Shown here: piece by piece, positions 1 to 64,000 of the stretch | Layout: every line of letters begins with the position of its first letter | Numbering within the stretch: position 1 is the first letter of the stretch | Source: Cyanobacteria bacterium REEB446 | GTDB taxonomy: Bacteria; Cyanobacteriota; Vampirovibrionia; LMEP-6097 | Direction: 5' to 3' | Assembly: GCA_018970325.1 (NCBI GenBank) | Contig: JAGWWP010000001.1 | Coordinates: 7,889-71,888, forward strand | Length of the DNA stretch: 64,000 nucleotides | Made by a program: the position numbers and the translations under genes | Notes under the pieces: generated by a model | Seen by the model: the letters and a program-made list of their open reading frames with translations, nothing else | Told to the model about the DNA's origin: nothing | Databases searched by the model: none

Positions 1-54
1 CCAATTACTCCATTAAATGAAACGCAATATTTAATTGATAATTTAGGACAGTTA

Positions 55-2844
55 ATGAAACAGTTACCACGTTTTGTTATTGCTTTAGAGAACGCTTATC
101 AGGCAAGTTTTCCAGAGGAAGAGAATAATATACTTTCTTTAAGTAATATTTTAAATGTTAGAAAATGGACTACTACTGATGCAGATGGTAATCCTAGTAA
201 TAATCTTTCAGAATATTTAAAATCTTTTACAGAGAAGAGGCTAGATTCATTTAAGGCTTACCAAGCTGCTTTGAAAGAATTAATTACGGGTTATACAGAG
301 TCTTTTGGCGAGGGCGTTACGATGCATCATGATCTGGGCGAGAGTGGAGGAGTGGGAAACAGGAATTTTAATACTCTTTATGAACAGTTTGTTCAGGGAA
401 CAGGGAGAAAAGATGCTTATAGAGTTTTAATGCAGAATTTTGGATTAAACAAACATGAGCAAAAGCAGACAGAGGATTTAGAAGAAAAAAAATGTGCTAA
501 ACCACTGATGAAGATTTTAGAAGAAAATATTAGTAAGTTAAAAACAATAGGTGAAGAATTAGAGGATATTAATGTTACTGAAGAGCGGTTAAAGGCTCTA
601 AGAGATGAACTTTTAGTTCTTACAGAAAACTTCTCCATAAAAGATTTCTTAGAACCGTTACGTGCAATAGAGAAAAATAAGCGTCATTCTTTTGAGACAT
701 GTAAGGACTGTTATTATAAGGGAATTCCAGATGGATATAACACAAGAGCATTTATAAAAGCGATTAAAATTTTTGGTGATAGTTTCGGGGCTGCTGATAT
801 ACGTCAGGGAGCGGATTATGTTAGTGTCATGGCAAAAGCTCTTGAAAATCAGGGAGGACTAACTGAGTATAATTATGATGATAATAAGCTCAGGGAAAGG
901 GTTTTACAAACCAATGACTTGCTGGAATCAGTTAAATTAGGAGAGATTAGTCGTTTAATACTGAGTATGACTAAATCTTCTGAAGACTTAACTAATGCTC
1001 TTTCTGTTTCTGAGCAGAAGGGGCTTTTCAAGCCAGCAGAACTTAATAGTGGCGATAGTTCTTCTAATAAAAAATGGAAACTGCCAGAAAGCTCTCTAGA
1101 AATAGTTCCTCTTACAGAGCTAATACCAGATTTAGATAAGGCCTATAGTGAGACGACGATTAAACCCCTTACTGATCCTAAATTTAGGCAGTATTTAATC
1201 GCTAATAATGGTGTTTTAACGAAAATGTATGGTCCTTCTGATAGTGGAAAGTGGTCTGGGCCTTTCCCTTCATGGTCGGGGATGTTAAAGGCTCAGTATT
1301 TTGATTCACGGGTTATTGAGATTTTTAATGATTTTCTAAAAGAAAAATTAGATAAAGCCAAGCCTGATGGAACTGCTAATCAGGACTCTTTAACCACGAA
1401 AAGAGCAGAAGAAAAGTGGTCTAACCATATTGAAAAATTAGAGAACATGATTAGCTCTCGTGGAGCTAATCCAGAACAGGGTTTTAAAGAAATTACAGTG
1501 GTTAAAGAAGCAGTAGCAGCTTTTAAAGAGAGTTTTAAAGATATGAGTACAGAGGAGCTTGAAATCTGGAAACAGGCTCAGGAGGAGAAACCTTGTTTAG
1601 AAGAAGGAATTAAATATAAGATTATAGATGGCTTTGGTGGTCCAGTTATTAGGGGTAATGGTGCTGATGGTAGAGAGGGCGTTAGCCCTACGACTATGTC
1701 AGGATTTTTATATGAACAGACAGTACAAGGCTCTGAGGGAGATAAACTAAGGCAGCCTTCTAATGCGATAGAGTTTATTACCAAGCGTTTAAAAACAGCA
1801 ATCACAAATGCAGGAGATAAATTTAACTCCTTAAAAAACCATGCTGCTTCTGATGAAGCTCCTGTTTTGGTCGATCCTTTTTTCTTTAAATTTCTTGATG
1901 AGACTTCGGACAAACTAAGAAAGTCTTTAAGAGAGGGAATTATAGGTATAGATTATCAAGATGATGAACAGTGTGCTAATCCTGAAAAATTACGAAACTA
2001 TATTAAGATGATCGCTCTGACTACTCCAGCCTTATTTCTTGGTTTATATAATAACAGCAGTAGACCTATAACTCGCTCTGGTGAACAGATAGGCAAGCTG
2101 CTTAAAGAGCATGATAATGATGTCGTGAAGATGGTAGAAGATTTAGATGAAAAAGGTTTACTGAAAATTCTAAATGATATGCGAGCTATTCCTATAGCGG
2201 CTTTCTATAATCTTGGTGGTTCTGGTCATATTAGTATCGGCGGAGTGCGTGATTTAGACGAGAATCAGAGAAAGCAGTTTATTGATTATTATAAAAAGAC
2301 ACGTAATCCTCAGTCCTGGAGCCAAAAAATTATTTCTAATTTTATGACTGATATGGTTAATGCATGGGAAAAAGAGCTGTTTAAAACGACCCCTGATTTA
2401 ATGGAATATGCTGCTAAAACTAATTATGAAGCTTTATATGGTGAGAACTCTTCTGAAAAATATGAACCCAAAAAAGATGAGATTTTAATTAAAACTAGAG
2501 AAGACTATCAGGCATTGAAAAATTTAATAGCAGAGGCGAAAGGCTATTCTGTAAATAATTCTAAAGCGGTGAAATTAGAAGAGCTTATGCAGGATAACCC
2601 ACTTGAAAGAGAAAAGCTTTTAGCAGAGAGAAAGAATCTTGATCCTCTGAAGAAGTCTATAAGTATGGCTACTGCTGCTATTTTTCGTGCGACTCAGGGG
2701 GGAAACGCAGAAATAAAAAATGGGCAGTCCCAGTATACTAAGCGAAATCCTTTTGCCAACGAGAATATTCCAGAAAGATTAGAAACAGCTTTTAATGGTT
2801 TGGTTACAGCGGCAGCTTCTAATGATGGTTCTATAGATTATTAG
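55..2844 (+). CDS. large hypothetical protein (929 aa); no recognisable catalytic motifs, charged/helical, possibly secreted/effector-like
   Basis: Long uninterrupted ORF in six-frame track; no motif I can assign. Confidence 0.45.
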   Translation: MKQLPRFVIALENAYQASFPEEENNILSLSNILNVRKWTTTDADGNPSNNLSEYLKSFTEKRLDSFKAYQAALKELITGYTESFGEGVTMHHDLGESGGVGNRNFNTLYEQFVQGTGRKDAYRVLMQNFGLNKHEQKQTEDLEEKKCAKPLMKILEENISKLKTIGEELEDINVTEERLKALRDELLVLTENFSIKDFLEPLRAIEKNKRHSFETCKDCYYKGIPDGYNTRAFIKAIKIFGDSFGAADIRQGADYVSVMAKALENQGGLTEYNYDDNKLRERVLQTNDLLESVKLGEISRLILSMTKSSEDLTNALSVSEQKGLFKPAELNSGDSSSNKKWKLPESSLEIVPLTELIPDLDKAYSETTIKPLTDPKFRQYLIANNGVLTKMYGPSDSGKWSGPFPSWSGMLKAQYFDSRVIEIFNDFLKEKLDKAKPDGTANQDSLTTKRAEEKWSNHIEKLENMISSRGANPEQGFKEITVVKEAVAAFKESFKDMSTEELEIWKQAQEEKPCLEEGIKYKIIDGFGGPVIRGNGADGREGVSPTTMSGFLYEQTVQGSEGDKLRQPSNAIEFITKRLKTAITNAGDKFNSLKNHAASDEAPVLVDPFFFKFLDETSDKLRKSLREGIIGIDYQDDEQCANPEKLRNYIKMIALTTPALFLGLYNNSSRPITRSGEQIGKLLKEHDNDVVKMVEDLDEKGLLKILNDMRAIPIAAFYNLGGSGHISIGGVRDLDENQRKQFIDYYKKTRNPQSWSQKIISNFMTDMVNAWEKELFKTTPDLMEYAAKTNYEALYGENSSEKYEPKKDEILIKTREDYQALKNLIAEAKGYSVNNSKAVKLEELMQDNPLEREKLLAERKNLDPLKKSISMATAAIFRATQGGNAEIKNGQSQYTKRNPFANENIPERLETAFNGLVTAAASNDGSIDY

Positions 2845-3517
2845 GAGTTTTTAGCTTTTCAAGCTTATTCTCTAACTCTTCGATTCTGTCTTGCATTGCT
2901 TGCAGAGTCGCTTCTATAAAATCTGGTGGCGTATTATTATGCTCTAAATTATTTATAGCGTCTTTTAATTCACCATTCATTTTTACTATACGGCCAGGAA
3001 TCCCTACTACTGTGCTATATGCTGGTATATCTTTAACTACTACAGAGTTCGCACCGACTTGAACATAATCTCCGATACTAATGTTTCCAAGTATTTTAGC
3101 TCCAGCTCCTACTATGATATTAGAGCCTAGAGTAGGATGCCTCTTCTCTTTTTTAATGGAAACACCTCCTAGTGTGACTCCTTGATAGATAGTTACATTA
3201 TCACCGATTATAGTCGTCTCACCGATTACTACACCAGAGCCATGGTCTATAAAAAAAGCTTTTCCTATCTGCGCGGCGGGGTGTATTTCTATACCAGTAA
3301 GGATTTTAGTAATATGAGCAGAAACTCTGATAAAGAATTTTAAAGAGGGCTTAGCGAAACTTAGTAAGCCTAAATTTTTTATCCATAGTTTATGAAAAAA
3401 CCTATGAGCAGTGATGGCGTGAAAACCAGAATAACAGAAGAAGATCTCTAAGACTGAATTACAGGCAGGGTCTTTTTTATAGATATTCTCTATCTCTTCT
3501 CTTAAGGTTCCCAGCAT
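2831..3517 (-). CDS. cysE: serine O-acetyltransferase
   Basis: N-terminal SATase helical region (DPA..SVLEIFFCYSGFHAITAHRFFHKLW) followed by left-handed beta-helix hexapeptide repeats (GSNIIVGAGAKILGNISIGDYVQVGANSVV). Confidence 0.85.
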   Translation of the reverse strand: MLGTLREEIENIYKKDPACNSVLEIFFCYSGFHAITAHRFFHKLWIKNLGLLSFAKPSLKFFIRVSAHITKILTGIEIHPAAQIGKAFFIDHGSGVVIGETTIIGDNVTIYQGVTLGGVSIKKEKRHPTLGSNIIVGAGAKILGNISIGDYVQVGANSVVVKDIPAYSTVVGIPGRIVKMNGELKDAINNLEHNNTPPDFIEATLQAMQDRIEELENKLEKLKTPNNL

Positions 3518-3678
3518 AATTGCTTAGATTATAGCTAAAACTAGAAATTACTGCATTAAGCGGCAAAAAACCTGCATTTTTTACTTATAGATCTATTTAA
3601 GCTTGCTTGAAAAAGGTATATAATAACTCTTATCTAAGGCGATAATAGTTGAATAAGTAGTTTATTTGCTTATTTATT

Positions 3679-3714
3679 TAAGCGGCAAAATAAGCGGCAA
3701 AATAAGCGGCAAAA
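3679..3714. repeat. 3 perfect tandem copies of 12-bp unit taagcggcaaaa; a 4th isolated copy at 3557-3568
   Basis: Direct reading: taagcggcaaaa x3 head-to-tail immediately upstream of Fic gene start and divergent from cysE. Confidence 0.9.
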
Positions 3715-3731
3715 TAAAAAGGAAATGGGGC

Positions 3732-4934
3732 ATGATAGATAAACGGACAATTTACGCAATGGAGCCGATGCTACCTTCAAAATTAGATAAAGAACTTGAG
3801 GATTTGGCTTTTAAGCTTATTTCGAGATCTAATATACTGACAAATCAATTGCATAAAATTACGCTAGAGACTATAGGAGACCTAGTAAGGTCTATGAATT
3901 GTTATTACAGTAATTTAATAGAAGGTCATAATACTCACCCTGTTGATATAGAGCGGGCTTTAAATGGTGATTATTCGCAGAATATTGAAAAAAGAAATTT
4001 ACAGCTAGAAGCCTTTGCTCATATAGAAGTGCAGCGCTTAATCGATAATAATCTTTTAGAAGATGCTCATCTTGGCACTGTTGCCAAACCTGCAAGTATT
4101 ATATCTGCTGATTATATAAGTCTTATCCACAGACACTTTTATGAGCGATTGCCTAAAGAACTCCAGTGGGTAGAAGATCCTAAGACGAAGAAAAAGTTAA
4201 AAGTAAATCCAGGTAAATTTAGACAGCGGGATGTTCAGGTCGGTGCTCATATTGCTTGCTCGGCAGATAAACTGCCACTGTTTATCTCTAGATTTGAAGA
4301 AGCTTATGATTTAAATAAGCTGTCGAAATTACAACAATTAATCGCCGTGGGTGCTGCGCACCATAGATTATTATGGATACACCCTTTTTTAGATGGTAAT
4401 GGTAGGGTCGCAAGGCTTTTTTCTCACGCATTTTTAAGAAATTTAGGTATAGGAAATAGTTTATGGTCTGTTTCACGTGGGCTTGCTCGCAGAGCCACTG
4501 ATTATAAGCGTTTATTAATGGAAGCAGATGCGCTGCGTAAAGGTGATTTGGACGGGAGGGGAAACCTTTCAGAGAGAGCCTTAGTAGATTTCTGTAAATT
4601 TTTTCTTGAAATTAGCATAGATCAGATAGATTTTATGGCTAAGCTATTAAATTTAAACTCTTTATTAGAGAGGGTTTCTGATCATATAAATTTAGAAGTA
4701 CAGAAAGGTCACTTATCAAAAGGCTCCTACGCCTTATTAAAAGAAGCCTTAATCACTGGCTCATTTGAGCGTGGTCAGGCAGCAGAGTTAACGGGCTATA
4801 AGGAAAGGCAGGCTAGGACTGTTTTATCTACTTTATTAAGTAAGGGATTATTATATTCAGAGCATTCTCGATCTAAAGTGAAAATAGCTTTTCCAGTAAG
4901 TATTTTGGATAAATGGTTTCCGGGTTTGTATTAA
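3732..4934 (+). CDS. Fic/DOC family protein (canonical motif HPFLDGNGRVAR)
   Basis: Fic motif HPFxDGNGR at WIHPFLDGNGRVARLF. The track ORF starts at 3666 but translates the tandem repeat (SGKISGKISGKI); ATG at 3732 (MIDKRT) is more plausible. Confidence 0.8.
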   Translation: MIDKRTIYAMEPMLPSKLDKELEDLAFKLISRSNILTNQLHKITLETIGDLVRSMNCYYSNLIEGHNTHPVDIERALNGDYSQNIEKRNLQLEAFAHIEVQRLIDNNLLEDAHLGTVAKPASIISADYISLIHRHFYERLPKELQWVEDPKTKKKLKVNPGKFRQRDVQVGAHIACSADKLPLFISRFEEAYDLNKLSKLQQLIAVGAAHHRLLWIHPFLDGNGRVARLFSHAFLRNLGIGNSLWSVSRGLARRATDYKRLLMEADALRKGDLDGRGNLSERALVDFCKFFLEISIDQIDFMAKLLNLNSLLERVSDHINLEVQKGHLSKGSYALLKEALITGSFERGQAAELTGYKERQARTVLSTLLSKGLLYSEHSRSKVKIAFPVSILDKWFPGLY

Positions 4935-6232
4935 AGTTTTTTCGTGTTTTCTTTTTCTATTGTGTAAAAGTTTTCTAGTGAATTTATGAAGCTTTTTTGT
5001 GACTCAGAGAGGCTTTCTTGTGTCTCAAGTGTGCTTTGTTTTTTTAGGAGCTGCACTATATTTAAAATTTGTGAAGCGATTTTATTACGGTCTTCATTGC
5101 CGACACATCCTTCTAGGGAATAATTTTTTGTATAGCCTTCATGAACACTATTGAGCATTGTACAGAGATGTTGCGTATCTATTTTTTCTCTATTTTCAGT
5201 TTCTTTAGTGAAGAAACCTTCTATATAGTCAATATTTCTTGCGTTAATAGTCAAACCTTGATTTATATCAAGCTCAGAAACGCTGTCTTTATAACTATCT
5301 GACTTAAAATTCTTGATTGTTTTTTGAAGATCAATTAAGTTCTGCATTGCATCTTGATCCAAATTTAAAAGTTTTTGATGTTTTTTACAGTGCTGGAAAA
5401 GTTTTTCAATATTTTTAGGATTAAACTTCTCTTCTAGTTCTTTTAATAAAAACTTTTTCAACTCCCCAATTTCATATATTCCGCGTGGGTTAAGGGTTGC
5501 GGCATCGAAAGGAGGAGCATCAGTATTTATTGTATTTATTGTATGTAAAAGATTTAACGATTTAGCTGCTAAATTAAGCCATTTTAAGCTATCTTCTGCA
5601 GCCTTGCTTTCTTGATCTTTAATGTTTTGAACAGCTTGAGGGGACATTAATCTGAATGGAATAGGATATTTTTCTTGAATATTTTCTATAGGACTTGCTC
5701 CATTAATTGAGTTATGTACCAAATTGAAATTTTCGAACCAAGATGTAAAATTGTCTTTTATTTTTGGTATGACTTGATCTTGAAGACGAGAGGAGTATTT
5801 ATCTTTTGGGGTAAATTCTTTGTCTATTGAACTTATAAAATTTATATACGAAGAGCTAAGATTATCTTTAAAAATGCCGTGATTAAACTGATAGGCTTCA
5901 TCTATTGCTAGAGCAGCTTCAGAATAATATATATTGCTTCGTTTTTCATAGGATTGGGATTTCATTAAAGCCAGTTCTATTTGAGAAAGAGGATTTGGAT
6001 CAGAATTTGTTTTACCCACTATTGGTTGTGTAGCAGGGGGGCTAATTCCCAGATTCACTGGCTTGTGTAGATTTCTTAAAACATCTGATGATGGTAACTG
6101 ACTTAATTCTTTTGATAACTGTTTAGCACTGTCAATTACTGTTGGGATTACCTTCTCAAGATTTTGAATTCCAGTTTGAAATGATCCAAGATGATCAGTA
6201 AATCCATGGAGTGTTTTTATAAGACTGTCCAT
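4931..6232 (-). CDS. hypothetical protein (433 aa)
   Basis: Long ORF, convergent with Fic gene and overlapping it by 4 bp; no recognisable motif. Confidence 0.4.
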   Translation of the reverse strand: MDSLIKTLHGFTDHLGSFQTGIQNLEKVIPTVIDSAKQLSKELSQLPSSDVLRNLHKPVNLGISPPATQPIVGKTNSDPNPLSQIELALMKSQSYEKRSNIYYSEAALAIDEAYQFNHGIFKDNLSSSYINFISSIDKEFTPKDKYSSRLQDQVIPKIKDNFTSWFENFNLVHNSINGASPIENIQEKYPIPFRLMSPQAVQNIKDQESKAAEDSLKWLNLAAKSLNLLHTINTINTDAPPFDAATLNPRGIYEIGELKKFLLKELEEKFNPKNIEKLFQHCKKHQKLLNLDQDAMQNLIDLQKTIKNFKSDSYKDSVSELDINQGLTINARNIDYIEGFFTKETENREKIDTQHLCTMLNSVHEGYTKNYSLEGCVGNEDRNKIASQILNIVQLLKKQSTLETQESLSESQKSFINSLENFYTIEKENTKKL

Positions 6233-6285
6233 AGATTATATAAAGGCAGCATTGGTATTATTTTGATGTTTATAATATAAAAACG

Positions 6286-6999
6286 ATGCTTAAAACCCTA
6301 GATATAACTATCTGCACTACTAATCAAGGAAAGGTGGCTGAATTTCAAGAAATTTTTGATAATTTAATGCAGGTTAATGCTGATTTAGCTCTAGGTTTAA
6401 AAAAGTGGAATTTTAGTAGAGATAGTTTTAAAACCCTTGCATATAGAGGGATTCATGATTTCGAGGTGGATGAGACAGAAGATACTTATCTTGGAAATGC
6501 TGCTTTAAAAGCTATCGCGGGAGCTAAAGCTGTTCAGGGATTAGCTTTGGCAGATGATAGTGGCATCGAAGTTTTTGCTTTAAATAAAGCACCGGGTATA
6601 TATTCAGGTAGATATCTGCGTGATCCAAATAAAGGAATAAATGCTTTATTAAATGAGATGCAGGCTCATAATGATAGGCGTGTGCGTTATGTTTGTGCTT
6701 TGGTTTTGGCTGAACCTTCTGGGAAAATACTTTTTCAGACACAGCAGTATTGGTATGGAGAATTAGCTTATGAAAAGCATGGTGAGCAAGGCTTTGGCTT
6801 CGACCCAGTGGTTTATCCTTGTTTAGATATAGCTTTAGGAAATGATTTAGCAGACGAAAGTTTTATTACTGATTATTCGATAGATAAATCAAGAACAGTC
6901 GCAGAGCTGAGTTCTAAAGAGAAAAATTCTTATAGTCATCGATTTAAAGCAGTGCGAGAGTTTTTAAGCTTTTTAAATGATTCTTATAAAGTAATATAA
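6286..6999 (+). CDS. rdgB: non-canonical purine NTP pyrophosphatase (RdgB/Ham1 family) with C-terminal extension
   Basis: ITICTTNQGKVAEFQEIF, LADDSGIEVFAL..APGIYSGRY, GFGFDPVVY match Ham1/RdgB motifs. Confidence 0.75.
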   Translation: MLKTLDITICTTNQGKVAEFQEIFDNLMQVNADLALGLKKWNFSRDSFKTLAYRGIHDFEVDETEDTYLGNAALKAIAGAKAVQGLALADDSGIEVFALNKAPGIYSGRYLRDPNKGINALLNEMQAHNDRRVRYVCALVLAEPSGKILFQTQQYWYGELAYEKHGEQGFGFDPVVYPCLDIALGNDLADESFITDYSIDKSRTVAELSSKEKNSYSHRFKAVREFLSFLNDSYKVI

Positions 7000-7075
7000 A
7001 TTTCCATAATTTTTAAATTCTATTAAAATTTTTGCTATCCAGTAAATATTTTGCTAGGATAGCTTTCTTAATATA

Positions 7076-7780
7076 ATGTCAATACCTCCTATCGATAATA
7101 CTCAAAAATTCCCAAGCCAGCAAGCTAGCTTTTTGGAAGGAAAAACCCCTATGTTTTTCGACCCTACTCGTGCTACTGACCAGCAAAGGTCACGACAAGC
7201 AGGAGAAGAGCTAGGCAAGATAAGTGCGGATTCCTCCGCAATAAAATTTGACATTTCTCCTAGTCGAATAAATGAGAAGATTCGAGATGACTTAAAGGCC
7301 TCAACACTAGGTGATCTTTTGTATAATGCTCCAGCAACTTTATTTAATAATCTGCTGATGTTAGAGTTCGCTAATAAGCCCAACTCTAAACCAGAATCAA
7401 AGGAGGAGGCGATTGTGAGCATGTTAGCTACTTTAGTTCTTCTAAGCCTCGGTACCGAACCATCATTATTAGAGGATATTAAAGTTAAGACAACAGGTGC
7501 TGAGCAGGATACCTCATTAAAAGACTACTACACAACTTATCCTGTGAAGCAGGAAGATAACTTAATGCAAGTTTCACCCGCAACTAATAAAGCTGGAGGA
7601 AACTCAGCAGAAGCACAAGTTTTATTTACTACTGATCCTAGTGGTGCAGTAACTGAGTTGTCTGGAACTTATAAAGGTCCAAAATCACCTGTGCCAAAAA
7701 ATATACCAATAATTACTTTATCAGAGCCTATAAATCTTCAGCAAATTGGGAAAAGTATTCTTCTCAGTAGTAAAGCATAG
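7076..7780 (+). CDS. hypothetical protein (234 aa)
   Basis: ORF only. Confidence 0.3.
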   Translation: MSIPPIDNTQKFPSQQASFLEGKTPMFFDPTRATDQQRSRQAGEELGKISADSSAIKFDISPSRINEKIRDDLKASTLGDLLYNAPATLFNNLLMLEFANKPNSKPESKEEAIVSMLATLVLLSLGTEPSLLEDIKVKTTGAEQDTSLKDYYTTYPVKQEDNLMQVSPATNKAGGNSAEAQVLFTTDPSGAVTELSGTYKGPKSPVPKNIPIITLSEPINLQQIGKSILLSSKA

Positions 7781-7866
7781 TCAGGGTTTTAAAAGTCCCC
7801 CCCCTTCGTTAATTGTATTTAGAGTAAAGATTCTTTTTGGTTTAAAAATGCTAGAATCAGCTTCTT

Positions 7867-8829
7867 TTGCTATTAAAAATTATGTCTGAATTTTCTCACA
7901 CACCAGTAATGCCGAGTGAGGTGCTTGAATACCTTGATATAGATAAGGATAAAATATACTTCGACTGCACATTAGGCGCTGCTGGACACTCTAAGCTTAT
8001 TTTAGAGAAGCTTACCGGTCAAGGTCAGTTATATTCCTTCGACCAAGATATTAATGTTATAGAGAGCCACAGAGAGCTTCAGGCTTCCATTAATAGTCTT
8101 GCCTTAAAACAAGGTTTTACTAATGATAGGAATGATACTCTGATCGAAAATAAATGGAATCTAATTCATGCTAATTTCTCTCAGGTAAAGGATTTCTGTG
8201 AAGAGAATGAGATTAAGGTCACTGGGGGTATTTTAGTTGATTTAGGTATAAGCTCTATGCAGTTAGATGACCCAGAAAGGGGTTTTAGTTATTTGCATGA
8301 TACGCCACTTGATATGCGCATGGATAGAGACGTTTCACTTAGTGCTTATGATGTTATAAATACTTTTAAAGAAGCTGATATCGCAAATATATTTTATAAC
8401 TATGCAGAGGAGAGACTTTCAAGGCAAATAGCTCAGAGGATCATAGAACAGCGCCCAGTAGAAACTTCTAAGCAGCTCGCTGATTTAGTTAAAGAAGTTT
8501 ATTGGCGAAAATATCATAAACACTCTAAAGCTCACCCTGCGACTAAAGTCTTTCAGGCACTGAGAATCTCTGTTAATAAAGAATTAGAAGTTTTAGAAAC
8601 TTTATTAGAGTCTTTGCCAGAGGTGTTAGTAGAGGGAGCTACTGTGGTTATCATCACCTTTCACTCTCTAGAAGATAGAATAGTAAAGCAGTTTTTAAAG
8701 AAAGCTAATGATAAGTATAAATTTCAGCTGAGTTTTAAAAAACCCTTAGTAGCTACTGATGAGGAGCTTAAGGAAAATTCTCGTTCACGTTCAGCCAAAC
8801 TCCGTGCTGCTAGGTTTATACTAAAGTAA
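7867..8829 (+). CDS. rsmH: 16S rRNA (cytosine1402-N4)-methyltransferase RsmH/MraW
   Basis: HTPVMPSEVLEYL N-terminus, GxG SAM motif region, ITFHSLEDRIVK signature. Confidence 0.9.
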   Translation: MLLKIMSEFSHTPVMPSEVLEYLDIDKDKIYFDCTLGAAGHSKLILEKLTGQGQLYSFDQDINVIESHRELQASINSLALKQGFTNDRNDTLIENKWNLIHANFSQVKDFCEENEIKVTGGILVDLGISSMQLDDPERGFSYLHDTPLDMRMDRDVSLSAYDVINTFKEADIANIFYNYAEERLSRQIAQRIIEQRPVETSKQLADLVKEVYWRKYHKHSKAHPATKVFQALRISVNKELEVLETLLESLPEVLVEGATVVIITFHSLEDRIVKQFLKKANDKYKFQLSFKKPLVATDEELKENSRSRSAKLRAARFILK

Positions 8830-9185
8830 TGGCTCAAGTTAATTCATATCGACTTTTAGTTTTATTAGCTTTGTTATTTGGCTTATGTAGTGTTTTGCTG
8901 TTTGTAAATATTTTTTTTGAATCAGTAAATCGCTCACTAGAGCAGGAGATTAACATAGTAAGTAACGAGAAAATGAATTTAAGAATGTCTTTTTTACATC
9001 ATAGTTCGATAAATAATTTGAACAGTACAGCCTCTAAGCTTAATATGGTTCATATAGATGAAAAAAATAGTTTTCACCTTGATACTAAATCTGCTGCGAA
9101 TTTAAGAACAAATGATAAAAGCCTTTTTAAGAGCTTCACTGATAATTATTCTAATTCTAAGAAAGAATTTTTATACGGTTTTTAG
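8829..9185 (+). CDS. small membrane protein, possible FtsL-like cell division protein
   Basis: Single N-terminal TM helix followed by a coiled-coil-like segment, located immediately after rsmH as ftsL is in dcw clusters; weak. Confidence 0.3.
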   Translation: MAQVNSYRLLVLLALLFGLCSVLLFVNIFFESVNRSLEQEINIVSNEKMNLRMSFLHHSSINNLNSTASKLNMVHIDEKNSFHLDTKSAANLRTNDKSLFKSFTDNYSNSKKEFLYGF

Positions 9186-9221
9186 GTAAATGAAATAAAG
9201 AAAATAGCTCTGGACTGGCTC

Positions 9222-9641
9222 TTAGAATGGAATTTCCATATCTTCTTCACTAAGATCACTAGTTAAAGATGATGATTTAGAGCGAGATGCAGTGCTTGCG
9301 TAATCAGAATTATCAACAGCAGAAGAAGCACCAAGTAAATTAATTTTACTAACTTCTACACTGAAGACTTTCTGTGCATTGCCGTCTCTGTCGTTAAACT
9401 GATCTATTTGAGGTCTGCCGATTAACAAGACTTCTGTACCCGGGTTTAATCTTTCTAAATACTCTGCGTGAGCATCTCCCCAGAGATTAGCTTTTACGGG
9501 GTATCTTTTAACTTCTTTTGCTTTAGAATCGTATCTTTCGATTTCCATAGTGAAACTCACTACAGAAACATTATTAGCTGTGAATCTTTGTTCAGCTTTA
9601 TTCTTTAAAGTACCAGATAAAGTTATACTTGCAAAGGTCAT
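9222..9641 (-). CDS. ssb: single-stranded DNA-binding protein
   Basis: OB-fold SSB core and acidic C-terminal tail ending DMEIPF (cf. DDDIPF); follows rpsF as in the rpsF-ssb operon. Confidence 0.85.
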   Translation of the reverse strand: MTFASITLSGTLKNKAEQRFTANNVSVVSFTMEIERYDSKAKEVKRYPVKANLWGDAHAEYLERLNPGTEVLLIGRPQIDQFNDRDGNAQKVFSVEVSKINLLGASSAVDNSDYASTASRSKSSSLTSDLSEEDMEIPF

Positions 9642-9645
9642 ATTA

Positions 9646-9945
9646 TTAAGATGCTATCACTTCTGGAAGATTAAAGATTTCAAAACGTAGAAGATCCTCT
9701 ACAAGCTTCATTCTCTCTTTAATGCCAGAAATATCTTTAGGCTCAGCCGTGATTTTAGCTATTACTTGAAAAGCACTTTTTTTATCTTTAATCGAGTAAG
9801 CTAACTGCTGTTTACCTTTTAACTGAAGATCATTAATTTTTGCGTTAAATTTAACAAGAGTATTCTCTAGGTCCTTAATAAATCTAGTAGCAGAGCTATC
9901 ATCGAAAGTTCCAGGAAGAATTAGTAATAGTTCGTATGTTTTCAT
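9646..9945 (-). CDS. rpsF: 30S ribosomal protein S6
   Basis: MKTYELLLIL...GKQQLAYSIKDKKSAFQV matches S6 (cf. MRHYEIVFMV...GRRQLAYPINKLHKAHYV). Confidence 0.85.
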   Translation of the reverse strand: MKTYELLLILPGTFDDSSATRFIKDLENTLVKFNAKINDLQLKGKQQLAYSIKDKKSAFQVIAKITAEPKDISGIKERMKLVEDLLRFEIFNLPEVIAS

Positions 9946-9963
9946 AGCAGGTTGATTATTATA

Positions 9964-11448
9964 TTAGATTCCTGAGCTTTTTTCAAGAGGATACTTTAAT
10001 TCTAGGTTAAACTCTAATGTCTTGAGTGTTTGAGATGATTTGTTTCCTAGGCTTACATTAGAGTGTTTATTTAAAAATTCATTCATGAGATTTTTTTTAA
10101 TTCTTGATCTAGACTGATTTGCTTTGATGATTAAATCTTTTATATTAACTAGTTTGTGAGAATAGTCTTTTGTAACACTCTCTAGTTGAATAGTATTCTG
10201 GCCTAACTTAAAGGATTTATATAAGTCTTTTAACTCAGGAATTGCTGTTAGGGGAATTTTTATTTTAAAATCAGAGTTCTCTAGATTTCGATCTTTTGTG
10301 CTAGTGCTGATTTTTAATAAACCACCATTTTCCTGCATTAAACTATTTAGAGTCTGAAGGAAGGTTCCATTGGTCTCAGTGGGATCTTTTTTTGTTGAGG
10401 TTTTCTTACCAGTCTTTAAGTCTTTTAGAATGTTCTTTTTTGTAAATCCTATGGGATCTGCTAGGGGATTACTTAATTTAATATGAAGGTAAGGTTTTTT
10501 CTTGTTTGTATCTGTTTTTTTAACGATATTTATTTCAAGGTTTAATTGAGAATCTGTCGGACTATTGTCTATAGCATTAATAATAATGTTTCTAAGAATA
10601 GAGTTTAATAATATGGGATCAAACTTTATTGGAAAAACTTCTTCAGTAAACGTTTGATCAAAAGGATTTCTTGTTTCATCTGTCAATTGAGTAATGGCTT
10701 GATTATTTAGCGTGAGCCTTGTGGTTACAGATGGTGTTAATTGCCAACGATCTAATCCAACTTGATCGAAAAGCTTACCAAGATTTTTGAGAAAATCTTT
10801 ACGAGAGATTTCTTGACCAATCCCTATATTATTTTTGTTAATCTTTTCAACTCTCTCAAAAAAAGAAGAAATCAGTTTTTTTTGTTCTAAGAGAATTGCT
10901 TGGATGCCTTTTAACTCTGAAGTACCTTTCCAAATATTTTCACAAGCTTGGCGTTTGTTCTTAATTTTAGGGTTTACGAAGATGGTTGCAATTCTGCCAA
11001 AATTAGCAGATAAGTTTAAATCATGAGCTGTTAATCTTAATAAACCAGCAATTAAAGGGTTAGTAATTTCCTTGCTAGCATCTAGCAATTTTTCTTTAAA
11101 GAATCTTTCTAGTGGTACGGCTCCTTTGAGAAGCTCTTTAATTGATTCCGACTTTACTTTCTTCTCATTAATATAATGACTTATATTTTGAACCAATAAA
11201 TCAAGATAGTCGAAAGTAGGTTTTAATTGCTCAGCAAGCTTATCTAGAATTTCAGTGTTGGTTTTTCTATGGTTAGTAGGCTCCTGTATTGTTGTTAAGT
11301 TACTTGGGCTTGATAATGCTTTTATTTGTTTTAGTATTTCTGCACCCTTGCTAGCACTATTTTTAAGGGACTCCGTTTTTGAGGTCTCCTGATGATATTG
11401 ATTATTTTGCCGAGCAATGCAGTTTTGTAGTGTTATTGAATTATTCAA
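9964..11448 (-). CDS. hypothetical protein with C-terminal GHKL/HATPase_c-like ATPase motifs (histidine-kinase-like), no obvious HisKA domain
   Basis: N-box-like LNSILRNIIINAIDNS and G-rich downstream segment NGGLLKISTSTKD. Confidence 0.35.
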   Translation of the reverse strand: MNNSITLQNCIARQNNQYHQETSKTESLKNSASKGAEILKQIKALSSPSNLTTIQEPTNHRKTNTEILDKLAEQLKPTFDYLDLLVQNISHYINEKKVKSESIKELLKGAVPLERFFKEKLLDASKEITNPLIAGLLRLTAHDLNLSANFGRIATIFVNPKIKNKRQACENIWKGTSELKGIQAILLEQKKLISSFFERVEKINKNNIGIGQEISRKDFLKNLGKLFDQVGLDRWQLTPSVTTRLTLNNQAITQLTDETRNPFDQTFTEEVFPIKFDPILLNSILRNIIINAIDNSPTDSQLNLEINIVKKTDTNKKKPYLHIKLSNPLADPIGFTKKNILKDLKTGKKTSTKKDPTETNGTFLQTLNSLMQENGGLLKISTSTKDRNLENSDFKIKIPLTAIPELKDLYKSFKLGQNTIQLESVTKDYSHKLVNIKDLIIKANQSRSRIKKNLMNEFLNKHSNVSLGNKSSQTLKTLEFNLELKYPLEKSSGI

Positions 11449-11562
11449 GAAGCCTCTCTATTAATCAGACCATTTAAGATAATAGCCTAAATGTGTTAGC
11501 TTAATATAATTTAATTATTGAATTTTGCTAAAATTAGTATTTCGGATTTCTGAGAATTAAAT

Positions 11563-12576
11563 TTGCTTACGGTAAGTCCTAGTACTGAAAGTCTTACGAC
11601 TAATCGGGCTTTGAATTCAAAGCCTGATTCAGAGGCGTCCTTACAAAAAGAAACTTCAAGACAGGCTTTAGATAAGATGTCAAGAGAATCTTTAGAAAAT
11701 CTTCATGGGAAAGATTCTGAAAAACCAAATTTGATACACAATTTTTTAAATAATCCTGTGCTAAATATTGCTTTAGGTTTAGCTTCGGTACTGTCAGCTG
11801 GAACGGATTTCATACATATTCCTAAGCCATTGAAGCAAATTGTAGATAAGTATTCGATAGTTTCAATTAAGGGAGCGATGATCGCTAGATACCTAGAAAC
11901 CGCAGTGGAAGCATTTAATCAAAATAGAGTAGTTGAAAGTGTCGGTCGCTTAATGGGTGTAGCAGCTTTACCATTAGTAAAATTAAATGATCTTACTTTG
12001 GCTTCTGGATTAGGTGAATTTATTCCACAGCTAGATCTTGCTCTAGAAGGTAAAGTTCAGCAAAAAAAATCTTTAAGATTCCCTAATCAGGCTGAGACTA
12101 AGTTTGAAAATTTAAAAATATGGTTTTCTTCTTTAGGAGAAGCTTATAAGGAAATATTTTCTGGAGGCTTAGGTGAAAATAGAAAGCTTTTTCCTATTGA
12201 TAAAGATGAGGGGCACACTTTAGTCATGGCAGGTACTTTAACTTTTCTTGGAGCTGCACTTGGTATGCTTTTTGGAACTAAATCTAGAGATTTAGCAAAT
12301 AAAGTATTTGGTTCAATAAGAAGTCTAGGAGGCTTAGTCGCTGATTATACTTTACTCACTCATCCTGATTCTAATATGAGAAAGACTGGAGTAGTTACTA
12401 CGATAGGTAGTATGGTAGATGGTATTCAGAGATTCTTGCCAGAGAATACTTTAAACACTATTAATCATTTAAATCTTTTAAATACTATGCTGGCGAATCA
12501 GTTTTTAACAGACAGGACTCATAATAAATCTGAGAATGATATTAAAGTCTATGGCGGCGATGCGAGCCTTTGCTAA
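11563..12576 (+). CDS. hypothetical protein (337 aa), contains hydrophobic segments
   Basis: ORF only. Confidence 0.35.
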   Translation: MLTVSPSTESLTTNRALNSKPDSEASLQKETSRQALDKMSRESLENLHGKDSEKPNLIHNFLNNPVLNIALGLASVLSAGTDFIHIPKPLKQIVDKYSIVSIKGAMIARYLETAVEAFNQNRVVESVGRLMGVAALPLVKLNDLTLASGLGEFIPQLDLALEGKVQQKKSLRFPNQAETKFENLKIWFSSLGEAYKEIFSGGLGENRKLFPIDKDEGHTLVMAGTLTFLGAALGMLFGTKSRDLANKVFGSIRSLGGLVADYTLLTHPDSNMRKTGVVTTIGSMVDGIQRFLPENTLNTINHLNLLNTMLANQFLTDRTHNKSENDIKVYGGDASLC

Positions 12577-13969
12577 AAAAGCTATATATAATTCCATCTG
12601 TAATTAGATATGCAAAAAGAGAGACGAGGAAACCAGCTAACTGACAGGGAAACTGTACTTTAAATATCATAAAACCTAGCCAAATACTTAAACCAGAAAA
12701 TATGGCTACCTGAGCTGCTGTGCTATTAATTTTTTTCGCGAAAATCGCAAATAAAAAAGGTACGACTAAAGTAACAAGTGTTATGGTAGCGGCTTCAGTC
12801 GCTAAGTGATAAATATTACCGTTAATAAAAGCGACTATTAAACTGATGATAGTTATAGCGATAGCAGCTTGTTTTATAGAAATAGTTCTATCTATATCTC
12901 TGACTTTTTTTCTATGACCCATAAATATTAAAGCTGGTCTGACGAAATTTTCTGCAAAAACCGTTGCTGGAGCAAGGATACAGACACTTGCTGTACTCAT
13001 AATCGCAGAGAGTATGGCACCGAAGAATAAAAATTGAACTAAAACATTACCATTATGCATAACGATTTTAGGTAGAACCATCTGGCCATCAGTGAGTTCA
13101 GAGATAAGCTCGGGTTGGCTTACTTTTATACCAAGGATAATAAATGCTGGAATTAAGCTTATTGCGATATATAGAAAAGCACTGAAGATACCTGAATATT
13201 TAGCTACAGCTGCTGATTTACAGGCTTTCACTCTTTGGTATAAATCCTGCTGGGGTAAAGAGCCGATACCGACAGTAATTAAGGCACTAATGAATGTCGC
13301 TATAGACATAAAATCCATATCTGGCACTACATTAAAAAACTCTGGAGGGGTCTGCTGGATTATATTTCCGAGTCCACCTGCCGCAGAGATAATAGGAACA
13401 GCCACGGCTAATAATCCTACTATTATGATGATAGTTTGGCTCATGTCTAAAATAGAGATAGCGAGTAAGCCGCCCCACCAGACGTAAAGTAAAAATATAA
13501 TGGCACCAATTATCATGCCTATTTCTAAAGGTAGATTAACTAAGGTTTTAAGAATTACGGCGAAAGCTATATACTGAGCGGCTAGCCAGCCGACGTAACC
13601 CATGATTATACAGAAACTTGCGTAGAAACCGACTTTCGAGCCATATTTACTTTTAAAAAAACTAGCGAAGGAGAGATAAGGCATTTTATAAAAATGCTTA
13701 GAAAAAACCGCACCGATTAAAAATATACAGATAGATGCACCGAAGGGATCTTTAATAAGAGCCATAAAGCCCCTGTTCATAAACTCTGATGCTGAACCGA
13801 TGATCATTTCAGAGCCGAACCAAGTCGCAAAAAAAGCGAAGGATGAAATCCAGAATGGTAGTTTAGAACCTGCAAAGACGTAGTCTAAGGTGTTTTTATT
13901 TTTCTGGCTTATATAAAAACTAAAGCCGATATTAAACAATATATACAATGCGACCAGAGTGATTAACAT
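12542..13969 (-). CDS. sodium:solute symporter (SSS) family transporter
   Basis: ~13 TM helices; SSS signature-like YVWWGGLLAISILDMSQT. Confidence 0.7.
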   Translation of the reverse strand: MLITLVALYILFNIGFSFYISQKNKNTLDYVFAGSKLPFWISSFAFFATWFGSEMIIGSASEFMNRGFMALIKDPFGASICIFLIGAVFSKHFYKMPYLSFASFFKSKYGSKVGFYASFCIIMGYVGWLAAQYIAFAVILKTLVNLPLEIGMIIGAIIFLLYVWWGGLLAISILDMSQTIIIIVGLLAVAVPIISAAGGLGNIIQQTPPEFFNVVPDMDFMSIATFISALITVGIGSLPQQDLYQRVKACKSAAVAKYSGIFSAFLYIAISLIPAFIILGIKVSQPELISELTDGQMVLPKIVMHNGNVLVQFLFFGAILSAIMSTASVCILAPATVFAENFVRPALIFMGHRKKVRDIDRTISIKQAAIAITIISLIVAFINGNIYHLATEAATITLVTLVVPFLFAIFAKKINSTAAQVAIFSGLSIWLGFMIFKVQFPCQLAGFLVSLFAYLITDGIIYSFFSKGSHRRHRL

Positions 13970-14135
13970 GCTGAAATGATTATGTCATTATGCCGTCAAA
14001 AAAAAAAGTGTTTAGCCTTAGGTTATAAAACTAGAGTGTGATGAAAGATACTGAGTTAATTTTCAAGCTGTGCGTTAAGCTCAGTTTTTAAACAATTTCA
14101 CCACACTCTAAGATTTGATCGGAAAGAAAAATATT

Positions 14136-14924
14136 TTACGCTTTTATAGACCCGCAGTATTCATCTATAAACTTTCTTTCTGAAACGCTGATATCTTCTA
14201 GGCTTGCTATCCAACTTAGATATTCAAGGTGATTCTCGTTAATTTTTTTACCTTTAAATTTTCCTTGAGCGAAGCAGAAATTATCATCTTTTAGATTAAA
14301 CCATTTCCCTGGAATACCGATCTGGCCTATGGTCTGGTGTTCTAATTCTCTTAGATCACCTTCGAAGAACTGTGGAAACTGCTGTATCTGTGCTGCTAGT
14401 ATCTCTTGAAGCTTTACGGCTGAGAATTCCATATATTCATCATCTTTATAATCCTTTCCTAGAAAGAGTTTAGCGGCATTCTTTAGTGTGTAAGGAAAGG
14501 CTTTTTTAAAGATTAGGTAAGGATCTATAAATGTAAAGTTTTCTTCAAGAAGCTGATAGCCACAGGTTCTATAAAGCTCATTCTGTAATATCTGAAAAGT
14601 AAAAGAGAAATTATAGGCGACAAAAACATTATGCGCTTCTAGCTCCTTGATTACTTCCTCCGCGATATTTTCAAAAGGCATAGCATCTTTAAGATCAGAG
14701 TTTTTAATACCATGCACTCTAGTAGCGTATTCCTGTATCTCTTTATTTGGATTAATAAGAAAGCTCTTTTCCTGACCATTACTGCCAAGTAAACTGAGCT
14801 TACAGATTCTATCTTTCTGCGGCTCTATACCTGTACTAGCTAGGCTGATAAATATAGGTTTATCTTTATCGTTCCAGAGAGTTTTTTCTGTGATAGGGTT
14901 TAGTGTATTTAATTTTTTAGACAT
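14136..14924 (-). CDS. DnaQ-like DEDD 3'-5' exonuclease homolog with degenerate catalytic motifs plus C-terminal extension
   Basis: Exo I position reads ISLASTGIEPQKDRI (canonical FDTETTGL..DRI: D and E replaced). Exo II reads HNVFVAYNFSFTFQIL (canonical HNAxFDxxFL: D replaced by T). Confidence 0.55.
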   Translation of the reverse strand: MSKKLNTLNPITEKTLWNDKDKPIFISLASTGIEPQKDRICKLSLLGSNGQEKSFLINPNKEIQEYATRVHGIKNSDLKDAMPFENIAEEVIKELEAHNVFVAYNFSFTFQILQNELYRTCGYQLLEENFTFIDPYLIFKKAFPYTLKNAAKLFLGKDYKDDEYMEFSAVKLQEILAAQIQQFPQFFEGDLRELEHQTIGQIGIPGKWFNLKDDNFCFAQGKFKGKKINENHLEYLSWIASLEDISVSERKFIDEYCGSIKA

Positions 14925-15030
14925 GTGATTCTCCTTTATTAGGAAGATCTTATAAAAAAATTTTCACTTAAATTTTTAATAGAGGAGAAATACGCTAGTG
15001 TTTTTAACTCTTCATCCAGCCTAGCTGCTT

Positions 15031-15081
15031 AAGAAAAACGATCCCCTAGAACTCAGCCATTTTGAATAGGTTCTAGGGGAT
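15031..15081 (-). terminator. intrinsic terminator downstream of eno
   Basis: Perfect 10-bp inverted repeat cccctagaac (15043-15052) / gttctagggg (15070-15079); on the minus strand it is followed by a U-run (plus-strand aagaaaaacg). Confidence 0.6.
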
Positions 15082-15107
15082 AATTTTAAATATTTAAAGA
15101 GATTGGC

Positions 15108-16463
<1,356 letters not shown>

Positions 16464-16564
16464 TTATGGGTTAAGGCGGGAGTTTCTATTAATTTTTCTG
16501 AAAATTTCACCCCAATATTAAAATTTAGTACTAAATTTTTAAGTCAGGGTAAAATTTTAGTATT

Positions 16565-17683
16565 ATGAAACGCTACTTAGAGGAGCAAATTAAAAACGAC
16601 CTTAAAGAAAAGATGGTTTTACTTGCGGGTCCACGTCAATGTGGCAAGACTACGCTCGGCATGAGTATTATTAAAAAAGATAAAAAACGTTATCTAAATT
16701 GGGATATATCTGAAGATAAGGAATTGATTCTCAAAAAAGCTTTCCCTAGTGAATCTGGTTACTTAGTTTTAGATGAGATTCATAAATTTGCGCGCTGGCG
16801 TAACTTATTAAAGGGTCTCTATGATGAGAGAAAAAATGATTTAAAGATTTTAGTTACAGGTTCAGCCAAATTAGATCACTATCGTCGTGGAGGTGATTCT
16901 TTGCAAGGGCGTTATCACTTATTGAGACTGCACCCTCTGAGTATAAAAGAAATAGGTAAAAAGAAACAGGAGCTTTTAATTCAGCTTCTAGATTTAGGTC
17001 CTTTCCCTGAGCCATTTCTGTCTAATGATAAGACTTCAGCCAGGCGCTGGTCTAGAGAATATAGGACTAGGTTAATTAATGAAGAGATTACTAGTCTAGA
17101 AAAAGTCTCAGAGATATCTTTATTAGACCTTTTATCACTGCGTCTTATAGATTCAGTCGGGAGTACCCTCTCTATTAACTCTCTTAGAGAAGATTTAGAA
17201 GTTTCTCACCAGACGCTGAAACGCTGGATAGAAATATTTTCTAATCTATATCACGTCTATCGCCTCTATTCTTTTGGTTCCCCTAAAATTAAGGCTGTAA
17301 AAAAAGAATCTAAATTATATTTTTTTGACTGGAATCTCATTGAAAATCAGGCTGCTCGCTTTGAAAACCTAGTCGCTAACCACCTTTTAAAATGGTGTCA
17401 CTTTATTGAAGATACAGAAGGTTACGATATGGAGCTGAGAATGTACCGTGATTTAGAGCAGCGAGAAGTGGATTTCGTTATTTTAAAAAATCGTAAGCCG
17501 ATTGAATTTATAGAAGTGAAACTCTCCAGTCAGGGATTAGATTCTAACTTAATTTACCTTAAGAAAAAGTTTCCAGAAGTCGAGGCTACACAGATTTCAT
17601 TAGAAGAGTGTGATGACCTCACGATTGGTGAATATGGGATTCGCAGGTGTTCTGCTTTGGATTATCTGTGGGAGAAGGTTTGA
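16565..17683 (+). CDS. AAA+ superfamily ATPase, DUF4143/COG1373 type
   Basis: Walker A GPRQCGKTT, Walker B VLDEIHK, C-terminal DUF4143-like region. Confidence 0.75.
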   Translation: MKRYLEEQIKNDLKEKMVLLAGPRQCGKTTLGMSIIKKDKKRYLNWDISEDKELILKKAFPSESGYLVLDEIHKFARWRNLLKGLYDERKNDLKILVTGSAKLDHYRRGGDSLQGRYHLLRLHPLSIKEIGKKKQELLIQLLDLGPFPEPFLSNDKTSARRWSREYRTRLINEEITSLEKVSEISLLDLLSLRLIDSVGSTLSINSLREDLEVSHQTLKRWIEIFSNLYHVYRLYSFGSPKIKAVKKESKLYFFDWNLIENQAARFENLVANHLLKWCHFIEDTEGYDMELRMYRDLEQREVDFVILKNRKPIEFIEVKLSSQGLDSNLIYLKKKFPEVEATQISLEECDDLTIGEYGIRRCSALDYLWEKV

Positions 17684-18960
17684 TGAAAGAATTTAATTTG
17701 TTGCTTGGTGCAGGGTTTTCTAAAGCTTTAGCGAATATTTCGACTGGACAGGAGTTTTCAGGAGAAATTTTTAATGAATTTGATAAGTCGGATGATGAAC
17801 AAGAGAGGAGTTTAGTGAATTTTAATTATGGCTCTAATTTAATTTTAAAAAAGTCTGATGAGTTATTGCCTCCTAATGGAACCATTAGTGGGAGTTTCTT
17901 AATTAACCAAAAGTCAATTAGACCTTTTCAATATCTACCGAACAAAGATAGGATGATTTCTACTATATCTATGTTTAATATTACGGATAATGAAAAAGAA
18001 GAGCATAAAAATAAAATCCAGAATACCTTCAGAAATAATTTCAATTATGAGACGGCAGCTAAGCATTTAACTAATATTATTGAATCTGCTGAGATTTTCG
18101 GTATTAACTCTGAGAAAGTTGAAAGCCTCTCCAATATTCTAAAAAAAATAAAAGAAGAAGTTTTTAAAATAACTACTAAAGACCCTATTTCTTGGCGCTT
18201 AAAAAATGGTGAAAAACAGGCTCTAAATGATTTTACTTTCTTCCTGAATTACTTACTAGATCAGGGATATACTATAAATATTTTTGATTTAAATCATGAT
18301 CAGCTAATCAGGGAGATTATTAAACAAGGAAATCTAAGTGAGGGGTATCAGGACTTTTTTAATCGTAACGAAGTAATTGATGTTTATAAATCTGATTTAA
18401 AGGCTTACAAATTTGATAGCGGTCTTTCTAAAAGAAGAATTAATCACTATAAGCTGCACGGCGATTTTCAAATAATTAGGGATTACTATCAGGGCTGGGC
18501 TTTATTAGCAAAATTTTCAGCTACTAATAAATACACATGGTCGAGAGGAAATAATACCGATTGGTTGTCATTACTCACTGACAGCTTACTCTTTCAGGGT
18601 GAAGCAAAAGCTAATAGTATTTTTAGTAGTCTCTACCATAGTTTTGCTTTTACTGATTTCTTTAAAGCTGTTCAAAGCAATGAACCTTTGATGATAATTG
18701 GTTATGGTGGCGGAGATAGTCATATTAACTCTGTTTTAGATAATCGCTTAAAGAATCACCGTGGTTATAATTGTGTTAAACTCTCACGAAATGGAGATAA
18801 AGTATTATTCTCTTGTAATGAATTTACAGAAACTATTCTGAAACAAGTTTTTATAAATCTTCAAGGTGATTACAATCCTAATTTATTTTATTCAAGAGAA
18901 GGATTTGAACAGGGTTTTCTTCCAGTCTTTCGTACATGCCTTAAGCAATACTATGTTTAA
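17683..18960 (+). CDS. SIR2_2-like (SIR2 superfamily) domain protein
   Basis: LLLGAGFSKA (Rossmann GAGxS), DLNHDQLIRE (cf. TTNYDxLxE), HYKLHGDF (catalytic His block), IIGYGGGDSHIN (GYSxxD). Start ATG at 17683 overlaps the upstream stop (TGATG) with RBS ggagaagg. Confidence 0.6.
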   Translation: MKEFNLLLGAGFSKALANISTGQEFSGEIFNEFDKSDDEQERSLVNFNYGSNLILKKSDELLPPNGTISGSFLINQKSIRPFQYLPNKDRMISTISMFNITDNEKEEHKNKIQNTFRNNFNYETAAKHLTNIIESAEIFGINSEKVESLSNILKKIKEEVFKITTKDPISWRLKNGEKQALNDFTFFLNYLLDQGYTINIFDLNHDQLIREIIKQGNLSEGYQDFFNRNEVIDVYKSDLKAYKFDSGLSKRRINHYKLHGDFQIIRDYYQGWALLAKFSATNKYTWSRGNNTDWLSLLTDSLLFQGEAKANSIFSSLYHSFAFTDFFKAVQSNEPLMIIGYGGGDSHINSVLDNRLKNHRGYNCVKLSRNGDKVLFSCNEFTETILKQVFINLQGDYNPNLFYSREGFEQGFLPVFRTCLKQYYV

Positions 18961-19216
18961 TTTTCAAATATAGTGAATCCGCACAAAGATCAATCCCATT
19001 AAGCCATTGAAGTGAACGCTTATCAGAAGAAATTTTCACTTGTTTAAAATTTTCTATATTTTCTAAGGCTTGAAAAACACCTTTGCCAACTTTTTCAGAA
19101 AGATCTATCTCGCCAGTAACACCATCTTCAAAGCTTAATAGGAGCTTATATGCTTCAAGAGCTATGCAGGACTGGATTTTATGAAATGGTTTGCTCATAA
19201 CTAATGTATTGTACAT
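18941..19216 (-). CDS. DUF2442-family small protein
   Basis: C-terminal motif WLNGIDLCADSLY typical of DUF2442. Confidence 0.45.
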   Translation of the reverse strand: MYNTLVMSKPFHKIQSCIALEAYKLLLSFEDGVTGEIDLSEKVGKGVFQALENIENFKQVKISSDKRSLQWLNGIDLCADSLYLKIKHSIA

Positions 19217-19260
19217 AACGCTGCTTAAATTTATATTCTAATTCATATGAACCGCACTTC

Positions 19261-19320
19261 ATAAAATTTCATAAAAAATATTTTTATGAATTAGATTTCA
19301 TAGATTTTATGAAAGCCTTG
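19261..19320. promoter_or_regulatory. cluster of inverted repeats (TTCATAAAA / TTTTATGAA) upstream of DUF2442 gene
   Basis: cataaaatttcataaaaaatatttttatgaattagatttcatagattttatgaaag contains a near-perfect 23-bp palindrome plus flanking half-sites. Confidence 0.3.
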
Positions 19321-19341
19321 TAAATTAATTAGAGGGCTTAA

Positions 19342-21933
19342 TTAGTCTGGGCTGGCTTTTGGGGAAAGGTGCTGGAAGGGGAAATTAATTACGCTGTTTC
19401 CTCCAGCTGAAGTATTTTCATCTGCAAATTTGAAATATTCTTGAGTGAAATCTTCATTCTGCCAGTTTTCTATGGATTTTATGAAATTATTAAAAGCCTG
19501 GAAGTTTGTAAAAAATGGTTGTTGATAGTATGTATGTGTTAATTCATTATAAGATTCTGTTAAATAGTCTCCTATAAAAGAGTATGTTTTCCCATCATCA
19601 ATAACAATCTGATGTTCCAAAAATAATTTAAATAGATGACGACTTCTCTCAAAATTTTCTTTTAAAATCTTGAATACCTTTTCTCCAAGATAGTCACGCA
19701 CAGTGCAAACAAGAGCTTTAAAATATTCACCAGTAATAATGTCTCCTTTGTGTAAATAACTCGCAAGAAGATCCTCTATAAATGGATTTGGCAGAAACTG
19801 AGGCTTAGTAGAGTTCAGAGTAAGAAGGTTCTGTGTAACTATTCCAGTTGATTGTAAAATACTGCTAGACTCACGCATTACTCTAGCAATGAATAAATAA
19901 GGTATAAAATCTTTATTAGTAGTAATAGTCATAGTTTTAAGCTGCTCGATTAAATTACTTAAAATATCTTTCTGCTTTTCTGTTTTCATGTTCTTAAAAC
20001 TTGGGGAAGTGATTTGCCGAGATAATAATCTAGCTAAAAAACACTGCTCTAAAGCATCTCTAGAAATAGGTTCGGCTGCTACTCTCAGAAATATACTAAA
20101 AATATTTTCATAGGTTTTATCTATATTAACTATATACTCACTATTAAGTAACCTTTTTAGAGAGAGATATTTCTCGTCCGAGCAGTACTCTTTTAATTTA
20201 ATATCATCTACAGAACTAGCTTCAATAAACTCTTTAAACTCATCTGGTTTAATTTTTGAATTTTCATAATTATAACTAAGAGTAAAATAAAGCTCATAAG
20301 AATAACGGAATCTCATTGAAATAATACCGAGATGCTCTTCTGGAGAATCTGGACGATATCCATCTTGTTTTACTTTTTCACTAATCGGTTCACCAAATAA
20401 ATAACTAAGTAACTCTATAGCTGGCTTAGCTAGAGACTCTGAATCCAGTAATGATAAATAAAAACGAGGTCCTAATTCTAGTTTAATATTACTAGATTGT
20501 AGAATTAAATACTCATAACGCTTCTCCTTCAGCGTTTGGTAAACATCATGATAATTCAAATCTAAAAGCTTAAGTACCAGTAAATCATAGGGATCAACAT
20601 TATCACCTAGAAAATCATAAGCATTATTAAAGCTCTGTGAGAGCTTCTCCAAATCTCTAAAAGTTTTTATTTCTTTAGCTAAAATTTTATAAAGCTTTAC
20701 TTCTCTAGAAAGAATATCTTTGTTGTCATTTGCCTGATTAACTTTGCTAATAATTCTTTCTTTAATCTTTTCAGAAATATGAAGCCTATTCACCAGCATT
20801 GCCACTAAATGACGCTCTGGAATTAAAGGAAGATCAATCTCATTAGGGAAGATTTTATCTAAATATTTAAAATCGAGAGCTGATTTTTCTAAAACCCTGT
20901 GTAGATGCTCTTTATCATAAGCTATGATAAACTTTATTTTTTTAAAACTCGCTAGTTGTCTAACTAACTGTAAAGTTTTGATACACTCCGCTGCTTCTAG
21001 GCGATCTATATCATCAATAATAATTAGGATTTGTTGATCCTGAATGATGTCCGGTAAATGTTTATTGATTTCTTTAAATTCATGCTCACGAGAACCTTCT
21101 AGATTAAATAAAAATGTAAAAGCAGACTGGTATTGAGTATTTAAAAGATTTTTATATCTTTCTAAATTACTATCTAAAGCTAGACTGCGAAGCGGAAATT
21201 CCTTTTTTAACTTTTCCTTTAAAACAGATATAAATTCGGAAGCGATCTGGTTAGGATCTGTACAGTACCAAGGATTGAAGTCTATAAGTAAAAGTTTATC
21301 CTTGTATTTTTTTTCAGCATACTCTTTAATAAATTCTATAGTTTTGGTTTTACCACTGCCCCAAGAAGCTTGTAGACCAAAAATTTCTGCTTCATCCTTA
21401 TATTTGTCATCTGGATTAGGTTTTAGAATCATATCTAAAAATTTTTGAGCAAATTCTTTACGTCCATAATGTTCTTCTTGCTCACTGCTAGAGCTTTTTA
21501 GGCTCTGCTCCTTCTTGCACCAAGCCGTAAATGTTTCTATTACTAAAGCCGTAATCGGTACTATCACTATCACTAAAACTGAGATAGAAGGGAATTTAGA
21601 ATATATAGAATCACTGCCTCCTAAAACAGGAAAATCAAATAAAGATCTAAAAGAATCTATTTTTAAAAACCCAAGAACTGTTACTGCTAATAAAACACCT
21701 AAAGTATCTGGCTTAATGAGTTTCTTAGAACAAGTGAGAAAAATTATGTATAAAATAGATATGCTTATTAGAATCCATGAGAAAAAAATATTATCAAACA
21801 AAGCAAGTACCTGAGTTTGAGGGGATTTTAAAGATAAATTTATTAACTCAATTGATAAAGATAAAGCCAAAAAAGTTAAGGAAAAGCTTTTCAGAAATTC
21901 TACTAAATTAGCTTTGCATTTAACGATAAACAT
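19342..21933 (-). CDS. KAP-family P-loop NTPase with N-terminal transmembrane helices
   Basis: P-loop FGLQASWGSGKT; Walker B-like ILIIIDDIDRLE; ~4 predicted TM helices in first 150 aa. Confidence 0.65.
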   Translation of the reverse strand: MFIVKCKANLVEFLKSFSLTFLALSLSIELINLSLKSPQTQVLALFDNIFFSWILISISILYIIFLTCSKKLIKPDTLGVLLAVTVLGFLKIDSFRSLFDFPVLGGSDSIYSKFPSISVLVIVIVPITALVIETFTAWCKKEQSLKSSSSEQEEHYGRKEFAQKFLDMILKPNPDDKYKDEAEIFGLQASWGSGKTKTIEFIKEYAEKKYKDKLLLIDFNPWYCTDPNQIASEFISVLKEKLKKEFPLRSLALDSNLERYKNLLNTQYQSAFTFLFNLEGSREHEFKEINKHLPDIIQDQQILIIIDDIDRLEAAECIKTLQLVRQLASFKKIKFIIAYDKEHLHRVLEKSALDFKYLDKIFPNEIDLPLIPERHLVAMLVNRLHISEKIKERIISKVNQANDNKDILSREVKLYKILAKEIKTFRDLEKLSQSFNNAYDFLGDNVDPYDLLVLKLLDLNYHDVYQTLKEKRYEYLILQSSNIKLELGPRFYLSLLDSESLAKPAIELLSYLFGEPISEKVKQDGYRPDSPEEHLGIISMRFRYSYELYFTLSYNYENSKIKPDEFKEFIEASSVDDIKLKEYCSDEKYLSLKRLLNSEYIVNIDKTYENIFSIFLRVAAEPISRDALEQCFLARLLSRQITSPSFKNMKTEKQKDILSNLIEQLKTMTITTNKDFIPYLFIARVMRESSSILQSTGIVTQNLLTLNSTKPQFLPNPFIEDLLASYLHKGDIITGEYFKALVCTVRDYLGEKVFKILKENFERSRHLFKLFLEHQIVIDDGKTYSFIGDYLTESYNELTHTYYQQPFFTNFQAFNNFIKSIENWQNEDFTQEYFKFADENTSAGGNSVINFPFQHLSPKASPD

Positions 21934-22219
21934 TGTTAGTCCCAGAATGACCGCCTATATTTAAAACAAGTATATGTAAAGAACCGTTGCTAAATTCCCA
22001 AATAATTCTAATATCACCGCTAATAAAAGAGCTGTAAACTTTACCATCATACATGGCAGTATTCACACCGTGAGTATTTAAGTTAGGAGAAAAAGGATCT
22101 ACAGAGAGACTTTCTAAAGCTTTACTAATTTGCTTTTCTAAAATCTTACTTTTTTTACAAAGCTTGGCATACTTCTTTGCTGCAAATTTTGTAAATTCAA
22201 TTTTATAATTATCGCTCAT
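21920..22219 (-). CDS. type II toxin, RelE/ParE superfamily
   Basis: C-terminal DIRIIWEF..LHILVLNIGGHSG..VY resembles RelE/ParE fold signature; overlaps KAP NTPase start by 14 bp. Confidence 0.5.
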   Translation of the reverse strand: MSDNYKIEFTKFAAKKYAKLCKKSKILEKQISKALESLSVDPFSPNLNTHGVNTAMYDGKVYSSFISGDIRIIWEFSNGSLHILVLNIGGHSGTNNVYR

Positions 22220-22237
22220 GTTTTTATAAGGATCTTA

Positions 22238-22642
22238 TCAATCATCCTCTTCAGCAAAATCAATCAGAGACTTGTGAAATGAAGCACTCTTAGGATTAAA
22301 AACCTTAACTTTACCTTGCTTTTTATCTTCTAGACTTTTTAACAATTCATCTTGCTCTTCGTTAGACAAATTAATAGAAGGCATTTTACTATTCAAAGAT
22401 ATATTAATGTTTTCTTGAAGAAAATTATTAATTAAAAATCTAACAACATCAGTGACTGAATCAAAACCTGCACTTTCTGCTTTAAGTTCAAGATGCCTCT
22501 TCTTTTCAGAACTAATTGGGATCTGTATTCTAGTGTCTTTATCGTTAACCTTTTTGGTAGCAGGTCTTGCTACTTGTATAAGTGCATGCAGTGAACCCAC
22601 CTTAGTAGACTTTTTTGATATATTTCTATCATTTTTTAGCAT
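22238..22642 (-). CDS. putative antitoxin (RHH-like N-terminal region) partner of RelE/ParE toxin
   Basis: Located 18 bp upstream of toxin gene; RIQIPISSEKKRHLELKAESAGFDSVTDVVRFLINNF is RHH-like; acidic C-terminus. Confidence 0.35.
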   Translation of the reverse strand: MLKNDRNISKKSTKVGSLHALIQVARPATKKVNDKDTRIQIPISSEKKRHLELKAESAGFDSVTDVVRFLINNFLQENINISLNSKMPSINLSNEEQDELLKSLEDKKQGKVKVFNPKSASFHKSLIDFAEEDD

Positions 22643-22700
22643 CTATTATCAAATTATACCCATTTAAGTTAAAAATTAGTAAATTCATGGAAATCTGGTT

Positions 22701-25700
22701 TCACTCACCCTTCACATCCTTCCTCCCAATCCAAGCATAAAGACAAGGAATAATAAACAGAGTAAGGAAAGTAGAGAAAAGCATACCAGCGACTATAACA
22801 ACACCCAGACTCTGACGGGATTGTGAGCCTATTCCTGTAGCTAAGGCGATAGGTAATATACCTAAAACAGTCGCTAAAGCTGTCATTAATATAGGTCTTA
22901 AACGCAGTCTACAAGCCGCCTGTATCGCATCATAGACTGGCATTTTTTCACGTTGCTGATCTATAAACTCGACTAAGAGAATACCATTTTTAGAAGCTAG
23001 CCCGATTAGCATTACTATACCGATCTGGCTGTAGATGTTAATGCTGATGTTATTAAACTGTGGAATTACGAACTGTATCCAGAAAGGCGCTCCTAGAGCT
23101 ATGGCTGTTTTCGTAATCAGTGGGAAAAGCTGGAATAGAGCAAGTCCTAGAAGACCGCCAGTAATCGCTAGTGGTACTGTAAATAAAATAACGAGTGGAC
23201 TTCTAAAGCTCTCAAACTGCCCAGCGAGAAACAGATAGGCGAAAAGTAATGCTATCGCAAAGGTAATATAGAGAGCGGTATTACTTTCCTTTTCCTCTCT
23301 AGAAACGCCTTTATAATCTATCTCGAAGTCTACTGGCTTATCTGGAGATTCAGCAACGATTTTAAAAATCAGTTTTTCTAAATCTCTTAAACCTTCACTA
23401 GCTGGTACTCCGGGAACTGGTGCTGCTTGAATGCTTACGGAGCGTCTTCTGTTTAAGTGATTCCATTCTTCTACACCTACTTTAGGAGTGACTTCTATTA
23501 AGTTAGACAGAGCGATTAATTGCCCGCTTTCTGTTTTAATCGGTACTTCGCCTAGTTTACGAATTTCATCTTTTTCATATTTAGGTAGCCTCGCTATAAC
23601 CTTATAATTTTCACCTTTAAGGTTAAATTCAGTCAGATCATCGCTAGCGAAGAGTATCTGTAAACTACGCGCTATCTCACGCATATTCACGCCAAGCTTT
23701 TGAGCCTTATCCCTGTCTATGCGTACTTCTAACTCTGGTTTATTAAAACTCAAATCAGATTTACTGAATATCAGTCTAGGTAAGCTGTTCGCTTCAGCGA
23801 GTATTTTTTTACTCAGTTTAGATAGAAAATCTATATTTTGACTTTTTAAAACTATTTCTATCGGTAGTGAGCCAAAACCCGTTTCTGGTCCTGAAGATGG
23901 GAATATCGGCAAGACGAAAGCCTCTGGAATAGATCTAAACGTGTCGAATAATGGTCCAGCTATCGCAAAAACATTTTTAGAACGCTCATCCCAAGGTATT
24001 AATCTGTTAATCATAATTCCCTGATTGACTTTACCTGGTCCATCTCTACCGAAGGCAGCTACAGAGATAATAGTATCCATTTCAGGGATTTTATTTAATA
24101 TATTTTCTGCCTTGCGCATCTGTTTATCTAGATAATCTAAGTTAGTTCCAGTGCGGGTTTGGATTAATGTTAAGAAATTCCCTCTGTCTTCATTAGGTAT
24201 AAAATCTTTAGGAATATAGATGAACATTGCTGCTGAGATTAGGCTACAGCTAAGTGCACTCAGTATAACTATGGTTCTTTTATGTCTTAGACAGAATGGA
24301 ATGCTGTTTACATAAGTATTTTCGATAAAATCATAAAAAGCACCGATAGCTCCTAGTATATTACCGATAAAAGTTTTTCTTGAACTTGTACCTTTGGCAA
24401 CAGTACCATTATGTCTAAGGATTTTAGAGCAGAGCATCGGCGCTAAGGTTAAAGCGACGAAAGCAGATATGAGGGTAGCAAAACATAGTGAAAACGCAAA
24501 TTCAGAAAGTAATCTGCCCGAGAGACCTTTTAGAAAGGCTACTGGTAAGAAGATAACTATAAGTACTAGAGTCGTCGCCATTACGGCTAGAGTGATCTCC
24601 TTAGTACCTTCTTTAGCAGCTAATTTAGGGTCATAGCCTTCTTCTATCTTCCTATAGACATTCTCTAGGACTATGATCGAATCATCTACTACTATACCTA
24701 TCGCTATTACTAAGCCTAATAGTGTCATCAGATTTATAGTGAAACCTAGTACTGCAAGACCGCCCATAACCCCTATGATACTTATAGGGATAGAGATAGC
24801 TGGGATTAAAGTACTTCTTAAGTTTCTCAGGAAAAGAAAAATAATAATAATAACAAGTAAGCTAGAAAAAAGAACAGTAAAGAAAAGGTCTTCTATACTG
24901 TATTTGATAAATTTTGCAGAGTCAAAACCGACTTCCATACTTATATCTTTAGGTATTTTAGTTTTTAATTCCTTAATACGCTTGTGTACTTCATCTGAAA
25001 TTTGTATCGTATTAGCTTTAGACTGTTTTACGACCCCGAGTCCAAAACCCTTTTCACCATTAAATCTAACGAAGCTTCTATCATTTTCTGCTCCTTCTTT
25101 AATGTCTGCAACATCGCTTAAGCGTATTACGCCAGTTGGAGTCCGCTTGATGATTAAGTTAGCATAGGCTTCTACTGTTTTAAGCGTGGCATCGACTTTA
25201 ACACTAAATTCGGTATTTTTAGATTCGATTAAACCACCAGGAAGTTCTAGGTTATTATCACGCATCGCTTTTTCTAAATCAAGGACACTAAGATTATGAT
25301 AAGCCAGCTTCTGAGGGTCTAAGAGAACTTGAATAGATTTACGTTTCTCGCCACCGAATATTACTTTACTTACGCCATCTATGGTCTGGAAATAGTCTTT
25401 AATATTACTGTCTACATACTCAGAGAGTTCCAGTAAATCTCTTTCGTCAGATTTGATTAAAATCCACATTATAGGGCTCGCATCAGCTTCGGCTTTAGCG
25501 ATCTGTGGGTCATTAGCGTTATCTGGTAGCTTGGAAGCTATTCTAGATACCTTTTCCCTAACGTCTTGGGCAGCAGTATCTATATTTTTAGATAGCTCAA
25601 ACTCTACTACTACTGAGCTAACTTGATCTCTACTGTTAGAGATTAAAGACTTAATACCACTGATACTCGTAAGCTCTTCTTCGATAATGTTAGTAAGCTC

Positions 25701-25883
25701 ACTTTCTATGACTTCAGCATTAGCACCAGGGTAGACGGTAGTCACAGTGACTATCGGTGCATCTATATCTGGGTATTCCCTTATGGGCAGGCGGGTAAAA
25801 GAAATTAAACCGACCAAAACTATCAGCAGTGAAAAAACACTAGCCAAGACTGGTCTATTAACTGATAAATCACTAATCGACAC
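22701..25883 (-). CDS. RND family efflux transporter, inner-membrane pump (AcrB/HAE1-like)
   Basis: 1060 aa, 12 TM with two large periplasmic loops, characteristic N-terminal MSISDLSVNRPVLASVFSLLIVLVGLISF. Confidence 0.9.
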   Translation of the reverse strand: MSISDLSVNRPVLASVFSLLIVLVGLISFTRLPIREYPDIDAPIVTVTTVYPGANAEVIESELTNIIEEELTSISGIKSLISNSRDQVSSVVVEFELSKNIDTAAQDVREKVSRIASKLPDNANDPQIAKAEADASPIMWILIKSDERDLLELSEYVDSNIKDYFQTIDGVSKVIFGGEKRKSIQVLLDPQKLAYHNLSVLDLEKAMRDNNLELPGGLIESKNTEFSVKVDATLKTVEAYANLIIKRTPTGVIRLSDVADIKEGAENDRSFVRFNGEKGFGLGVVKQSKANTIQISDEVHKRIKELKTKIPKDISMEVGFDSAKFIKYSIEDLFFTVLFSSLLVIIIIFLFLRNLRSTLIPAISIPISIIGVMGGLAVLGFTINLMTLLGLVIAIGIVVDDSIIVLENVYRKIEEGYDPKLAAKEGTKEITLAVMATTLVLIVIFLPVAFLKGLSGRLLSEFAFSLCFATLISAFVALTLAPMLCSKILRHNGTVAKGTSSRKTFIGNILGAIGAFYDFIENTYVNSIPFCLRHKRTIVILSALSCSLISAAMFIYIPKDFIPNEDRGNFLTLIQTRTGTNLDYLDKQMRKAENILNKIPEMDTIISVAAFGRDGPGKVNQGIMINRLIPWDERSKNVFAIAGPLFDTFRSIPEAFVLPIFPSSGPETGFGSLPIEIVLKSQNIDFLSKLSKKILAEANSLPRLIFSKSDLSFNKPELEVRIDRDKAQKLGVNMREIARSLQILFASDDLTEFNLKGENYKVIARLPKYEKDEIRKLGEVPIKTESGQLIALSNLIEVTPKVGVEEWNHLNRRRSVSIQAAPVPGVPASEGLRDLEKLIFKIVAESPDKPVDFEIDYKGVSREEKESNTALYITFAIALLFAYLFLAGQFESFRSPLVILFTVPLAITGGLLGLALFQLFPLITKTAIALGAPFWIQFVIPQFNNISINIYSQIGIVMLIGLASKNGILLVEFIDQQREKMPVYDAIQAACRLRLRPILMTALATVLGILPIALATGIGSQSRQSLGVVIVAGMLFSTFLTLFIIPCLYAWIGRKDVKGE

Positions 25884-26877
25884 GGCTTAATTTAGCTCCT
25901 TCATAAATACTGTAGAGACCAGCATAGATAACTAATTCACCTTCATTAATACCCTTAGTAATTTCTACTAAGGCGTTTTTTCTCAGACCTGTTTCGACAG
26001 GCTTTTTAACAGCATTGTAGAAACCATCTTCACTAGCAGGTTCTGCAATAAAAACATATTCCTGTCCTTGATCTAGATAGATAGCTTCCTCTCTGACGGC
26101 TAGGATATTATTTTTGTCTTTTACTTTCTGCTTAATTCTAATATACTGATTAGGCTTTAGAATATTAGTGTTATTAGCTAAGCTGGCTCTGACCAGTACG
26201 GATTTAGTTTCAGAATTTACACTAGGTGAAATAAAATCGATGCGTGCTTTAGTTACCACGGTCTTATCGACGTCACTAGTAAGATCTAATTCCAGACCTA
26301 GGCTGACATAGGGTATAAGCCTCTCTGGAATAGTATAGGAAACTCTTAAAGGATGAACTTTTACTAATTCTAGAATCGGGTCACCGACTCTGACGTAGTC
26401 ACCAGGATCTACTATGATCTTTCCTATTACTCCAGAACTAATAGCCTTTATAAGTAAGTTTCCATAACTAGCTTCTACATTTCTTAAAGCAGTTTCATAT
26501 ACAAGAAACTCTGTTCTAGAAATAGCTTCCTCATCATAGAGTTTTTTAAAGATTCGATAATTTTCTTGTGCTTTAGCTAATTCAGCTTTAATATCATCAC
26601 CTTTAATTTTTACTAAAGGCTGCCCTTCGCTTACTGAGTCACCTTCCCTTACTAAAATACTATTTACTTGCCCAGCTCTTTCTGCGGCGACAGTTATTTC
26701 TCTATAAGCTTTTAGCTCAGCTACTGTTTCAAAATCTTGTTCTAGATTGGTTCTTGCAGCAGCTTCGAATTTAACAGGCAGTGGGCGTGAGGGTTTAGCT
26801 GGAGGATTTTTCTGTGAGCAAGCGAAGCTAAGAAAGCAGAAAAACATTATTGAAACTAGGGGAGCTATTTTAGACAT
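25873..26877 (-). CDS. RND efflux periplasmic adaptor (membrane fusion protein, HlyD/AcrA family)
   Basis: Lipoprotein-like signal, coiled-coil plus beta-barrel regions, directly upstream of and overlapping the RND pump. Confidence 0.8.
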   Translation of the reverse strand: MSKIAPLVSIMFFCFLSFACSQKNPPAKPSRPLPVKFEAAARTNLEQDFETVAELKAYREITVAAERAGQVNSILVREGDSVSEGQPLVKIKGDDIKAELAKAQENYRIFKKLYDEEAISRTEFLVYETALRNVEASYGNLLIKAISSGVIGKIIVDPGDYVRVGDPILELVKVHPLRVSYTIPERLIPYVSLGLELDLTSDVDKTVVTKARIDFISPSVNSETKSVLVRASLANNTNILKPNQYIRIKQKVKDKNNILAVREEAIYLDQGQEYVFIAEPASEDGFYNAVKKPVETGLRKNALVEITKGINEGELVIYAGLYSIYEGAKLSRVD

Positions 26878-26921
26878 GAATCTCAGATATAATCATAACC
26901 TAGCCCCTTAAGGAATTTAAA

Positions 26922-27710
26922 ATGTCTTTGCTGCGTGAATTTAAAAAATTTTCTGATAACTTGGCTGCTGTATTTGATTTAAGCTCGCTGCGAAATCCTT
27001 CTAATCCCACTCTTGCTTTAAATCTTTTGACTAAAAATAATGAAAAGACTATTAAAGCTGCTTTAGAATCCTGCCATGATGTAGTTGATGAGATAATCGT
27101 AGTGGATACTGGTTCTAGCGATGCGACTAAATCTATCTTAAAATCTTATCCGAAGGTGAAACTCATAGAGGAAGAGAGTTTTAAGGGTTATAGTTATCAC
27201 CGTAATCAGGCGATCAAGGCTACTAATAGTGACTGGATTTTAGTCTTTGATAGTGATGAATTTTTATCTACCTTTTTAGCAGAAAGGATTAGGCAGCTTA
27301 TTTGCTCTAAAATTTTTTCTAAATATCGTATGTATAGTCGCTGGATTAATAAAATTTACGAAGATGGCTCCGCGACCTATGTAGCTCCGAATAAAAATTT
27401 TAAAGGCAGGTATAATGCACGTACTAGGCTCTTTCGTAATCTAGAGGGGATAGAGTTTCGTGGTGAGATACATGAATCGGTTTTTGGTTTAGAGAAGATT
27501 CGTTTTAAAGATCTCCCGCATAATTATGCGGTTTATCATTTAGATGTAGCTGTAAATACTATAGAGCAGCGTTTAGAAAAAACTGTAAATCGTAATCGTT
27601 TAAAACCAGGTACTGCCTACCCAGAGGAGTATTTACCAGAGCTTTATAAGTTTAAGTATAGACTGGTAGATGGGGCTGATTTAGCTTTATTGAAATATGT
27701 AAGTCTTTAA
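26922..27710 (+). CDS. glycosyltransferase family 2
   Basis: VDEIIVVDTGSSDATKS (GT2 DxD-region signature). Confidence 0.6.
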   Translation: MSLLREFKKFSDNLAAVFDLSSLRNPSNPTLALNLLTKNNEKTIKAALESCHDVVDEIIVVDTGSSDATKSILKSYPKVKLIEEESFKGYSYHRNQAIKATNSDWILVFDSDEFLSTFLAERIRQLICSKIFSKYRMYSRWINKIYEDGSATYVAPNKNFKGRYNARTRLFRNLEGIEFRGEIHESVFGLEKIRFKDLPHNYAVYHLDVAVNTIEQRLEKTVNRNRLKPGTAYPEEYLPELYKFKYRLVDGADLALLKYVSL

Positions 27711-27807
27711 TTTGGCTTAAAAAGTAGAAAGATAGCAGGTTTAAGGCTTTTTCTTAATAGGAATTTAATTTTTGGAATATATAAGTACACTAGGGTCTTA
27801 GTAAGAC

Positions 27808-30800
27808 TTGGTTTGGCTTATGGAAATTAATAACACTAGAGCACAGACAGTTGAATATTTAAAACTTTATCAGGATTTGCTTTCTCGCTTTGCTGTAGAT
27901 GATCGCAAGATAGGATCTACTGAGCAGGCTGTAATTAGTTTTATTGATGTAAATGGTAATTCTGTTTTAGATACTACCGAACAGGCAAATCTGAATAGTT
28001 TTAATTTAAAGCTTGATCAGATTATTACTAATTCAGCGACTTACCTAGATTCTCGGGGGCAGTTTGCTAATAATATTGATTTAGATGGACTTAATGGTAT
28101 AGATTTACAGGATAAAACTATCTTTGATCGAATTATTAGTATTTCTGAAAATGTTTACGAAAAAATGGAAAAATATCTAATGGGCTCTTTACAGACAGGT
28201 AAAGTCTTTATTTTAGATACTTCTTTTAATGAGTATGACATGGCACAGCTTTTAGACGCCACGAAAAATAGTAGGGAAAATTATTTATATCCAATTGCTT
28301 GGTCCAATGATGCAAGTAGAGTAGCAAAGATGGCGGCAAGTGTACCACCGTTATCGGCAGTTGCTTTTCGGGAATTATTCAATGGTAATCAGGCATTATC
28401 GCCTCCTGTTATTGGATTATTTGATGAAGGTTTAACTTTAAGTCAAGCGGAGAAAGTTTTAAGTTTAATAGATAGCGGTATAACACAATCTGACCGTTTA
28501 CGTTTTTATGCAAAGATATTAGATAGTGGGGTACCAATATCAACTTTAACAATAAGAGCATTCAATACTTTGTGTAACAAAGCAGAGTTTGCTGGTGTAA
28601 GTGTATCTCCAACGGCTGAGATAAAGACGGCGGGCGGTGGGATAAATGTAACATCATTTACTGGAGGTTCAGGAACGTCAGGAGATACAGCTGGTGATCA
28701 TTTAAATCATTTAATGAATATATTGTTGAAGTCTGGAAATCCAGATCCTGATATAGCTTCACAGCAGTCTCGATATTTAGAAGGGAGTTTACAGGCTGGT
28801 GAGGTTTCAATTACAGAAAAACCTTTAACTTACACAAATTTAATGGAGTTGAATGATGTTGTTGGCAATACAGTTGAGTTTAATAAACTATACATTGACC
28901 CATGGATAGAGGATCGTGCTGGTAAATTTACTGTACCATCGATTACAGAAGCAGAGTTTAAAGTTTTATTTGAAGATTTATTTGATAGAAATTGGAATTT
29001 AACGCAAGCACAGAAGCTTCTGGATTTGTTTGATCAAGGTATTAAAAAGAAAGATACCCTAGAGTTTTACGCAAAGATGATAGAAGAAGATAATTCTTTA
29101 TCAGCAAGGACAATATTTTTATTAGAGGACTATCGTAATAGTTTAGGAGTTGATTTTAAGATAAAGGCTGGTGGTGAATTGATTGGGACGAAAACGGAGA
29201 CCGATCTTGGAGGGGGATTGTATAAGACAGAGTATAAATATCCAAATCCAGTATTTGAGGCAGATATTCCAGCAGGAGCCACAGCCACAGATATAGAAAA
29301 TTATAAAAAGAAGGCATTTCAATTAAATCAGCTTGGAGAAACACTATTTAAGAAGATAGCTCCCAAGGGTCTAACTGAATCATCTAAAGACTACGCTTCT
29401 AGATTGAAAGCTACAGAAGATGCTATGCAGCAGCCAAGCCATTTATTAGAGGGTATGTTATCAGATAGACAATCAAAATTAATGATCTCGGGAAAAAATT
29501 TTTCTTATGAAAATGTAATGGATTTAGTGCTTGCAGCAGGTGATTTAGGAGCAGAAAGTTTTAGTTTTAATGGAACATTACCAACAAATACAATGTCAGT
29601 GACATATTACAAGGATACTCAGGCGACAAATAAATTGTATGCGGAAGGTTGGTCGAATGATGCAAGTAGAGTAACGAAGATGGCAGCGAGTGTACCACCG
29701 TTATCCGTAGTTGCTTTTCAGGAGTTATTTAATGGCAATCGAGGATTGGGAGTAACGGGATTATTTGATGAGGGTTTAGGCTTAGATCAAGCGAATAAAG
29801 TATTAGATTTAATAGATAGCGGTATAACAGATGTAAATCGTTTAAAGTTTTATGGACGTTTATTAGATAGTGGTGTATTGATATCAACTCTAACGATAAA
29901 AGCATTTGATAATTTATGGAAGAAAGCAGAGTTTGCTGGTGTAAATGTGTCTCCATTAGGTCAAATAAAGGGACCTAGTGGAATTAACGTAACAGCATTT
30001 AGTGGCGGTTCTGGACCAGCAGGAAACACTCCAGGAGACCATTTAAATCATTTGATGAATATATTGTTAAAGGCAGGGGATCCAGATCCTAGTATAGCTT
30101 CACAGCAGTCTAGATATTTACAAGGAAGTTTGCAGGCTGGAGAGGTTGCAATTACAGGAAAACCTTTAACATACACAAATTTAATGGAAGTGAATGATGC
30201 CATATCTGACTCCGAGACATTTGATAAACTTAGAATTCAGTATTGGACTAAGGGCTTAAGTGCCCAGCAGCTAGGAAACCGTAACAGACAGGATATAAAT
30301 AGAGTTTTTAATCGTCTATATGAGCAAAGTAATTATAATACTATTCAAGAATTTCAACGTCTTCTTGATGAAACAGGTATTTACGATCCTTCAGGCTTAA
30401 ATTATTACAAAGATCTGATGGAGGCAATGGAAAGAAATAAGGCTTTTACTTTAAGTCTTGCTACTTTTGATAATGCGATAGCCTCTTCTAGAGAACTTGA
30501 TACTTATATAGATTTAAACACCGCTAATACGAGACCCACGGCAGCAAGGCAAATAGATGAAGTATGGACTCAGCCTCTTCCAACACCTCTAATTAATTCT
30601 TCACATTCTAACTATACTGCTCATAGAGGGGCTTTTATTGACTTAATTAATGCCACAGGTTCGATAGCTAAAACGCAGGCATATTTTGTTTCGGATATCT
30701 ATGGAAGCCTAACGAATAAAGATGACATCTTAACTTATAAAGATGCTTATATCACTGGAGGAGCCAGTGCTCATACTTTATCTGAGCTACAGAAATTCAG

Positions 30801-31044
30801 AATAGATGAAGGACTCACTTGGTCTCAGACACAAACTTTAATAGATTTACTTGAAGACCCTGCGGGAGCAGCTCACGCCCCTAGTGGGGTAGTAGATCCA
30901 CAGCGTGCAAGAAAGCATGAGCTTTTAAAGGAAGCATTAGCATTTGGTGAGCTTCCTAACACTGTTAGTTTAGATTATCAGCCTCTTAATTATGCTGCAC
31001 TGATGACTCTTTTAAGCTCTGTTAAAGCAGATGGTTCTATTTAA
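27808..31044 (+). CDS. large hypothetical protein (1078 aa) with internal ~200-aa duplication
   Basis: [31 protein letters not shown]... (aa ~164) and [31 protein letters not shown]... (aa ~614) are ~75% identical over ~200 aa. Confidence 0.5.
28297..28900 (+). repeat. intragenic repeat copy A (~600 nt)
   Basis: ~88% nt identity to 29647-30250, offset exactly 1350 nt (in frame). Confidence 0.7.
29647..30250 (+). repeat. intragenic repeat copy B (~600 nt)
   Basis: See copy A. Confidence 0.7.
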
Positions 31045-32290
31045 GCTTCAAAAACTCAGGTAGATCTACTGGATCACGATAAGTTTTCTCACGAGCTTTG
31101 GCTTCAGGAGTTTTAGTTATAGAGCCACTAGAAGTAATAGGAGTCTTGATAGTAGATTTGTTATTATACGCACTCTTATTATTTGAGAAGAACAGATTAT
31201 TAGGATTACCTGTTGATGCAGAATTATTAGTGCTATTACCAAAAGTACTACCGATTAGAGATGAGAAAGAAGATTTACTTTCTTTAGGATTGTGAGATGC
31301 TGCACTAGAAAAGCCTCTAGCCATCTCAGTCTCTTGTGCTGCAAAACCAGTCGCTATAACAGTGATCTGAATTTCACCCTGCATTCTTTCATCAATTACC
31401 GCACCGATAATAATATTCGCATCTTCGCTAACTTCGTCATAGATAGACTCAGCAGCTTCATTAACTTCGTGAAGTGTAAGATCAGCACCACCAGTAACAT
31501 TGAAAATGATTCCTGTAGCACCTTTAATAGTGTTTTCCAGAAGAGGTGAATTAATCGCTTGGCGAGCGGCTTGTATAGCTCTACCTTCACCAGAAGATTT
31601 ACCCATACCCATAATCGCATTACCAGCAGCTAGCATAACGCTTCTTACGTCAGCGAAATCTACGTTAATAAGACCAGGAACAGTGATGATATCACTGATA
31701 CCTTGTACACCTTGAAGTAAAACATTATCAGCTAAAGAGAAAGCAGCCGACATACTAGTCTGTCTTTCAGTGATGTCTAGAAGTTTATCGTTAGGTATAA
31801 CAATAAGAGCATCTACTTTACCTTTAAGTTCAGTAATACCTTCTTGAGCTAATCTGATTCTTTTTCTACCTTCGAAGCTAAATGGCTTAGTTACTACACC
31901 TACAGTGAGTATGCCCATTTCTTTAGCTACGTCAGCGATAACACAAGAGCTACCAGTACCAGTTCCACCGCCCATTCCAGCAGTGATGAAAATCATGTCA
32001 GCATCGGCTAAGGCATTCCTAATTTCTTCTTTACTTTCTTCAGCAGCGCCACGGCCAGTTTCAGGATTACCACCTGCACCTAAACCTCTAGTTAATTTAG
32101 AGCCTAATTGGATTTGGTTAGCTGTCTGAGAATTTTTTAGGGCCTGAGTATCAGTGTTAGCCACCCAGAACTCTACAGAATTTAAGCCAGAGCGAATCAT
32201 GCCATTGATCGCATTACAGCCCGCTCCACCAGTTCCAAAAACTTTAATTTTCGCACCAGATTGGTTATTATCAAAATCAGAAAAACTCAT
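31037..32290 (-). CDS. ftsZ: cell division GTPase FtsZ
   Basis: [13 protein letters not shown] tubulin signature, T7 loop region, disordered C-terminal tail. Confidence 0.9.
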
Positions 32291-32335
32291 ATAGTTTAGA
32301 TACTAAAGCCATATGAGAAAGCCGTCAAGAGAATT

Positions 32336-33886
32336 TCAAAAATTTTTGAATCCCTTAACCTGAGGTTTTTGCCCCTTCTTATTTATAGTCAACGTTTTCT
32401 TATGACTGTTATTAGGGCTAATTTGTTCCATAATTTTTTTCTGTTTTTTAGAAAGTCCTAAATTCTGCATTAAAGCTAGGGGATCTAAGGAAGCAGGAGC
32501 GGTTTCTGGGGATTTAAACATGGAAAGCATAGGACCCATGGTTTTAAACATCTGGCTCATTTTATTAAACTCTGAAACCATTTGATCTATATGTTTAGAA
32601 TCTAAACCAGAGCCTTTAGCTATACGCTGCTTACGCGAACGTGAAGATGCATCAGTGTAGAGTAGCTGAGGATTTAGTTTTTCCTGTTTAGTCATACTGT
32701 TTATGGCAGCTTTAAATTTAGTAATTTTTCTAGAACTTTCCTGAATAAGATTTTCTTGCTGTAAAGAAGATAAACCCATCTGCTTCATCATCGAACCCAT
32801 GCCCATCATCTTCGCGATAGAACCCATGTCGCCTAGCTTAGACATCATATTCTGAGCGCTAATAAAGGTTTCATAATTAAAGTTACCTTTCATAAGTTCA
32901 GCTTCTAATCGCTGAGACTCTTCTTCCTCGAATCGTTTATGCGCGCGCTCTACCAAAGATAAAACATCACCCATGCCTAGGATACGGCTCGCTATTCTGT
33001 GTGGGTGAAAGTTTTCTAAGTCCTCAAGCTTCTCACCTACTGAGGCTAATTTAATAGGTTTTTTAATCGCTTCAGCGATAGAAAGCGCAGAACCGCCCCT
33101 GGTATCACTATCTAACTTACTTAAAGCGACAGCAGTAACGCCTATCTGCATATCGAAGGCTTGAGCCACATTTGCAGACTCTTGACCGATTAGAGAGTCT
33201 ATTACTAAAAGCTTTTCACTGGGCTTAATTTTCTTTTCGAAGACTAATAGTTGAGCCATTAGGTCTGTGTCTATCTGCAAGCGACCAGCAGTGTCATAGA
33301 TTACTACATCGTATTTATTTTCATTAATCTGCTTTTCAGCTAGGCTAGCCACTTCCATTAAGTTCTGTGTCGCAGGTATTTCTAAAAAGTCTACCCCAGC
33401 AGATTCTGCGAGAATAGATAACTGCTTTATCGCAGCTGGTCTCTGTAAGTCACAAGGGACTAAAAGAATTTTCAAGCCCTGAGCTTTTAGATTGTAAGCC
33501 AGTTTCCCTGCTAGAGTAGTTTTACCAGAACCTTGCAGTCCGAGTAACATTATAGAATTTACAGAACCCTTTTTAATATTAAGATTTAGTTCTGTACTTA
33601 ACTCTTGCTCTTGATTAGGATCGCCGCCGAGTATCTCTATCAGTGCGTCATTGATGATTTTAACTACTTGCTCGCCTGGTTTAATTCCCCTAAGCACTTT
33701 TTCACCATAGGCTTCTTTTTCTACTCTGTCTATAAAAACTTTTACAGCATTGAGACTTACGTCAGCTGACAGTAAAGCTTTTCTGATATCCTGAATAGCA
33801 GATTCAATATTCGCTTCACTGATCTTGCTTTGACCCGTTAAAAACTGTATACTATCTTGTAATTTCTCTGTTAATTGATCGAACAT
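32336..33886 (-). CDS. ffh: signal recognition particle protein Ffh
   Basis: N domain, G domain LLGLQGSGKTTLAGKLA / DTAGR, Met-rich C-terminal M domain. Confidence 0.9.
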   Translation of the reverse strand: MFDQLTEKLQDSIQFLTGQSKISEANIESAIQDIRKALLSADVSLNAVKVFIDRVEKEAYGEKVLRGIKPGEQVVKIINDALIEILGGDPNQEQELSTELNLNIKKGSVNSIMLLGLQGSGKTTLAGKLAYNLKAQGLKILLVPCDLQRPAAIKQLSILAESAGVDFLEIPATQNLMEVASLAEKQINENKYDVVIYDTAGRLQIDTDLMAQLLVFEKKIKPSEKLLVIDSLIGQESANVAQAFDMQIGVTAVALSKLDSDTRGGSALSIAEAIKKPIKLASVGEKLEDLENFHPHRIASRILGMGDVLSLVERAHKRFEEEESQRLEAELMKGNFNYETFISAQNMMSKLGDMGSIAKMMGMGSMMKQMGLSSLQQENLIQESSRKITKFKAAINSMTKQEKLNPQLLYTDASSRSRKQRIAKGSGLDSKHIDQMVSEFNKMSQMFKTMGPMLSMFKSPETAPASLDPLALMQNLGLSKKQKKIMEQISPNNSHKKTLTINKKGQKPQVKGFKNF

Positions 33887-33906
33887 TGGATTTTAAATTT
33901 TAGCAA

Positions 33907-34161
33907 ATGCGCATCACCTTGATTTTAGTAGTCTTATTCACCTTACCCTTGGTAAATAGTTTTTTCGTGAATACGATTACACTCGTGAAAAATATTAGTG
34001 AGTATGTCTATTTAAGGCAGAAGAAGCAGGATTTAATCTGTAAAAAGCAGGATCTTTCTGAAAGGATAAAGACTTTTAATTCTAGTGCGAGTATTAAGAG
34101 GACTATTAAAGAGAGGATTAAGTTAATAGAGGCTAATGAGATTCTTTTGAAGTTGGGTTAG
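33907..34161 (+). CDS. small TM + coiled-coil protein, possibly FtsB/DivIC-like
   Basis: N-terminal TM helix then heptad-like region; weak. Confidence 0.25.
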   Translation: MRITLILVVLFTLPLVNSFFVNTITLVKNISEYVYLRQKKQDLICKKQDLSERIKTFNSSASIKRTIKERIKLIEANEILLKLG

Positions 34162-34202
34162 GAAAGTCTCCTACCAAGTAATTTCAAAGCTATACTTTAA
34201 AT

Positions 34203-35429
34203 ATGTCTGCTATCTTAAAGCGAGATTTAGAAAAAACGGTAAAAGAATTACTTCAGGATTTTCCGTGTGTAGTACTTTTAGGAGCTAGACAGGTAGGTAA
34301 ATCTACCCTCTTAAAGAAGGTATTGCCAAATGCTGAATTTGTTGATTTAGAGAGAAAAGATACCCTTGAGATGTTGAGCGCTGAGCCAGAATTGTTTTTA
34401 CGAGAAGCTTCTTTGCCTTTGATTATTGATGAAGCTCAATTCTGCCCAGAACTCTTTCCAGCTCTAAGGGTTAAGATAGATGAAGATAGAAAAAAACATG
34501 GACGTTTTTTAATTAGTGGCTCTAGTTCACCGCAGCTTCTTAAAAATATTAGCGAATCACTAGCTGGCAGGGTGGCTATTTTAGAAGTGCCAACTTTAAC
34601 TTGGTCTGAGGCTTTTGAGCTTCGCTCATCTAAATTTTATGATTACTTAGATAAACCTGAAAAATTTATAAATTTAAAAGCACTTTATAAGCTAGAAAAG
34701 CTTCAGGAGTTAGCTTTGTTTGGCCTGTATCCAGAGGCTTTTTTGAAAAGAAAAAAATTAGCATCTTACGATACTTGGGTTAGATCATATTTTGATACTT
34801 ACATAGAAAGAGATATCCGCACTTTATTTCCTAATTTAAAGTTAGACAGTTACAGAAGGTTCATTAAAATGCTGGCTTTCTCTTCTGGTGAGCTTTTAAA
34901 TGCTTCTAGCTTCGCTCGTTCTTTAGATATTTCTCAACCTTCTGTGAAAAATTATATGGAAATAGCAGAAGGGACTTTTCTTTGGCGGCGTTTAGACTGT
35001 TATCGTGAAAATGCAAAAAAACGTCTGGTGCAAATGCCTAAAGGGCATTTAAGAGATAATGTGATTTTAAATTATCTTCTGAATATCAATACTGTAGATG
35101 ATTTGAAGTCTCACCCACAGTTTGGAAGGATTTGGGAAGCTTTTATTATAGAGCAGATTATTAAAAATCTCGATCAGAGACTATATAAACATAAAGAATT
35201 TTTTTATAGAACCCATAATCAGGCTGAGATTGATTTAATAGTTCAGGGACGCTTCGGCTTAATACCTATAGAAATTAAATCTGGATTAAGCGTAAAGAGG
35301 GAGCAGTTAATAGCGATGAAGAACTTTATAGAAGAACATAACTGCCCTTATGGAATACTGATTAATAGTGCAGAAAAGGTTTTAAAGTTATCAGAAAAAA
35401 TATATCAAGTGCCAGTGAGTTTTATTTAA
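34203..35429 (+). CDS. AAA+ superfamily ATPase, DUF4143/COG1373 type
   Basis: Walker A GARQVGKSTL, Walker B IIDEAQ, paralog of 16565-17683. Confidence 0.75.
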   Translation: MSAILKRDLEKTVKELLQDFPCVVLLGARQVGKSTLLKKVLPNAEFVDLERKDTLEMLSAEPELFLREASLPLIIDEAQFCPELFPALRVKIDEDRKKHGRFLISGSSSPQLLKNISESLAGRVAILEVPTLTWSEAFELRSSKFYDYLDKPEKFINLKALYKLEKLQELALFGLYPEAFLKRKKLASYDTWVRSYFDTYIERDIRTLFPNLKLDSYRRFIKMLAFSSGELLNASSFARSLDISQPSVKNYMEIAEGTFLWRRLDCYRENAKKRLVQMPKGHLRDNVILNYLLNINTVDDLKSHPQFGRIWEAFIIEQIIKNLDQRLYKHKEFFYRTHNQAEIDLIVQGRFGLIPIEIKSGLSVKREQLIAMKNFIEEHNCPYGILINSAEKVLKLSEKIYQVPVSFI

Positions 35430-35747
35430 GGTAATGATAGAGAGCTTATTTACTTCTAGAACAAGAAACTCCCTTAGGAACATAGTTTCACCTCGCTATA
35501 TGGATCATGTATTCTCTCAGCTAAAAATTTATTATCAAGAGAAAGGCTCTCCGTTGAAGAGTTTTTTAGCGGACGATCAATAATTTTCTTGAAGTTGCTT
35601 TCCCCTTCTCCAAGGAGTATTTAAGTCTCACCCCCCAAGTCAAGCGTTTATTAAGTAGTCTAAGCAAAGAAATGACGAGAATACAGATTCAAGACGGCCT
35701 TGGATTAAAAGATAAAAAGAGTTTTGGGGGATTTATAAGATTCTTTA

Positions 35748-36826
35748 TTATTCATCTAAAGCCTCAATGCAAGAAAGCATTTGCCGAGGATTAGTGATAT
35801 AAGTATCTTGGCGTTTTTGCTCATCATTAGCAGCGTAAACTAATATCTTTCCATATTTTAAATCGGGGAAGGTTTTTTCAAAGTAATCTAAATTTTTTAA
35901 AAAATCCTTCGTAAAGGTTTCAGCAGATTTGATCTCTATAGGTAAATAACAGTTCCCGATATTATAAATGATATCAATCTCTTTCTGTGAGCCATCTCTA
36001 TAAAAACAAAGATTGTTTTTTTTGCCATTATTATAGCGGTGCTTAATCAATTCATTTATAACTAAATTTTCAAAAAGATTCCCTCTCAAAGGATGACTGT
36101 GAAGGTGTTTCTCTTTCTCTATATCTAATAAATAAGCTGCAAGGCCTGTATCGTAAAAATAGATCTTCGGTGATTTAATAAGCTGTTTTTTAATATTAGT
36201 AAAAAATGGTGGTAGCAGATAAATAATATAGCTAGCCTCTAATATACTGATCCACTCTCTAATAGTGTTGTGTGATACGCCTAGATCGTCTCCGAGGTTT
36301 TGATAGTTAAGAATCTGCCCGACTCGTCCAGCACAGAGTTTCAAAAATTTCTGGAATAAATGTAAATTTTTTAATTCGCTAATCTCTCTTACATCCCTCT
36401 CTACATAGGTTTTTATATAATCTCTCATGAAAGCCTCTACTGGAATGTCCTCCTCGTATAATTTAGGATAACTACCCTTAAAGATAAGCTCATCATAAGA
36501 AGGAGGTTCTTTATAATAACTACTAATTTCTTTTAGGCTGTATGGAAGTAAACTAATAATCGCGGTTCTGCCTGCTAAAGACTGGTTTATGGAGTCTAAA
36601 AGATTAAATTGCTGTGACCCTGTCAGGATAAACATTTCTTTGACTTTTTTTTCGTCGACTATTGCTTGAATATATGAAAGTAAAATTGGCACTCTTTGAA
36701 TTTCATCTAAGATTGCACCATCGGGGTATTGGTTTAAAAAGCTTTCTGGGTCATCCTGTGCGAAGCTTCTCGATTTAGGATGTTCTAAATTAACATAAGG
36801 CTTATTTTTAAAGATCTTTGTTAATC
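35748..36826 (-). pseudogene. N-terminally truncated DUF4143-type AAA+ ATPase (Walker A region missing)
   Basis: Open frame extends upstream of first Met to a TGA at ~36829 and encodes ...PESFLNQYPDGAILDEIQRVP... (Walker B region) but no P-loop. A short out-of-frame MLINKDL* sits at 36832. Confidence 0.45.
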
Positions 36827-36846
36827 AGCATATTTTACTTTTACCC

Positions 36847-36877
36847 AATAAATTGTAAGTAGCACTTACAATTTATT
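36847..36877. promoter_or_regulatory. perfect 14-bp-arm palindrome aataaattgtaagt-agc-acttacaatttatt
   Basis: Read directly; lies between res stop and the truncated ATPase gene. No U-run follows, so operator or non-canonical terminator. Confidence 0.35.
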
Positions 36878-36925
36878 AGATTTCTTTGTTTTATTATATA
36901 GCAGACTTTTGGAAGATTTATAAAT

Positions 36926-39418
36926 TTACCCTCCCATAATCTCCTGTAACTGACACATCTGCGAGTCTTCATGAATGATTACCCCAGTAAATCCGAAGGC
37001 TTCTATAGTCTCATCTAGAGAGGATCTCTCTTGATAGTGCTCACTTAAAAATTCTAATAATTCATGCTTATATTCAGTATCTTCATTACCTCTTAGGTGT
37101 TTACCTTTAGTTTCTATGAGGATATAGTCGAATTTATTTTTCTGCTCAAGCTGTTTTTTAATTAGAAAATCTGGATAAATACGGCGTTTCTCCCAGCCTT
37201 GTAAATAATAGTCCTGACGCTCATTTATTCTATGCCACCAAGCGGTTTTACTGAAATCATATTCGAGCTGAGTTATACAGTTTCTCTCTAATTCATTAAA
37301 CCAAATGGCGTAAAGCGGACTGAAGAGATTTTTTTTCGCGAACTTGCCATCTTTTAACGTAAATTCTTCTAATTCTTTAGGGCTGTCTAGCTCTAGCTCT
37401 CTTGGTATCTCATAATATTCTTCCTGAAGAGAGAATTCTAATTTATTTTCCTTAGACCATTTTTTGAAGAGCTTTTCAGCTTCATTGTAAATTTGTTTTT
37501 GTAAATCTAATTTAATTTCTTCTATCAAACCTAAAGCATCTCTATGTTTACTAATTAGATCTAGATGAGGTTTTAGGATATCGTAAGCTATCCATGCGTT
37601 GGGGATTAGGTCTTTAAATTTCTGTAAAATATAAATCGCCTCTAGTGGAGCCTTTTCTCTATTTAAATTTTTTTCTATCGCATCTATATCGAAAAGTTTT
37701 AAAGTCTCTGAATCACGGTCACACACTATCTTTTTAATAGTATCGAACTGATCTGAATTTTCATAAGAGCTAAGCTCTTGTCTGAGCTTGATTTTAGACC
37801 AGTCTATTTCTGGGAGTATATGTTCTATCCAGTTAAATTCAGTAGATTCACCCGATTCTAGTTTTAAAGTTATTTTTGGAAGATAAATTTTGTCTTCTTT
37901 AAAATTTTCTTTTCTTTTGATTTTTACTTTTCTCGGATTTAGATTTTTTTGGGCTTCTGGATTATTTTCATCTTGAGTTCTTAGGGAGTTTTTTATATCG
38001 CCGTAACCATGCTCTTCTAAAGACTTCTTAATTCCATCTGCAACCTTTTTAACATTACTGTTAAACATATAAACGAAGCTTTCATTTAATTCAGGATAAT
38101 CTGGAATCTGTTTAGTATAAGGCTGCCGTAGGATTCGACCTAGCATTTGAGTTAAGGCTGTTTCAGCAAGGGTAGTATCTAAATTACATAATATATAAGC
38201 GAAAGGACAGTCCCAACCTTCTGCTATGGCATATCTCGTAATAATGTATTTAATTCTACACTTATGACTACGAAGCTCTATTTTCTCCAAATCATCTTTC
38301 TCAGAGGATTTAATGGCGATTTCTTCTAAAGGTATTCCAGTCTTTAGTAAGTAGTCTTTTACATCTTCTGCATGAATGTACTTAGAGTCTCTTGTGTCTT
38401 TCCCCGTTCTTTGAACTCGAATTAGCATGATGGGGCGAATATATACATCATCTTCTGCCTGATTCATTTCTGCGAATTTATCTAACTGCCTCAGCTTTTC
38501 TAAAGATCTATCTAAGCAGGTATTCCAGTTATTTCCAGCGGTCTGGGTTACAGTTATAGGCATCTTAATCATCTGTTCTTTCCAGAGATCGAAGCCCTTA
38601 GCTTCATAGAGAATGCTAGATCTCTCTGAGGGAGTGGCACTGAGTTCTAGAATAAAAGAAGGATTAAAATTAATAATATTTTCTTTTGCTTTGTCAGTTT
38701 TCTGTCTATGAGACTCGTCTAGAATAAATAGAGGCTGTTCTATGCGTATAAGATTAGCGAGAGAGTGCTTAATAGTGGTGTTAGGGAACTGTTTATAAGT
38801 GATAACGCTTTCACTGAAGCTATCTAAGTTCGGGAAGTTTTTTTTCAGGAAAAAATTATCACCAGCTTCAGTATATTCAGGAAAATAATTCGAGTAGAGA
38901 GCTGAATCATCGTAGATCTTACGCTTATCCTTAGTCTCCTTACCGATATTAAAAGATTGTATAGTTAGAACTAAGACGCAGAGATGAGTTTCTAAGTCAT
39001 TTTTCGTAATGCGACTCTCTTTATTAAAAATCTTCAGTTTACCGAAGGCACTATTCTTAAGGCTTACATGTAAAGGATGCTGAATATCATTTAACTGCTT
39101 TAAAGTCTGTTTGTAGATAGTATCAGAAGTAGTCACCCAGATTACTAAGCCACTGTGTTTTTTATAAAAATATTCTTGGATTTTTTCTATGCAGTGTGCT
39201 GCTAGATAGGTTTTACCGCCACCTGTAGGTAATTTAAAGCAGACTTTAGGTATGGGTTTGCCGTTAATATTCCTAACATTATGATAAGGATATTTTCTTT
39301 GGACTCCTTGAAAAGAACGTTCTATATCATCATGAAATTTGTATAGATTTTCTATAAATATAGCTAAATGCTCTAAAGCTTCTCTTTGATAGGATTTTAG
39401 CTCAAAAATACTTGCCAT
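36926..39418 (-). CDS. res: Type III restriction enzyme, Res subunit (helicase-nuclease)
   Basis: Walker A LPTGGGKTYLAA, DEAH-box ILDESHRQ, C-terminal PD-ExK nuclease motif RIYPDFLIKK...YILIETKGK; immediately downstream of mod. Confidence 0.85.
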   Translation of the reverse strand: MASIFELKSYQREALEHLAIFIENLYKFHDDIERSFQGVQRKYPYHNVRNINGKPIPKVCFKLPTGGGKTYLAAHCIEKIQEYFYKKHSGLVIWVTTSDTIYKQTLKQLNDIQHPLHVSLKNSAFGKLKIFNKESRITKNDLETHLCVLVLTIQSFNIGKETKDKRKIYDDSALYSNYFPEYTEAGDNFFLKKNFPNLDSFSESVITYKQFPNTTIKHSLANLIRIEQPLFILDESHRQKTDKAKENIINFNPSFILELSATPSERSSILYEAKGFDLWKEQMIKMPITVTQTAGNNWNTCLDRSLEKLRQLDKFAEMNQAEDDVYIRPIMLIRVQRTGKDTRDSKYIHAEDVKDYLLKTGIPLEEIAIKSSEKDDLEKIELRSHKCRIKYIITRYAIAEGWDCPFAYILCNLDTTLAETALTQMLGRILRQPYTKQIPDYPELNESFVYMFNSNVKKVADGIKKSLEEHGYGDIKNSLRTQDENNPEAQKNLNPRKVKIKRKENFKEDKIYLPKITLKLESGESTEFNWIEHILPEIDWSKIKLRQELSSYENSDQFDTIKKIVCDRDSETLKLFDIDAIEKNLNREKAPLEAIYILQKFKDLIPNAWIAYDILKPHLDLISKHRDALGLIEEIKLDLQKQIYNEAEKLFKKWSKENKLEFSLQEEYYEIPRELELDSPKELEEFTLKDGKFAKKNLFSPLYAIWFNELERNCITQLEYDFSKTAWWHRINERQDYYLQGWEKRRIYPDFLIKKQLEQKNKFDYILIETKGKHLRGNEDTEYKHELLEFLSEHYQERSSLDETIEAFGFTGVIIHEDSQMCQLQEIMGG

Positions 39419-39422
39419 AAAT

Positions 39423-41195
39423 TTAATCCTCTGAATCTTCTAGGTTATTTAAGACGTTAGCGGAATTGATTTGTAAGTACTGATAAGGGATTTGGCAGAT
39501 AATAGGTTTTTTCGTATACTTCTCTTTCTCAATAAGGCTTTTAATGCTTTTATTATCCACATAAATAGTGACAGCATAAATTAGTGCCTGATAGCCATTA
39601 TCACAGTCTTTTAGAATCTGCTCTAGCTTAGAGCGGCTTAAAGCATAATCGTGGTGCTTCAGTTTCTCTTTATCAGCACTGTATATTAGATAGAGTTTAT
39701 AGTTTTCGGTTTTACCGATGTAATGTGAAGCGTTTTCTGTTACGTTACTTAAAGCTTGATTAGTAGTGTGATAAAAAAGGTAGCTAGCAAGTGCCTCATA
39801 GCTAGGTAAGTCTTTTTCTAAAAATAGAGTATTTAAATGTAAAGCTTCTCCTAACTTTACTACGGTGAAGCTGCCGCCTAGACCTTCTTTAAGCTTAGGG
39901 TCTTTAGCTGTTGCTACACCTTCTATGCAGCGACGGATTCTTGCAGTGGTGATTTCGAAAATGTTTTTGAAGCCTTGCTTGGAGGCTTCTTCTGATTCTT
40001 CAGGCTGTTGTATTAGAATAAACTTCCTGCTTCCACCATCTTCTTTATTCATTTCTAGGACAGCGTGTCCAGTGGTTCCTGAGCCTGCGAAGAAGTCTAG
40101 GATTAGAAAATCTTTATCAAAGTCAGCTAAACTATTTAACAAGTGTTTGAGTAAATAAACAGGCTTAGAATAATTAAAGACAGGCTGTTCAAATATTTCT
40201 TTTAAATTTTCAGTTGCATTCTCGTAATTAAAAGATTTTTCACTGAGTATGGATCTTATTTTTGAGATTTTATTTTCCTCAAAGTAGATTTTTTCAAATA
40301 CGTCAAATCTTTTTTCACTCTTATTCTTAACAACTCTAACAATTAATTTGTTGATTTCTTTATTTACGGTATCTTTAGACCAACGCCATCTACCATCCTC
40401 ACCGTTAGATAGTTTAGGTAATATCTCTATAGCATTATTAGATTTTCTTTCTGTTGAAATTTCTGAGTTTTGTGCATCATAAAAAATAGGGAAATATTGA
40501 TTAGGAGCGTCACTCCTCTTTGAGTCAGCTCCACGTTTTCTGAGACCCCTTTCTTCATAAGCTTTTCCTTGATTATCAGATTTGTTATAATTTTCAATAC
40601 CTTTAATAAAACCAAATGGTAAAAGATTTGTTTTTAACTTACTGAAGCAAAGAATATATTCATGCTCAGATGCCGTGTGTTTCTTGGCTTGGTTACCACG
40701 GGGATTAGATCTTACCGTGAAAGTCTCTATATAATTATCTTCATCGAAAATTTCATCAAGCATGATTTTTATATGAAAAAATTCAACATCATTAATACTA
40801 ATAAAAATGACTCCGCTTTCTGAGAGCAGTTCCCTCGCTAATACCAAGCGTGGATACATCATACAAAGCCACTTATCATGCCTTTGTAGATCTTCTTTAC
40901 CGACCACGTTTCCAAGCCAGCTCTTTATCTGAGGGCTATTTAGATTATCGTTATAAACCCAATTCTCATTTCCAGTATTATATGGCGGGTCTATATAGAT
41001 GACATCAACTTTAGAAGCGAATTTGGGGATTAGAGATTTTAAAACTTCTATATTATCACCTTCGATAATCAAATTATCATCTAGACTGGGTTCTGGACTT
41101 AAGCTATCCTGCTGATCTATCTTCAGCTCCCTAACTGCTAGTGAGTGATGATAATTTATTACAGCGTCTTTTCCTTCCCAGATTAGTTCAGGCAT
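39423..41195 (-). CDS. mod: Type III R-M DNA methyltransferase, Mod subunit (beta-class N6A/N4C MTase)
   Basis: Motif [14 protein letters not shown] precedes motif [12 protein letters not shown] (beta-class order); mod-res gene order. Confidence 0.85.
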
Positions 41196-41289
41196 GATTT
41201 TCTCCCACGAATATGTAAGAGCCTAGGATTATGTCCTAGACTATGGTTTAGTTAATGATTACTTTAGTGAAAATACTAAAGTTTAAGGA

Positions 41290-41530
41290 AAGCTATTTAA
41301 TTTTTTATATCATTAAATAGCCGGGAGTTGATAAATCGCTACAGGACGACTACTGCAATCTTTAAGCCCGAAGGCTTTGGACATGCATTACAGTCTCCCG
41401 GCTTTTTTAAAACCGAGAGATATCGTTTTGACAGTCGGATATCTCTATCGACTGCCTGTAGTGAGGCTATCAAACCCCAAGGCTCTTTCCTTAAAAAGAA
41501 CCTCGTTATGAATTATAAACTAAGTTGAGC
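41290..41530. repeat. conserved ~240-bp structured element, copy 1 (candidate ncRNA / regulatory module)
   Basis: ~90% identical to 53822-54060 in the same orientation. GC hairpin agccgggag(41329-41337)...ctcccggc(41395-41402) followed by TTTTTT. Compensatory pairs between copies: ctacagg/cctgtag vs ttacaag/cttgtaa. Confidence 0.7.
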
Positions 41531-41683
41531 TGTTAGCTAAAAAGTTTATTGAACTAGAATCAATGAACGCCTCTTATATATTCGATTTGATAGGCTATGA
41601 ATTAGTATCAGCTGATCTTGAGTAAATCTTCACAGAAAACCTGAGCCATACAAAAGCTGAAGAGCAGTATAATTACAAAAAGA

Positions 41684-44347
41684 GTGTTAAAGAATGATGA
41701 AAAGCAAATAAAAATATTTGAGACTGGCTCTAAATGGCTAAGAGCTGATTTTCATCTACATACTCGTGCAGATAAAGAATTTATTTATACTAAAAACGAG
41801 AACGATTTTATAAGTGATTATATTAAAGGACTAAAAAAAGCTGATATTCGACTCGGCGTGATTACTAATCATAATAAATTTGACTTAAGTGAGTTTAAGG
41901 CACTAAGGAAGGCTGCTCGCAGAGAAGAAATTTGCTTGCTTCCTGGAGTAGAACTCTCTGTAAATGAAGGTAGTAGCGGGGTTCATGTACTAGTAATTTT
42001 TAATCCAGATGAATGGATAAAATCTGAGAGCGATTTAATTAATCCTTTCATTAGCTCAATGTTTCCTGGAAAAACTAAAATAGAATATGAAAACGAAAAT
42101 GCTAATTCGGATAAAAATCTTATAGATACCATTGAAGAGCTTGGTAAAAGGAATCTTGATTACTTCATAATTTTTGCTCATGTAGAAAATAACAAGGGAC
42201 TATGGAAAGAAGTCAATGGTGCTAAACTCACTCAATTTTTCACAGAAGAACGTTACACCGTTCTAAAAGAAAGATGTTTAGGATTTCAAAAAGTTCGCAC
42301 CCATGATGTTGCAGAGCATCCTTGTAGGCTTAAAGTTCAAAACCGGCTTGGTAATTGGTATCCAGCAGAACTAGAAGGTAGTGATTGTAAAAAAATAGAA
42401 GACATCGGTAAAGGCAAAACAACATATCTTAAATTAGGCAGCTTTAATTTTGAAGCGATAAAACATGCTCTATTAGATTATAAAAGCCGTGTCAGAGAGA
42501 GCCTTCCAGAAATCAAACATTCATACATCCAAAAAATCAGCTTCACAGAAGGAGTAGGGAGCTTATCCTCTCAGACAATAAATTTCTCAGCAGCTTTAAA
42601 TACTCTCATCGGCATTAGAGGCAGTGGTAAATCATCTCTCATAGAAGTTTTGCGCTATGCTTTAGATCTCTCTGTAGGAGATAATGATAAAAAATATAAA
42701 AATGATTTGATTGACAAAGCATTAGGCAGCTCAGGTAAGCTAATACTAAATCTAGTAGACTGTCATAATCAGGAATATGAAATTCATAAAATAAAAGATC
42801 AAAGCTCAGACATATATTTAAATGGCAATAAAATAAGTGGAATTTCTATAAAAGATACTATAATCCGTAATCCTATTTACTTTGGGCAAAAAGATTTAAC
42901 GGGATTATCATCAGAAAACACTCTAATTGAGAAATTCCTAGAAAGAGAATTAAGGGATATTCGCCTAAAAATTAATCAAAAATCTGATGAAGTAAAAACC
43001 TATCTAGATAAGCTTTCCAAAAGATCTAAGGCTGAAGAAGCTTATAAGGAGCAGCTAGGCATTATTACGAACAACACGCATAGATTAGAAACATATAAAA
43101 AATATAATTTAGAAGAGAAACTTAATGAAAGTCTAGAACTAGAGAAAGATTTAGATTACATAGAAAAAAGTAAATCTATAACAGAAGATTTTATAAATAA
43201 ATTCAATGTGTTCCTGAATACTTATACAGATACCTTAAAGAATTTTCCAATGCGTGAATCCAAGCACAATAAGGACTTAGTTAGCGAATCTATAAACAAA
43301 AATCAAGAATTTCAACAAATACTAGAGTCCTTAAAAATCTATTTAGGAAAGGCAGAAAAAATAAAAGAAGATTTCATTAATCTCTCAAACACTCTAGGAG
43401 CAAGAAAAGAATCTGCAAAAGAATCTTTTGCTGAGCTAGAAAGGAACTTAGCTTTAGAAATAGAAAACAGTTCAATCAAAAACATTAGTATAGATGATTT
43501 CAAAAAACTCACCGATGAACTCAGGAAAGCCCAAGGGATTGCAGATGAATTACTAAAAGTAATTAATGATGAAAAAAAACTCTCAGAAGCTTTTGAAAAT
43601 TCATTAAACGAATTAGAAAACCTTTGGTTAGAGGAATATAATCTAGCTAAAACGAAATTAAAAGAACTCTGTAAAGATACTAAATCCATATCCATAGAAT
43701 GTGAATACCAAAACAACAAAGAAGCTTTCCTAAACTTTATAAAGCAAATTTTTACTGGTAGCGGTAAGCAGCCTGTTACTTACAAAAAAATCAGTGAAGA
43801 GTTTAAGAATTTTATTGAATTGTATAGAACTTTAGAGAATAACTTTGAAGATAAAAAAAGCTTCTTTGGATCAAATCCAGAAGATTTTCGCAAACTCTTT
43901 AACGAAAAAATAAAAGAATTAATTACATATCAAACACCTAATAAGTACCTTATTAATTATCATGGTAAAAACTTATTACATCACTCTCTAGGACAGCGTG
44001 CATCAGCTTTAATAATATTTATTTTAACTCGTGGTGGTCACGACCTTATCGTGATTGATCAGCCAGAAGATGATTTAGATAATCAAACTATTTATGAAGA
44101 TGTTATTAAACTAATCCGTGAAATAAAACCTCAGGTACAGTTTATACTTGCCACTCATAATCCTAATATTCCAGTGCTTGCTGATGCAGAATTAGTACAG
44201 GTCTGCTCTTTTACTAATGAAAAGATAGAAATTAGCTCTGGCAGCATTGATGAACCAAATACACAGAAACAAATTATTAATATCATGGAAGGTGGCAAAG
44301 AAGCTTTTGATCGCAGAAAGGAAATATATAAAAAATGGAATCCCTAG
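41684..44347 (+). CDS. PHP phosphoesterase domain fused to SMC/ABC-type coiled-coil ATPase (Ppl-like defence protein)
   Basis: N-terminal PHP motifs ADFHLHT, ITNHN, GVELSV, HVLVIF; Walker A GIRGSGKSS; long coiled-coil; C-terminal signature/Walker B/His-loop ...LGQRASALIIF...LIVIDQPEDDLD...ATHNP. Confidence 0.65.
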   Translation: MLKNDEKQIKIFETGSKWLRADFHLHTRADKEFIYTKNENDFISDYIKGLKKADIRLGVITNHNKFDLSEFKALRKAARREEICLLPGVELSVNEGSSGVHVLVIFNPDEWIKSESDLINPFISSMFPGKTKIEYENENANSDKNLIDTIEELGKRNLDYFIIFAHVENNKGLWKEVNGAKLTQFFTEERYTVLKERCLGFQKVRTHDVAEHPCRLKVQNRLGNWYPAELEGSDCKKIEDIGKGKTTYLKLGSFNFEAIKHALLDYKSRVRESLPEIKHSYIQKISFTEGVGSLSSQTINFSAALNTLIGIRGSGKSSLIEVLRYALDLSVGDNDKKYKNDLIDKALGSSGKLILNLVDCHNQEYEIHKIKDQSSDIYLNGNKISGISIKDTIIRNPIYFGQKDLTGLSSENTLIEKFLERELRDIRLKINQKSDEVKTYLDKLSKRSKAEEAYKEQLGIITNNTHRLETYKKYNLEEKLNESLELEKDLDYIEKSKSITEDFINKFNVFLNTYTDTLKNFPMRESKHNKDLVSESINKNQEFQQILESLKIYLGKAEKIKEDFINLSNTLGARKESAKESFAELERNLALEIENSSIKNISIDDFKKLTDELRKAQGIADELLKVINDEKKLSEAFENSLNELENLWLEEYNLAKTKLKELCKDTKSISIECEYQNNKEAFLNFIKQIFTGSGKQPVTYKKISEEFKNFIELYRTLENNFEDKKSFFGSNPEDFRKLFNEKIKELITYQTPNKYLINYHGKNLLHHSLGQRASALIIFILTRGGHDLIVIDQPEDDLDNQTIYEDVIKLIREIKPQVQFILATHNPNIPVLADAELVQVCSFTNEKIEISSGSIDEPNTQKQIINIMEGGKEAFDRRKEIYKKWNP

Positions 44348-45498
44348 ATATAATATTAGCTACAGCTCGGGGAGAGGATTCCACTCACCAATTAAAAAGT
44401 AATTATTCTAATCTAGAGCAGCTTAGTGCAGATATGGTAGCGTTCAGCAATAGCCATGGAGGTAACATTCTTATTGGTATTCAAGAATTTAAAGATGAAG
44501 CCAATACCATAATCGGTCTTAGTGATCAGGAAATTAAAAATTTGAATCAAATGATTTCCAATGCAGCAAGTCAAGGAGTAATTCCAGCTATAAATCCCAA
44601 AACTTCTATTGTCGAAGTAAATAGCAAAATGGTACTAGTAATAGAAATTCCAGAAGGAATAAATAAGCCTTACCAAGATAAAAATGGTATCTTCTGGGTT
44701 AGAAGCGGCTCTGATAAACGTAAAGCTACGGCGAGAGAAGAATTACAAAGACTATTTCAGAATGCTGGTCTAGTACACGCAGATGAAGTTCCTGTAAGTG
44801 GTTCTAATATTTCTGACTTAGATTTAGATTACTTTAGTAAATTCTATGAAAAGCGTTTTGGCAGAAGCTTAGAAAATGAATTTCTCTCGCTAGATAAAAT
44901 CTTAGAAAATATGAATCTAGCTCAGAATCAGCAATTAAATCTAGCAGCGACCTTATTATTCAGCAAAAATCCAGACTTCCGCCTACCAGCATTTATTGTA
45001 AAAGCTCGTTCTTACTTAAGTGATACTACTAATGAGAATTCATATCTAGATAGTTTAGATATAAGAGGTAGATTAGCAGATGTTTTCCACAGATCAGTAA
45101 ATTTTATTTTGATGAATATTCATCATATTCAAGCTGGACAAAATGTCAACAGTGTAGGTGAATCAGAAATTCCTCGTATAGTACTAGAAGAGCTTATCGC
45201 AAATGCCTTAATGCACAGAGACTACTTTATCTCAGCACCTATTAGAATTTTTGTTTTTCCTAGTCGTATCGAAATTATCAGTCCAGGACACCTACCTAAT
45301 AACCTAAGCATTGAGAATATTAAAGCTGGTAACTCAAATATGCGAAACCCGGTCTTAGCTTCTTTCGCTGTCAATTTATTACCATATCAAGGGATCGGAA
45401 CAGGTATCCTAAGGGCTTTGAGTAACTATCCAGATATTGACTTTGAGAATGATCGTAATAATAACCAATTCAAATGTACTATTCACAGGAGTCAGTAA
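44335..45498 (+). CDS. AlbA_2 (Schlafen-like) + HATPase_c_4 domain protein (putative nucleic-acid-binding/ATP-binding regulator)
   Basis: N-terminal AlbA_2-like region (FSNSHGGNILIGI), C-terminal divergent GHKL motif ELIANALMHRDY; overlaps upstream gene by 13 nt. Confidence 0.6.
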   Translation: MESLDIILATARGEDSTHQLKSNYSNLEQLSADMVAFSNSHGGNILIGIQEFKDEANTIIGLSDQEIKNLNQMISNAASQGVIPAINPKTSIVEVNSKMVLVIEIPEGINKPYQDKNGIFWVRSGSDKRKATAREELQRLFQNAGLVHADEVPVSGSNISDLDLDYFSKFYEKRFGRSLENEFLSLDKILENMNLAQNQQLNLAATLLFSKNPDFRLPAFIVKARSYLSDTTNENSYLDSLDIRGRLADVFHRSVNFILMNIHHIQAGQNVNSVGESEIPRIVLEELIANALMHRDYFISAPIRIFVFPSRIEIISPGHLPNNLSIENIKAGNSNMRNPVLASFAVNLLPYQGIGTGILRALSNYPDIDFENDRNNNQFKCTIHRSQ

Positions 45499-45539
45499 AA
45501 TAATTTAAGATGTCTTTAAAAAAGCTACACGCTCAGAAT

Positions 45540-48500
45540 TCATTTTAAATCTTCTATTAATTTAGCCAATGCTATTCGATCAATCCACTCAATATTATGT
45601 TCTTGACTCATGCGACTTAATTCAGCCTGGTGACAATCTTTGTAGGTGCCATTCGTGATAAACATCGCTCTATCAATATTATAATAACTACTGTAGCTCT
45701 TTAAAACTTCGGGAAAACTCATTAATTTATTACGATCTCCGTAATCTTTACCCCCGTGTACATGTTTAACCTGTGCTGCGATTTGTTTGCCATTTTCATC
45801 ATCGAAAATAAAATCAACTCCAATATCTCTAGGTTTTTTGACCACATAACCTTTCTTTTCAAAAATACGCCTAATAATTTTCTCAAACTCTAGTCCCTGT
45901 TGGCTTTTATTTTGATATTTAATAGAATCTATCTCATCTAAAGAAGGAATTTTACTATCTGTATCTGTCTTGGGGTCTAGTTCTTTACTCATTTCTTTTA
46001 AGATGTCTCCTTCTGAAATATTTTGTGTATAACTCAAATCAAAGAGATTTTTTCTAGCTGTACGCTTTATTTCTAGCCTATCGTGAAGATTTTTCTCAAA
46101 AGTATGCTCTGCTACGAAATAGTACACATAAACATTTTTCTTCTGTCCCGTTCTATAAGCTCTACATGTAGCTTGATCTTCGACTGCGGGATTCCACCAA
46201 CGAGTTAGATGCAGCACATGATTAGCTTCTTGGAGGTTTAAACCCATACCAGCACAGCGTGGTGATAGAACTAAAGCTGAAAAACCATTTTCTGCCTGAA
46301 ATTTCTTTAAATTATCTTTTTTATCTTCCTCTGAAAGTTTACTGTTAATAGGAGCTAGACTTAAATTAAAATGATCGTTAATGAAGTCCTGGACTGCTTC
46401 TTGATAATGATTATATTCACAGAAAACTAAAGCTTTTTCATTTTTTTTCTTTATGTCTTTTAGTAAGTCTTTTAATTTACCTAAACGATCATTTTCAGTA
46501 AACCATTCTTGGAAATGAGGTTTAGTATAAATCTTGCCATTAGCAAGAAACCTATGTATGGAAGATTGTTTAATTAAACCTACTTTTTTCAGAGCAGGAT
46601 ATTTGCTTTTTAAAATACTATGTATGTGTTCCTCAGATTCTTCTTCAAGTTTAAAGGAAACGTTCGTTGAAACTAGTTCAGGGAGATCTTTCTTTAATTC
46701 AGGATCTTCTTTTAGCCGACCATTGGCATAGCCTTTAGTGAAATTGCCAAATTCTAGGCTTGTAATCAGATCTTTAAAACAACGTTCTCTTTCGCTATCT
46801 GGTAAATCTTGGTTAAAAAAAGCTTGATATTTTTTCCTAAAATCTTTTAATGATCCTAAAAGACCTGCATGAGAGCTATCCATAATATTCCAAAGCTCAG
46901 ACATATCATTTTCGATAGGTGTTCCACTCATGAGAATTTTAAAAGTAACATTAGTCGCTATCGCTTTTAATACAGTAGATACCTGCGTTTTAGCTGACTT
47001 AGCTTTTTGTACTTCGTCGCAGAGTAATAATGACCATGGAATTTGAGCGAAAGAATGCTGATAATTAACCATGGTGTCATAGGTGATAATGATGCATTTA
47101 TGTTTTAAAAGTAAATTTTTATCTAATAAAGGATAGCCTAGTTTCCCTTCAGGGACAGCTTTAGCACTGCTATCTCGGAAATATTTTTTAGGAGAAATCG
47201 ATTTAGCAGCTGTTTGAGAACCATGTAAAATAGTAAAATCAAATTCTTTACTATCTATAAAAAAATTTTTAGCTTGCTCCTCGAAGTTATCTAAAAGTAT
47301 AGGTGGAACTACTATTAAAATAGGCTTAAAATCTGTTTCGGGGAAACGCTTTTGCCAAATAGATCTCATTAGTAGTTTAATGAAACACATGGTCTGAAAA
47401 GTCTTACCTAAGCCCATATCATCAGCTAGAAGCACACCTGGATACGAAGCCATAAAGCAGTTTACCAACCATTCTATACATTGTTTTTGATAAGGGAAAA
47501 TATTAATCCCATCTTTCGTATCGATTAAACTCCAGTCTAAATGGGTGTTTAACTCATCAGTACTTTGTCTTTCATCATATTCTCGAATTTCGGCATTAGT
47601 CTGAATAATCAGTGCTTTATCATTCTCTGCTTTAGGAATGTTTTCAGAGTTAGTTTCTGCTTTTAGGCTTTTTTGAAATAATTTACTACCTTTATCTAAG
47701 CAGCTATTTATATAGTGAAAAGACTCTTGGCGCGTTATATCTAGTTCGACCTCATCACCTGTTTTGCTATCTTTTAGAAGATAGCTGCGTTGTGATTCTT
47801 TCGCTGCTAATTTAAGGTCTTCTTTAGCAATATTTAAATCTTCTTGATTGAGAAAAACGCTTTTATTTTCCTCTCCTTGATTTGAGTTGCCTAGATTAAT
47901 TTTTATAAAATTATCATCCTCTAAAATGACAGCATTTTGCTTATTATCTGCTTCTATAAGCTCATCCATGCCATCGAAAATTGTTTTCTGTTGAACTTTA
48001 CCAAACTGTCCTGGGATGACTATCGGTTTACCGATTCCTATTACTCTAGGACCGTATTGGCTAACATCTAGATTAAAAATATTATAGAACTCTGGAAGCT
48101 CTTTTAGAATTGAGCTATCAGAGTGATATTTTAATTTCTCAATTATTTCATCACTCGCCTTATGGTGATAATCGGTCTTTAATTTAAGGAGAGCCTTTTT
48201 AGTAGAGGGATTTAAGCCTAAATCTATATTCTCACCATTCGCTGTCCTAATTTTTATAGTATTGGACTGGGTATCCCAGATTCTTAAGCCTCTTTGTATC
48301 GCTTCTAAAGCTTTTTCTGTGCTTTCATATTTTAAAACCTCGCCTAACTCTTCATTAAAGGGTACTAAAGATGCTAAGTCTTCACTGCTACTAACTTCTA
48401 GAGATTTAGTGGCATATAAGTCGAACTTATTATAATGAAATATTTTTATGTCACTCAGTCTTAAATCATTTAGTAAAAGTGAATTATCACTATCATGCTT

Positions 48501-49193
48501 AGTAATCCATTCATGCACTTTCTGTAAAGCACTTATGATAACTGGATTATTCGCTGACCAGAGTTCCTTTTGATTTATATAACTATCAAAGAGTTGGTAA
48601 ATCCAGTATGGTAATACTGTAAGAGACTGCTTTTTAGCCTTAAGATTTAAATCTAAAATTAAGCCATTTTCTTTAACTTTATCTGTAATATTTTGAAAGC
48701 CATTTTCAGTTTTCATTGAAAGCCATAGCTCTACTTCACTACCGCTAAATTCAGCGGTTACTTTAAATTCTTTATTAGTGTTTAAGACAGGAAAATAATC
48801 TAAGATTTTTCTATCCTCATCTAAAGCTATTTTCAAGCTTAGAGTACCTTCACCTTCGCTATCTTCCTCCTCTTCCTCAGAGCTAAAATTAATTCCTAAA
48901 GTCTCAGCAGTTTCTTTATCTAAAGAGCTTTTCTGTAAATTAATTAGAAAATTATTTTTTAAATTCTCGTAATTTATAAAATAATCGCCATTATCATCAA
49001 TGTTGAAAAAATTTTTATTGTTTAAAACATTATAGATACTCAGATCGTCATGGAATGCCTTTTCTAGACTTAATCTTAGACCATGAAACACGGGCTTTAA
49101 TCTGAAGCGAGTCTTTAAAAAGCTTTTCCCTGTAGTTTTATTAGAACTCTTTTTTTTGAATAGATCTAAAAAGGCATTTAATGAACTAGGCAT
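45540..49193 (-). CDS. zorD: ZorD-like: SNF2-family helicase with C-terminal Mrr-type restriction endonuclease domain
   Basis: SNF2_N LLADDMGLGKTFQTM, DEVQ box LLCDEVQKAK, helicase C motifs, C-terminal Mrr_cat-like GLEFEKIIRRIF...IGVDFIFDD...QVKH; last gene of zorABCD-like operon. Confidence 0.6.
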   Translation of the reverse strand: MPSSLNAFLDLFKKKSSNKTTGKSFLKTRFRLKPVFHGLRLSLEKAFHDDLSIYNVLNNKNFFNIDDNGDYFINYENLKNNFLINLQKSSLDKETAETLGINFSSEEEEEDSEGEGTLSLKIALDEDRKILDYFPVLNTNKEFKVTAEFSGSEVELWLSMKTENGFQNITDKVKENGLILDLNLKAKKQSLTVLPYWIYQLFDSYINQKELWSANNPVIISALQKVHEWITKHDSDNSLLLNDLRLSDIKIFHYNKFDLYATKSLEVSSSEDLASLVPFNEELGEVLKYESTEKALEAIQRGLRIWDTQSNTIKIRTANGENIDLGLNPSTKKALLKLKTDYHHKASDEIIEKLKYHSDSSILKELPEFYNIFNLDVSQYGPRVIGIGKPIVIPGQFGKVQQKTIFDGMDELIEADNKQNAVILEDDNFIKINLGNSNQGEENKSVFLNQEDLNIAKEDLKLAAKESQRSYLLKDSKTGDEVELDITRQESFHYINSCLDKGSKLFQKSLKAETNSENIPKAENDKALIIQTNAEIREYDERQSTDELNTHLDWSLIDTKDGINIFPYQKQCIEWLVNCFMASYPGVLLADDMGLGKTFQTMCFIKLLMRSIWQKRFPETDFKPILIVVPPILLDNFEEQAKNFFIDSKEFDFTILHGSQTAAKSISPKKYFRDSSAKAVPEGKLGYPLLDKNLLLKHKCIIITYDTMVNYQHSFAQIPWSLLLCDEVQKAKSAKTQVSTVLKAIATNVTFKILMSGTPIENDMSELWNIMDSSHAGLLGSLKDFRKKYQAFFNQDLPDSERERCFKDLITSLEFGNFTKGYANGRLKEDPELKKDLPELVSTNVSFKLEEESEEHIHSILKSKYPALKKVGLIKQSSIHRFLANGKIYTKPHFQEWFTENDRLGKLKDLLKDIKKKNEKALVFCEYNHYQEAVQDFINDHFNLSLAPINSKLSEEDKKDNLKKFQAENGFSALVLSPRCAGMGLNLQEANHVLHLTRWWNPAVEDQATCRAYRTGQKKNVYVYYFVAEHTFEKNLHDRLEIKRTARKNLFDLSYTQNISEGDILKEMSKELDPKTDTDSKIPSLDEIDSIKYQNKSQQGLEFEKIIRRIFEKKGYVVKKPRDIGVDFIFDDENGKQIAAQVKHVHGGKDYGDRNKLMSFPEVLKSYSSYYNIDRAMFITNGTYKDCHQAELSRMSQEHNIEWIDRIALAKLIEDLK

Positions 49194-50754
49194 AATTAAT
49201 TTCTTCTCCAGTCTTAGGGTTTCTAGGGGTTAGCTCATATAGCTCTTTCATCATGCACGTAACGGACTCATTCCAAAAGCGATTACTACGACTAAAACGC
49301 CAGTGAGGAGATCTCCTGAATGATGCTTGATCTTTTTTTGCATCGTAAACTATATCTGTAAAAATGAAATAATCTCTAAGGCGAATTGGTACACTGATAT
49401 TTTTACCGAAATAAGTGTCATAAAACCTTAGAAGGATCTTCTCATTCTCAGAAAGAGAAGGTTTGTTTTTTATAGAGTTAATATTATAGACATATGCAGC
49501 AGTACCAGTGTCAACTGTTTCGAAAATCAATATTTGATCTATTTTGAGAACGAAAGATGTTAAAGAAGAGTGATTTAAAATTGGCTCTATAAATAAATCA
49601 ATATCTTTTTTTTCAGTTAATTTTTTAAATTGATTTATTTTATATCGATCAGGTAAAAAAATTCTAAAATCATCAGCATAGTATAAATATCTTTGCCAGC
49701 ACTCTTTACGCCCATGTTTATCTGGAGAGTCTTTAAAGGCAAACTCAAAGAATAAATTAAAGTCTTGTTCATTAAACCAATAGCGAATTTTTTTATATAC
49801 CCCTTCGTCACTTTCCTGTAGGATCTGCCACTCAGATTTATTAATACGAGGATCACCTAGTTTATTTTTTGTAAAAGACTTTATTTCGCTCTTTTCTCGT
49901 TCATTAATATTCCACTCTATTGTTTTAAATAGCTTAATAAAGCGCTCACAGCCTTTTCTGGAACGTAGATGAGTAAAAGCATGTAAAATATTTTTAAATA
50001 GATCGAAATTAGAGCGATTAGCCAAGTATTTTTCTAAAAGATAATGGAAGTATTTAGATAGAAGATGATCTATAAAAGAATCATTAGGAAAGAATTTCAC
50101 ATAAAATTTATTAGAGGCTATTTCTAAAATGCTTTCTGATAAATTTTCATCATTAATACTCTGATTTTCTAATAAAATAAATATTTTTTCTGCCTCTGCC
50201 TGAAAGTAGACTTGTTCACTTTTTTCTTTTCTATAAGTTTCAAAATCAAGTAGCAGTGAGTGTTTTTCAAACAGATTATTAATCTGTATTTTAGAATTAC
50301 TAAGTTGGAAAAACCAATCCTCTAAAAGCTCTAACCAAAAATCATCTTTAAATTCATAGTCCTCATTTAGAATTTGAAAACGCCAAATATAGTCATTAAG
50401 CCATCTTAATAAGATACGCTGCGGTTCCTGTCTTTTAATTAAATTTCTGAATTCTAATTCATCTTCAAGACCAGACATAGAGAGACCTAGACGAACTATG
50501 GTTTTTTTAATCTTTATATCATCAGGGTTTTTAAGATATTTTCCCCATTCAGTTTTTAGATCTCCAATCTTAGTTAAGCTAATAGTGTTAAGAGACTTAG
50601 TCTTTAGTTTTCTCAAGCGAGTAATTAATGGATTGAAATGTTTAATTACGTAAGTATTATGGTGATTGAAAAATTCAGAGCTAAAGTGGGAATACTCATT
50701 TGAAGCATCTAAGAGCTTGCTTAGAGATTCTTTGATTTTTAAAACTACACTCAT
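49186..50754 (-). CDS. zorC: ZorC-like protein (unknown function)
   Basis: Size (522 aa) and position between MotB-like and SNF2 genes with overlapping start/stop codons; no motif verified. Confidence 0.4.
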   Translation of the reverse strand: MSVVLKIKESLSKLLDASNEYSHFSSEFFNHHNTYVIKHFNPLITRLRKLKTKSLNTISLTKIGDLKTEWGKYLKNPDDIKIKKTIVRLGLSMSGLEDELEFRNLIKRQEPQRILLRWLNDYIWRFQILNEDYEFKDDFWLELLEDWFFQLSNSKIQINNLFEKHSLLLDFETYRKEKSEQVYFQAEAEKIFILLENQSINDENLSESILEIASNKFYVKFFPNDSFIDHLLSKYFHYLLEKYLANRSNFDLFKNILHAFTHLRSRKGCERFIKLFKTIEWNINEREKSEIKSFTKNKLGDPRINKSEWQILQESDEGVYKKIRYWFNEQDFNLFFEFAFKDSPDKHGRKECWQRYLYYADDFRIFLPDRYKINQFKKLTEKKDIDLFIEPILNHSSLTSFVLKIDQILIFETVDTGTAAYVYNINSIKNKPSLSENEKILLRFYDTYFGKNISVPIRLRDYFIFTDIVYDAKKDQASFRRSPHWRFSRSNRFWNESVTCMMKELYELTPRNPKTGEEINYA

Positions 50755-51479
50755 TTGTTTAAATCCTTGAGATTAGACTGTAGAGCAGCACGCTGTTCAT
50801 TAGATTTTACTCTTATCGTGATTTCTACTCTGCGACTAGCATCACGATTGATATTTAAGAAATTAGGATCATTTTTTATAGAGTTAATATTTAATAACAC
50901 TGAATTCCAGTCCGCACTATTCATGAGTTTAGTACCATATTTTAAATCCTGTTCTCCACGCCCAATTAAATATAGCCACGCCAAGAGAGTTTCATATCTT
51001 GCTTGAGTGCTTGGATTTTTTTGATAATGACTTAAAATATAAGTGCCGATACTTAAAGAACGATTTTGGCTTAAATCTAAATTATTATTATCGTCTCCTA
51101 TATCATCAGTAAATCCTTCTATGTAAACACCTTGAATATAATCTCTATATTTCTCATTTCCCATCAGTATTTCAATAACACGATTAATAAAAATCTGATT
51201 TAAAAACTTTTCACAGTCTTGATTACAGGAATCGCTAGCTGTAAGAAATTTTAACTTATCTTCTTTAACTTCTATAGTACAGGCTAAAGGATCATCTTTC
51301 TTAATGACACAAGATAGATCATCGTTTTTTAGTTCTTTATTAATCTTTTTACTAATCTCTTCAATTTTCGTTATACTGCCTCTAGCGTTATTCTGAGTGA
51401 GAGCTAGCATCAGCATAATAAACACAACCGCTAAGGAGGTCATTAAATCAGTCATTGAGGATTCTAATTTAAGTGCCAT
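50751..51479 (-). CDS. zorB: ZorB-like: MotB/OmpA-family protein (N-terminal TM anchor + OmpA-like peptidoglycan-binding domain)
   Basis: TM helix LMTSLAVVFIMLMLAL; OmpA-like motif VYIEGFTDDIGDDNNNLDLSQNRSLSIGTYIL. Confidence 0.6.
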   Translation of the reverse strand: MALKLESSMTDLMTSLAVVFIMLMLALTQNNARGSITKIEEISKKINKELKNDDLSCVIKKDDPLACTIEVKEDKLKFLTASDSCNQDCEKFLNQIFINRVIEILMGNEKYRDYIQGVYIEGFTDDIGDDNNNLDLSQNRSLSIGTYILSHYQKNPSTQARYETLLAWLYLIGRGEQDLKYGTKLMNSADWNSVLLNINSIKNDPNFLNINRDASRRVEITIRVKSNEQRAALQSNLKDLNK

Positions 51480-51494
51480 AAATTAAAACTTTTA

Positions 51495-53765
51495 TTATTT
51501 GGCACTCCACTGGCTACTTGTAATAGAATCTTCAAGATTTGAAATCAAAGACTGTAAATGACTAATTGCTTCTGTGTGCTGTTTGCTAAAGTCATTGAAA
51601 TACCCTTGCCCAGCATCTTTGATTTTATTAATAGATGAGGCCATTGATTCACCAGCTTTACCAAACTCATTAGTTATATCTAGTGTTAATTTATTAATTG
51701 CTTGGTAATCCTTATGTAATTGATCACTAGTACTTTGATGAGTTTTTAATAATTCCTTCTGCTCTTGCATGGCTGTTCTTAATAGATTTAGCTGCTCTTT
51801 GAAGTCCACATCCTTTTGCTCACTAGCTATGGTGATTTTATTTTGGAGTTCTATGAGCTTATCCATGGAATTCTGGATTTTTATAGATTCCTCTCTTAGT
51901 GCACTTACTCGCTGTAAATATTCACTTAATTCGGTAAGTGAGCTTCTTTGCGTTGCTGTCAGTTCATTTTGTTTATTAATGAAATGTGAGAACTCATTAT
52001 TTAATAAATTAGTTAACTTATCGAAAGCATAGTTTAATTGAGCTTGAGCGTTATTTAACTGCTCAGGCATAGATAGTGCTTGTCTACTTAAAATATCAAT
52101 ATTATTTTTTAACTCATGTAAAACGCTCTCTAGATTATCTTTTAAGCTGCTCATGCTACTAGTGAAGCTATGCTCCAAGTTTTTAATCTGAGATTCGTGT
52201 ACACTAGTGTTCTCTTGCTGCATTCTGTTATGATCTTCCTGAAAGCTTCTTGAAGAATTTTCAAAGATATTCTTCATCTCGAATAATAATTCACTACTCA
52301 ACTTAGAATTAGCTTCGCTAAGCTCAAAAATTTTATTAGTAATAAATTGCATACCTTCAGTGTGTTTACGTTGCATTTCATCTTGTTGAGTTACCAGATT
52401 AGCTGTTAATTCCTGATTTCTCAGCATAATATTCTCTAAAAGCTGATTTAGATTAGAACCTTGCTGATTATGTATCTCTTCAAAAAGATTTTTTACTAGA
52501 TCTGACATCTCACGCTGTGAATCAGAGAGACTTAATTTCATTTCAGCTGTAGATTTAGACATATCACCCAGTAAAGATTCCATAATCTCAGGAAGCTTTT
52601 CCATAGTGGTTTTCAAAGCCTCTATATCACTATTTAAACCTTTGGTAAGACTCTCTCTAAGTTCCTGTCCTATAGTACCTAAATGCTCAGACATACCATT
52701 CAAACCTGCCGCACTAAAATCTTTCATTGAATCGGAGACTTTAAACATCTCATCTTTTATATCTGTCACTAAATTTTTAACTCCAGATGTCTCATTTTTA
52801 ATATCTGAAACTGCATTTTTTACACTTTCTTCAATTGATTTCTCTATATTCTCCAAAATACTGCCAGTACCTTTAGTTTTATGAAAATAGCTTTCTATCT
52901 GACCAGGTATTTGTTTAATATCTTTCTGCATCACTATGAGTAAATCCTGAGTGGTTAATCGCCTGAAATTTCTATTCAACTCATAGATAATGCTAGACAG
53001 AGTTTCATGCATTTCATGCTCTTTATTTTTAATAGTGATCTCTGCATTAATGGCTAAAATCAAACCTACTATACTGGTAATAAATTTTGCAGATAGTGCA
53101 TTAATAAAATCATCTAAGCCTGTTATATCCCCCCCTCCTGCTTCCTGTCTGACTACACTCAAACCAGCAGTAAGAGCGATAAAAGTAAAAAGCAGTCCAG
53201 TACTGGTAAAGAAGCTAGGATAATGCTTCAGTCTAAATACATAAGGACTTACTATAGTATTAACTTTAAAAAAATCTTCAGCTTGATAGACATTCATTAG
53301 CTGTTCTTTATACTCATGCACGCCCTCAGAAAACTCTTTCCATGCATGTTCTAGACTAATATACATAGAACTTTGAAGATTTGTCTCAGAATATGGTTCG
53401 TCAAAGTATTTATTGATTTTCGCTTTAAGTTCATAAGAACTATGCGATTCTTTTATGAGCTGATAAAAAGCTTTTAAATCCTTTATCCCAGATTCTGTTT
53501 CAGCTAAATTTGCTTGATAGGGATTACTATTTAAATTTAAAACTTTTATTTTATTTTTACATGCAAACCAGATGGAAGCCAAAAAGCCATAAATGAGTAT
53601 AAGCACTGTAATCTTAATACCAAAAATACCAGAGCTGGAATCTTGATTACCATTCCACCAATTTATAAACTGACTTGACCACGTCCGAGGATCACACAGG
53701 AACAGCGTTAAATCAAGATTTAAAATTTTAAAAATATTAAACTGTGGTAACAATGTAGAACTCAT
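51495..53765 (-). CDS. zorA: ZorA-like: MotA/ExbB-type membrane protein with ~500-aa C-terminal helical/coiled-coil tail
   Basis: TM helices (ILIYGFLASIWFAC; GLLFTFIALTAGLSVV; ITSIVGLILAINAEITI) resembling MotA/ExbB core, then long heptad-rich tail; 15 bp upstream of MotB-like gene. Confidence 0.55.
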   Translation of the reverse strand: MSSTLLPQFNIFKILNLDLTLFLCDPRTWSSQFINWWNGNQDSSSGIFGIKITVLILIYGFLASIWFACKNKIKVLNLNSNPYQANLAETESGIKDLKAFYQLIKESHSSYELKAKINKYFDEPYSETNLQSSMYISLEHAWKEFSEGVHEYKEQLMNVYQAEDFFKVNTIVSPYVFRLKHYPSFFTSTGLLFTFIALTAGLSVVRQEAGGGDITGLDDFINALSAKFITSIVGLILAINAEITIKNKEHEMHETLSSIIYELNRNFRRLTTQDLLIVMQKDIKQIPGQIESYFHKTKGTGSILENIEKSIEESVKNAVSDIKNETSGVKNLVTDIKDEMFKVSDSMKDFSAAGLNGMSEHLGTIGQELRESLTKGLNSDIEALKTTMEKLPEIMESLLGDMSKSTAEMKLSLSDSQREMSDLVKNLFEEIHNQQGSNLNQLLENIMLRNQELTANLVTQQDEMQRKHTEGMQFITNKIFELSEANSKLSSELLFEMKNIFENSSRSFQEDHNRMQQENTSVHESQIKNLEHSFTSSMSSLKDNLESVLHELKNNIDILSRQALSMPEQLNNAQAQLNYAFDKLTNLLNNEFSHFINKQNELTATQRSSLTELSEYLQRVSALREESIKIQNSMDKLIELQNKITIASEQKDVDFKEQLNLLRTAMQEQKELLKTHQSTSDQLHKDYQAINKLTLDITNEFGKAGESMASSINKIKDAGQGYFNDFSKQHTEAISHLQSLISNLEDSITSSQWSAK

Positions 53766-53777
53766 CCACTCTCTCCG

Positions 53778-53805
53778 TTATTAACTATCTAATGTTTTAG
53801 TGCAA
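53778..53805 (-). promoter_or_regulatory. putative sigma70-type promoter for zorA operon
   Basis: Minus strand reads TTGCAC-16 nt-TAATAA, then GGAGAGAG RBS before the ATG; weak. Confidence 0.2.
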
Positions 53806-53821
53806 GCACTAAGATTGAAAA

Positions 53822-54060
53822 AAAGCTATTTAGAAATTTATATATTATTAAATAGCCGGGAGTTCATAGACCGTTACAAGACGACTACTGCAATCTTTAA
53901 GCCCTAAGGCTTTGGACATGCATTACAGTCTCCCGGCTTTTTTAAAGCCAGGAGATATCGTTTTTACAGTCGGATATCTCTATCGACTGCTTGTAAAGAG
54001 GCTATGAAACCCCAAGGTTCTTTTAAGGAAAGAACCTCGTTATGAATTATAAACTAAGTG
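53822..54060. repeat. conserved ~240-bp structured element, copy 2
   Basis: See copy 1; lies between zorA start and the stop codon of the degenerate Fic gene. Confidence 0.7.
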
Positions 54061-54071
54061 AGAGATCGCTA

Positions 54072-55124
54072 TCACTGAAAATAATTTCTTACAGCAAATT
54101 CAAACTGTTCAATGAAAAGCTCTTTGAGATACAGAAGGTTATTTCTTTCATAAAAAAGTATCATCGCTTTTTTATATTCAGTCTCATCAATGCTTCTGTA
54201 GGAGAGAGGGCAGTAATTATAAGCCAGTAGTAAGGCATTGCTAGTAATGCGACTAGTTCTTTTATTACCGTCCTCAAAAGCTTGGATATAGGAAATAAGT
54301 GCAGAGCAGGTTAAAGCTTTAGTGAATGGCTCTTTAATTTTATTTACAGTCTCAGATAGGCTTTTAATCGAATCACTAATCTGGAAAACATTATCTAAAG
54401 GCTTATAATTCGTTCCTGTAATTCCGACCAAACTATTTCTGAAATTAGGATTAATGTATAAGCCCTTAGTTAGCATGCTGTGCAATTCAATAATTTTATT
54501 CGGCGTAATTTTTTTAAAGTAAGCAGGTTTTTCTAAGATGTACTCTAGAGCGTGTTTATGATTCAGTAACATTTTTGCTTCTTCTTTGCTATGACCTTTA
54601 GCTTCGATGCCGACTTTAAAAAGAGTTTCTGTGTCTAATAATGAATAAGTATTCCCCTCTATCTGTGAGGATTTCCATGAAAGATCTATAGTTAATCTTT
54701 CGAATTCTTTTCTTATAATAGTTTTACTGTGTTGTTTTAAATTACTTCTATAAGTATTATTTAATTGCTCAATGTGTTCTAACTCACTGCTAGAGAAGAT
54801 TTTCTCAGATACTTTATCTATGAGTTTGAAAATATTAAAATTAAAACTCTCTTCTATAAATCGTTTATCAGGAATAACTGAGAAGTATTGTTTGATATTG
54901 ATTGGCTGAATCAGTTTATATAGTGGTGAAAGTTTGTAAACAGTATTCTTACCTTCTCCATATCTGATTATTAAATCAAGTTTTAATAAATAGGTTAAAT
55001 CTCTGTTTAAGGTAACTCTAGATATAGATTCATTTAATAATCTCTCTATGCTTGCTATATCAAGTTCAGAATATTTTAAAAATAATTCTAAGATTGTTTC
55101 CTGCCGAGGATTTAACTTAAACAT
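54072..55124 (-). CDS. Fic-family protein with N-terminal wHTH and degenerate active-site motif
   Basis: Fic core with motif position reading YIQAFEDGNKRTSR instead of HPFx(D/E)GNGRxxR (His, Pro and second Gly replaced). Confidence 0.55.
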   Translation of the reverse strand: MFKLNPRQETILELFLKYSELDIASIERLLNESISRVTLNRDLTYLLKLDLIIRYGEGKNTVYKLSPLYKLIQPINIKQYFSVIPDKRFIEESFNFNIFKLIDKVSEKIFSSSELEHIEQLNNTYRSNLKQHSKTIIRKEFERLTIDLSWKSSQIEGNTYSLLDTETLFKVGIEAKGHSKEEAKMLLNHKHALEYILEKPAYFKKITPNKIIELHSMLTKGLYINPNFRNSLVGITGTNYKPLDNVFQISDSIKSLSETVNKIKEPFTKALTCSALISYIQAFEDGNKRTSRITSNALLLAYNYCPLSYRSIDETEYKKAMILFYERNNLLYLKELFIEQFEFAVRNYFQ

Positions 55125-55263
55125 ATAAACTTTCCTATCATTAATTTAGCTTATTCCTATCATTTATGATAGGAATCTAAGATACTTGAGGAAAATTGGA
55201 GTTCCGCAACAGTGCCTTATAGAAACTAAACTAATGTCCTGTTACAATAGGATATGACTCACT

Positions 55264-57198
55264 ATGGCTAATTTAGAAAATGCTTGGCTAATCGCACTCT
55301 ATCCTCTGATAAGTGCTCTTTTAATAATGTTTTTCACCCATAAAAGCAGACCGCTTTCTATGGGGCTTTCGGTATCAGCGGTGGCTATCGGCTTTATCCA
55401 CTCTTTAGTACTGTTCTTGAATTTTCACGATAACCATGCTCATGAAGTGAATTTTAACTGGATTAAGGCTGGTGATTTCCATTTAGAGATGGGTTATTTA
55501 GTAGATAAGCTGGCTATCGGTATGCTGCTTACTGTAACTCTAGTAAGTTTTCTGGTGCAGATTTATACGCACGCTTATATGGATGAAGATGAAGGCTATA
55601 CGAGATTTTATTCTTACCTGTCTTTATTTACCTTCTCGATGCTAGGTTTAGTTATTTCGACGAATTTATTTCAAATGTATTTCTTCTGGGAATTAGTCGG
55701 GGTTTGTAGTTTCCTTCTTATCGGTTTCTGGTGGTATAAACCTAGTGCCGCACATGCTTGTAAAAAGGCCTTCGTTACGAATAGAGTCGGTGATGCTGGT
55801 TTCCTTATAGGTTTAATGCTGCTTTATGCTTTTACTAAAGACTTCTGGGTAAATGGCATAGCGACTATGTCTTTTACTAGTTTGCAGGAAGCTATTAATT
55901 ATGCGATTCATAATAATGGGCTTGAGCTTTTAGGCTGGGTTTCGGTTACCTCTATAGGTCTTCTTATATTTATGGGAGCGATGGCTAAATCAGCTCAGTT
56001 TCCTTTACACATCTGGTTACCTGATGCGATGGAAGGACCTACACCTATATCTGCTCTAATCCACGCTGCGACTATGGTAGCGGCTGGTGTTTATTTACTT
56101 GCTAGAATTTTCCCTATATGTAGTATAGAAGGTTCTGCGGCATTACCTGTAATAGCTTGGATAGGTGGTATCACTGCTATCTTCGCTGCGACTATTGCTT
56201 TAACACAGAATGATATTAAAAAAGCTCTAGCTTATTCTACCTGCTCGCAGCTTGGTTACATGGTTTTAGCTGTAGGTTTAGGTGCGCCGATTATCGCTAT
56301 GTTCCATTTAATTACGCATGCGATGTTTAAGGCTATGCTTTTCTTAGGTTCTGGTTCTGTTATTTTAGGCTGCCATCACGAACAAGATATGCGTGAAATG
56401 GGTGGCTTACGTAAATATATGCCGATTACAGCGATTACATTTTTAATCGGAACACTGTCTATATCAGGCTTACCATTTATGAGTGGTTTCTGGTCTAAGG
56501 ATATGATTATCGCTAAAGCCTTCGAGGTATCACCAGCTCTTTTCTGGATAGCTACTTCTACGGCTCTGTTAACAGCGTTTTATATGTTTCGTATCTATTT
56601 TAAAACTTTCGAGGGAGAGTATAGAGGTCATGCTCACCCGCATGAACAGCCACTCGCTGTAACTGTGCCATTAATGGTTTTAGCAGTGCCTTCTATAATT
56701 TTAGGTCTGTGGGGTTCACCATTACTGGGTTATCCATTAATTCATTACTTTGATAGTCATTTCCACGCTCATGGTACTGGTTGGGGATTCTTTTTACATG
56801 AGTTAAGCCAGCCAATGGGCTACCTACCTTTACTATCTTTTATTATAGGTACTTCAGTCGCTTATCTAGTCTATGTTAAGAAGAAGACTATTAATGATAA
56901 ACTCGTGAATGTTTTAGCTAAAGAGCAGTTCGCTTGGCTTTATAAAGGTTCAGTAAATAAATGGTATATCGATGAAGCCTACGAGTTTGTTATAGGTTTA
57001 TTTATGAAGTTCTTTAGGGCTACTTGGAAATTCTTTGAAAGAGTAGTTATAGAGGGTATCTTCATTAATGGCTTCGCTTGGAGAGGTTCTGAGCTTGTCG
57101 GTGAGATTTTAAAACTTACTCAGAATGGCAGAGTGCAAAGTTATATAGCCATAATGTTTGTTGGGCTTTTGTTCTTTGTGGTTATGTTTTTGGTTTAG
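55264..57198 (+). CDS. nuoL: NADH-quinone oxidoreductase subunit L
   Basis: 644 aa, ~16 TM helices, conserved NuoL/ND5 motifs (e.g. WLPDAMEGPTPISALIHAATMV). Confidence 0.9.
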   Translation: MANLENAWLIALYPLISALLIMFFTHKSRPLSMGLSVSAVAIGFIHSLVLFLNFHDNHAHEVNFNWIKAGDFHLEMGYLVDKLAIGMLLTVTLVSFLVQIYTHAYMDEDEGYTRFYSYLSLFTFSMLGLVISTNLFQMYFFWELVGVCSFLLIGFWWYKPSAAHACKKAFVTNRVGDAGFLIGLMLLYAFTKDFWVNGIATMSFTSLQEAINYAIHNNGLELLGWVSVTSIGLLIFMGAMAKSAQFPLHIWLPDAMEGPTPISALIHAATMVAAGVYLLARIFPICSIEGSAALPVIAWIGGITAIFAATIALTQNDIKKALAYSTCSQLGYMVLAVGLGAPIIAMFHLITHAMFKAMLFLGSGSVILGCHHEQDMREMGGLRKYMPITAITFLIGTLSISGLPFMSGFWSKDMIIAKAFEVSPALFWIATSTALLTAFYMFRIYFKTFEGEYRGHAHPHEQPLAVTVPLMVLAVPSIILGLWGSPLLGYPLIHYFDSHFHAHGTGWGFFLHELSQPMGYLPLLSFIIGTSVAYLVYVKKKTINDKLVNVLAKEQFAWLYKGSVNKWYIDEAYEFVIGLFMKFFRATWKFFERVVIEGIFINGFAWRGSELVGEILKLTQNGRVQSYIAIMFVGLLFFVVMFLV

Positions 57199-57398
57199 TC
57201 TGAGAATCATTTAATTTTATTTGAACTTATATTAAAGAAACTTCTGCATTTTGTATGTATGAGTTGTTTATAATGGGTTTTAGTTAAGATAAGTTTTTAG
57301 AGATTTATTTATTCTCTTTGGGTTTGTTTGAGCTTGGAGACTGGTGTTGACTATGTAACTGAGGAAGCCGAATGATGGTTTTTTCTTAAGGGGAAATA

Positions 57399-59240
57399 AT
57401 GATTAATGTTAATAATAAACCTGTAACCTATGGTGTTTTAAGGCAATGGTTAGAAACACTATTAGATAAGCCAGTAGATACTCCTAGTAAGAATGGTTCA
57501 AGCACAGGGGCTTCGGAACTTAATGGCAGGGATCGCGCTGCGGAATTATTATTACCTAATTCAGAATCTCCTGCTCAAGTAGAACCAGCTTATAAACCAA
57601 ATGAAAAGCTTTTGGGGAAAGAGGTTGCTAGAGCAGTCCAGTTTTTACCAAAAGAAATTATTCAAGAATTAGAGAGAAAAGTTCGAGAGAACAATATTAA
57701 TCCACAGGCGATAGAAGAATTTCAAATTGATTTAGGCAGGCATGTTCGTGTGGATACAGGTGCATCCAGTAAGGAAGTAGCTCAAAATGGCTTAGGAATT
57801 TCTCCTTTGACTCTTTTGGGTGATCCTAATAAAGCAGGCGATAATGCACTTAAAATTACACAAGAAGACCTTAATAAAATTAAGTCGAGCATTATGTTTA
57901 ATCTTGAAAGTGGGCGTGGTGGGCTTAAAGACGTAGAGGACTTAAGTAGATTCTCTATCTCTGAGCGTAATGGCTTGCCAGTAAATATTACTATTCGTGT
58001 AGGAAAAGCCGTGGAAACGCCTCTGCCAGTGGAAATCCAGAAAATAGTATTAGATGCTGTGCAAAATAAAAAGAAAGTTTTATTCCTTGGTCAGACTGGG
58101 GTTGGTAAGACGACTTTAATACGTCAGATCTCTAAATTCCTCTCTGATAAAGGAGTTAGTCCAAGTATTTTTGATAAAAGTGAGGAAATAGCTGGTCACG
58201 GTATAACTCCACATTCTGCTCTTGGGAATCTTGCTCGTAGATTTGTTATTCAACCATTTAAGAATGTCGCACAGAGTTTAATCTCCATGATAGAGAATCA
58301 TAATCCTAAAGCTCTAATCATAGACGAATTATCAGATCGTGAGCAGTTTAGTGGTGTAAGAAGAATGGTAGATGAGAAGGGCATACCAACTGCATTTATT
58401 TTTACACATGGTACTACTTTAGGTATGGCTATGCATTCTGATAATACCAAAGAGCTTTTAGCTAAAGTCGATACTGTTATTGTTGGTGATGATACTGCTC
58501 AGAAAACTGGTAATGGAGATGTTCAGGATAAAATCCGCCATAATGTAATCGGTCATTCGATGGTGGATGTGGTGGTGGAGATGCCAGCGAGAGGCGTTTT
58601 CGTAGTTCATGAAAATGTGCTGGATTCTATGAAGAAACTGGCTGCTGGTGAAGAACCTACGCTGAAGGTTTATCCGAAAGGGACTAATCTTAGGGAGTAT
58701 AGATCGAAAGAGGCTGAACAGTTTATTGAGCCAAAGAATCAGCTTAACCCCACTGAGCGACCAGTGTTAAATCAAGCAACAAAAACAGAATATTCATTTA
58801 CGAGTCAATCTTTTGTGGCAGAACCAGAAGAAAGAGTCCATAAAAAGGTGCAGAGAGGCACAGGCACGAAGCAAAAAGCTATTCCGTCATCCTCATCCAC
58901 TAGTCAGACAAAATATCCTTTGTTAGCTAAGAATTATAAAAAGGCTGAAATAGATTCAATGCCATCTGATAAATTAACTGAATTGCAGACGCAGTTATTA
59001 GGCAAACAGAAAGGAGAAGGAAATTTACCAAGAGTACAAAAGCAGCGACTTGACTGGGTTAATGCAGCAATAGAAAAGCAAAGAGTTAGAGGGCAACAGC
59101 AGCTAGATAGACATAGTAACCGATATAACTTAGAGGGATCTCGACTTACAGCGAGTCAGCAAAGAGAAGTGAGTAGTCTTAATAGGACTTTAGATCGGTT
59201 AGAGCAAGAAAGAAAGCAGAAAGAAGAAAGAAGCAGTTAA
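57399..59240 (+). CDS. P-loop NTPase (SpoIIIAA/Ycf45-like AAA) with long N- and C-terminal extensions; C-terminus Q/K/R-rich coiled coil
   Basis: Walker A LFLGQTGVGKTTLIRQI, Walker B ALIIDELSD. Confidence 0.35.
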   Translation: MINVNNKPVTYGVLRQWLETLLDKPVDTPSKNGSSTGASELNGRDRAAELLLPNSESPAQVEPAYKPNEKLLGKEVARAVQFLPKEIIQELERKVRENNINPQAIEEFQIDLGRHVRVDTGASSKEVAQNGLGISPLTLLGDPNKAGDNALKITQEDLNKIKSSIMFNLESGRGGLKDVEDLSRFSISERNGLPVNITIRVGKAVETPLPVEIQKIVLDAVQNKKKVLFLGQTGVGKTTLIRQISKFLSDKGVSPSIFDKSEEIAGHGITPHSALGNLARRFVIQPFKNVAQSLISMIENHNPKALIIDELSDREQFSGVRRMVDEKGIPTAFIFTHGTTLGMAMHSDNTKELLAKVDTVIVGDDTAQKTGNGDVQDKIRHNVIGHSMVDVVVEMPARGVFVVHENVLDSMKKLAAGEEPTLKVYPKGTNLREYRSKEAEQFIEPKNQLNPTERPVLNQATKTEYSFTSQSFVAEPEERVHKKVQRGTGTKQKAIPSSSSTSQTKYPLLAKNYKKAEIDSMPSDKLTELQTQLLGKQKGEGNLPRVQKQRLDWVNAAIEKQRVRGQQQLDRHSNRYNLEGSRLTASQQREVSSLNRTLDRLEQERKQKEERSS

Positions 59241-59938
59241 ACCCCATACTTAATCGGCTGATTTAAACCATCTAGCGGACCCATATAATCTTTCCTCAAC
59301 GGAAAACCATCCCAATTATCTGGATTTAAAATTCTAGTTAATTTAGGGTGTCCTTCAAAGCTTATGCCTAACATATCGTAGGCTTCTCTTTCTTGCCAAT
59401 TAGCACTAGCAAAGACTTCTGTAAGAGTGGGCATTACTGGTTTATCTTTAGCTAAAGTTACTTTAAGCACCACAGCCTCATCATGTTTACTGCTTTCTAG
59501 TCTAAGTATATTCTGGTAGCCTTTTTTAAGCTCCACTGCTGTCATGTAATTTAGTAAATTAAATTTTCTCTGTGCTTTTAAATCTTTACAGACTTGAATG
59601 ATATCCTCTACAGGAACCTCATACATTAAAGCACCGCTGGAATCTTTTCCTAATTCTTCTACTTTAAAATTCGCAGCATCGAAAAACTCTTTAGCTTCTG
59701 GAGTCTTCGGTGGTTTAGGCGGTTCTTCTACTACTGGAATAGCTTCTGCGCTAGCATTCGCCACAGCTTTAACCTCAGTTTTTACTTCAGCTTTAGCCTC
59801 TTCTAGTGGCTTACCATGAAATTTAGCGTAAGCCTCTTTAGCAGCCTGCTCTGGGTCTTTACCTTCAGCGATAGCCTTTTTTTTAGCGAAGAACATCGCT
59901 AATTTATCGTCACCTGGTTTAATTGGAAGATCTGCCAT
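59237..59938 (-). CDS. nuoC: NADH-quinone oxidoreductase subunit C with ~75-aa A/K/E-rich N-terminal extension
   Basis: C-terminal ~150 aa match NuoC/30-kDa subunit (ERE.YDMLGI.F.GHP.L.RIL); directly downstream of nuoB. Confidence 0.75.
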   Translation of the reverse strand: MADLPIKPGDDKLAMFFAKKKAIAEGKDPEQAAKEAYAKFHGKPLEEAKAEVKTEVKAVANASAEAIPVVEEPPKPPKTPEAKEFFDAANFKVEELGKDSSGALMYEVPVEDIIQVCKDLKAQRKFNLLNYMTAVELKKGYQNILRLESSKHDEAVVLKVTLAKDKPVMPTLTEVFASANWQEREAYDMLGISFEGHPKLTRILNPDNWDGFPLRKDYMGPLDGLNQPIKYGV

Positions 59939-59946
59939 ATTTAACT

Positions 59947-60576
59947 CTATTTATTTTCGTCTATTAATAAGCCTGTAAGTTCATCTACTTCTCTAACATA
60001 GGAGTCGTGATACTTACTAGTATTAGCTCTTGCGATAAGTTTTTCTTTACGAATTTTTCTCTGTAAAGTGAAAAGACCGTGTAGGAGACCTTCTGGTCTA
60101 GGCGGGCAACCAGGTACATATACATCTACTGGAATAAGGCGATCTACACCCTGTACTACTGAGTAGCTATCATGAAACATGCCACCAGTGATGGTGCAAG
60201 CACCCATGGCGATTACGTATTTAGGCTCTGGGAGCTGCTGGTAAAGTCTAACTAAGGCTGGAGCCATCTTTCTAGTGATAGTACCTGCGGTAATAATAAG
60301 GTCAGCCTGTCTAGGAGTAGCTCTGAAAACTTCTGAGCCGAACCTAGATATATCGAAACGAGACATACCCACTGACATCATTTCGATAGCACAGCAGGAA
60401 GTACCATAAGTTAAAGGCCAAACACTATTAGATCTAGCCCAGTTATAGATAGTATCCACGAAACTAGCTACAGTAGTGACTATCAGATTATCCTTTAGAC
60501 CTTCTGGGATTTCTATATCTTTACGCTCGGGAAGAGGGACTTTGCTTTCTGAGTAAAGTTCTTCGATATTTTGCAT
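59947..60576 (-). CDS. nuoB: NADH-quinone oxidoreductase subunit B
   Basis: Fe-S ligands CCAIEMM ... [10 protein letters not shown] ... GCPP. Confidence 0.9.
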
Positions 60577-60663
60577 ACGGATCTTATTATACCAGTGCTT
60601 GCCTAGCTGAGTAATAAGTTAGGGTGGTGAATTTCTTAAGGAAGTTCTGATAACATAGATTCT

Positions 60664-61077
60664 ATGGTTCAACCAAAAAGTTTGCCGAGATTATATGCCT
60701 ATCTGCTTATAATGCGTTGGGTTATAGGGGTTATTTTTATCCTGAATGGTTATCCTAAATTCTCAGATCCATCTTTTGGCAGTCAGGCAGATACTTTTCT
60801 TGCAACTTTAAGAGATGACATTATTTTTAAACCTTATGAGGGTTTCTTTGAAAATATAGTTTTACCTAATGCTTTTTTGGTAGCTAAGATAGTTAAGTAC
60901 GCAGAGGTAATTTTAGGTATTTGTTTTATTATTAATTTTCCTATTAAAATAGCAGTATTCGGGGCTCTTTGCTTGCATTTAAATTATTTAGCGATAGCGA
61001 GTTTACCTACTTTTATGTTTTTAAATATTATGATGATTTCTGCGGAGTTCGCTATTTATGGGGCACGGCAGGACTAG
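60664..61077 (+). CDS. small integral membrane protein (DoxX-like?)
   Basis: 4 predicted TM helices; weak family guess. Confidence 0.3.
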   Translation: MVQPKSLPRLYAYLLIMRWVIGVIFILNGYPKFSDPSFGSQADTFLATLRDDIIFKPYEGFFENIVLPNAFLVAKIVKYAEVILGICFIINFPIKIAVFGALCLHLNYLAIASLPTFMFLNIMMISAEFAIYGARQD

Positions 61078-61083
61078 GGATTA

Positions 61084-62931
61084 ATGAAAAACCTTGTTTT
61101 TCGCCATAAATTATTGGCTTTTCAGGTGAGGAGTTTTCTGTATTTTTCTGTATACCTGAGCCTATTTTTATTAAGCTCAGCCTGTTCTAAAATCTCTTTA
61201 AGTCAGTCTTTATCAGGGACTTTTCAGAATGCTGGAGATAAGCAAAAGTCCCAGGTTAATTTTAAAGAGAAATTACGGTCCCGCTTTGGCGGCACTTTAA
61301 AGCTAACTCAGCGCGGACAGGATGCTAAAACTCTTAACCCTTGGACTTCTACTGAAGCAACTAGTGGTGAATATGGCTCACTGATGTTTCCTGGACTAGT
61401 AAAGTTTAATCCAGATACTGATAAGGCAGAGCCTTTACTTGCTGAAAGCTTTGAGATAAGTAAAGATGAAAAGACTATTACTGTAAAATTACGTGAAAAG
61501 CTTTACTGGAGTGATGGTCAGCCGATAACAGCTGATGATGTGCTTTTTACTTGGAATGAGCTTTTAATACAGGGAATAGCTTTAAGCTCAGCTCGGGATA
61601 TTATTAATATAAATGGTAAATTTCCAGAAGTCATTAAGTTAGATGATAAGACCATAGAATTCAAAACCAGTGAGGTTTTTGCACCATTTCTTAGAAGTTT
61701 AGGCATAGAAATAGCTCCGAAGCATGATGTAGAAAGATTCTTTAAAAAACATAAGGCTAAAACCTTTTCTGAAAAGCAGAAAGCTTTCGAGAAATATTTA
61801 AGTATTTTTACTAAACCTGAGGAGATAGTCAGTTCTGGACCTTTTAAATTTTCTAAAATTCAACGTGGTGAAAGAATAGAATTCATCAGAAATCCTCTTT
61901 ACTATGATGTTGATAGTGAGACGGGAAAAAGGCTTCCATATTTTAATCGTTTAATTTACTCATATATTCAGGATGATAGCGCTGATATTTTTAAGTTTCT
62001 AGCTAAAGAATCAGATGTTTTAGGTGTAAGCCCTGCTAATGCTGCACTCGCAAAGGAACTCAGTAAAAAATATAATTACACACTGTATGATCTGGGAACT
62101 AGTAATACTACGAATTTTATCTGGTTTAATCTGAGTAAAAACGTTCCAAAGCCACAGTATGACTGGTTTAATAATTTAGTTTTCAGAGAAGCCGTTTCGC
62201 TTGCGATAGATAGGAAAAGCATTATTAATAATGTTTATCAAGGCTTAGGTACACCACTTAGTTCTGCTTTAGGAGAAAATTCTTCTTTCCTCAATTTAGA
62301 TTTAAAGGTAAATAAGCGAGCTTTAGCTAAGGATGCTTTGAAACTCTTAATAGCAGATGGTTTTCGTTTCGATGCGAAAAATAAAATTCTCTACGATAAA
62401 AACTCTAATAGGGTGGAGTTCGATTTACTCTCTAATTCAGGTTCTCGGGAAAGAGAATTAATGGGAGTGATTATCAGTGATAATTTGGCTGAGATAGGCA
62501 TAAAGGTTAATTTTAAATTACTGGAGTTTAATAATTATGTCGGTAGAATTATGCAGGGTCAAAACTACTCTGCTGGCATATTAGCTCTCGGCGGTGGTTC
62601 TAATAATGAGCCTAATACTGGAGCTAATGTCTGGAAGAGTGATGGCAGGCTACATCTGTTTGATCCTAAAGGTTTTCAGAAACAGCCTTTAATTAGAGAC
62701 TGGGAAAGAGAGATAGATGAGCAGTTTATTAAAGGAGTGCAGACTTTAGATTTTAATGAGCGTAAGGCTATTTATGATGAGTTTCAGGTTACAGTTTTTA
62801 AATACAAACCACTTATATATTTAGCTAGCCCTAAAACCTTCGCTGCAATTAGGAATGATTTAAGAGGTATTCGTAAAACTAAATATGGGGGCATGATCCC
62901 AGATATCGCGAAGTGTTATAGGGGCGTGTAG
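61084..62931 (+). CDS. ABC transporter substrate-binding protein, family 5 (peptide/nickel, OppA/DppA-like)
   Basis: Signal peptide/lipobox-like N-terminus, SBP_bac_5-like length and motifs (GGTLKLTQRGQDAKTLNPW...). Confidence 0.65.
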   Translation: MKNLVFRHKLLAFQVRSFLYFSVYLSLFLLSSACSKISLSQSLSGTFQNAGDKQKSQVNFKEKLRSRFGGTLKLTQRGQDAKTLNPWTSTEATSGEYGSLMFPGLVKFNPDTDKAEPLLAESFEISKDEKTITVKLREKLYWSDGQPITADDVLFTWNELLIQGIALSSARDIININGKFPEVIKLDDKTIEFKTSEVFAPFLRSLGIEIAPKHDVERFFKKHKAKTFSEKQKAFEKYLSIFTKPEEIVSSGPFKFSKIQRGERIEFIRNPLYYDVDSETGKRLPYFNRLIYSYIQDDSADIFKFLAKESDVLGVSPANAALAKELSKKYNYTLYDLGTSNTTNFIWFNLSKNVPKPQYDWFNNLVFREAVSLAIDRKSIINNVYQGLGTPLSSALGENSSFLNLDLKVNKRALAKDALKLLIADGFRFDAKNKILYDKNSNRVEFDLLSNSGSRERELMGVIISDNLAEIGIKVNFKLLEFNNYVGRIMQGQNYSAGILALGGGSNNEPNTGANVWKSDGRLHLFDPKGFQKQPLIRDWEREIDEQFIKGVQTLDFNERKAIYDEFQVTVFKYKPLIYLASPKTFAAIRNDLRGIRKTKYGGMIPDIAKCYRGV

Positions 62932-62940
62932 CGAAATTTC

Positions 62941-62958
62941 AATTTCTGCGTTTTCGTC
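62941..62958. repeat. 18-bp inverted repeat, left arm (aatttctgcgttttcgtc)
   Basis: Perfect reverse complement of 63883-63900; the two arms bracket the 63048-63866 gene. Confidence 0.8.
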
Positions 62959-63047
62959 ATACTTGAACTAGTATATACATTTCTGTTATTATATATATTT
63001 AATGGTAAGCTTGCCCACGGTGCTGTTTTACTGTAGGAGATTAATTC

Positions 63048-63866
63048 GTGCCTTTACCCATAATAGGTACTGCTACTGAGGCTGTTAAGTCGGTCGCCAC
63101 CAATGCTTTACAGACTGCTGTGCCTACGTCTCTTGTTGCTGGAGCAGATGTTATACAAGCAAACCAAGAAAAGAAAACAGCGAAGATTAAAGAAGAAGCT
63201 CGAAATACTGAGAAGAATATTTCTCAGAGTAAGCTAGATGATGCTAGAAAAACGATTACTAGTATAGTTCAGCCTGGTATAAATATTTTTAATCCTATGA
63301 ACTTATTAAGTAATGCTTGGTATTTTTTAGTAGATTTATTACCGATTAAACACAGTTCTAATAAGATTCTCGCTGATAATTTAGAGATTTTTCGTAACCA
63401 GCATCAGACTAAAGACTTTCAGACACGTGCGATGGAAGTTTTTAGAGCCCATTTAACATTTCTGGATATAGATATGCAGCGTATGGGGTCTAAGCCGCCT
63501 ATTTTTAATATTTTTCCATTTAATCTTTTCGGAAAGCAGAACGCTGAAAGGGAAAGAACTCTAGCTGAGAAGACCAAATATCTTCCAGAACTAGTACAGA
63601 GTCTAAGTGAGCATTTAGATTTTATTAAAGAAGAGATGGTTCTGAATACGGCTCAAGGGCATACTGGTTTTACAGATAGCGAGGGCAGATATATTCCAGC
63701 ACTGACAGTGAAAGACTTTGAAGATTTAAGAAAATTCTCTGCGGAAATTTCAGATGGTGGTAAATATTCTAAACTGAAGAATTATCCACCTATGCAGCAG
63801 ATTAAAGCGAAGGTAGATGAAATGGTGCAAGAGCTAAAACCAGCTTTCGATGGGTATGCACATTAA
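63048..63866 (+). CDS. hypothetical protein (272 aa)
   Basis: ORF only; bracketed by 18-bp inverted repeats. Confidence 0.4.
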   Translation: MPLPIIGTATEAVKSVATNALQTAVPTSLVAGADVIQANQEKKTAKIKEEARNTEKNISQSKLDDARKTITSIVQPGINIFNPMNLLSNAWYFLVDLLPIKHSSNKILADNLEIFRNQHQTKDFQTRAMEVFRAHLTFLDIDMQRMGSKPPIFNIFPFNLFGKQNAERERTLAEKTKYLPELVQSLSEHLDFIKEEMVLNTAQGHTGFTDSEGRYIPALTVKDFEDLRKFSAEISDGGKYSKLKNYPPMQQIKAKVDEMVQELKPAFDGYAH

Positions 63867-63882
63867 AGAAAAGTTTCTACGA

Positions 63883-63900
63883 CGAAAACGCAGAAATTAG
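63883..63900. repeat. 18-bp inverted repeat, right arm (gacgaaaacgcagaaatt)
   Basis: See left arm. Confidence 0.8.
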
Positions 63901-64000
63901 AGGTAAGAGCACTTCCTAAAGGCACTTTCTGAGCAGCTCTTCAAGCTCAAGCTTGTACTCATTAAATGTAGACTGGCTTTTATCAGATTTAACTGAATTT

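What the first reader, a model, noticed from the sequence alone, without database searches (positions are those of the whole stretch)
45540..53765. Complete type I Zorya-like operon (zorA-zorB-zorC-zorD)
Four co-directional, overlapping or near-abutting minus-strand genes: a 756-aa MotA/ExbB-like membrane protein with a ~500-aa helical tail (ZorA-like); a 242-aa TM + OmpA-like protein with VYIEGFTDDIGDD...LSQNRS (ZorB-like); a 522-aa unknown (ZorC position); and a 1217-aa SNF2 helicase (DMGLGKT, DEVQ) with a C-terminal Mrr-type nuclease domain (ZorD-like). Gene order and sizes match the published type I Zorya architecture. This is a proton-channel-driven anti-phage system, unusual in what otherwise looks like a streamlined AT-rich genome.
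Basis: partly seen in the sequence, partly recalled or inferred. Interest (0 to 1): 0.6.

Follow-up and report, generated by a model that had tools for sequence, protein, structure and literature searches.

The report
Divergent type I Zorya defence operon
The four genes are a complete but divergent type I Zorya anti-phage system in a non-photosynthetic cyanobacterial relative; the system is ordinary, but it is a recombination mosaic and shares a previously undescribed structured RNA leader with a neighbouring restriction-modification operon.

Summary
Four tightly packed minus-strand ORFs of 756, 242, 522 and 1217 aa lie at exactly the stated coordinates. Each one hits type I Zorya profiles best.

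- **ZorA:** the predicted motor domain matches solved ZorA structures first, then ExbB, TolQ and MotA.
- **Functional residues:** the ZorB Asp, ZorA Ca-site Glu pair, ion-path Thr, PG-binding N/L/R, ZorC EH glutamate and ZorD DExQ are conserved.
- **Context:** no flagellar, Tol or Exb genes occur in the window.

The lineage is divergent: every NCBIfam score falls far below its cut-off, and the source MAG, Cyanobacteria bacterium REEB446, names these proteins generically.

The remark that the system is "unusual in a streamlined genome" is not supported. The operon sits in a ~21-kb defence island.

Two further findings:
1. The operon is a recombination mosaic. Against a relative, the block of ZorA tail tip + ZorB + ZorC has been swapped, while the rest is 97-100% identical.
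2. A ~190-nt structured leader RNA with strong covariation precedes both zorA and a type III mod-res operon. It matches no Rfam family and may be an attenuator or riboswitch.

The parts
54046..54051 (-). TATAAT box at the 5' edge of the conserved leader; the likely promoter -10
   Evidence: The promoter-like site GTGATA-18-TATAAT was found. Sequence identity among loci with different flanks begins about 8 nt upstream of this box. In L001 and at the mod-res copy the upstream gene is divergent, so the operon needs its own promoter there.
53850..54041 (-). Structured leader RNA core, 192 nt, in the 5' UTR of zorA
   Evidence: MFE is -89.6 kcal/mol with z = -6.0. Of 68 pairs, 15 show changes on both sides and 98% of cells are paired; slid controls give 0-3 pairs and ~41%. 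The CM hit scores 232 bits. No Rfam family reaches its gathering score.
53818..53857 (-). AU-rich hairpin (GGCUAUUUA...UAAAUAGC) followed by U7; a terminator-like element overlapping segment S3 of the leader
   Evidence: Read from the sequence. The stem is kept while the loop varies with indels across loci. L009 has a canonical terminator at the equivalent place.
51495..53765 (-). zorA: 3-TM MotA/ExbB-like motor domain (about res 50-270) plus a ~490-aa all-helical tail
   Evidence: PADLOC ZorA1 1e-17. The family profile hits PDB ZorA 8vvn at 4.6e-13 and 8qyd at 3.8e-9. The AF2 motor domain has pLDDT 80-90. Foldseek's top six hits are ZorA chains. E144/E147, T194 and P183 are invariant.
50751..51479 (-). 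zorB: N-terminal TM helix with Asp11, plus an OmpA-like peptidoglycan-binding domain
   Evidence: PADLOC ZorB1 1e-27. Pfam OmpA. The best PDB hit is EcZorB 8qyd_F, with D26 aligned to D11. D11, N133, L136 and R140 are invariant.
49186..50754 (-). zorC: EH-signature protein
   Evidence: Pfam EH_Signature 1.3e-12, above the gathering score. PADLOC ZorC1. The only PDB hit of the family profile is EcZorC 8r68 at 3.2e-6, with E400 aligned to E412, R335 to R349 and W339 to W353.
45540..49193 (-). zorD: SNF2 helicase (Walker A DDMGLGKT, DEVQ at 726) plus a C-terminal Mrr_cat nuclease domain (1099-1213)
   Evidence: PADLOC ZorD1 3.8e-124. Pfam SNF2-rel_dom, Helicase_C and Mrr_cat. The best PDB hit is EcZorD 8qy7 at 2e-66. 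The motifs are invariant in the family.
41315..41507 (-). Second copy of the same leader RNA, upstream of the type III mod-res operon (36926-41195). It is not part of Zorya but is the same regulatory element.
   Evidence: Exact 24- and 26-nt core matches. CM score 218 bits. mod is PADLOC MTase_III at 4e-111 and res is REase_III at 3e-150.

Best explanation
This is an intact, probably functional type I Zorya anti-phage operon (zorA-zorB-zorC-zorD) of a divergent lineage found mainly in Vampirovibrionia/Caenarcaniphilales-type MAGs. The mechanism is inferred by homology to the E. coli system (PMC11946911). ZorA and ZorB would form an inner-membrane ion-driven motor, 5:2 in E. coli. ZorB would anchor it to peptidoglycan through its OmpA-like domain and carry the ion-binding Asp (D11 here). 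ZorA carries a ~490-residue helical tail that projects into the cytoplasm. On envelope perturbation by an infecting phage, the motor would turn and the tail would recruit or activate ZorC (DNA binding through the EH-signature domain) and ZorD (an SNF2 ATPase/nuclease, here with an extra Mrr-type nuclease domain). These would degrade the incoming DNA locally. Shown here: gene order, domain content, the ZorA fold, and conservation of the residues that are essential in E. coli. Inferred: stoichiometry, ion type, the trigger, and anti-phage activity. The operon is probably transcribed from a TATAAT box through a ~190-nt structured leader. That leader may gate read-through into zorA.
For: The ORFs and their junctions are as reported. 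All four proteins hit type I Zorya models best in PADLOC. The Pfam domains fit. For ZorA, the family profile hits PDB ZorA chains at 4.6e-13 and 3.8e-9, with EcZorA E86/E89 aligned to invariant E144/E147, T147 to T194 and P136 to P183. The ZorA AF2 topology is TM1, three helices, a beta-hairpin, TM2, then TM3 running into the tail. Its Foldseek top six hits are ZorA chains from E. coli and Shewanella, followed by ExbB, TolQ and MotA. For ZorB, D26 corresponds to D11, and PG-binding N152/L155/R159 correspond to N133/L136/R140, all invariant. For ZorC, E400 corresponds to E412, R335 to R349 and W339 to W353. ZorD hits EcZorD at 2e-66, with Walker A and DEVQ invariant. The same four-gene order occurs in more than 15 loci. 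dN/dS is 0.08-0.2. The operon is embedded in a defence island.
Against: Every NCBIfam Zorya score is far below the curated cut-off: ZorA 59 against 190, ZorB 30 against 400, ZorC 24 against 490, ZorD 253 against 1500. A single-sequence search of ZorA against PDB finds no ZorA. The ZorC model is poor, and its match to EcZorC is not significant at E = 0.7. The His of the EH signature could not be mapped with certainty; H484 is only a candidate. EcZorB Y151 is N132 here, and EcZorD E651 aligns to Q640. No experiment exists on this lineage.
Confidence: 0.9

Rival explanations
1. A decayed or inactive Zorya relic that no longer defends.
For: Scores lie far below the NCBIfam equivalog cut-offs. A few residues that matter in E. 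coli differ: Y151 is N132 and E651 is Q640.
Against: All four ORFs are full length with coupled junctions. dN/dS is 0.08-0.2 even in the divergent block. The catalytic and ion-path residues are invariant across a family whose members are as little as ~27-30% identical to the window proteins. The substitutions N132 and Q640 are themselves conserved clade-wide, so they are lineage features rather than decay.
Confidence: 0.05
2. The MotA/MotB-like pair is a housekeeping stator or a Tol/Exb-type energiser, and the helicase genes are unrelated neighbours.
For: ZorA and ZorB share the fold of ExbB, TolQ and MotA, and ZorB has an OmpA domain.
Against: ZorA chains outrank ExbB, TolQ and MotA in the fold search. 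ZorA has a ~490-aa tail that those proteins lack. No flagellar, TolA/B/Pal, ExbD or TonB genes are in the window. The four genes overlap and stay together in every related locus, whatever the flanks.
Confidence: 0.01
3. A Zorya-like system that has diverged in function, for example one that restricts plasmids or transforming DNA, or that senses a different envelope signal. Under this reading the Mrr domain is the real effector.
For: ZorD carries an Mrr_cat domain that is absent from EcZorD and from the Vampirovibrio ZorD proteins. ZorB has a hypervariable insert at 181-210 next to the C-terminal loop. The lineage is rare: 11 representative clusters at E<=1e-30.
Against: Mrr-type domains were already described for ZorD in the original Zorya report, as cited in PMC11890865. 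Every other defining feature matches type I. EcZorI does not block conjugation or transformation (PMC11946911, extended data legend).
Confidence: 0.04

Closest known systems
[quoted passage not shown]
   Same: The gene order is zorABCD. The protein sizes are close: 756/242/522/1217 aa here against 729/246/560/1080. ZorA has the same motor topology and a tail of about the same length (~490 against 507 aa). The Ca-site Glu pair, ion-path Thr, ZorB Asp, PG-binding N/L/R, ZorC EH glutamate with its R/W network, and the ZorD Walker A and DExQ box are all shared.
   Different: Sequence identity is only ~15-20% for ZorA and is very low for ZorB and ZorC, so single-sequence searches barely find them. 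ZorD has an added C-terminal Mrr_cat nuclease domain. ZorA has a ~45-residue N-terminal extension. ZorB Y151 is N132, and its cysteine pattern differs (C57/C67 invariant, C85/C89 clade-specific). The host is a Cyanobacteriota/Melainabacteria-group MAG.
Shewanella sp. ANA-3 type I ZorAB (PDB 8vvn; PMC11890865)
   Same: This is the best profile hit for ZorA (4.6e-13). Its alignment runs through TM2, the periplasmic loop and TM3 (GLLFTF..., FINALSAKFITS against NGAKIAFLTS). Foldseek TM-score is 0.65-0.67 over the motor domain.
   Different: About 17-19% identity. No information on ZorC or ZorD comes from that structure.
5:2 ion-driven motors MotAB, ExbBD and TolQR
   Same: They share the membrane fold, the conserved Asp in the single TM helix of the B subunit, and (for MotB) the OmpA-like PG-binding domain.
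   Different: ZorA has a long cytoplasmic coiled-coil tail. ZorB has no plug or linker. The partners are DNA-acting effectors rather than a rotor, TonB or TolA. No such partners are in the window.
Terminator-type riboswitches and attenuator leaders (for the leader RNA); Rfam sRNA-Xcc1 RF02221 is the nearest model
   Same: The leader is a multi-helix, covariation-supported domain lying between a -10 box and a hairpin with a U-tract, ahead of the first gene. It has three mutually complementary 9-mers that allow alternative pairings.
   Different: No Rfam family reaches its threshold; sRNA-Xcc1 scores 28 bits against a gathering score of 53. The ligand or factor is unknown. The downstream genes are defence operons (Zorya, type III R-M) and, in L009, a Zn-ribbon/TM2 membrane protein.

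Membership tests
Type I Zorya | Four co-directional genes in the order zorA-zorB-zorC-zorD | tested here: met
   (coordinates, overlaps). The same order occurs in related loci.
Type I Zorya | ZorA has a MotA/ExbB-like three-TM motor domain with a cytoplasmic helical/beta-hairpin domain | tested here: met
   AF2 model with pLDDT 80-90 over residues 80-270. Foldseek's top six hits are ZorA chains at E 4e-8 to 6e-5, followed by ExbB, TolQ and MotA. The profile hits PDB ZorA chains.
Type I Zorya | ZorA has a long C-terminal helical tail (about 500 aa) | tested here: met
   DSSP shows near-continuous helices from 217 to 750. The tail is ~490 aa against 507 in EcZorA (PMC11946911). Pentameric packing was not tested.
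Type I Zorya | ZorA Ca-site glutamates (E86/E89) and ion-path Thr147/Ser184 | tested here: met
   E144/E147 and T194 align to them and are invariant. S231 is inferred to be the S184 equivalent from the constant +47 offset only.
Type I Zorya | ZorB has a single TM helix with the essential Asp, plus an OmpA-like PG-binding domain | tested here: met
   D11 aligns to EcZorB D26 and is invariant. Pfam OmpA scores 32.7 against a gathering score of 27.2. N133, L136 and R140 are kept; Y151 is N132.
Type I Zorya | ZorC has the EH-signature domain with its Glu and His | tested here: inconclusive
   The domain is met (Pfam 48.2 against 27.5). The Glu is met, as E412. The His is not mapped: H484 in a conserved HWR motif is only a candidate. 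The structure model is too poor to decide.
Type I Zorya | ZorD has an SNF2-type ATPase with a DExQ box, and a nuclease | tested here: met
   EcZorD hit at 2e-66 with DEAQ aligned to DEVQ. Walker A and DEVQ are invariant. Mrr_cat scores 1.7e-11 with the G-V-D...Q-V-K motif.
Type I Zorya | Scores above the NCBIfam equivalog cut-offs (NF033914, NF041788, NF041789, NF041790) | tested here: not met
   59/190, 30/400, 24/490 and 253/1500. These cut-offs define naming by PGAP, not the system. They explain why the MAG's proteins are labelled generically.
Type I Zorya | ZorA5B2 assembly; PMF dependence; anti-phage activity | not testable with these tools
   No multimer prediction was available and there is no experiment.
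Flagellar stator / Tol-Pal / ExbBD-TonB | Partner genes nearby (fli/flg, tolA/B/pal, exbD/tonB) | tested here: not met
   Pfam scans of all ORFs of 120 aa or more in the window found none.
DISARM (DrmD) / Dpd (DpdE) / BREX (BrxH) helicases, considered for ZorD | The best profile match is to that family, and the partner genes are present | tested here: not met
   ZorD1 scores 414 bits, against DpdE 215, BrxH 52 and DrmD 46. No partner genes are adjacent.
Riboswitch / transcription attenuator (leader RNA) | A conserved secondary structure supported by covariation, upstream of the regulated genes on the sense strand | tested here: met
   15 of 68 pairs are compensatory, 0 of 500 shuffles reach this, and slid controls give 0-3. 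G-U pairs occur on the sense strand. There are only 7 distinct sequences, and most of the signal comes from two of them.
Riboswitch / transcription attenuator (leader RNA) | An expression platform (terminator with a competing helix) and a ligand or factor | tested here: inconclusive
   A hairpin with U7 is present, and L009 has a strong terminator. S1/S2/S3 co-vary. The alternative fold, however, costs 9-18 kcal/mol in the four main-clade copies tested. The ligand is unknown.

The most novel reading that the evidence does not exclude
The ~190-nt structured leader is a previously undescribed cis-regulatory RNA, either an attenuator or a riboswitch. It gates transcription into at least two unrelated defence operons in the same island (type I Zorya and type III mod-res). 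Because it is shared, it also serves as the upstream homology arm for swapping whole defence cassettes between genomes. In relative L001 the Zorya cassette sits, behind the same leader, in exactly the slot that mod-res occupies in the window.
Probability: 0.35. Interest if true: 0.7.

Novelty: new member of a known kind. Interest (0 to 1): 0.4.

Why it matters
The Zorya call adds a divergent lineage of a known system. It comes from the Melainabacteria side of the Cyanobacteriota and is missed by standard annotation. It is useful mainly as a natural test of which residues are truly essential: the Asp, the Ca-site Glu pair, the ion-path Thr, the EH Glu and the DExQ box all survive at ~15-20% identity.

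Two by-products are more interesting.

1. **Recombination mosaic.** The swapped block treats the distal ZorA tail, ZorB and ZorC as one exchangeable module. This fits the proposal that the tail communicates with the effectors, and it suggests which parts are co-adapted.
2. **Shared leader RNA.** The same structured leader precedes Zorya and a type III restriction-modification operon. If it proves regulatory, it would be a rare case of RNA-based common control of distinct defence systems. Such control would be directly testable.

Tried and rejected
- **ZorA against PDB, single sequence:** no ZorA hit. A family profile was needed.
- **ZorC structure:** A second homologue search with that alignment returned the same seven proteins. 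The resulting model had pLDDT 58, and its Foldseek hit to EcZorC was not significant. The EH histidine therefore stays unmapped.
- **Rfam:** no family is matched at its gathering score anywhere in the window. The permissive search gave only sRNA-Xcc1, at 28 bits against 53, which I treat as a resemblance in architecture and not as membership.
- **Integron attC reading of the leader:** I considered this and rejected it by eye. There are no R''/R' core sites at the homology boundary, no integrase in the window, and the element lies 5' of the genes next to a -10 box.
- **Further leader copies:** none in the rest of the window or in the more distant Zorya loci (nhmmer, CM). None in plasmids, phages or IMG/VR. 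The metagenome scan found five more, all upstream of zorA.
- **Leader upstream of mod elsewhere:** only one short contig carries that protein.
- **Positive selection as the cause of the divergent central block:** rejected, because dS is saturated there (1.0-2.2) and about 0 in the flanks.
- **First whole-locus MAFFT run:** timed out. It was replaced by chunked blastn and a faster MAFFT mode.


Full report
**Observation**

The four minus-strand ORFs are at exactly the reported coordinates:
- zorA, 51495-53765, 756 aa
- zorB, 50751-51479, 242 aa
- zorC, 49186-50754, 522 aa
- zorD, 45540-49193, 1217 aa

They are separated by a 15-nt gap, a 4-nt overlap and an 8-nt overlap, so they form an operon. 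GC content across them is 31-33%, no different from the surrounding sequence.

**Family assignment**

Each protein hits a type I Zorya model best in PADLOC: ZorA1 1.1e-17, ZorB1 1e-27, ZorC1 8.6e-8 and ZorD1 3.8e-124. DpdE, BrxH and DrmD score far lower for ZorD.

Pfam gives these domains:
- OmpA for ZorB.
- EH_Signature for ZorC, at 48.2 bits against a gathering score of 27.5.
- SNF2-rel_dom, Helicase_C and a full-length Mrr_cat domain (1099-1213) for ZorD.
- Nothing for ZorA.

NCBIfam recognises all four as Zorya, but far below its equivalog cut-offs: 59/190, 30/400, 24/490 and 253/1500. The lineage is therefore divergent.

ZorB, ZorC and ZorD are identical to proteins MBU6195976, MBU6195975 and MBU6195974 of the NCBI MAG "Cyanobacteria bacterium REEB446". 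There they are named OmpA family protein, hypothetical protein and DEAD/DEAH box helicase.

The closest relatives of ZorA come from Caenarcaniphilales and Vampirovibrionia MAGs.

An exhaustive search finds few relatives among 1.84 billion cluster representatives. Only 11 score at E<=1e-30, 52 at 1e-10 and 546 at 1e-3.

**ZorA**

A single-sequence search of PDB finds no ZorA. A profile of 17 homologues does: it hits Shewanella type I ZorA (8vvn) at 4.6e-13 and E. coli ZorA (8qyd) at 3.8e-9.

In that alignment, residues that matter in EcZorA fall on invariant residues of this clade:

| EcZorA | Role | Window residue |
|---|---|---|
| E86/E89 | Ca2+ site | E144/E147 |
| T147 | Ion path | T194 |
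| P136 | Kink | P183 |

All of these are functionally important in E. coli (PMC11946911).

The AlphaFold2 model is confident over the motor domain (pLDDT 80-90). Its topology is TM1, three helices, a beta-hairpin, TM2, then TM3 continuing into a helical tail that runs to residue 750. This is the published description of EcZorA.

Foldseek against PDB returns ZorA chains as its top six hits, at E 4e-8 to 6e-5 and target TM-score 0.59-0.67. ExbB, TolQ and MotA follow.

The constant +47 offset places the tail start near residue 270. That gives a tail of ~490 aa, against 507 in EcZorA. This step is inference.

**ZorB**

The best PDB hit is EcZorB. The alignment places the essential D26 on D11, and PG-binding N152/L155/R159 on N133/L136/R140. 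Y151 is N132 here.

D11, the whole TM segment and the N-L-x-L-S-Q-x-R motif are invariant in 14 homologues.

Residues 181-210 are a hypervariable, indel-rich insert just before the conserved C-terminal strand.

**ZorC**

A 12-member profile has a single PDB hit, EcZorC 8r68, at 3.2e-6. The alignment places E400 on E412, R335 on R349 and W339 on W353. All three are conserved.

The His of the EH signature lies beyond the aligned stretch. H484, in a conserved HWR motif, is a candidate only. The structure model was too weak to decide, with pLDDT 58 and a Foldseek hit to 8r68 at E = 0.7.

**ZorD**

EcZorD (8qy7) is the best PDB hit at 2.1e-66, with DDMGLGKT identical and DEAQ aligned to DEVQ. Both motifs are invariant in the family. 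EcZorD E651 aligns to Q640, which is also invariant here.

The Mrr_cat domain is present in the close clade and in L009 and L011. It is absent from the Vampirovibrio ZorD proteins and from EcZorD. An Mrr-like domain in ZorD was already noted in the original description, as cited in PMC11890865.

**Refutation tests**

Neither did.
- The ZorA fold is of the MotA/ExbB type, and more specifically ZorA-like.
- Pfam scans of every ORF of 120 aa or more in the window found no flagellar, Tol-Pal or Exb/TonB component.

The operon in fact lies in a defence island of about 21 kb, between ffh/ftsZ (31037-33886) and nuoL (55264). The island holds:
- PDC-S01-like AAA_14/DUF4143 genes at 34203-35429, with a truncated copy at 35748-36692.
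- A type III restriction-modification pair: res at 36926-39418 and mod at 39423-41195.
- Ppl at 41684-44347.
- An overlapping AlbA_2/HATPase_c_4 gene at 44335-45498.
- Zorya.
- A Fic protein at 54072-55124.

A second small cluster of AAA_14/DUF4143, SIR2_2 and KAP NTPase genes lies at 16565-21933.

Type I Zorya is described as widespread in Gram-negative phyla (PMC11946911).

**Mechanism**

By homology with EcZorI (PMC11946911), I take ZorAB to be a peptidoglycan-anchored, ion-driven inner-membrane motor. Its ZorA tail relays activation to ZorC (DNA binding) and ZorD (ATP-dependent nuclease), which destroy the incoming phage DNA. Here ZorD has a second, Mrr-type nuclease module.

What is shown here is the anatomy and the conservation of the residues that are essential in E. 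coli. Stoichiometry, H+ against Na+, the trigger and the activity are all inferred.

**Mosaic structure**

Against locus L001 (an ENA scaffold carrying the same four genes in different flanks), the operon divides into sharply bounded blocks:

| Window region | Content | Divergence from L001 |
|---|---|---|
| 52230-54059 | Leader + ZorA codons 1-512 | Identical except one T-run indel |
| 49233-52229 | ZorA 513-756 + ZorB + ZorC | ~25-30% |
| 45546-49232 | ZorD | ~3% |

Synonymous divergence is 0 in the first block, 1.0-2.2 in the second and 0.08 in ZorD. dN/dS is 0.08-0.2 in the divergent block. This pattern is recombination, not local positive selection.

Other loci are near-identical to the window only over the leader and the ZorA motor domain (L006, L007). 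L008 and L028 share the nuoL flank at 99% amino-acid identity, and L008 also shares the Fic flank at 96%. Yet their Zorya alleles are only 76-86% identical to the window's.

The distal tail, ZorB and ZorC travel together. This is consistent with co-adaptation of the tail tip with its effector partner, but that is inference only.

**A shared structured leader**

Similarity among all these loci stops at window 54059, which is 13 nt from the Fic stop codon. The conserved ~275 nt upstream of zorA has a second, direct copy at 41263-41535, upstream of the type III mod-res operon.

The element is built as follows:
1. It begins at a TATAAT box (54046-54051).
2. A 192-nt core follows (53850-54041). It folds far better than shuffled sequence, with MFE -89.6 and z = -6.0.
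3. It ends in an AU-rich hairpin with a U7 tract (53818-53857), about 55 nt before the zorA start codon.

A divergent copy in L009 precedes a Zn-ribbon/TM2 membrane protein and is followed by a canonical terminator.

On an alignment of seven distinct copies, 98% of cells pair and 15 of 68 pairs carry changes on both sides. Slid controls give 0-3 such pairs and ~41% pairing, and none of 500 shuffles reaches the observed values. An alternative pseudoknot helix, GAGAUAUC:GAUAUCUC, is also fully kept, with one compensatory change.

Three 9-mers are mutually complementary: S1 CUCCUGGCU, S2 AGCCGGGAG and S3 CUCCCGGCU. S3 overlaps the 5' arm of the terminator-like hairpin. In L009 all three co-vary (C/G/C becomes U/A/U), so both S1:S2 and S2:S3 stay possible. 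The S2:S3 fold, however, costs 9-18 kcal/mol in the four main-clade copies tested.

No Rfam family reaches its threshold. The best is sRNA-Xcc1, at 28 bits against 53.

The covariance model finds no more copies in the window or in the distant Zorya loci. Scans of plasmids, phages and IMG/VR are negative. Five further metagenomic copies all precede zorA.

In L001, the sequence downstream of zorD continues into window 36912->34163. The Zorya cassette there therefore occupies, behind the same leader, the slot that mod-res holds in the window.

My reading is that this is a cis-acting regulatory leader, an attenuator or a candidate riboswitch. I also think it acts as a homology arm for cassette exchange. 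I put the probability at about 0.35. The sample is small and narrow, and no ligand or factor is known.

**Verdict**

This is a new, divergent member of a known kind of system, and on its own it is ordinary. The mosaic module exchange and the shared leader RNA are the parts worth a follow-up.

Noticed in passing
window 53818-54051 (-) and 41263-41535 (-): A ~230-nt conserved element made of a TATAAT box, a 192-nt covariation-supported structured RNA, and a hairpin with a U-tract. It precedes both zorA and the type III mod-res operon. It matches no Rfam family and is a candidate attenuator or riboswitch.
   Followed up: yes
window 49233-52229 against L001 4100-6400: A recombination mosaic. ZorA residues 513-756, ZorB and ZorC are 25-30% divergent from L001 (dS 1-2.2), while ZorA 1-512 is identical and ZorD is 97% identical.
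   Followed up: yes
window 34203-55124: A defence island between ffh/ftsZ and nuoL. It holds PDC-S01-like AAA_14/DUF4143 (plus a truncated paralogue at 35748-36692), type III R-M (36926-41195), Ppl (41684-44347) with an overlapping AlbA_2/HATPase_c_4 gene (44335-45498), Zorya, and a Fic/SoFic-like gene (54072-55124).
   Followed up: partly
window 41563-41621; L001 1176-1508: A 59-nt remnant of the small NTP_transf_2 (MNT-like) gene that lies upstream of the leader in L001 and other loci. In L001 the Zorya cassette occupies the slot that holds mod-res in the window; L001 10118-13040 matches window 36912-34163.
   Followed up: partly
window 53897-53923 (-): An 8-codon micro-ORF (MHVQSLRA) inside the leader, with GGGAGA 5 nt upstream. 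The frame is kept in the divergent L009 copy (VSVQSFRA). This may be only a by-product of RNA pairing.
   Followed up: no
window 16565-21933: A second small putative defence cluster: an AAA_14/DUF4143 protein, a SIR2_2-domain protein and an 863-aa KAP-family NTPase.
   Followed up: no
L009 458-1353 (-): A divergent leader copy followed by a strong intrinsic terminator and a Zn-ribbon/TM2-domain membrane protein. It lies on the strand opposite to that locus's own Zorya operon, so the leader is not exclusive to defence genes.
   Followed up: partly
L017-L023 (Nitrospira/Nitrospirota MAGs): ZorA-motor-like and ZorB-like gene pairs with about 40% identity over TM2-TM3 only, and no ZorC or ZorD homologue detectable. 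They may be another Zorya type or a different ZorAB-like motor system.
   Followed up: no
window 50850-50940 (ZorB residues 181-210): A hypervariable, indel-rich insert in the ZorB periplasmic domain, just before the conserved C-terminal strand. It is present in only some alleles.
   Followed up: partly
window 27808-31044 (+), 9964-11448 (-), 4931-6232 (-): Large ORFs (1078, 494 and 433 aa) with no Pfam match at E<=1e-5.
   Followed up: no
window 3666-4934 (+) and 54072-55124 (-): Two Fic-domain proteins in one 64-kb window. L001 carries an AlbA_2/HATPase_c_4/Fic-like_C gene downstream of zorD.
   Followed up: no
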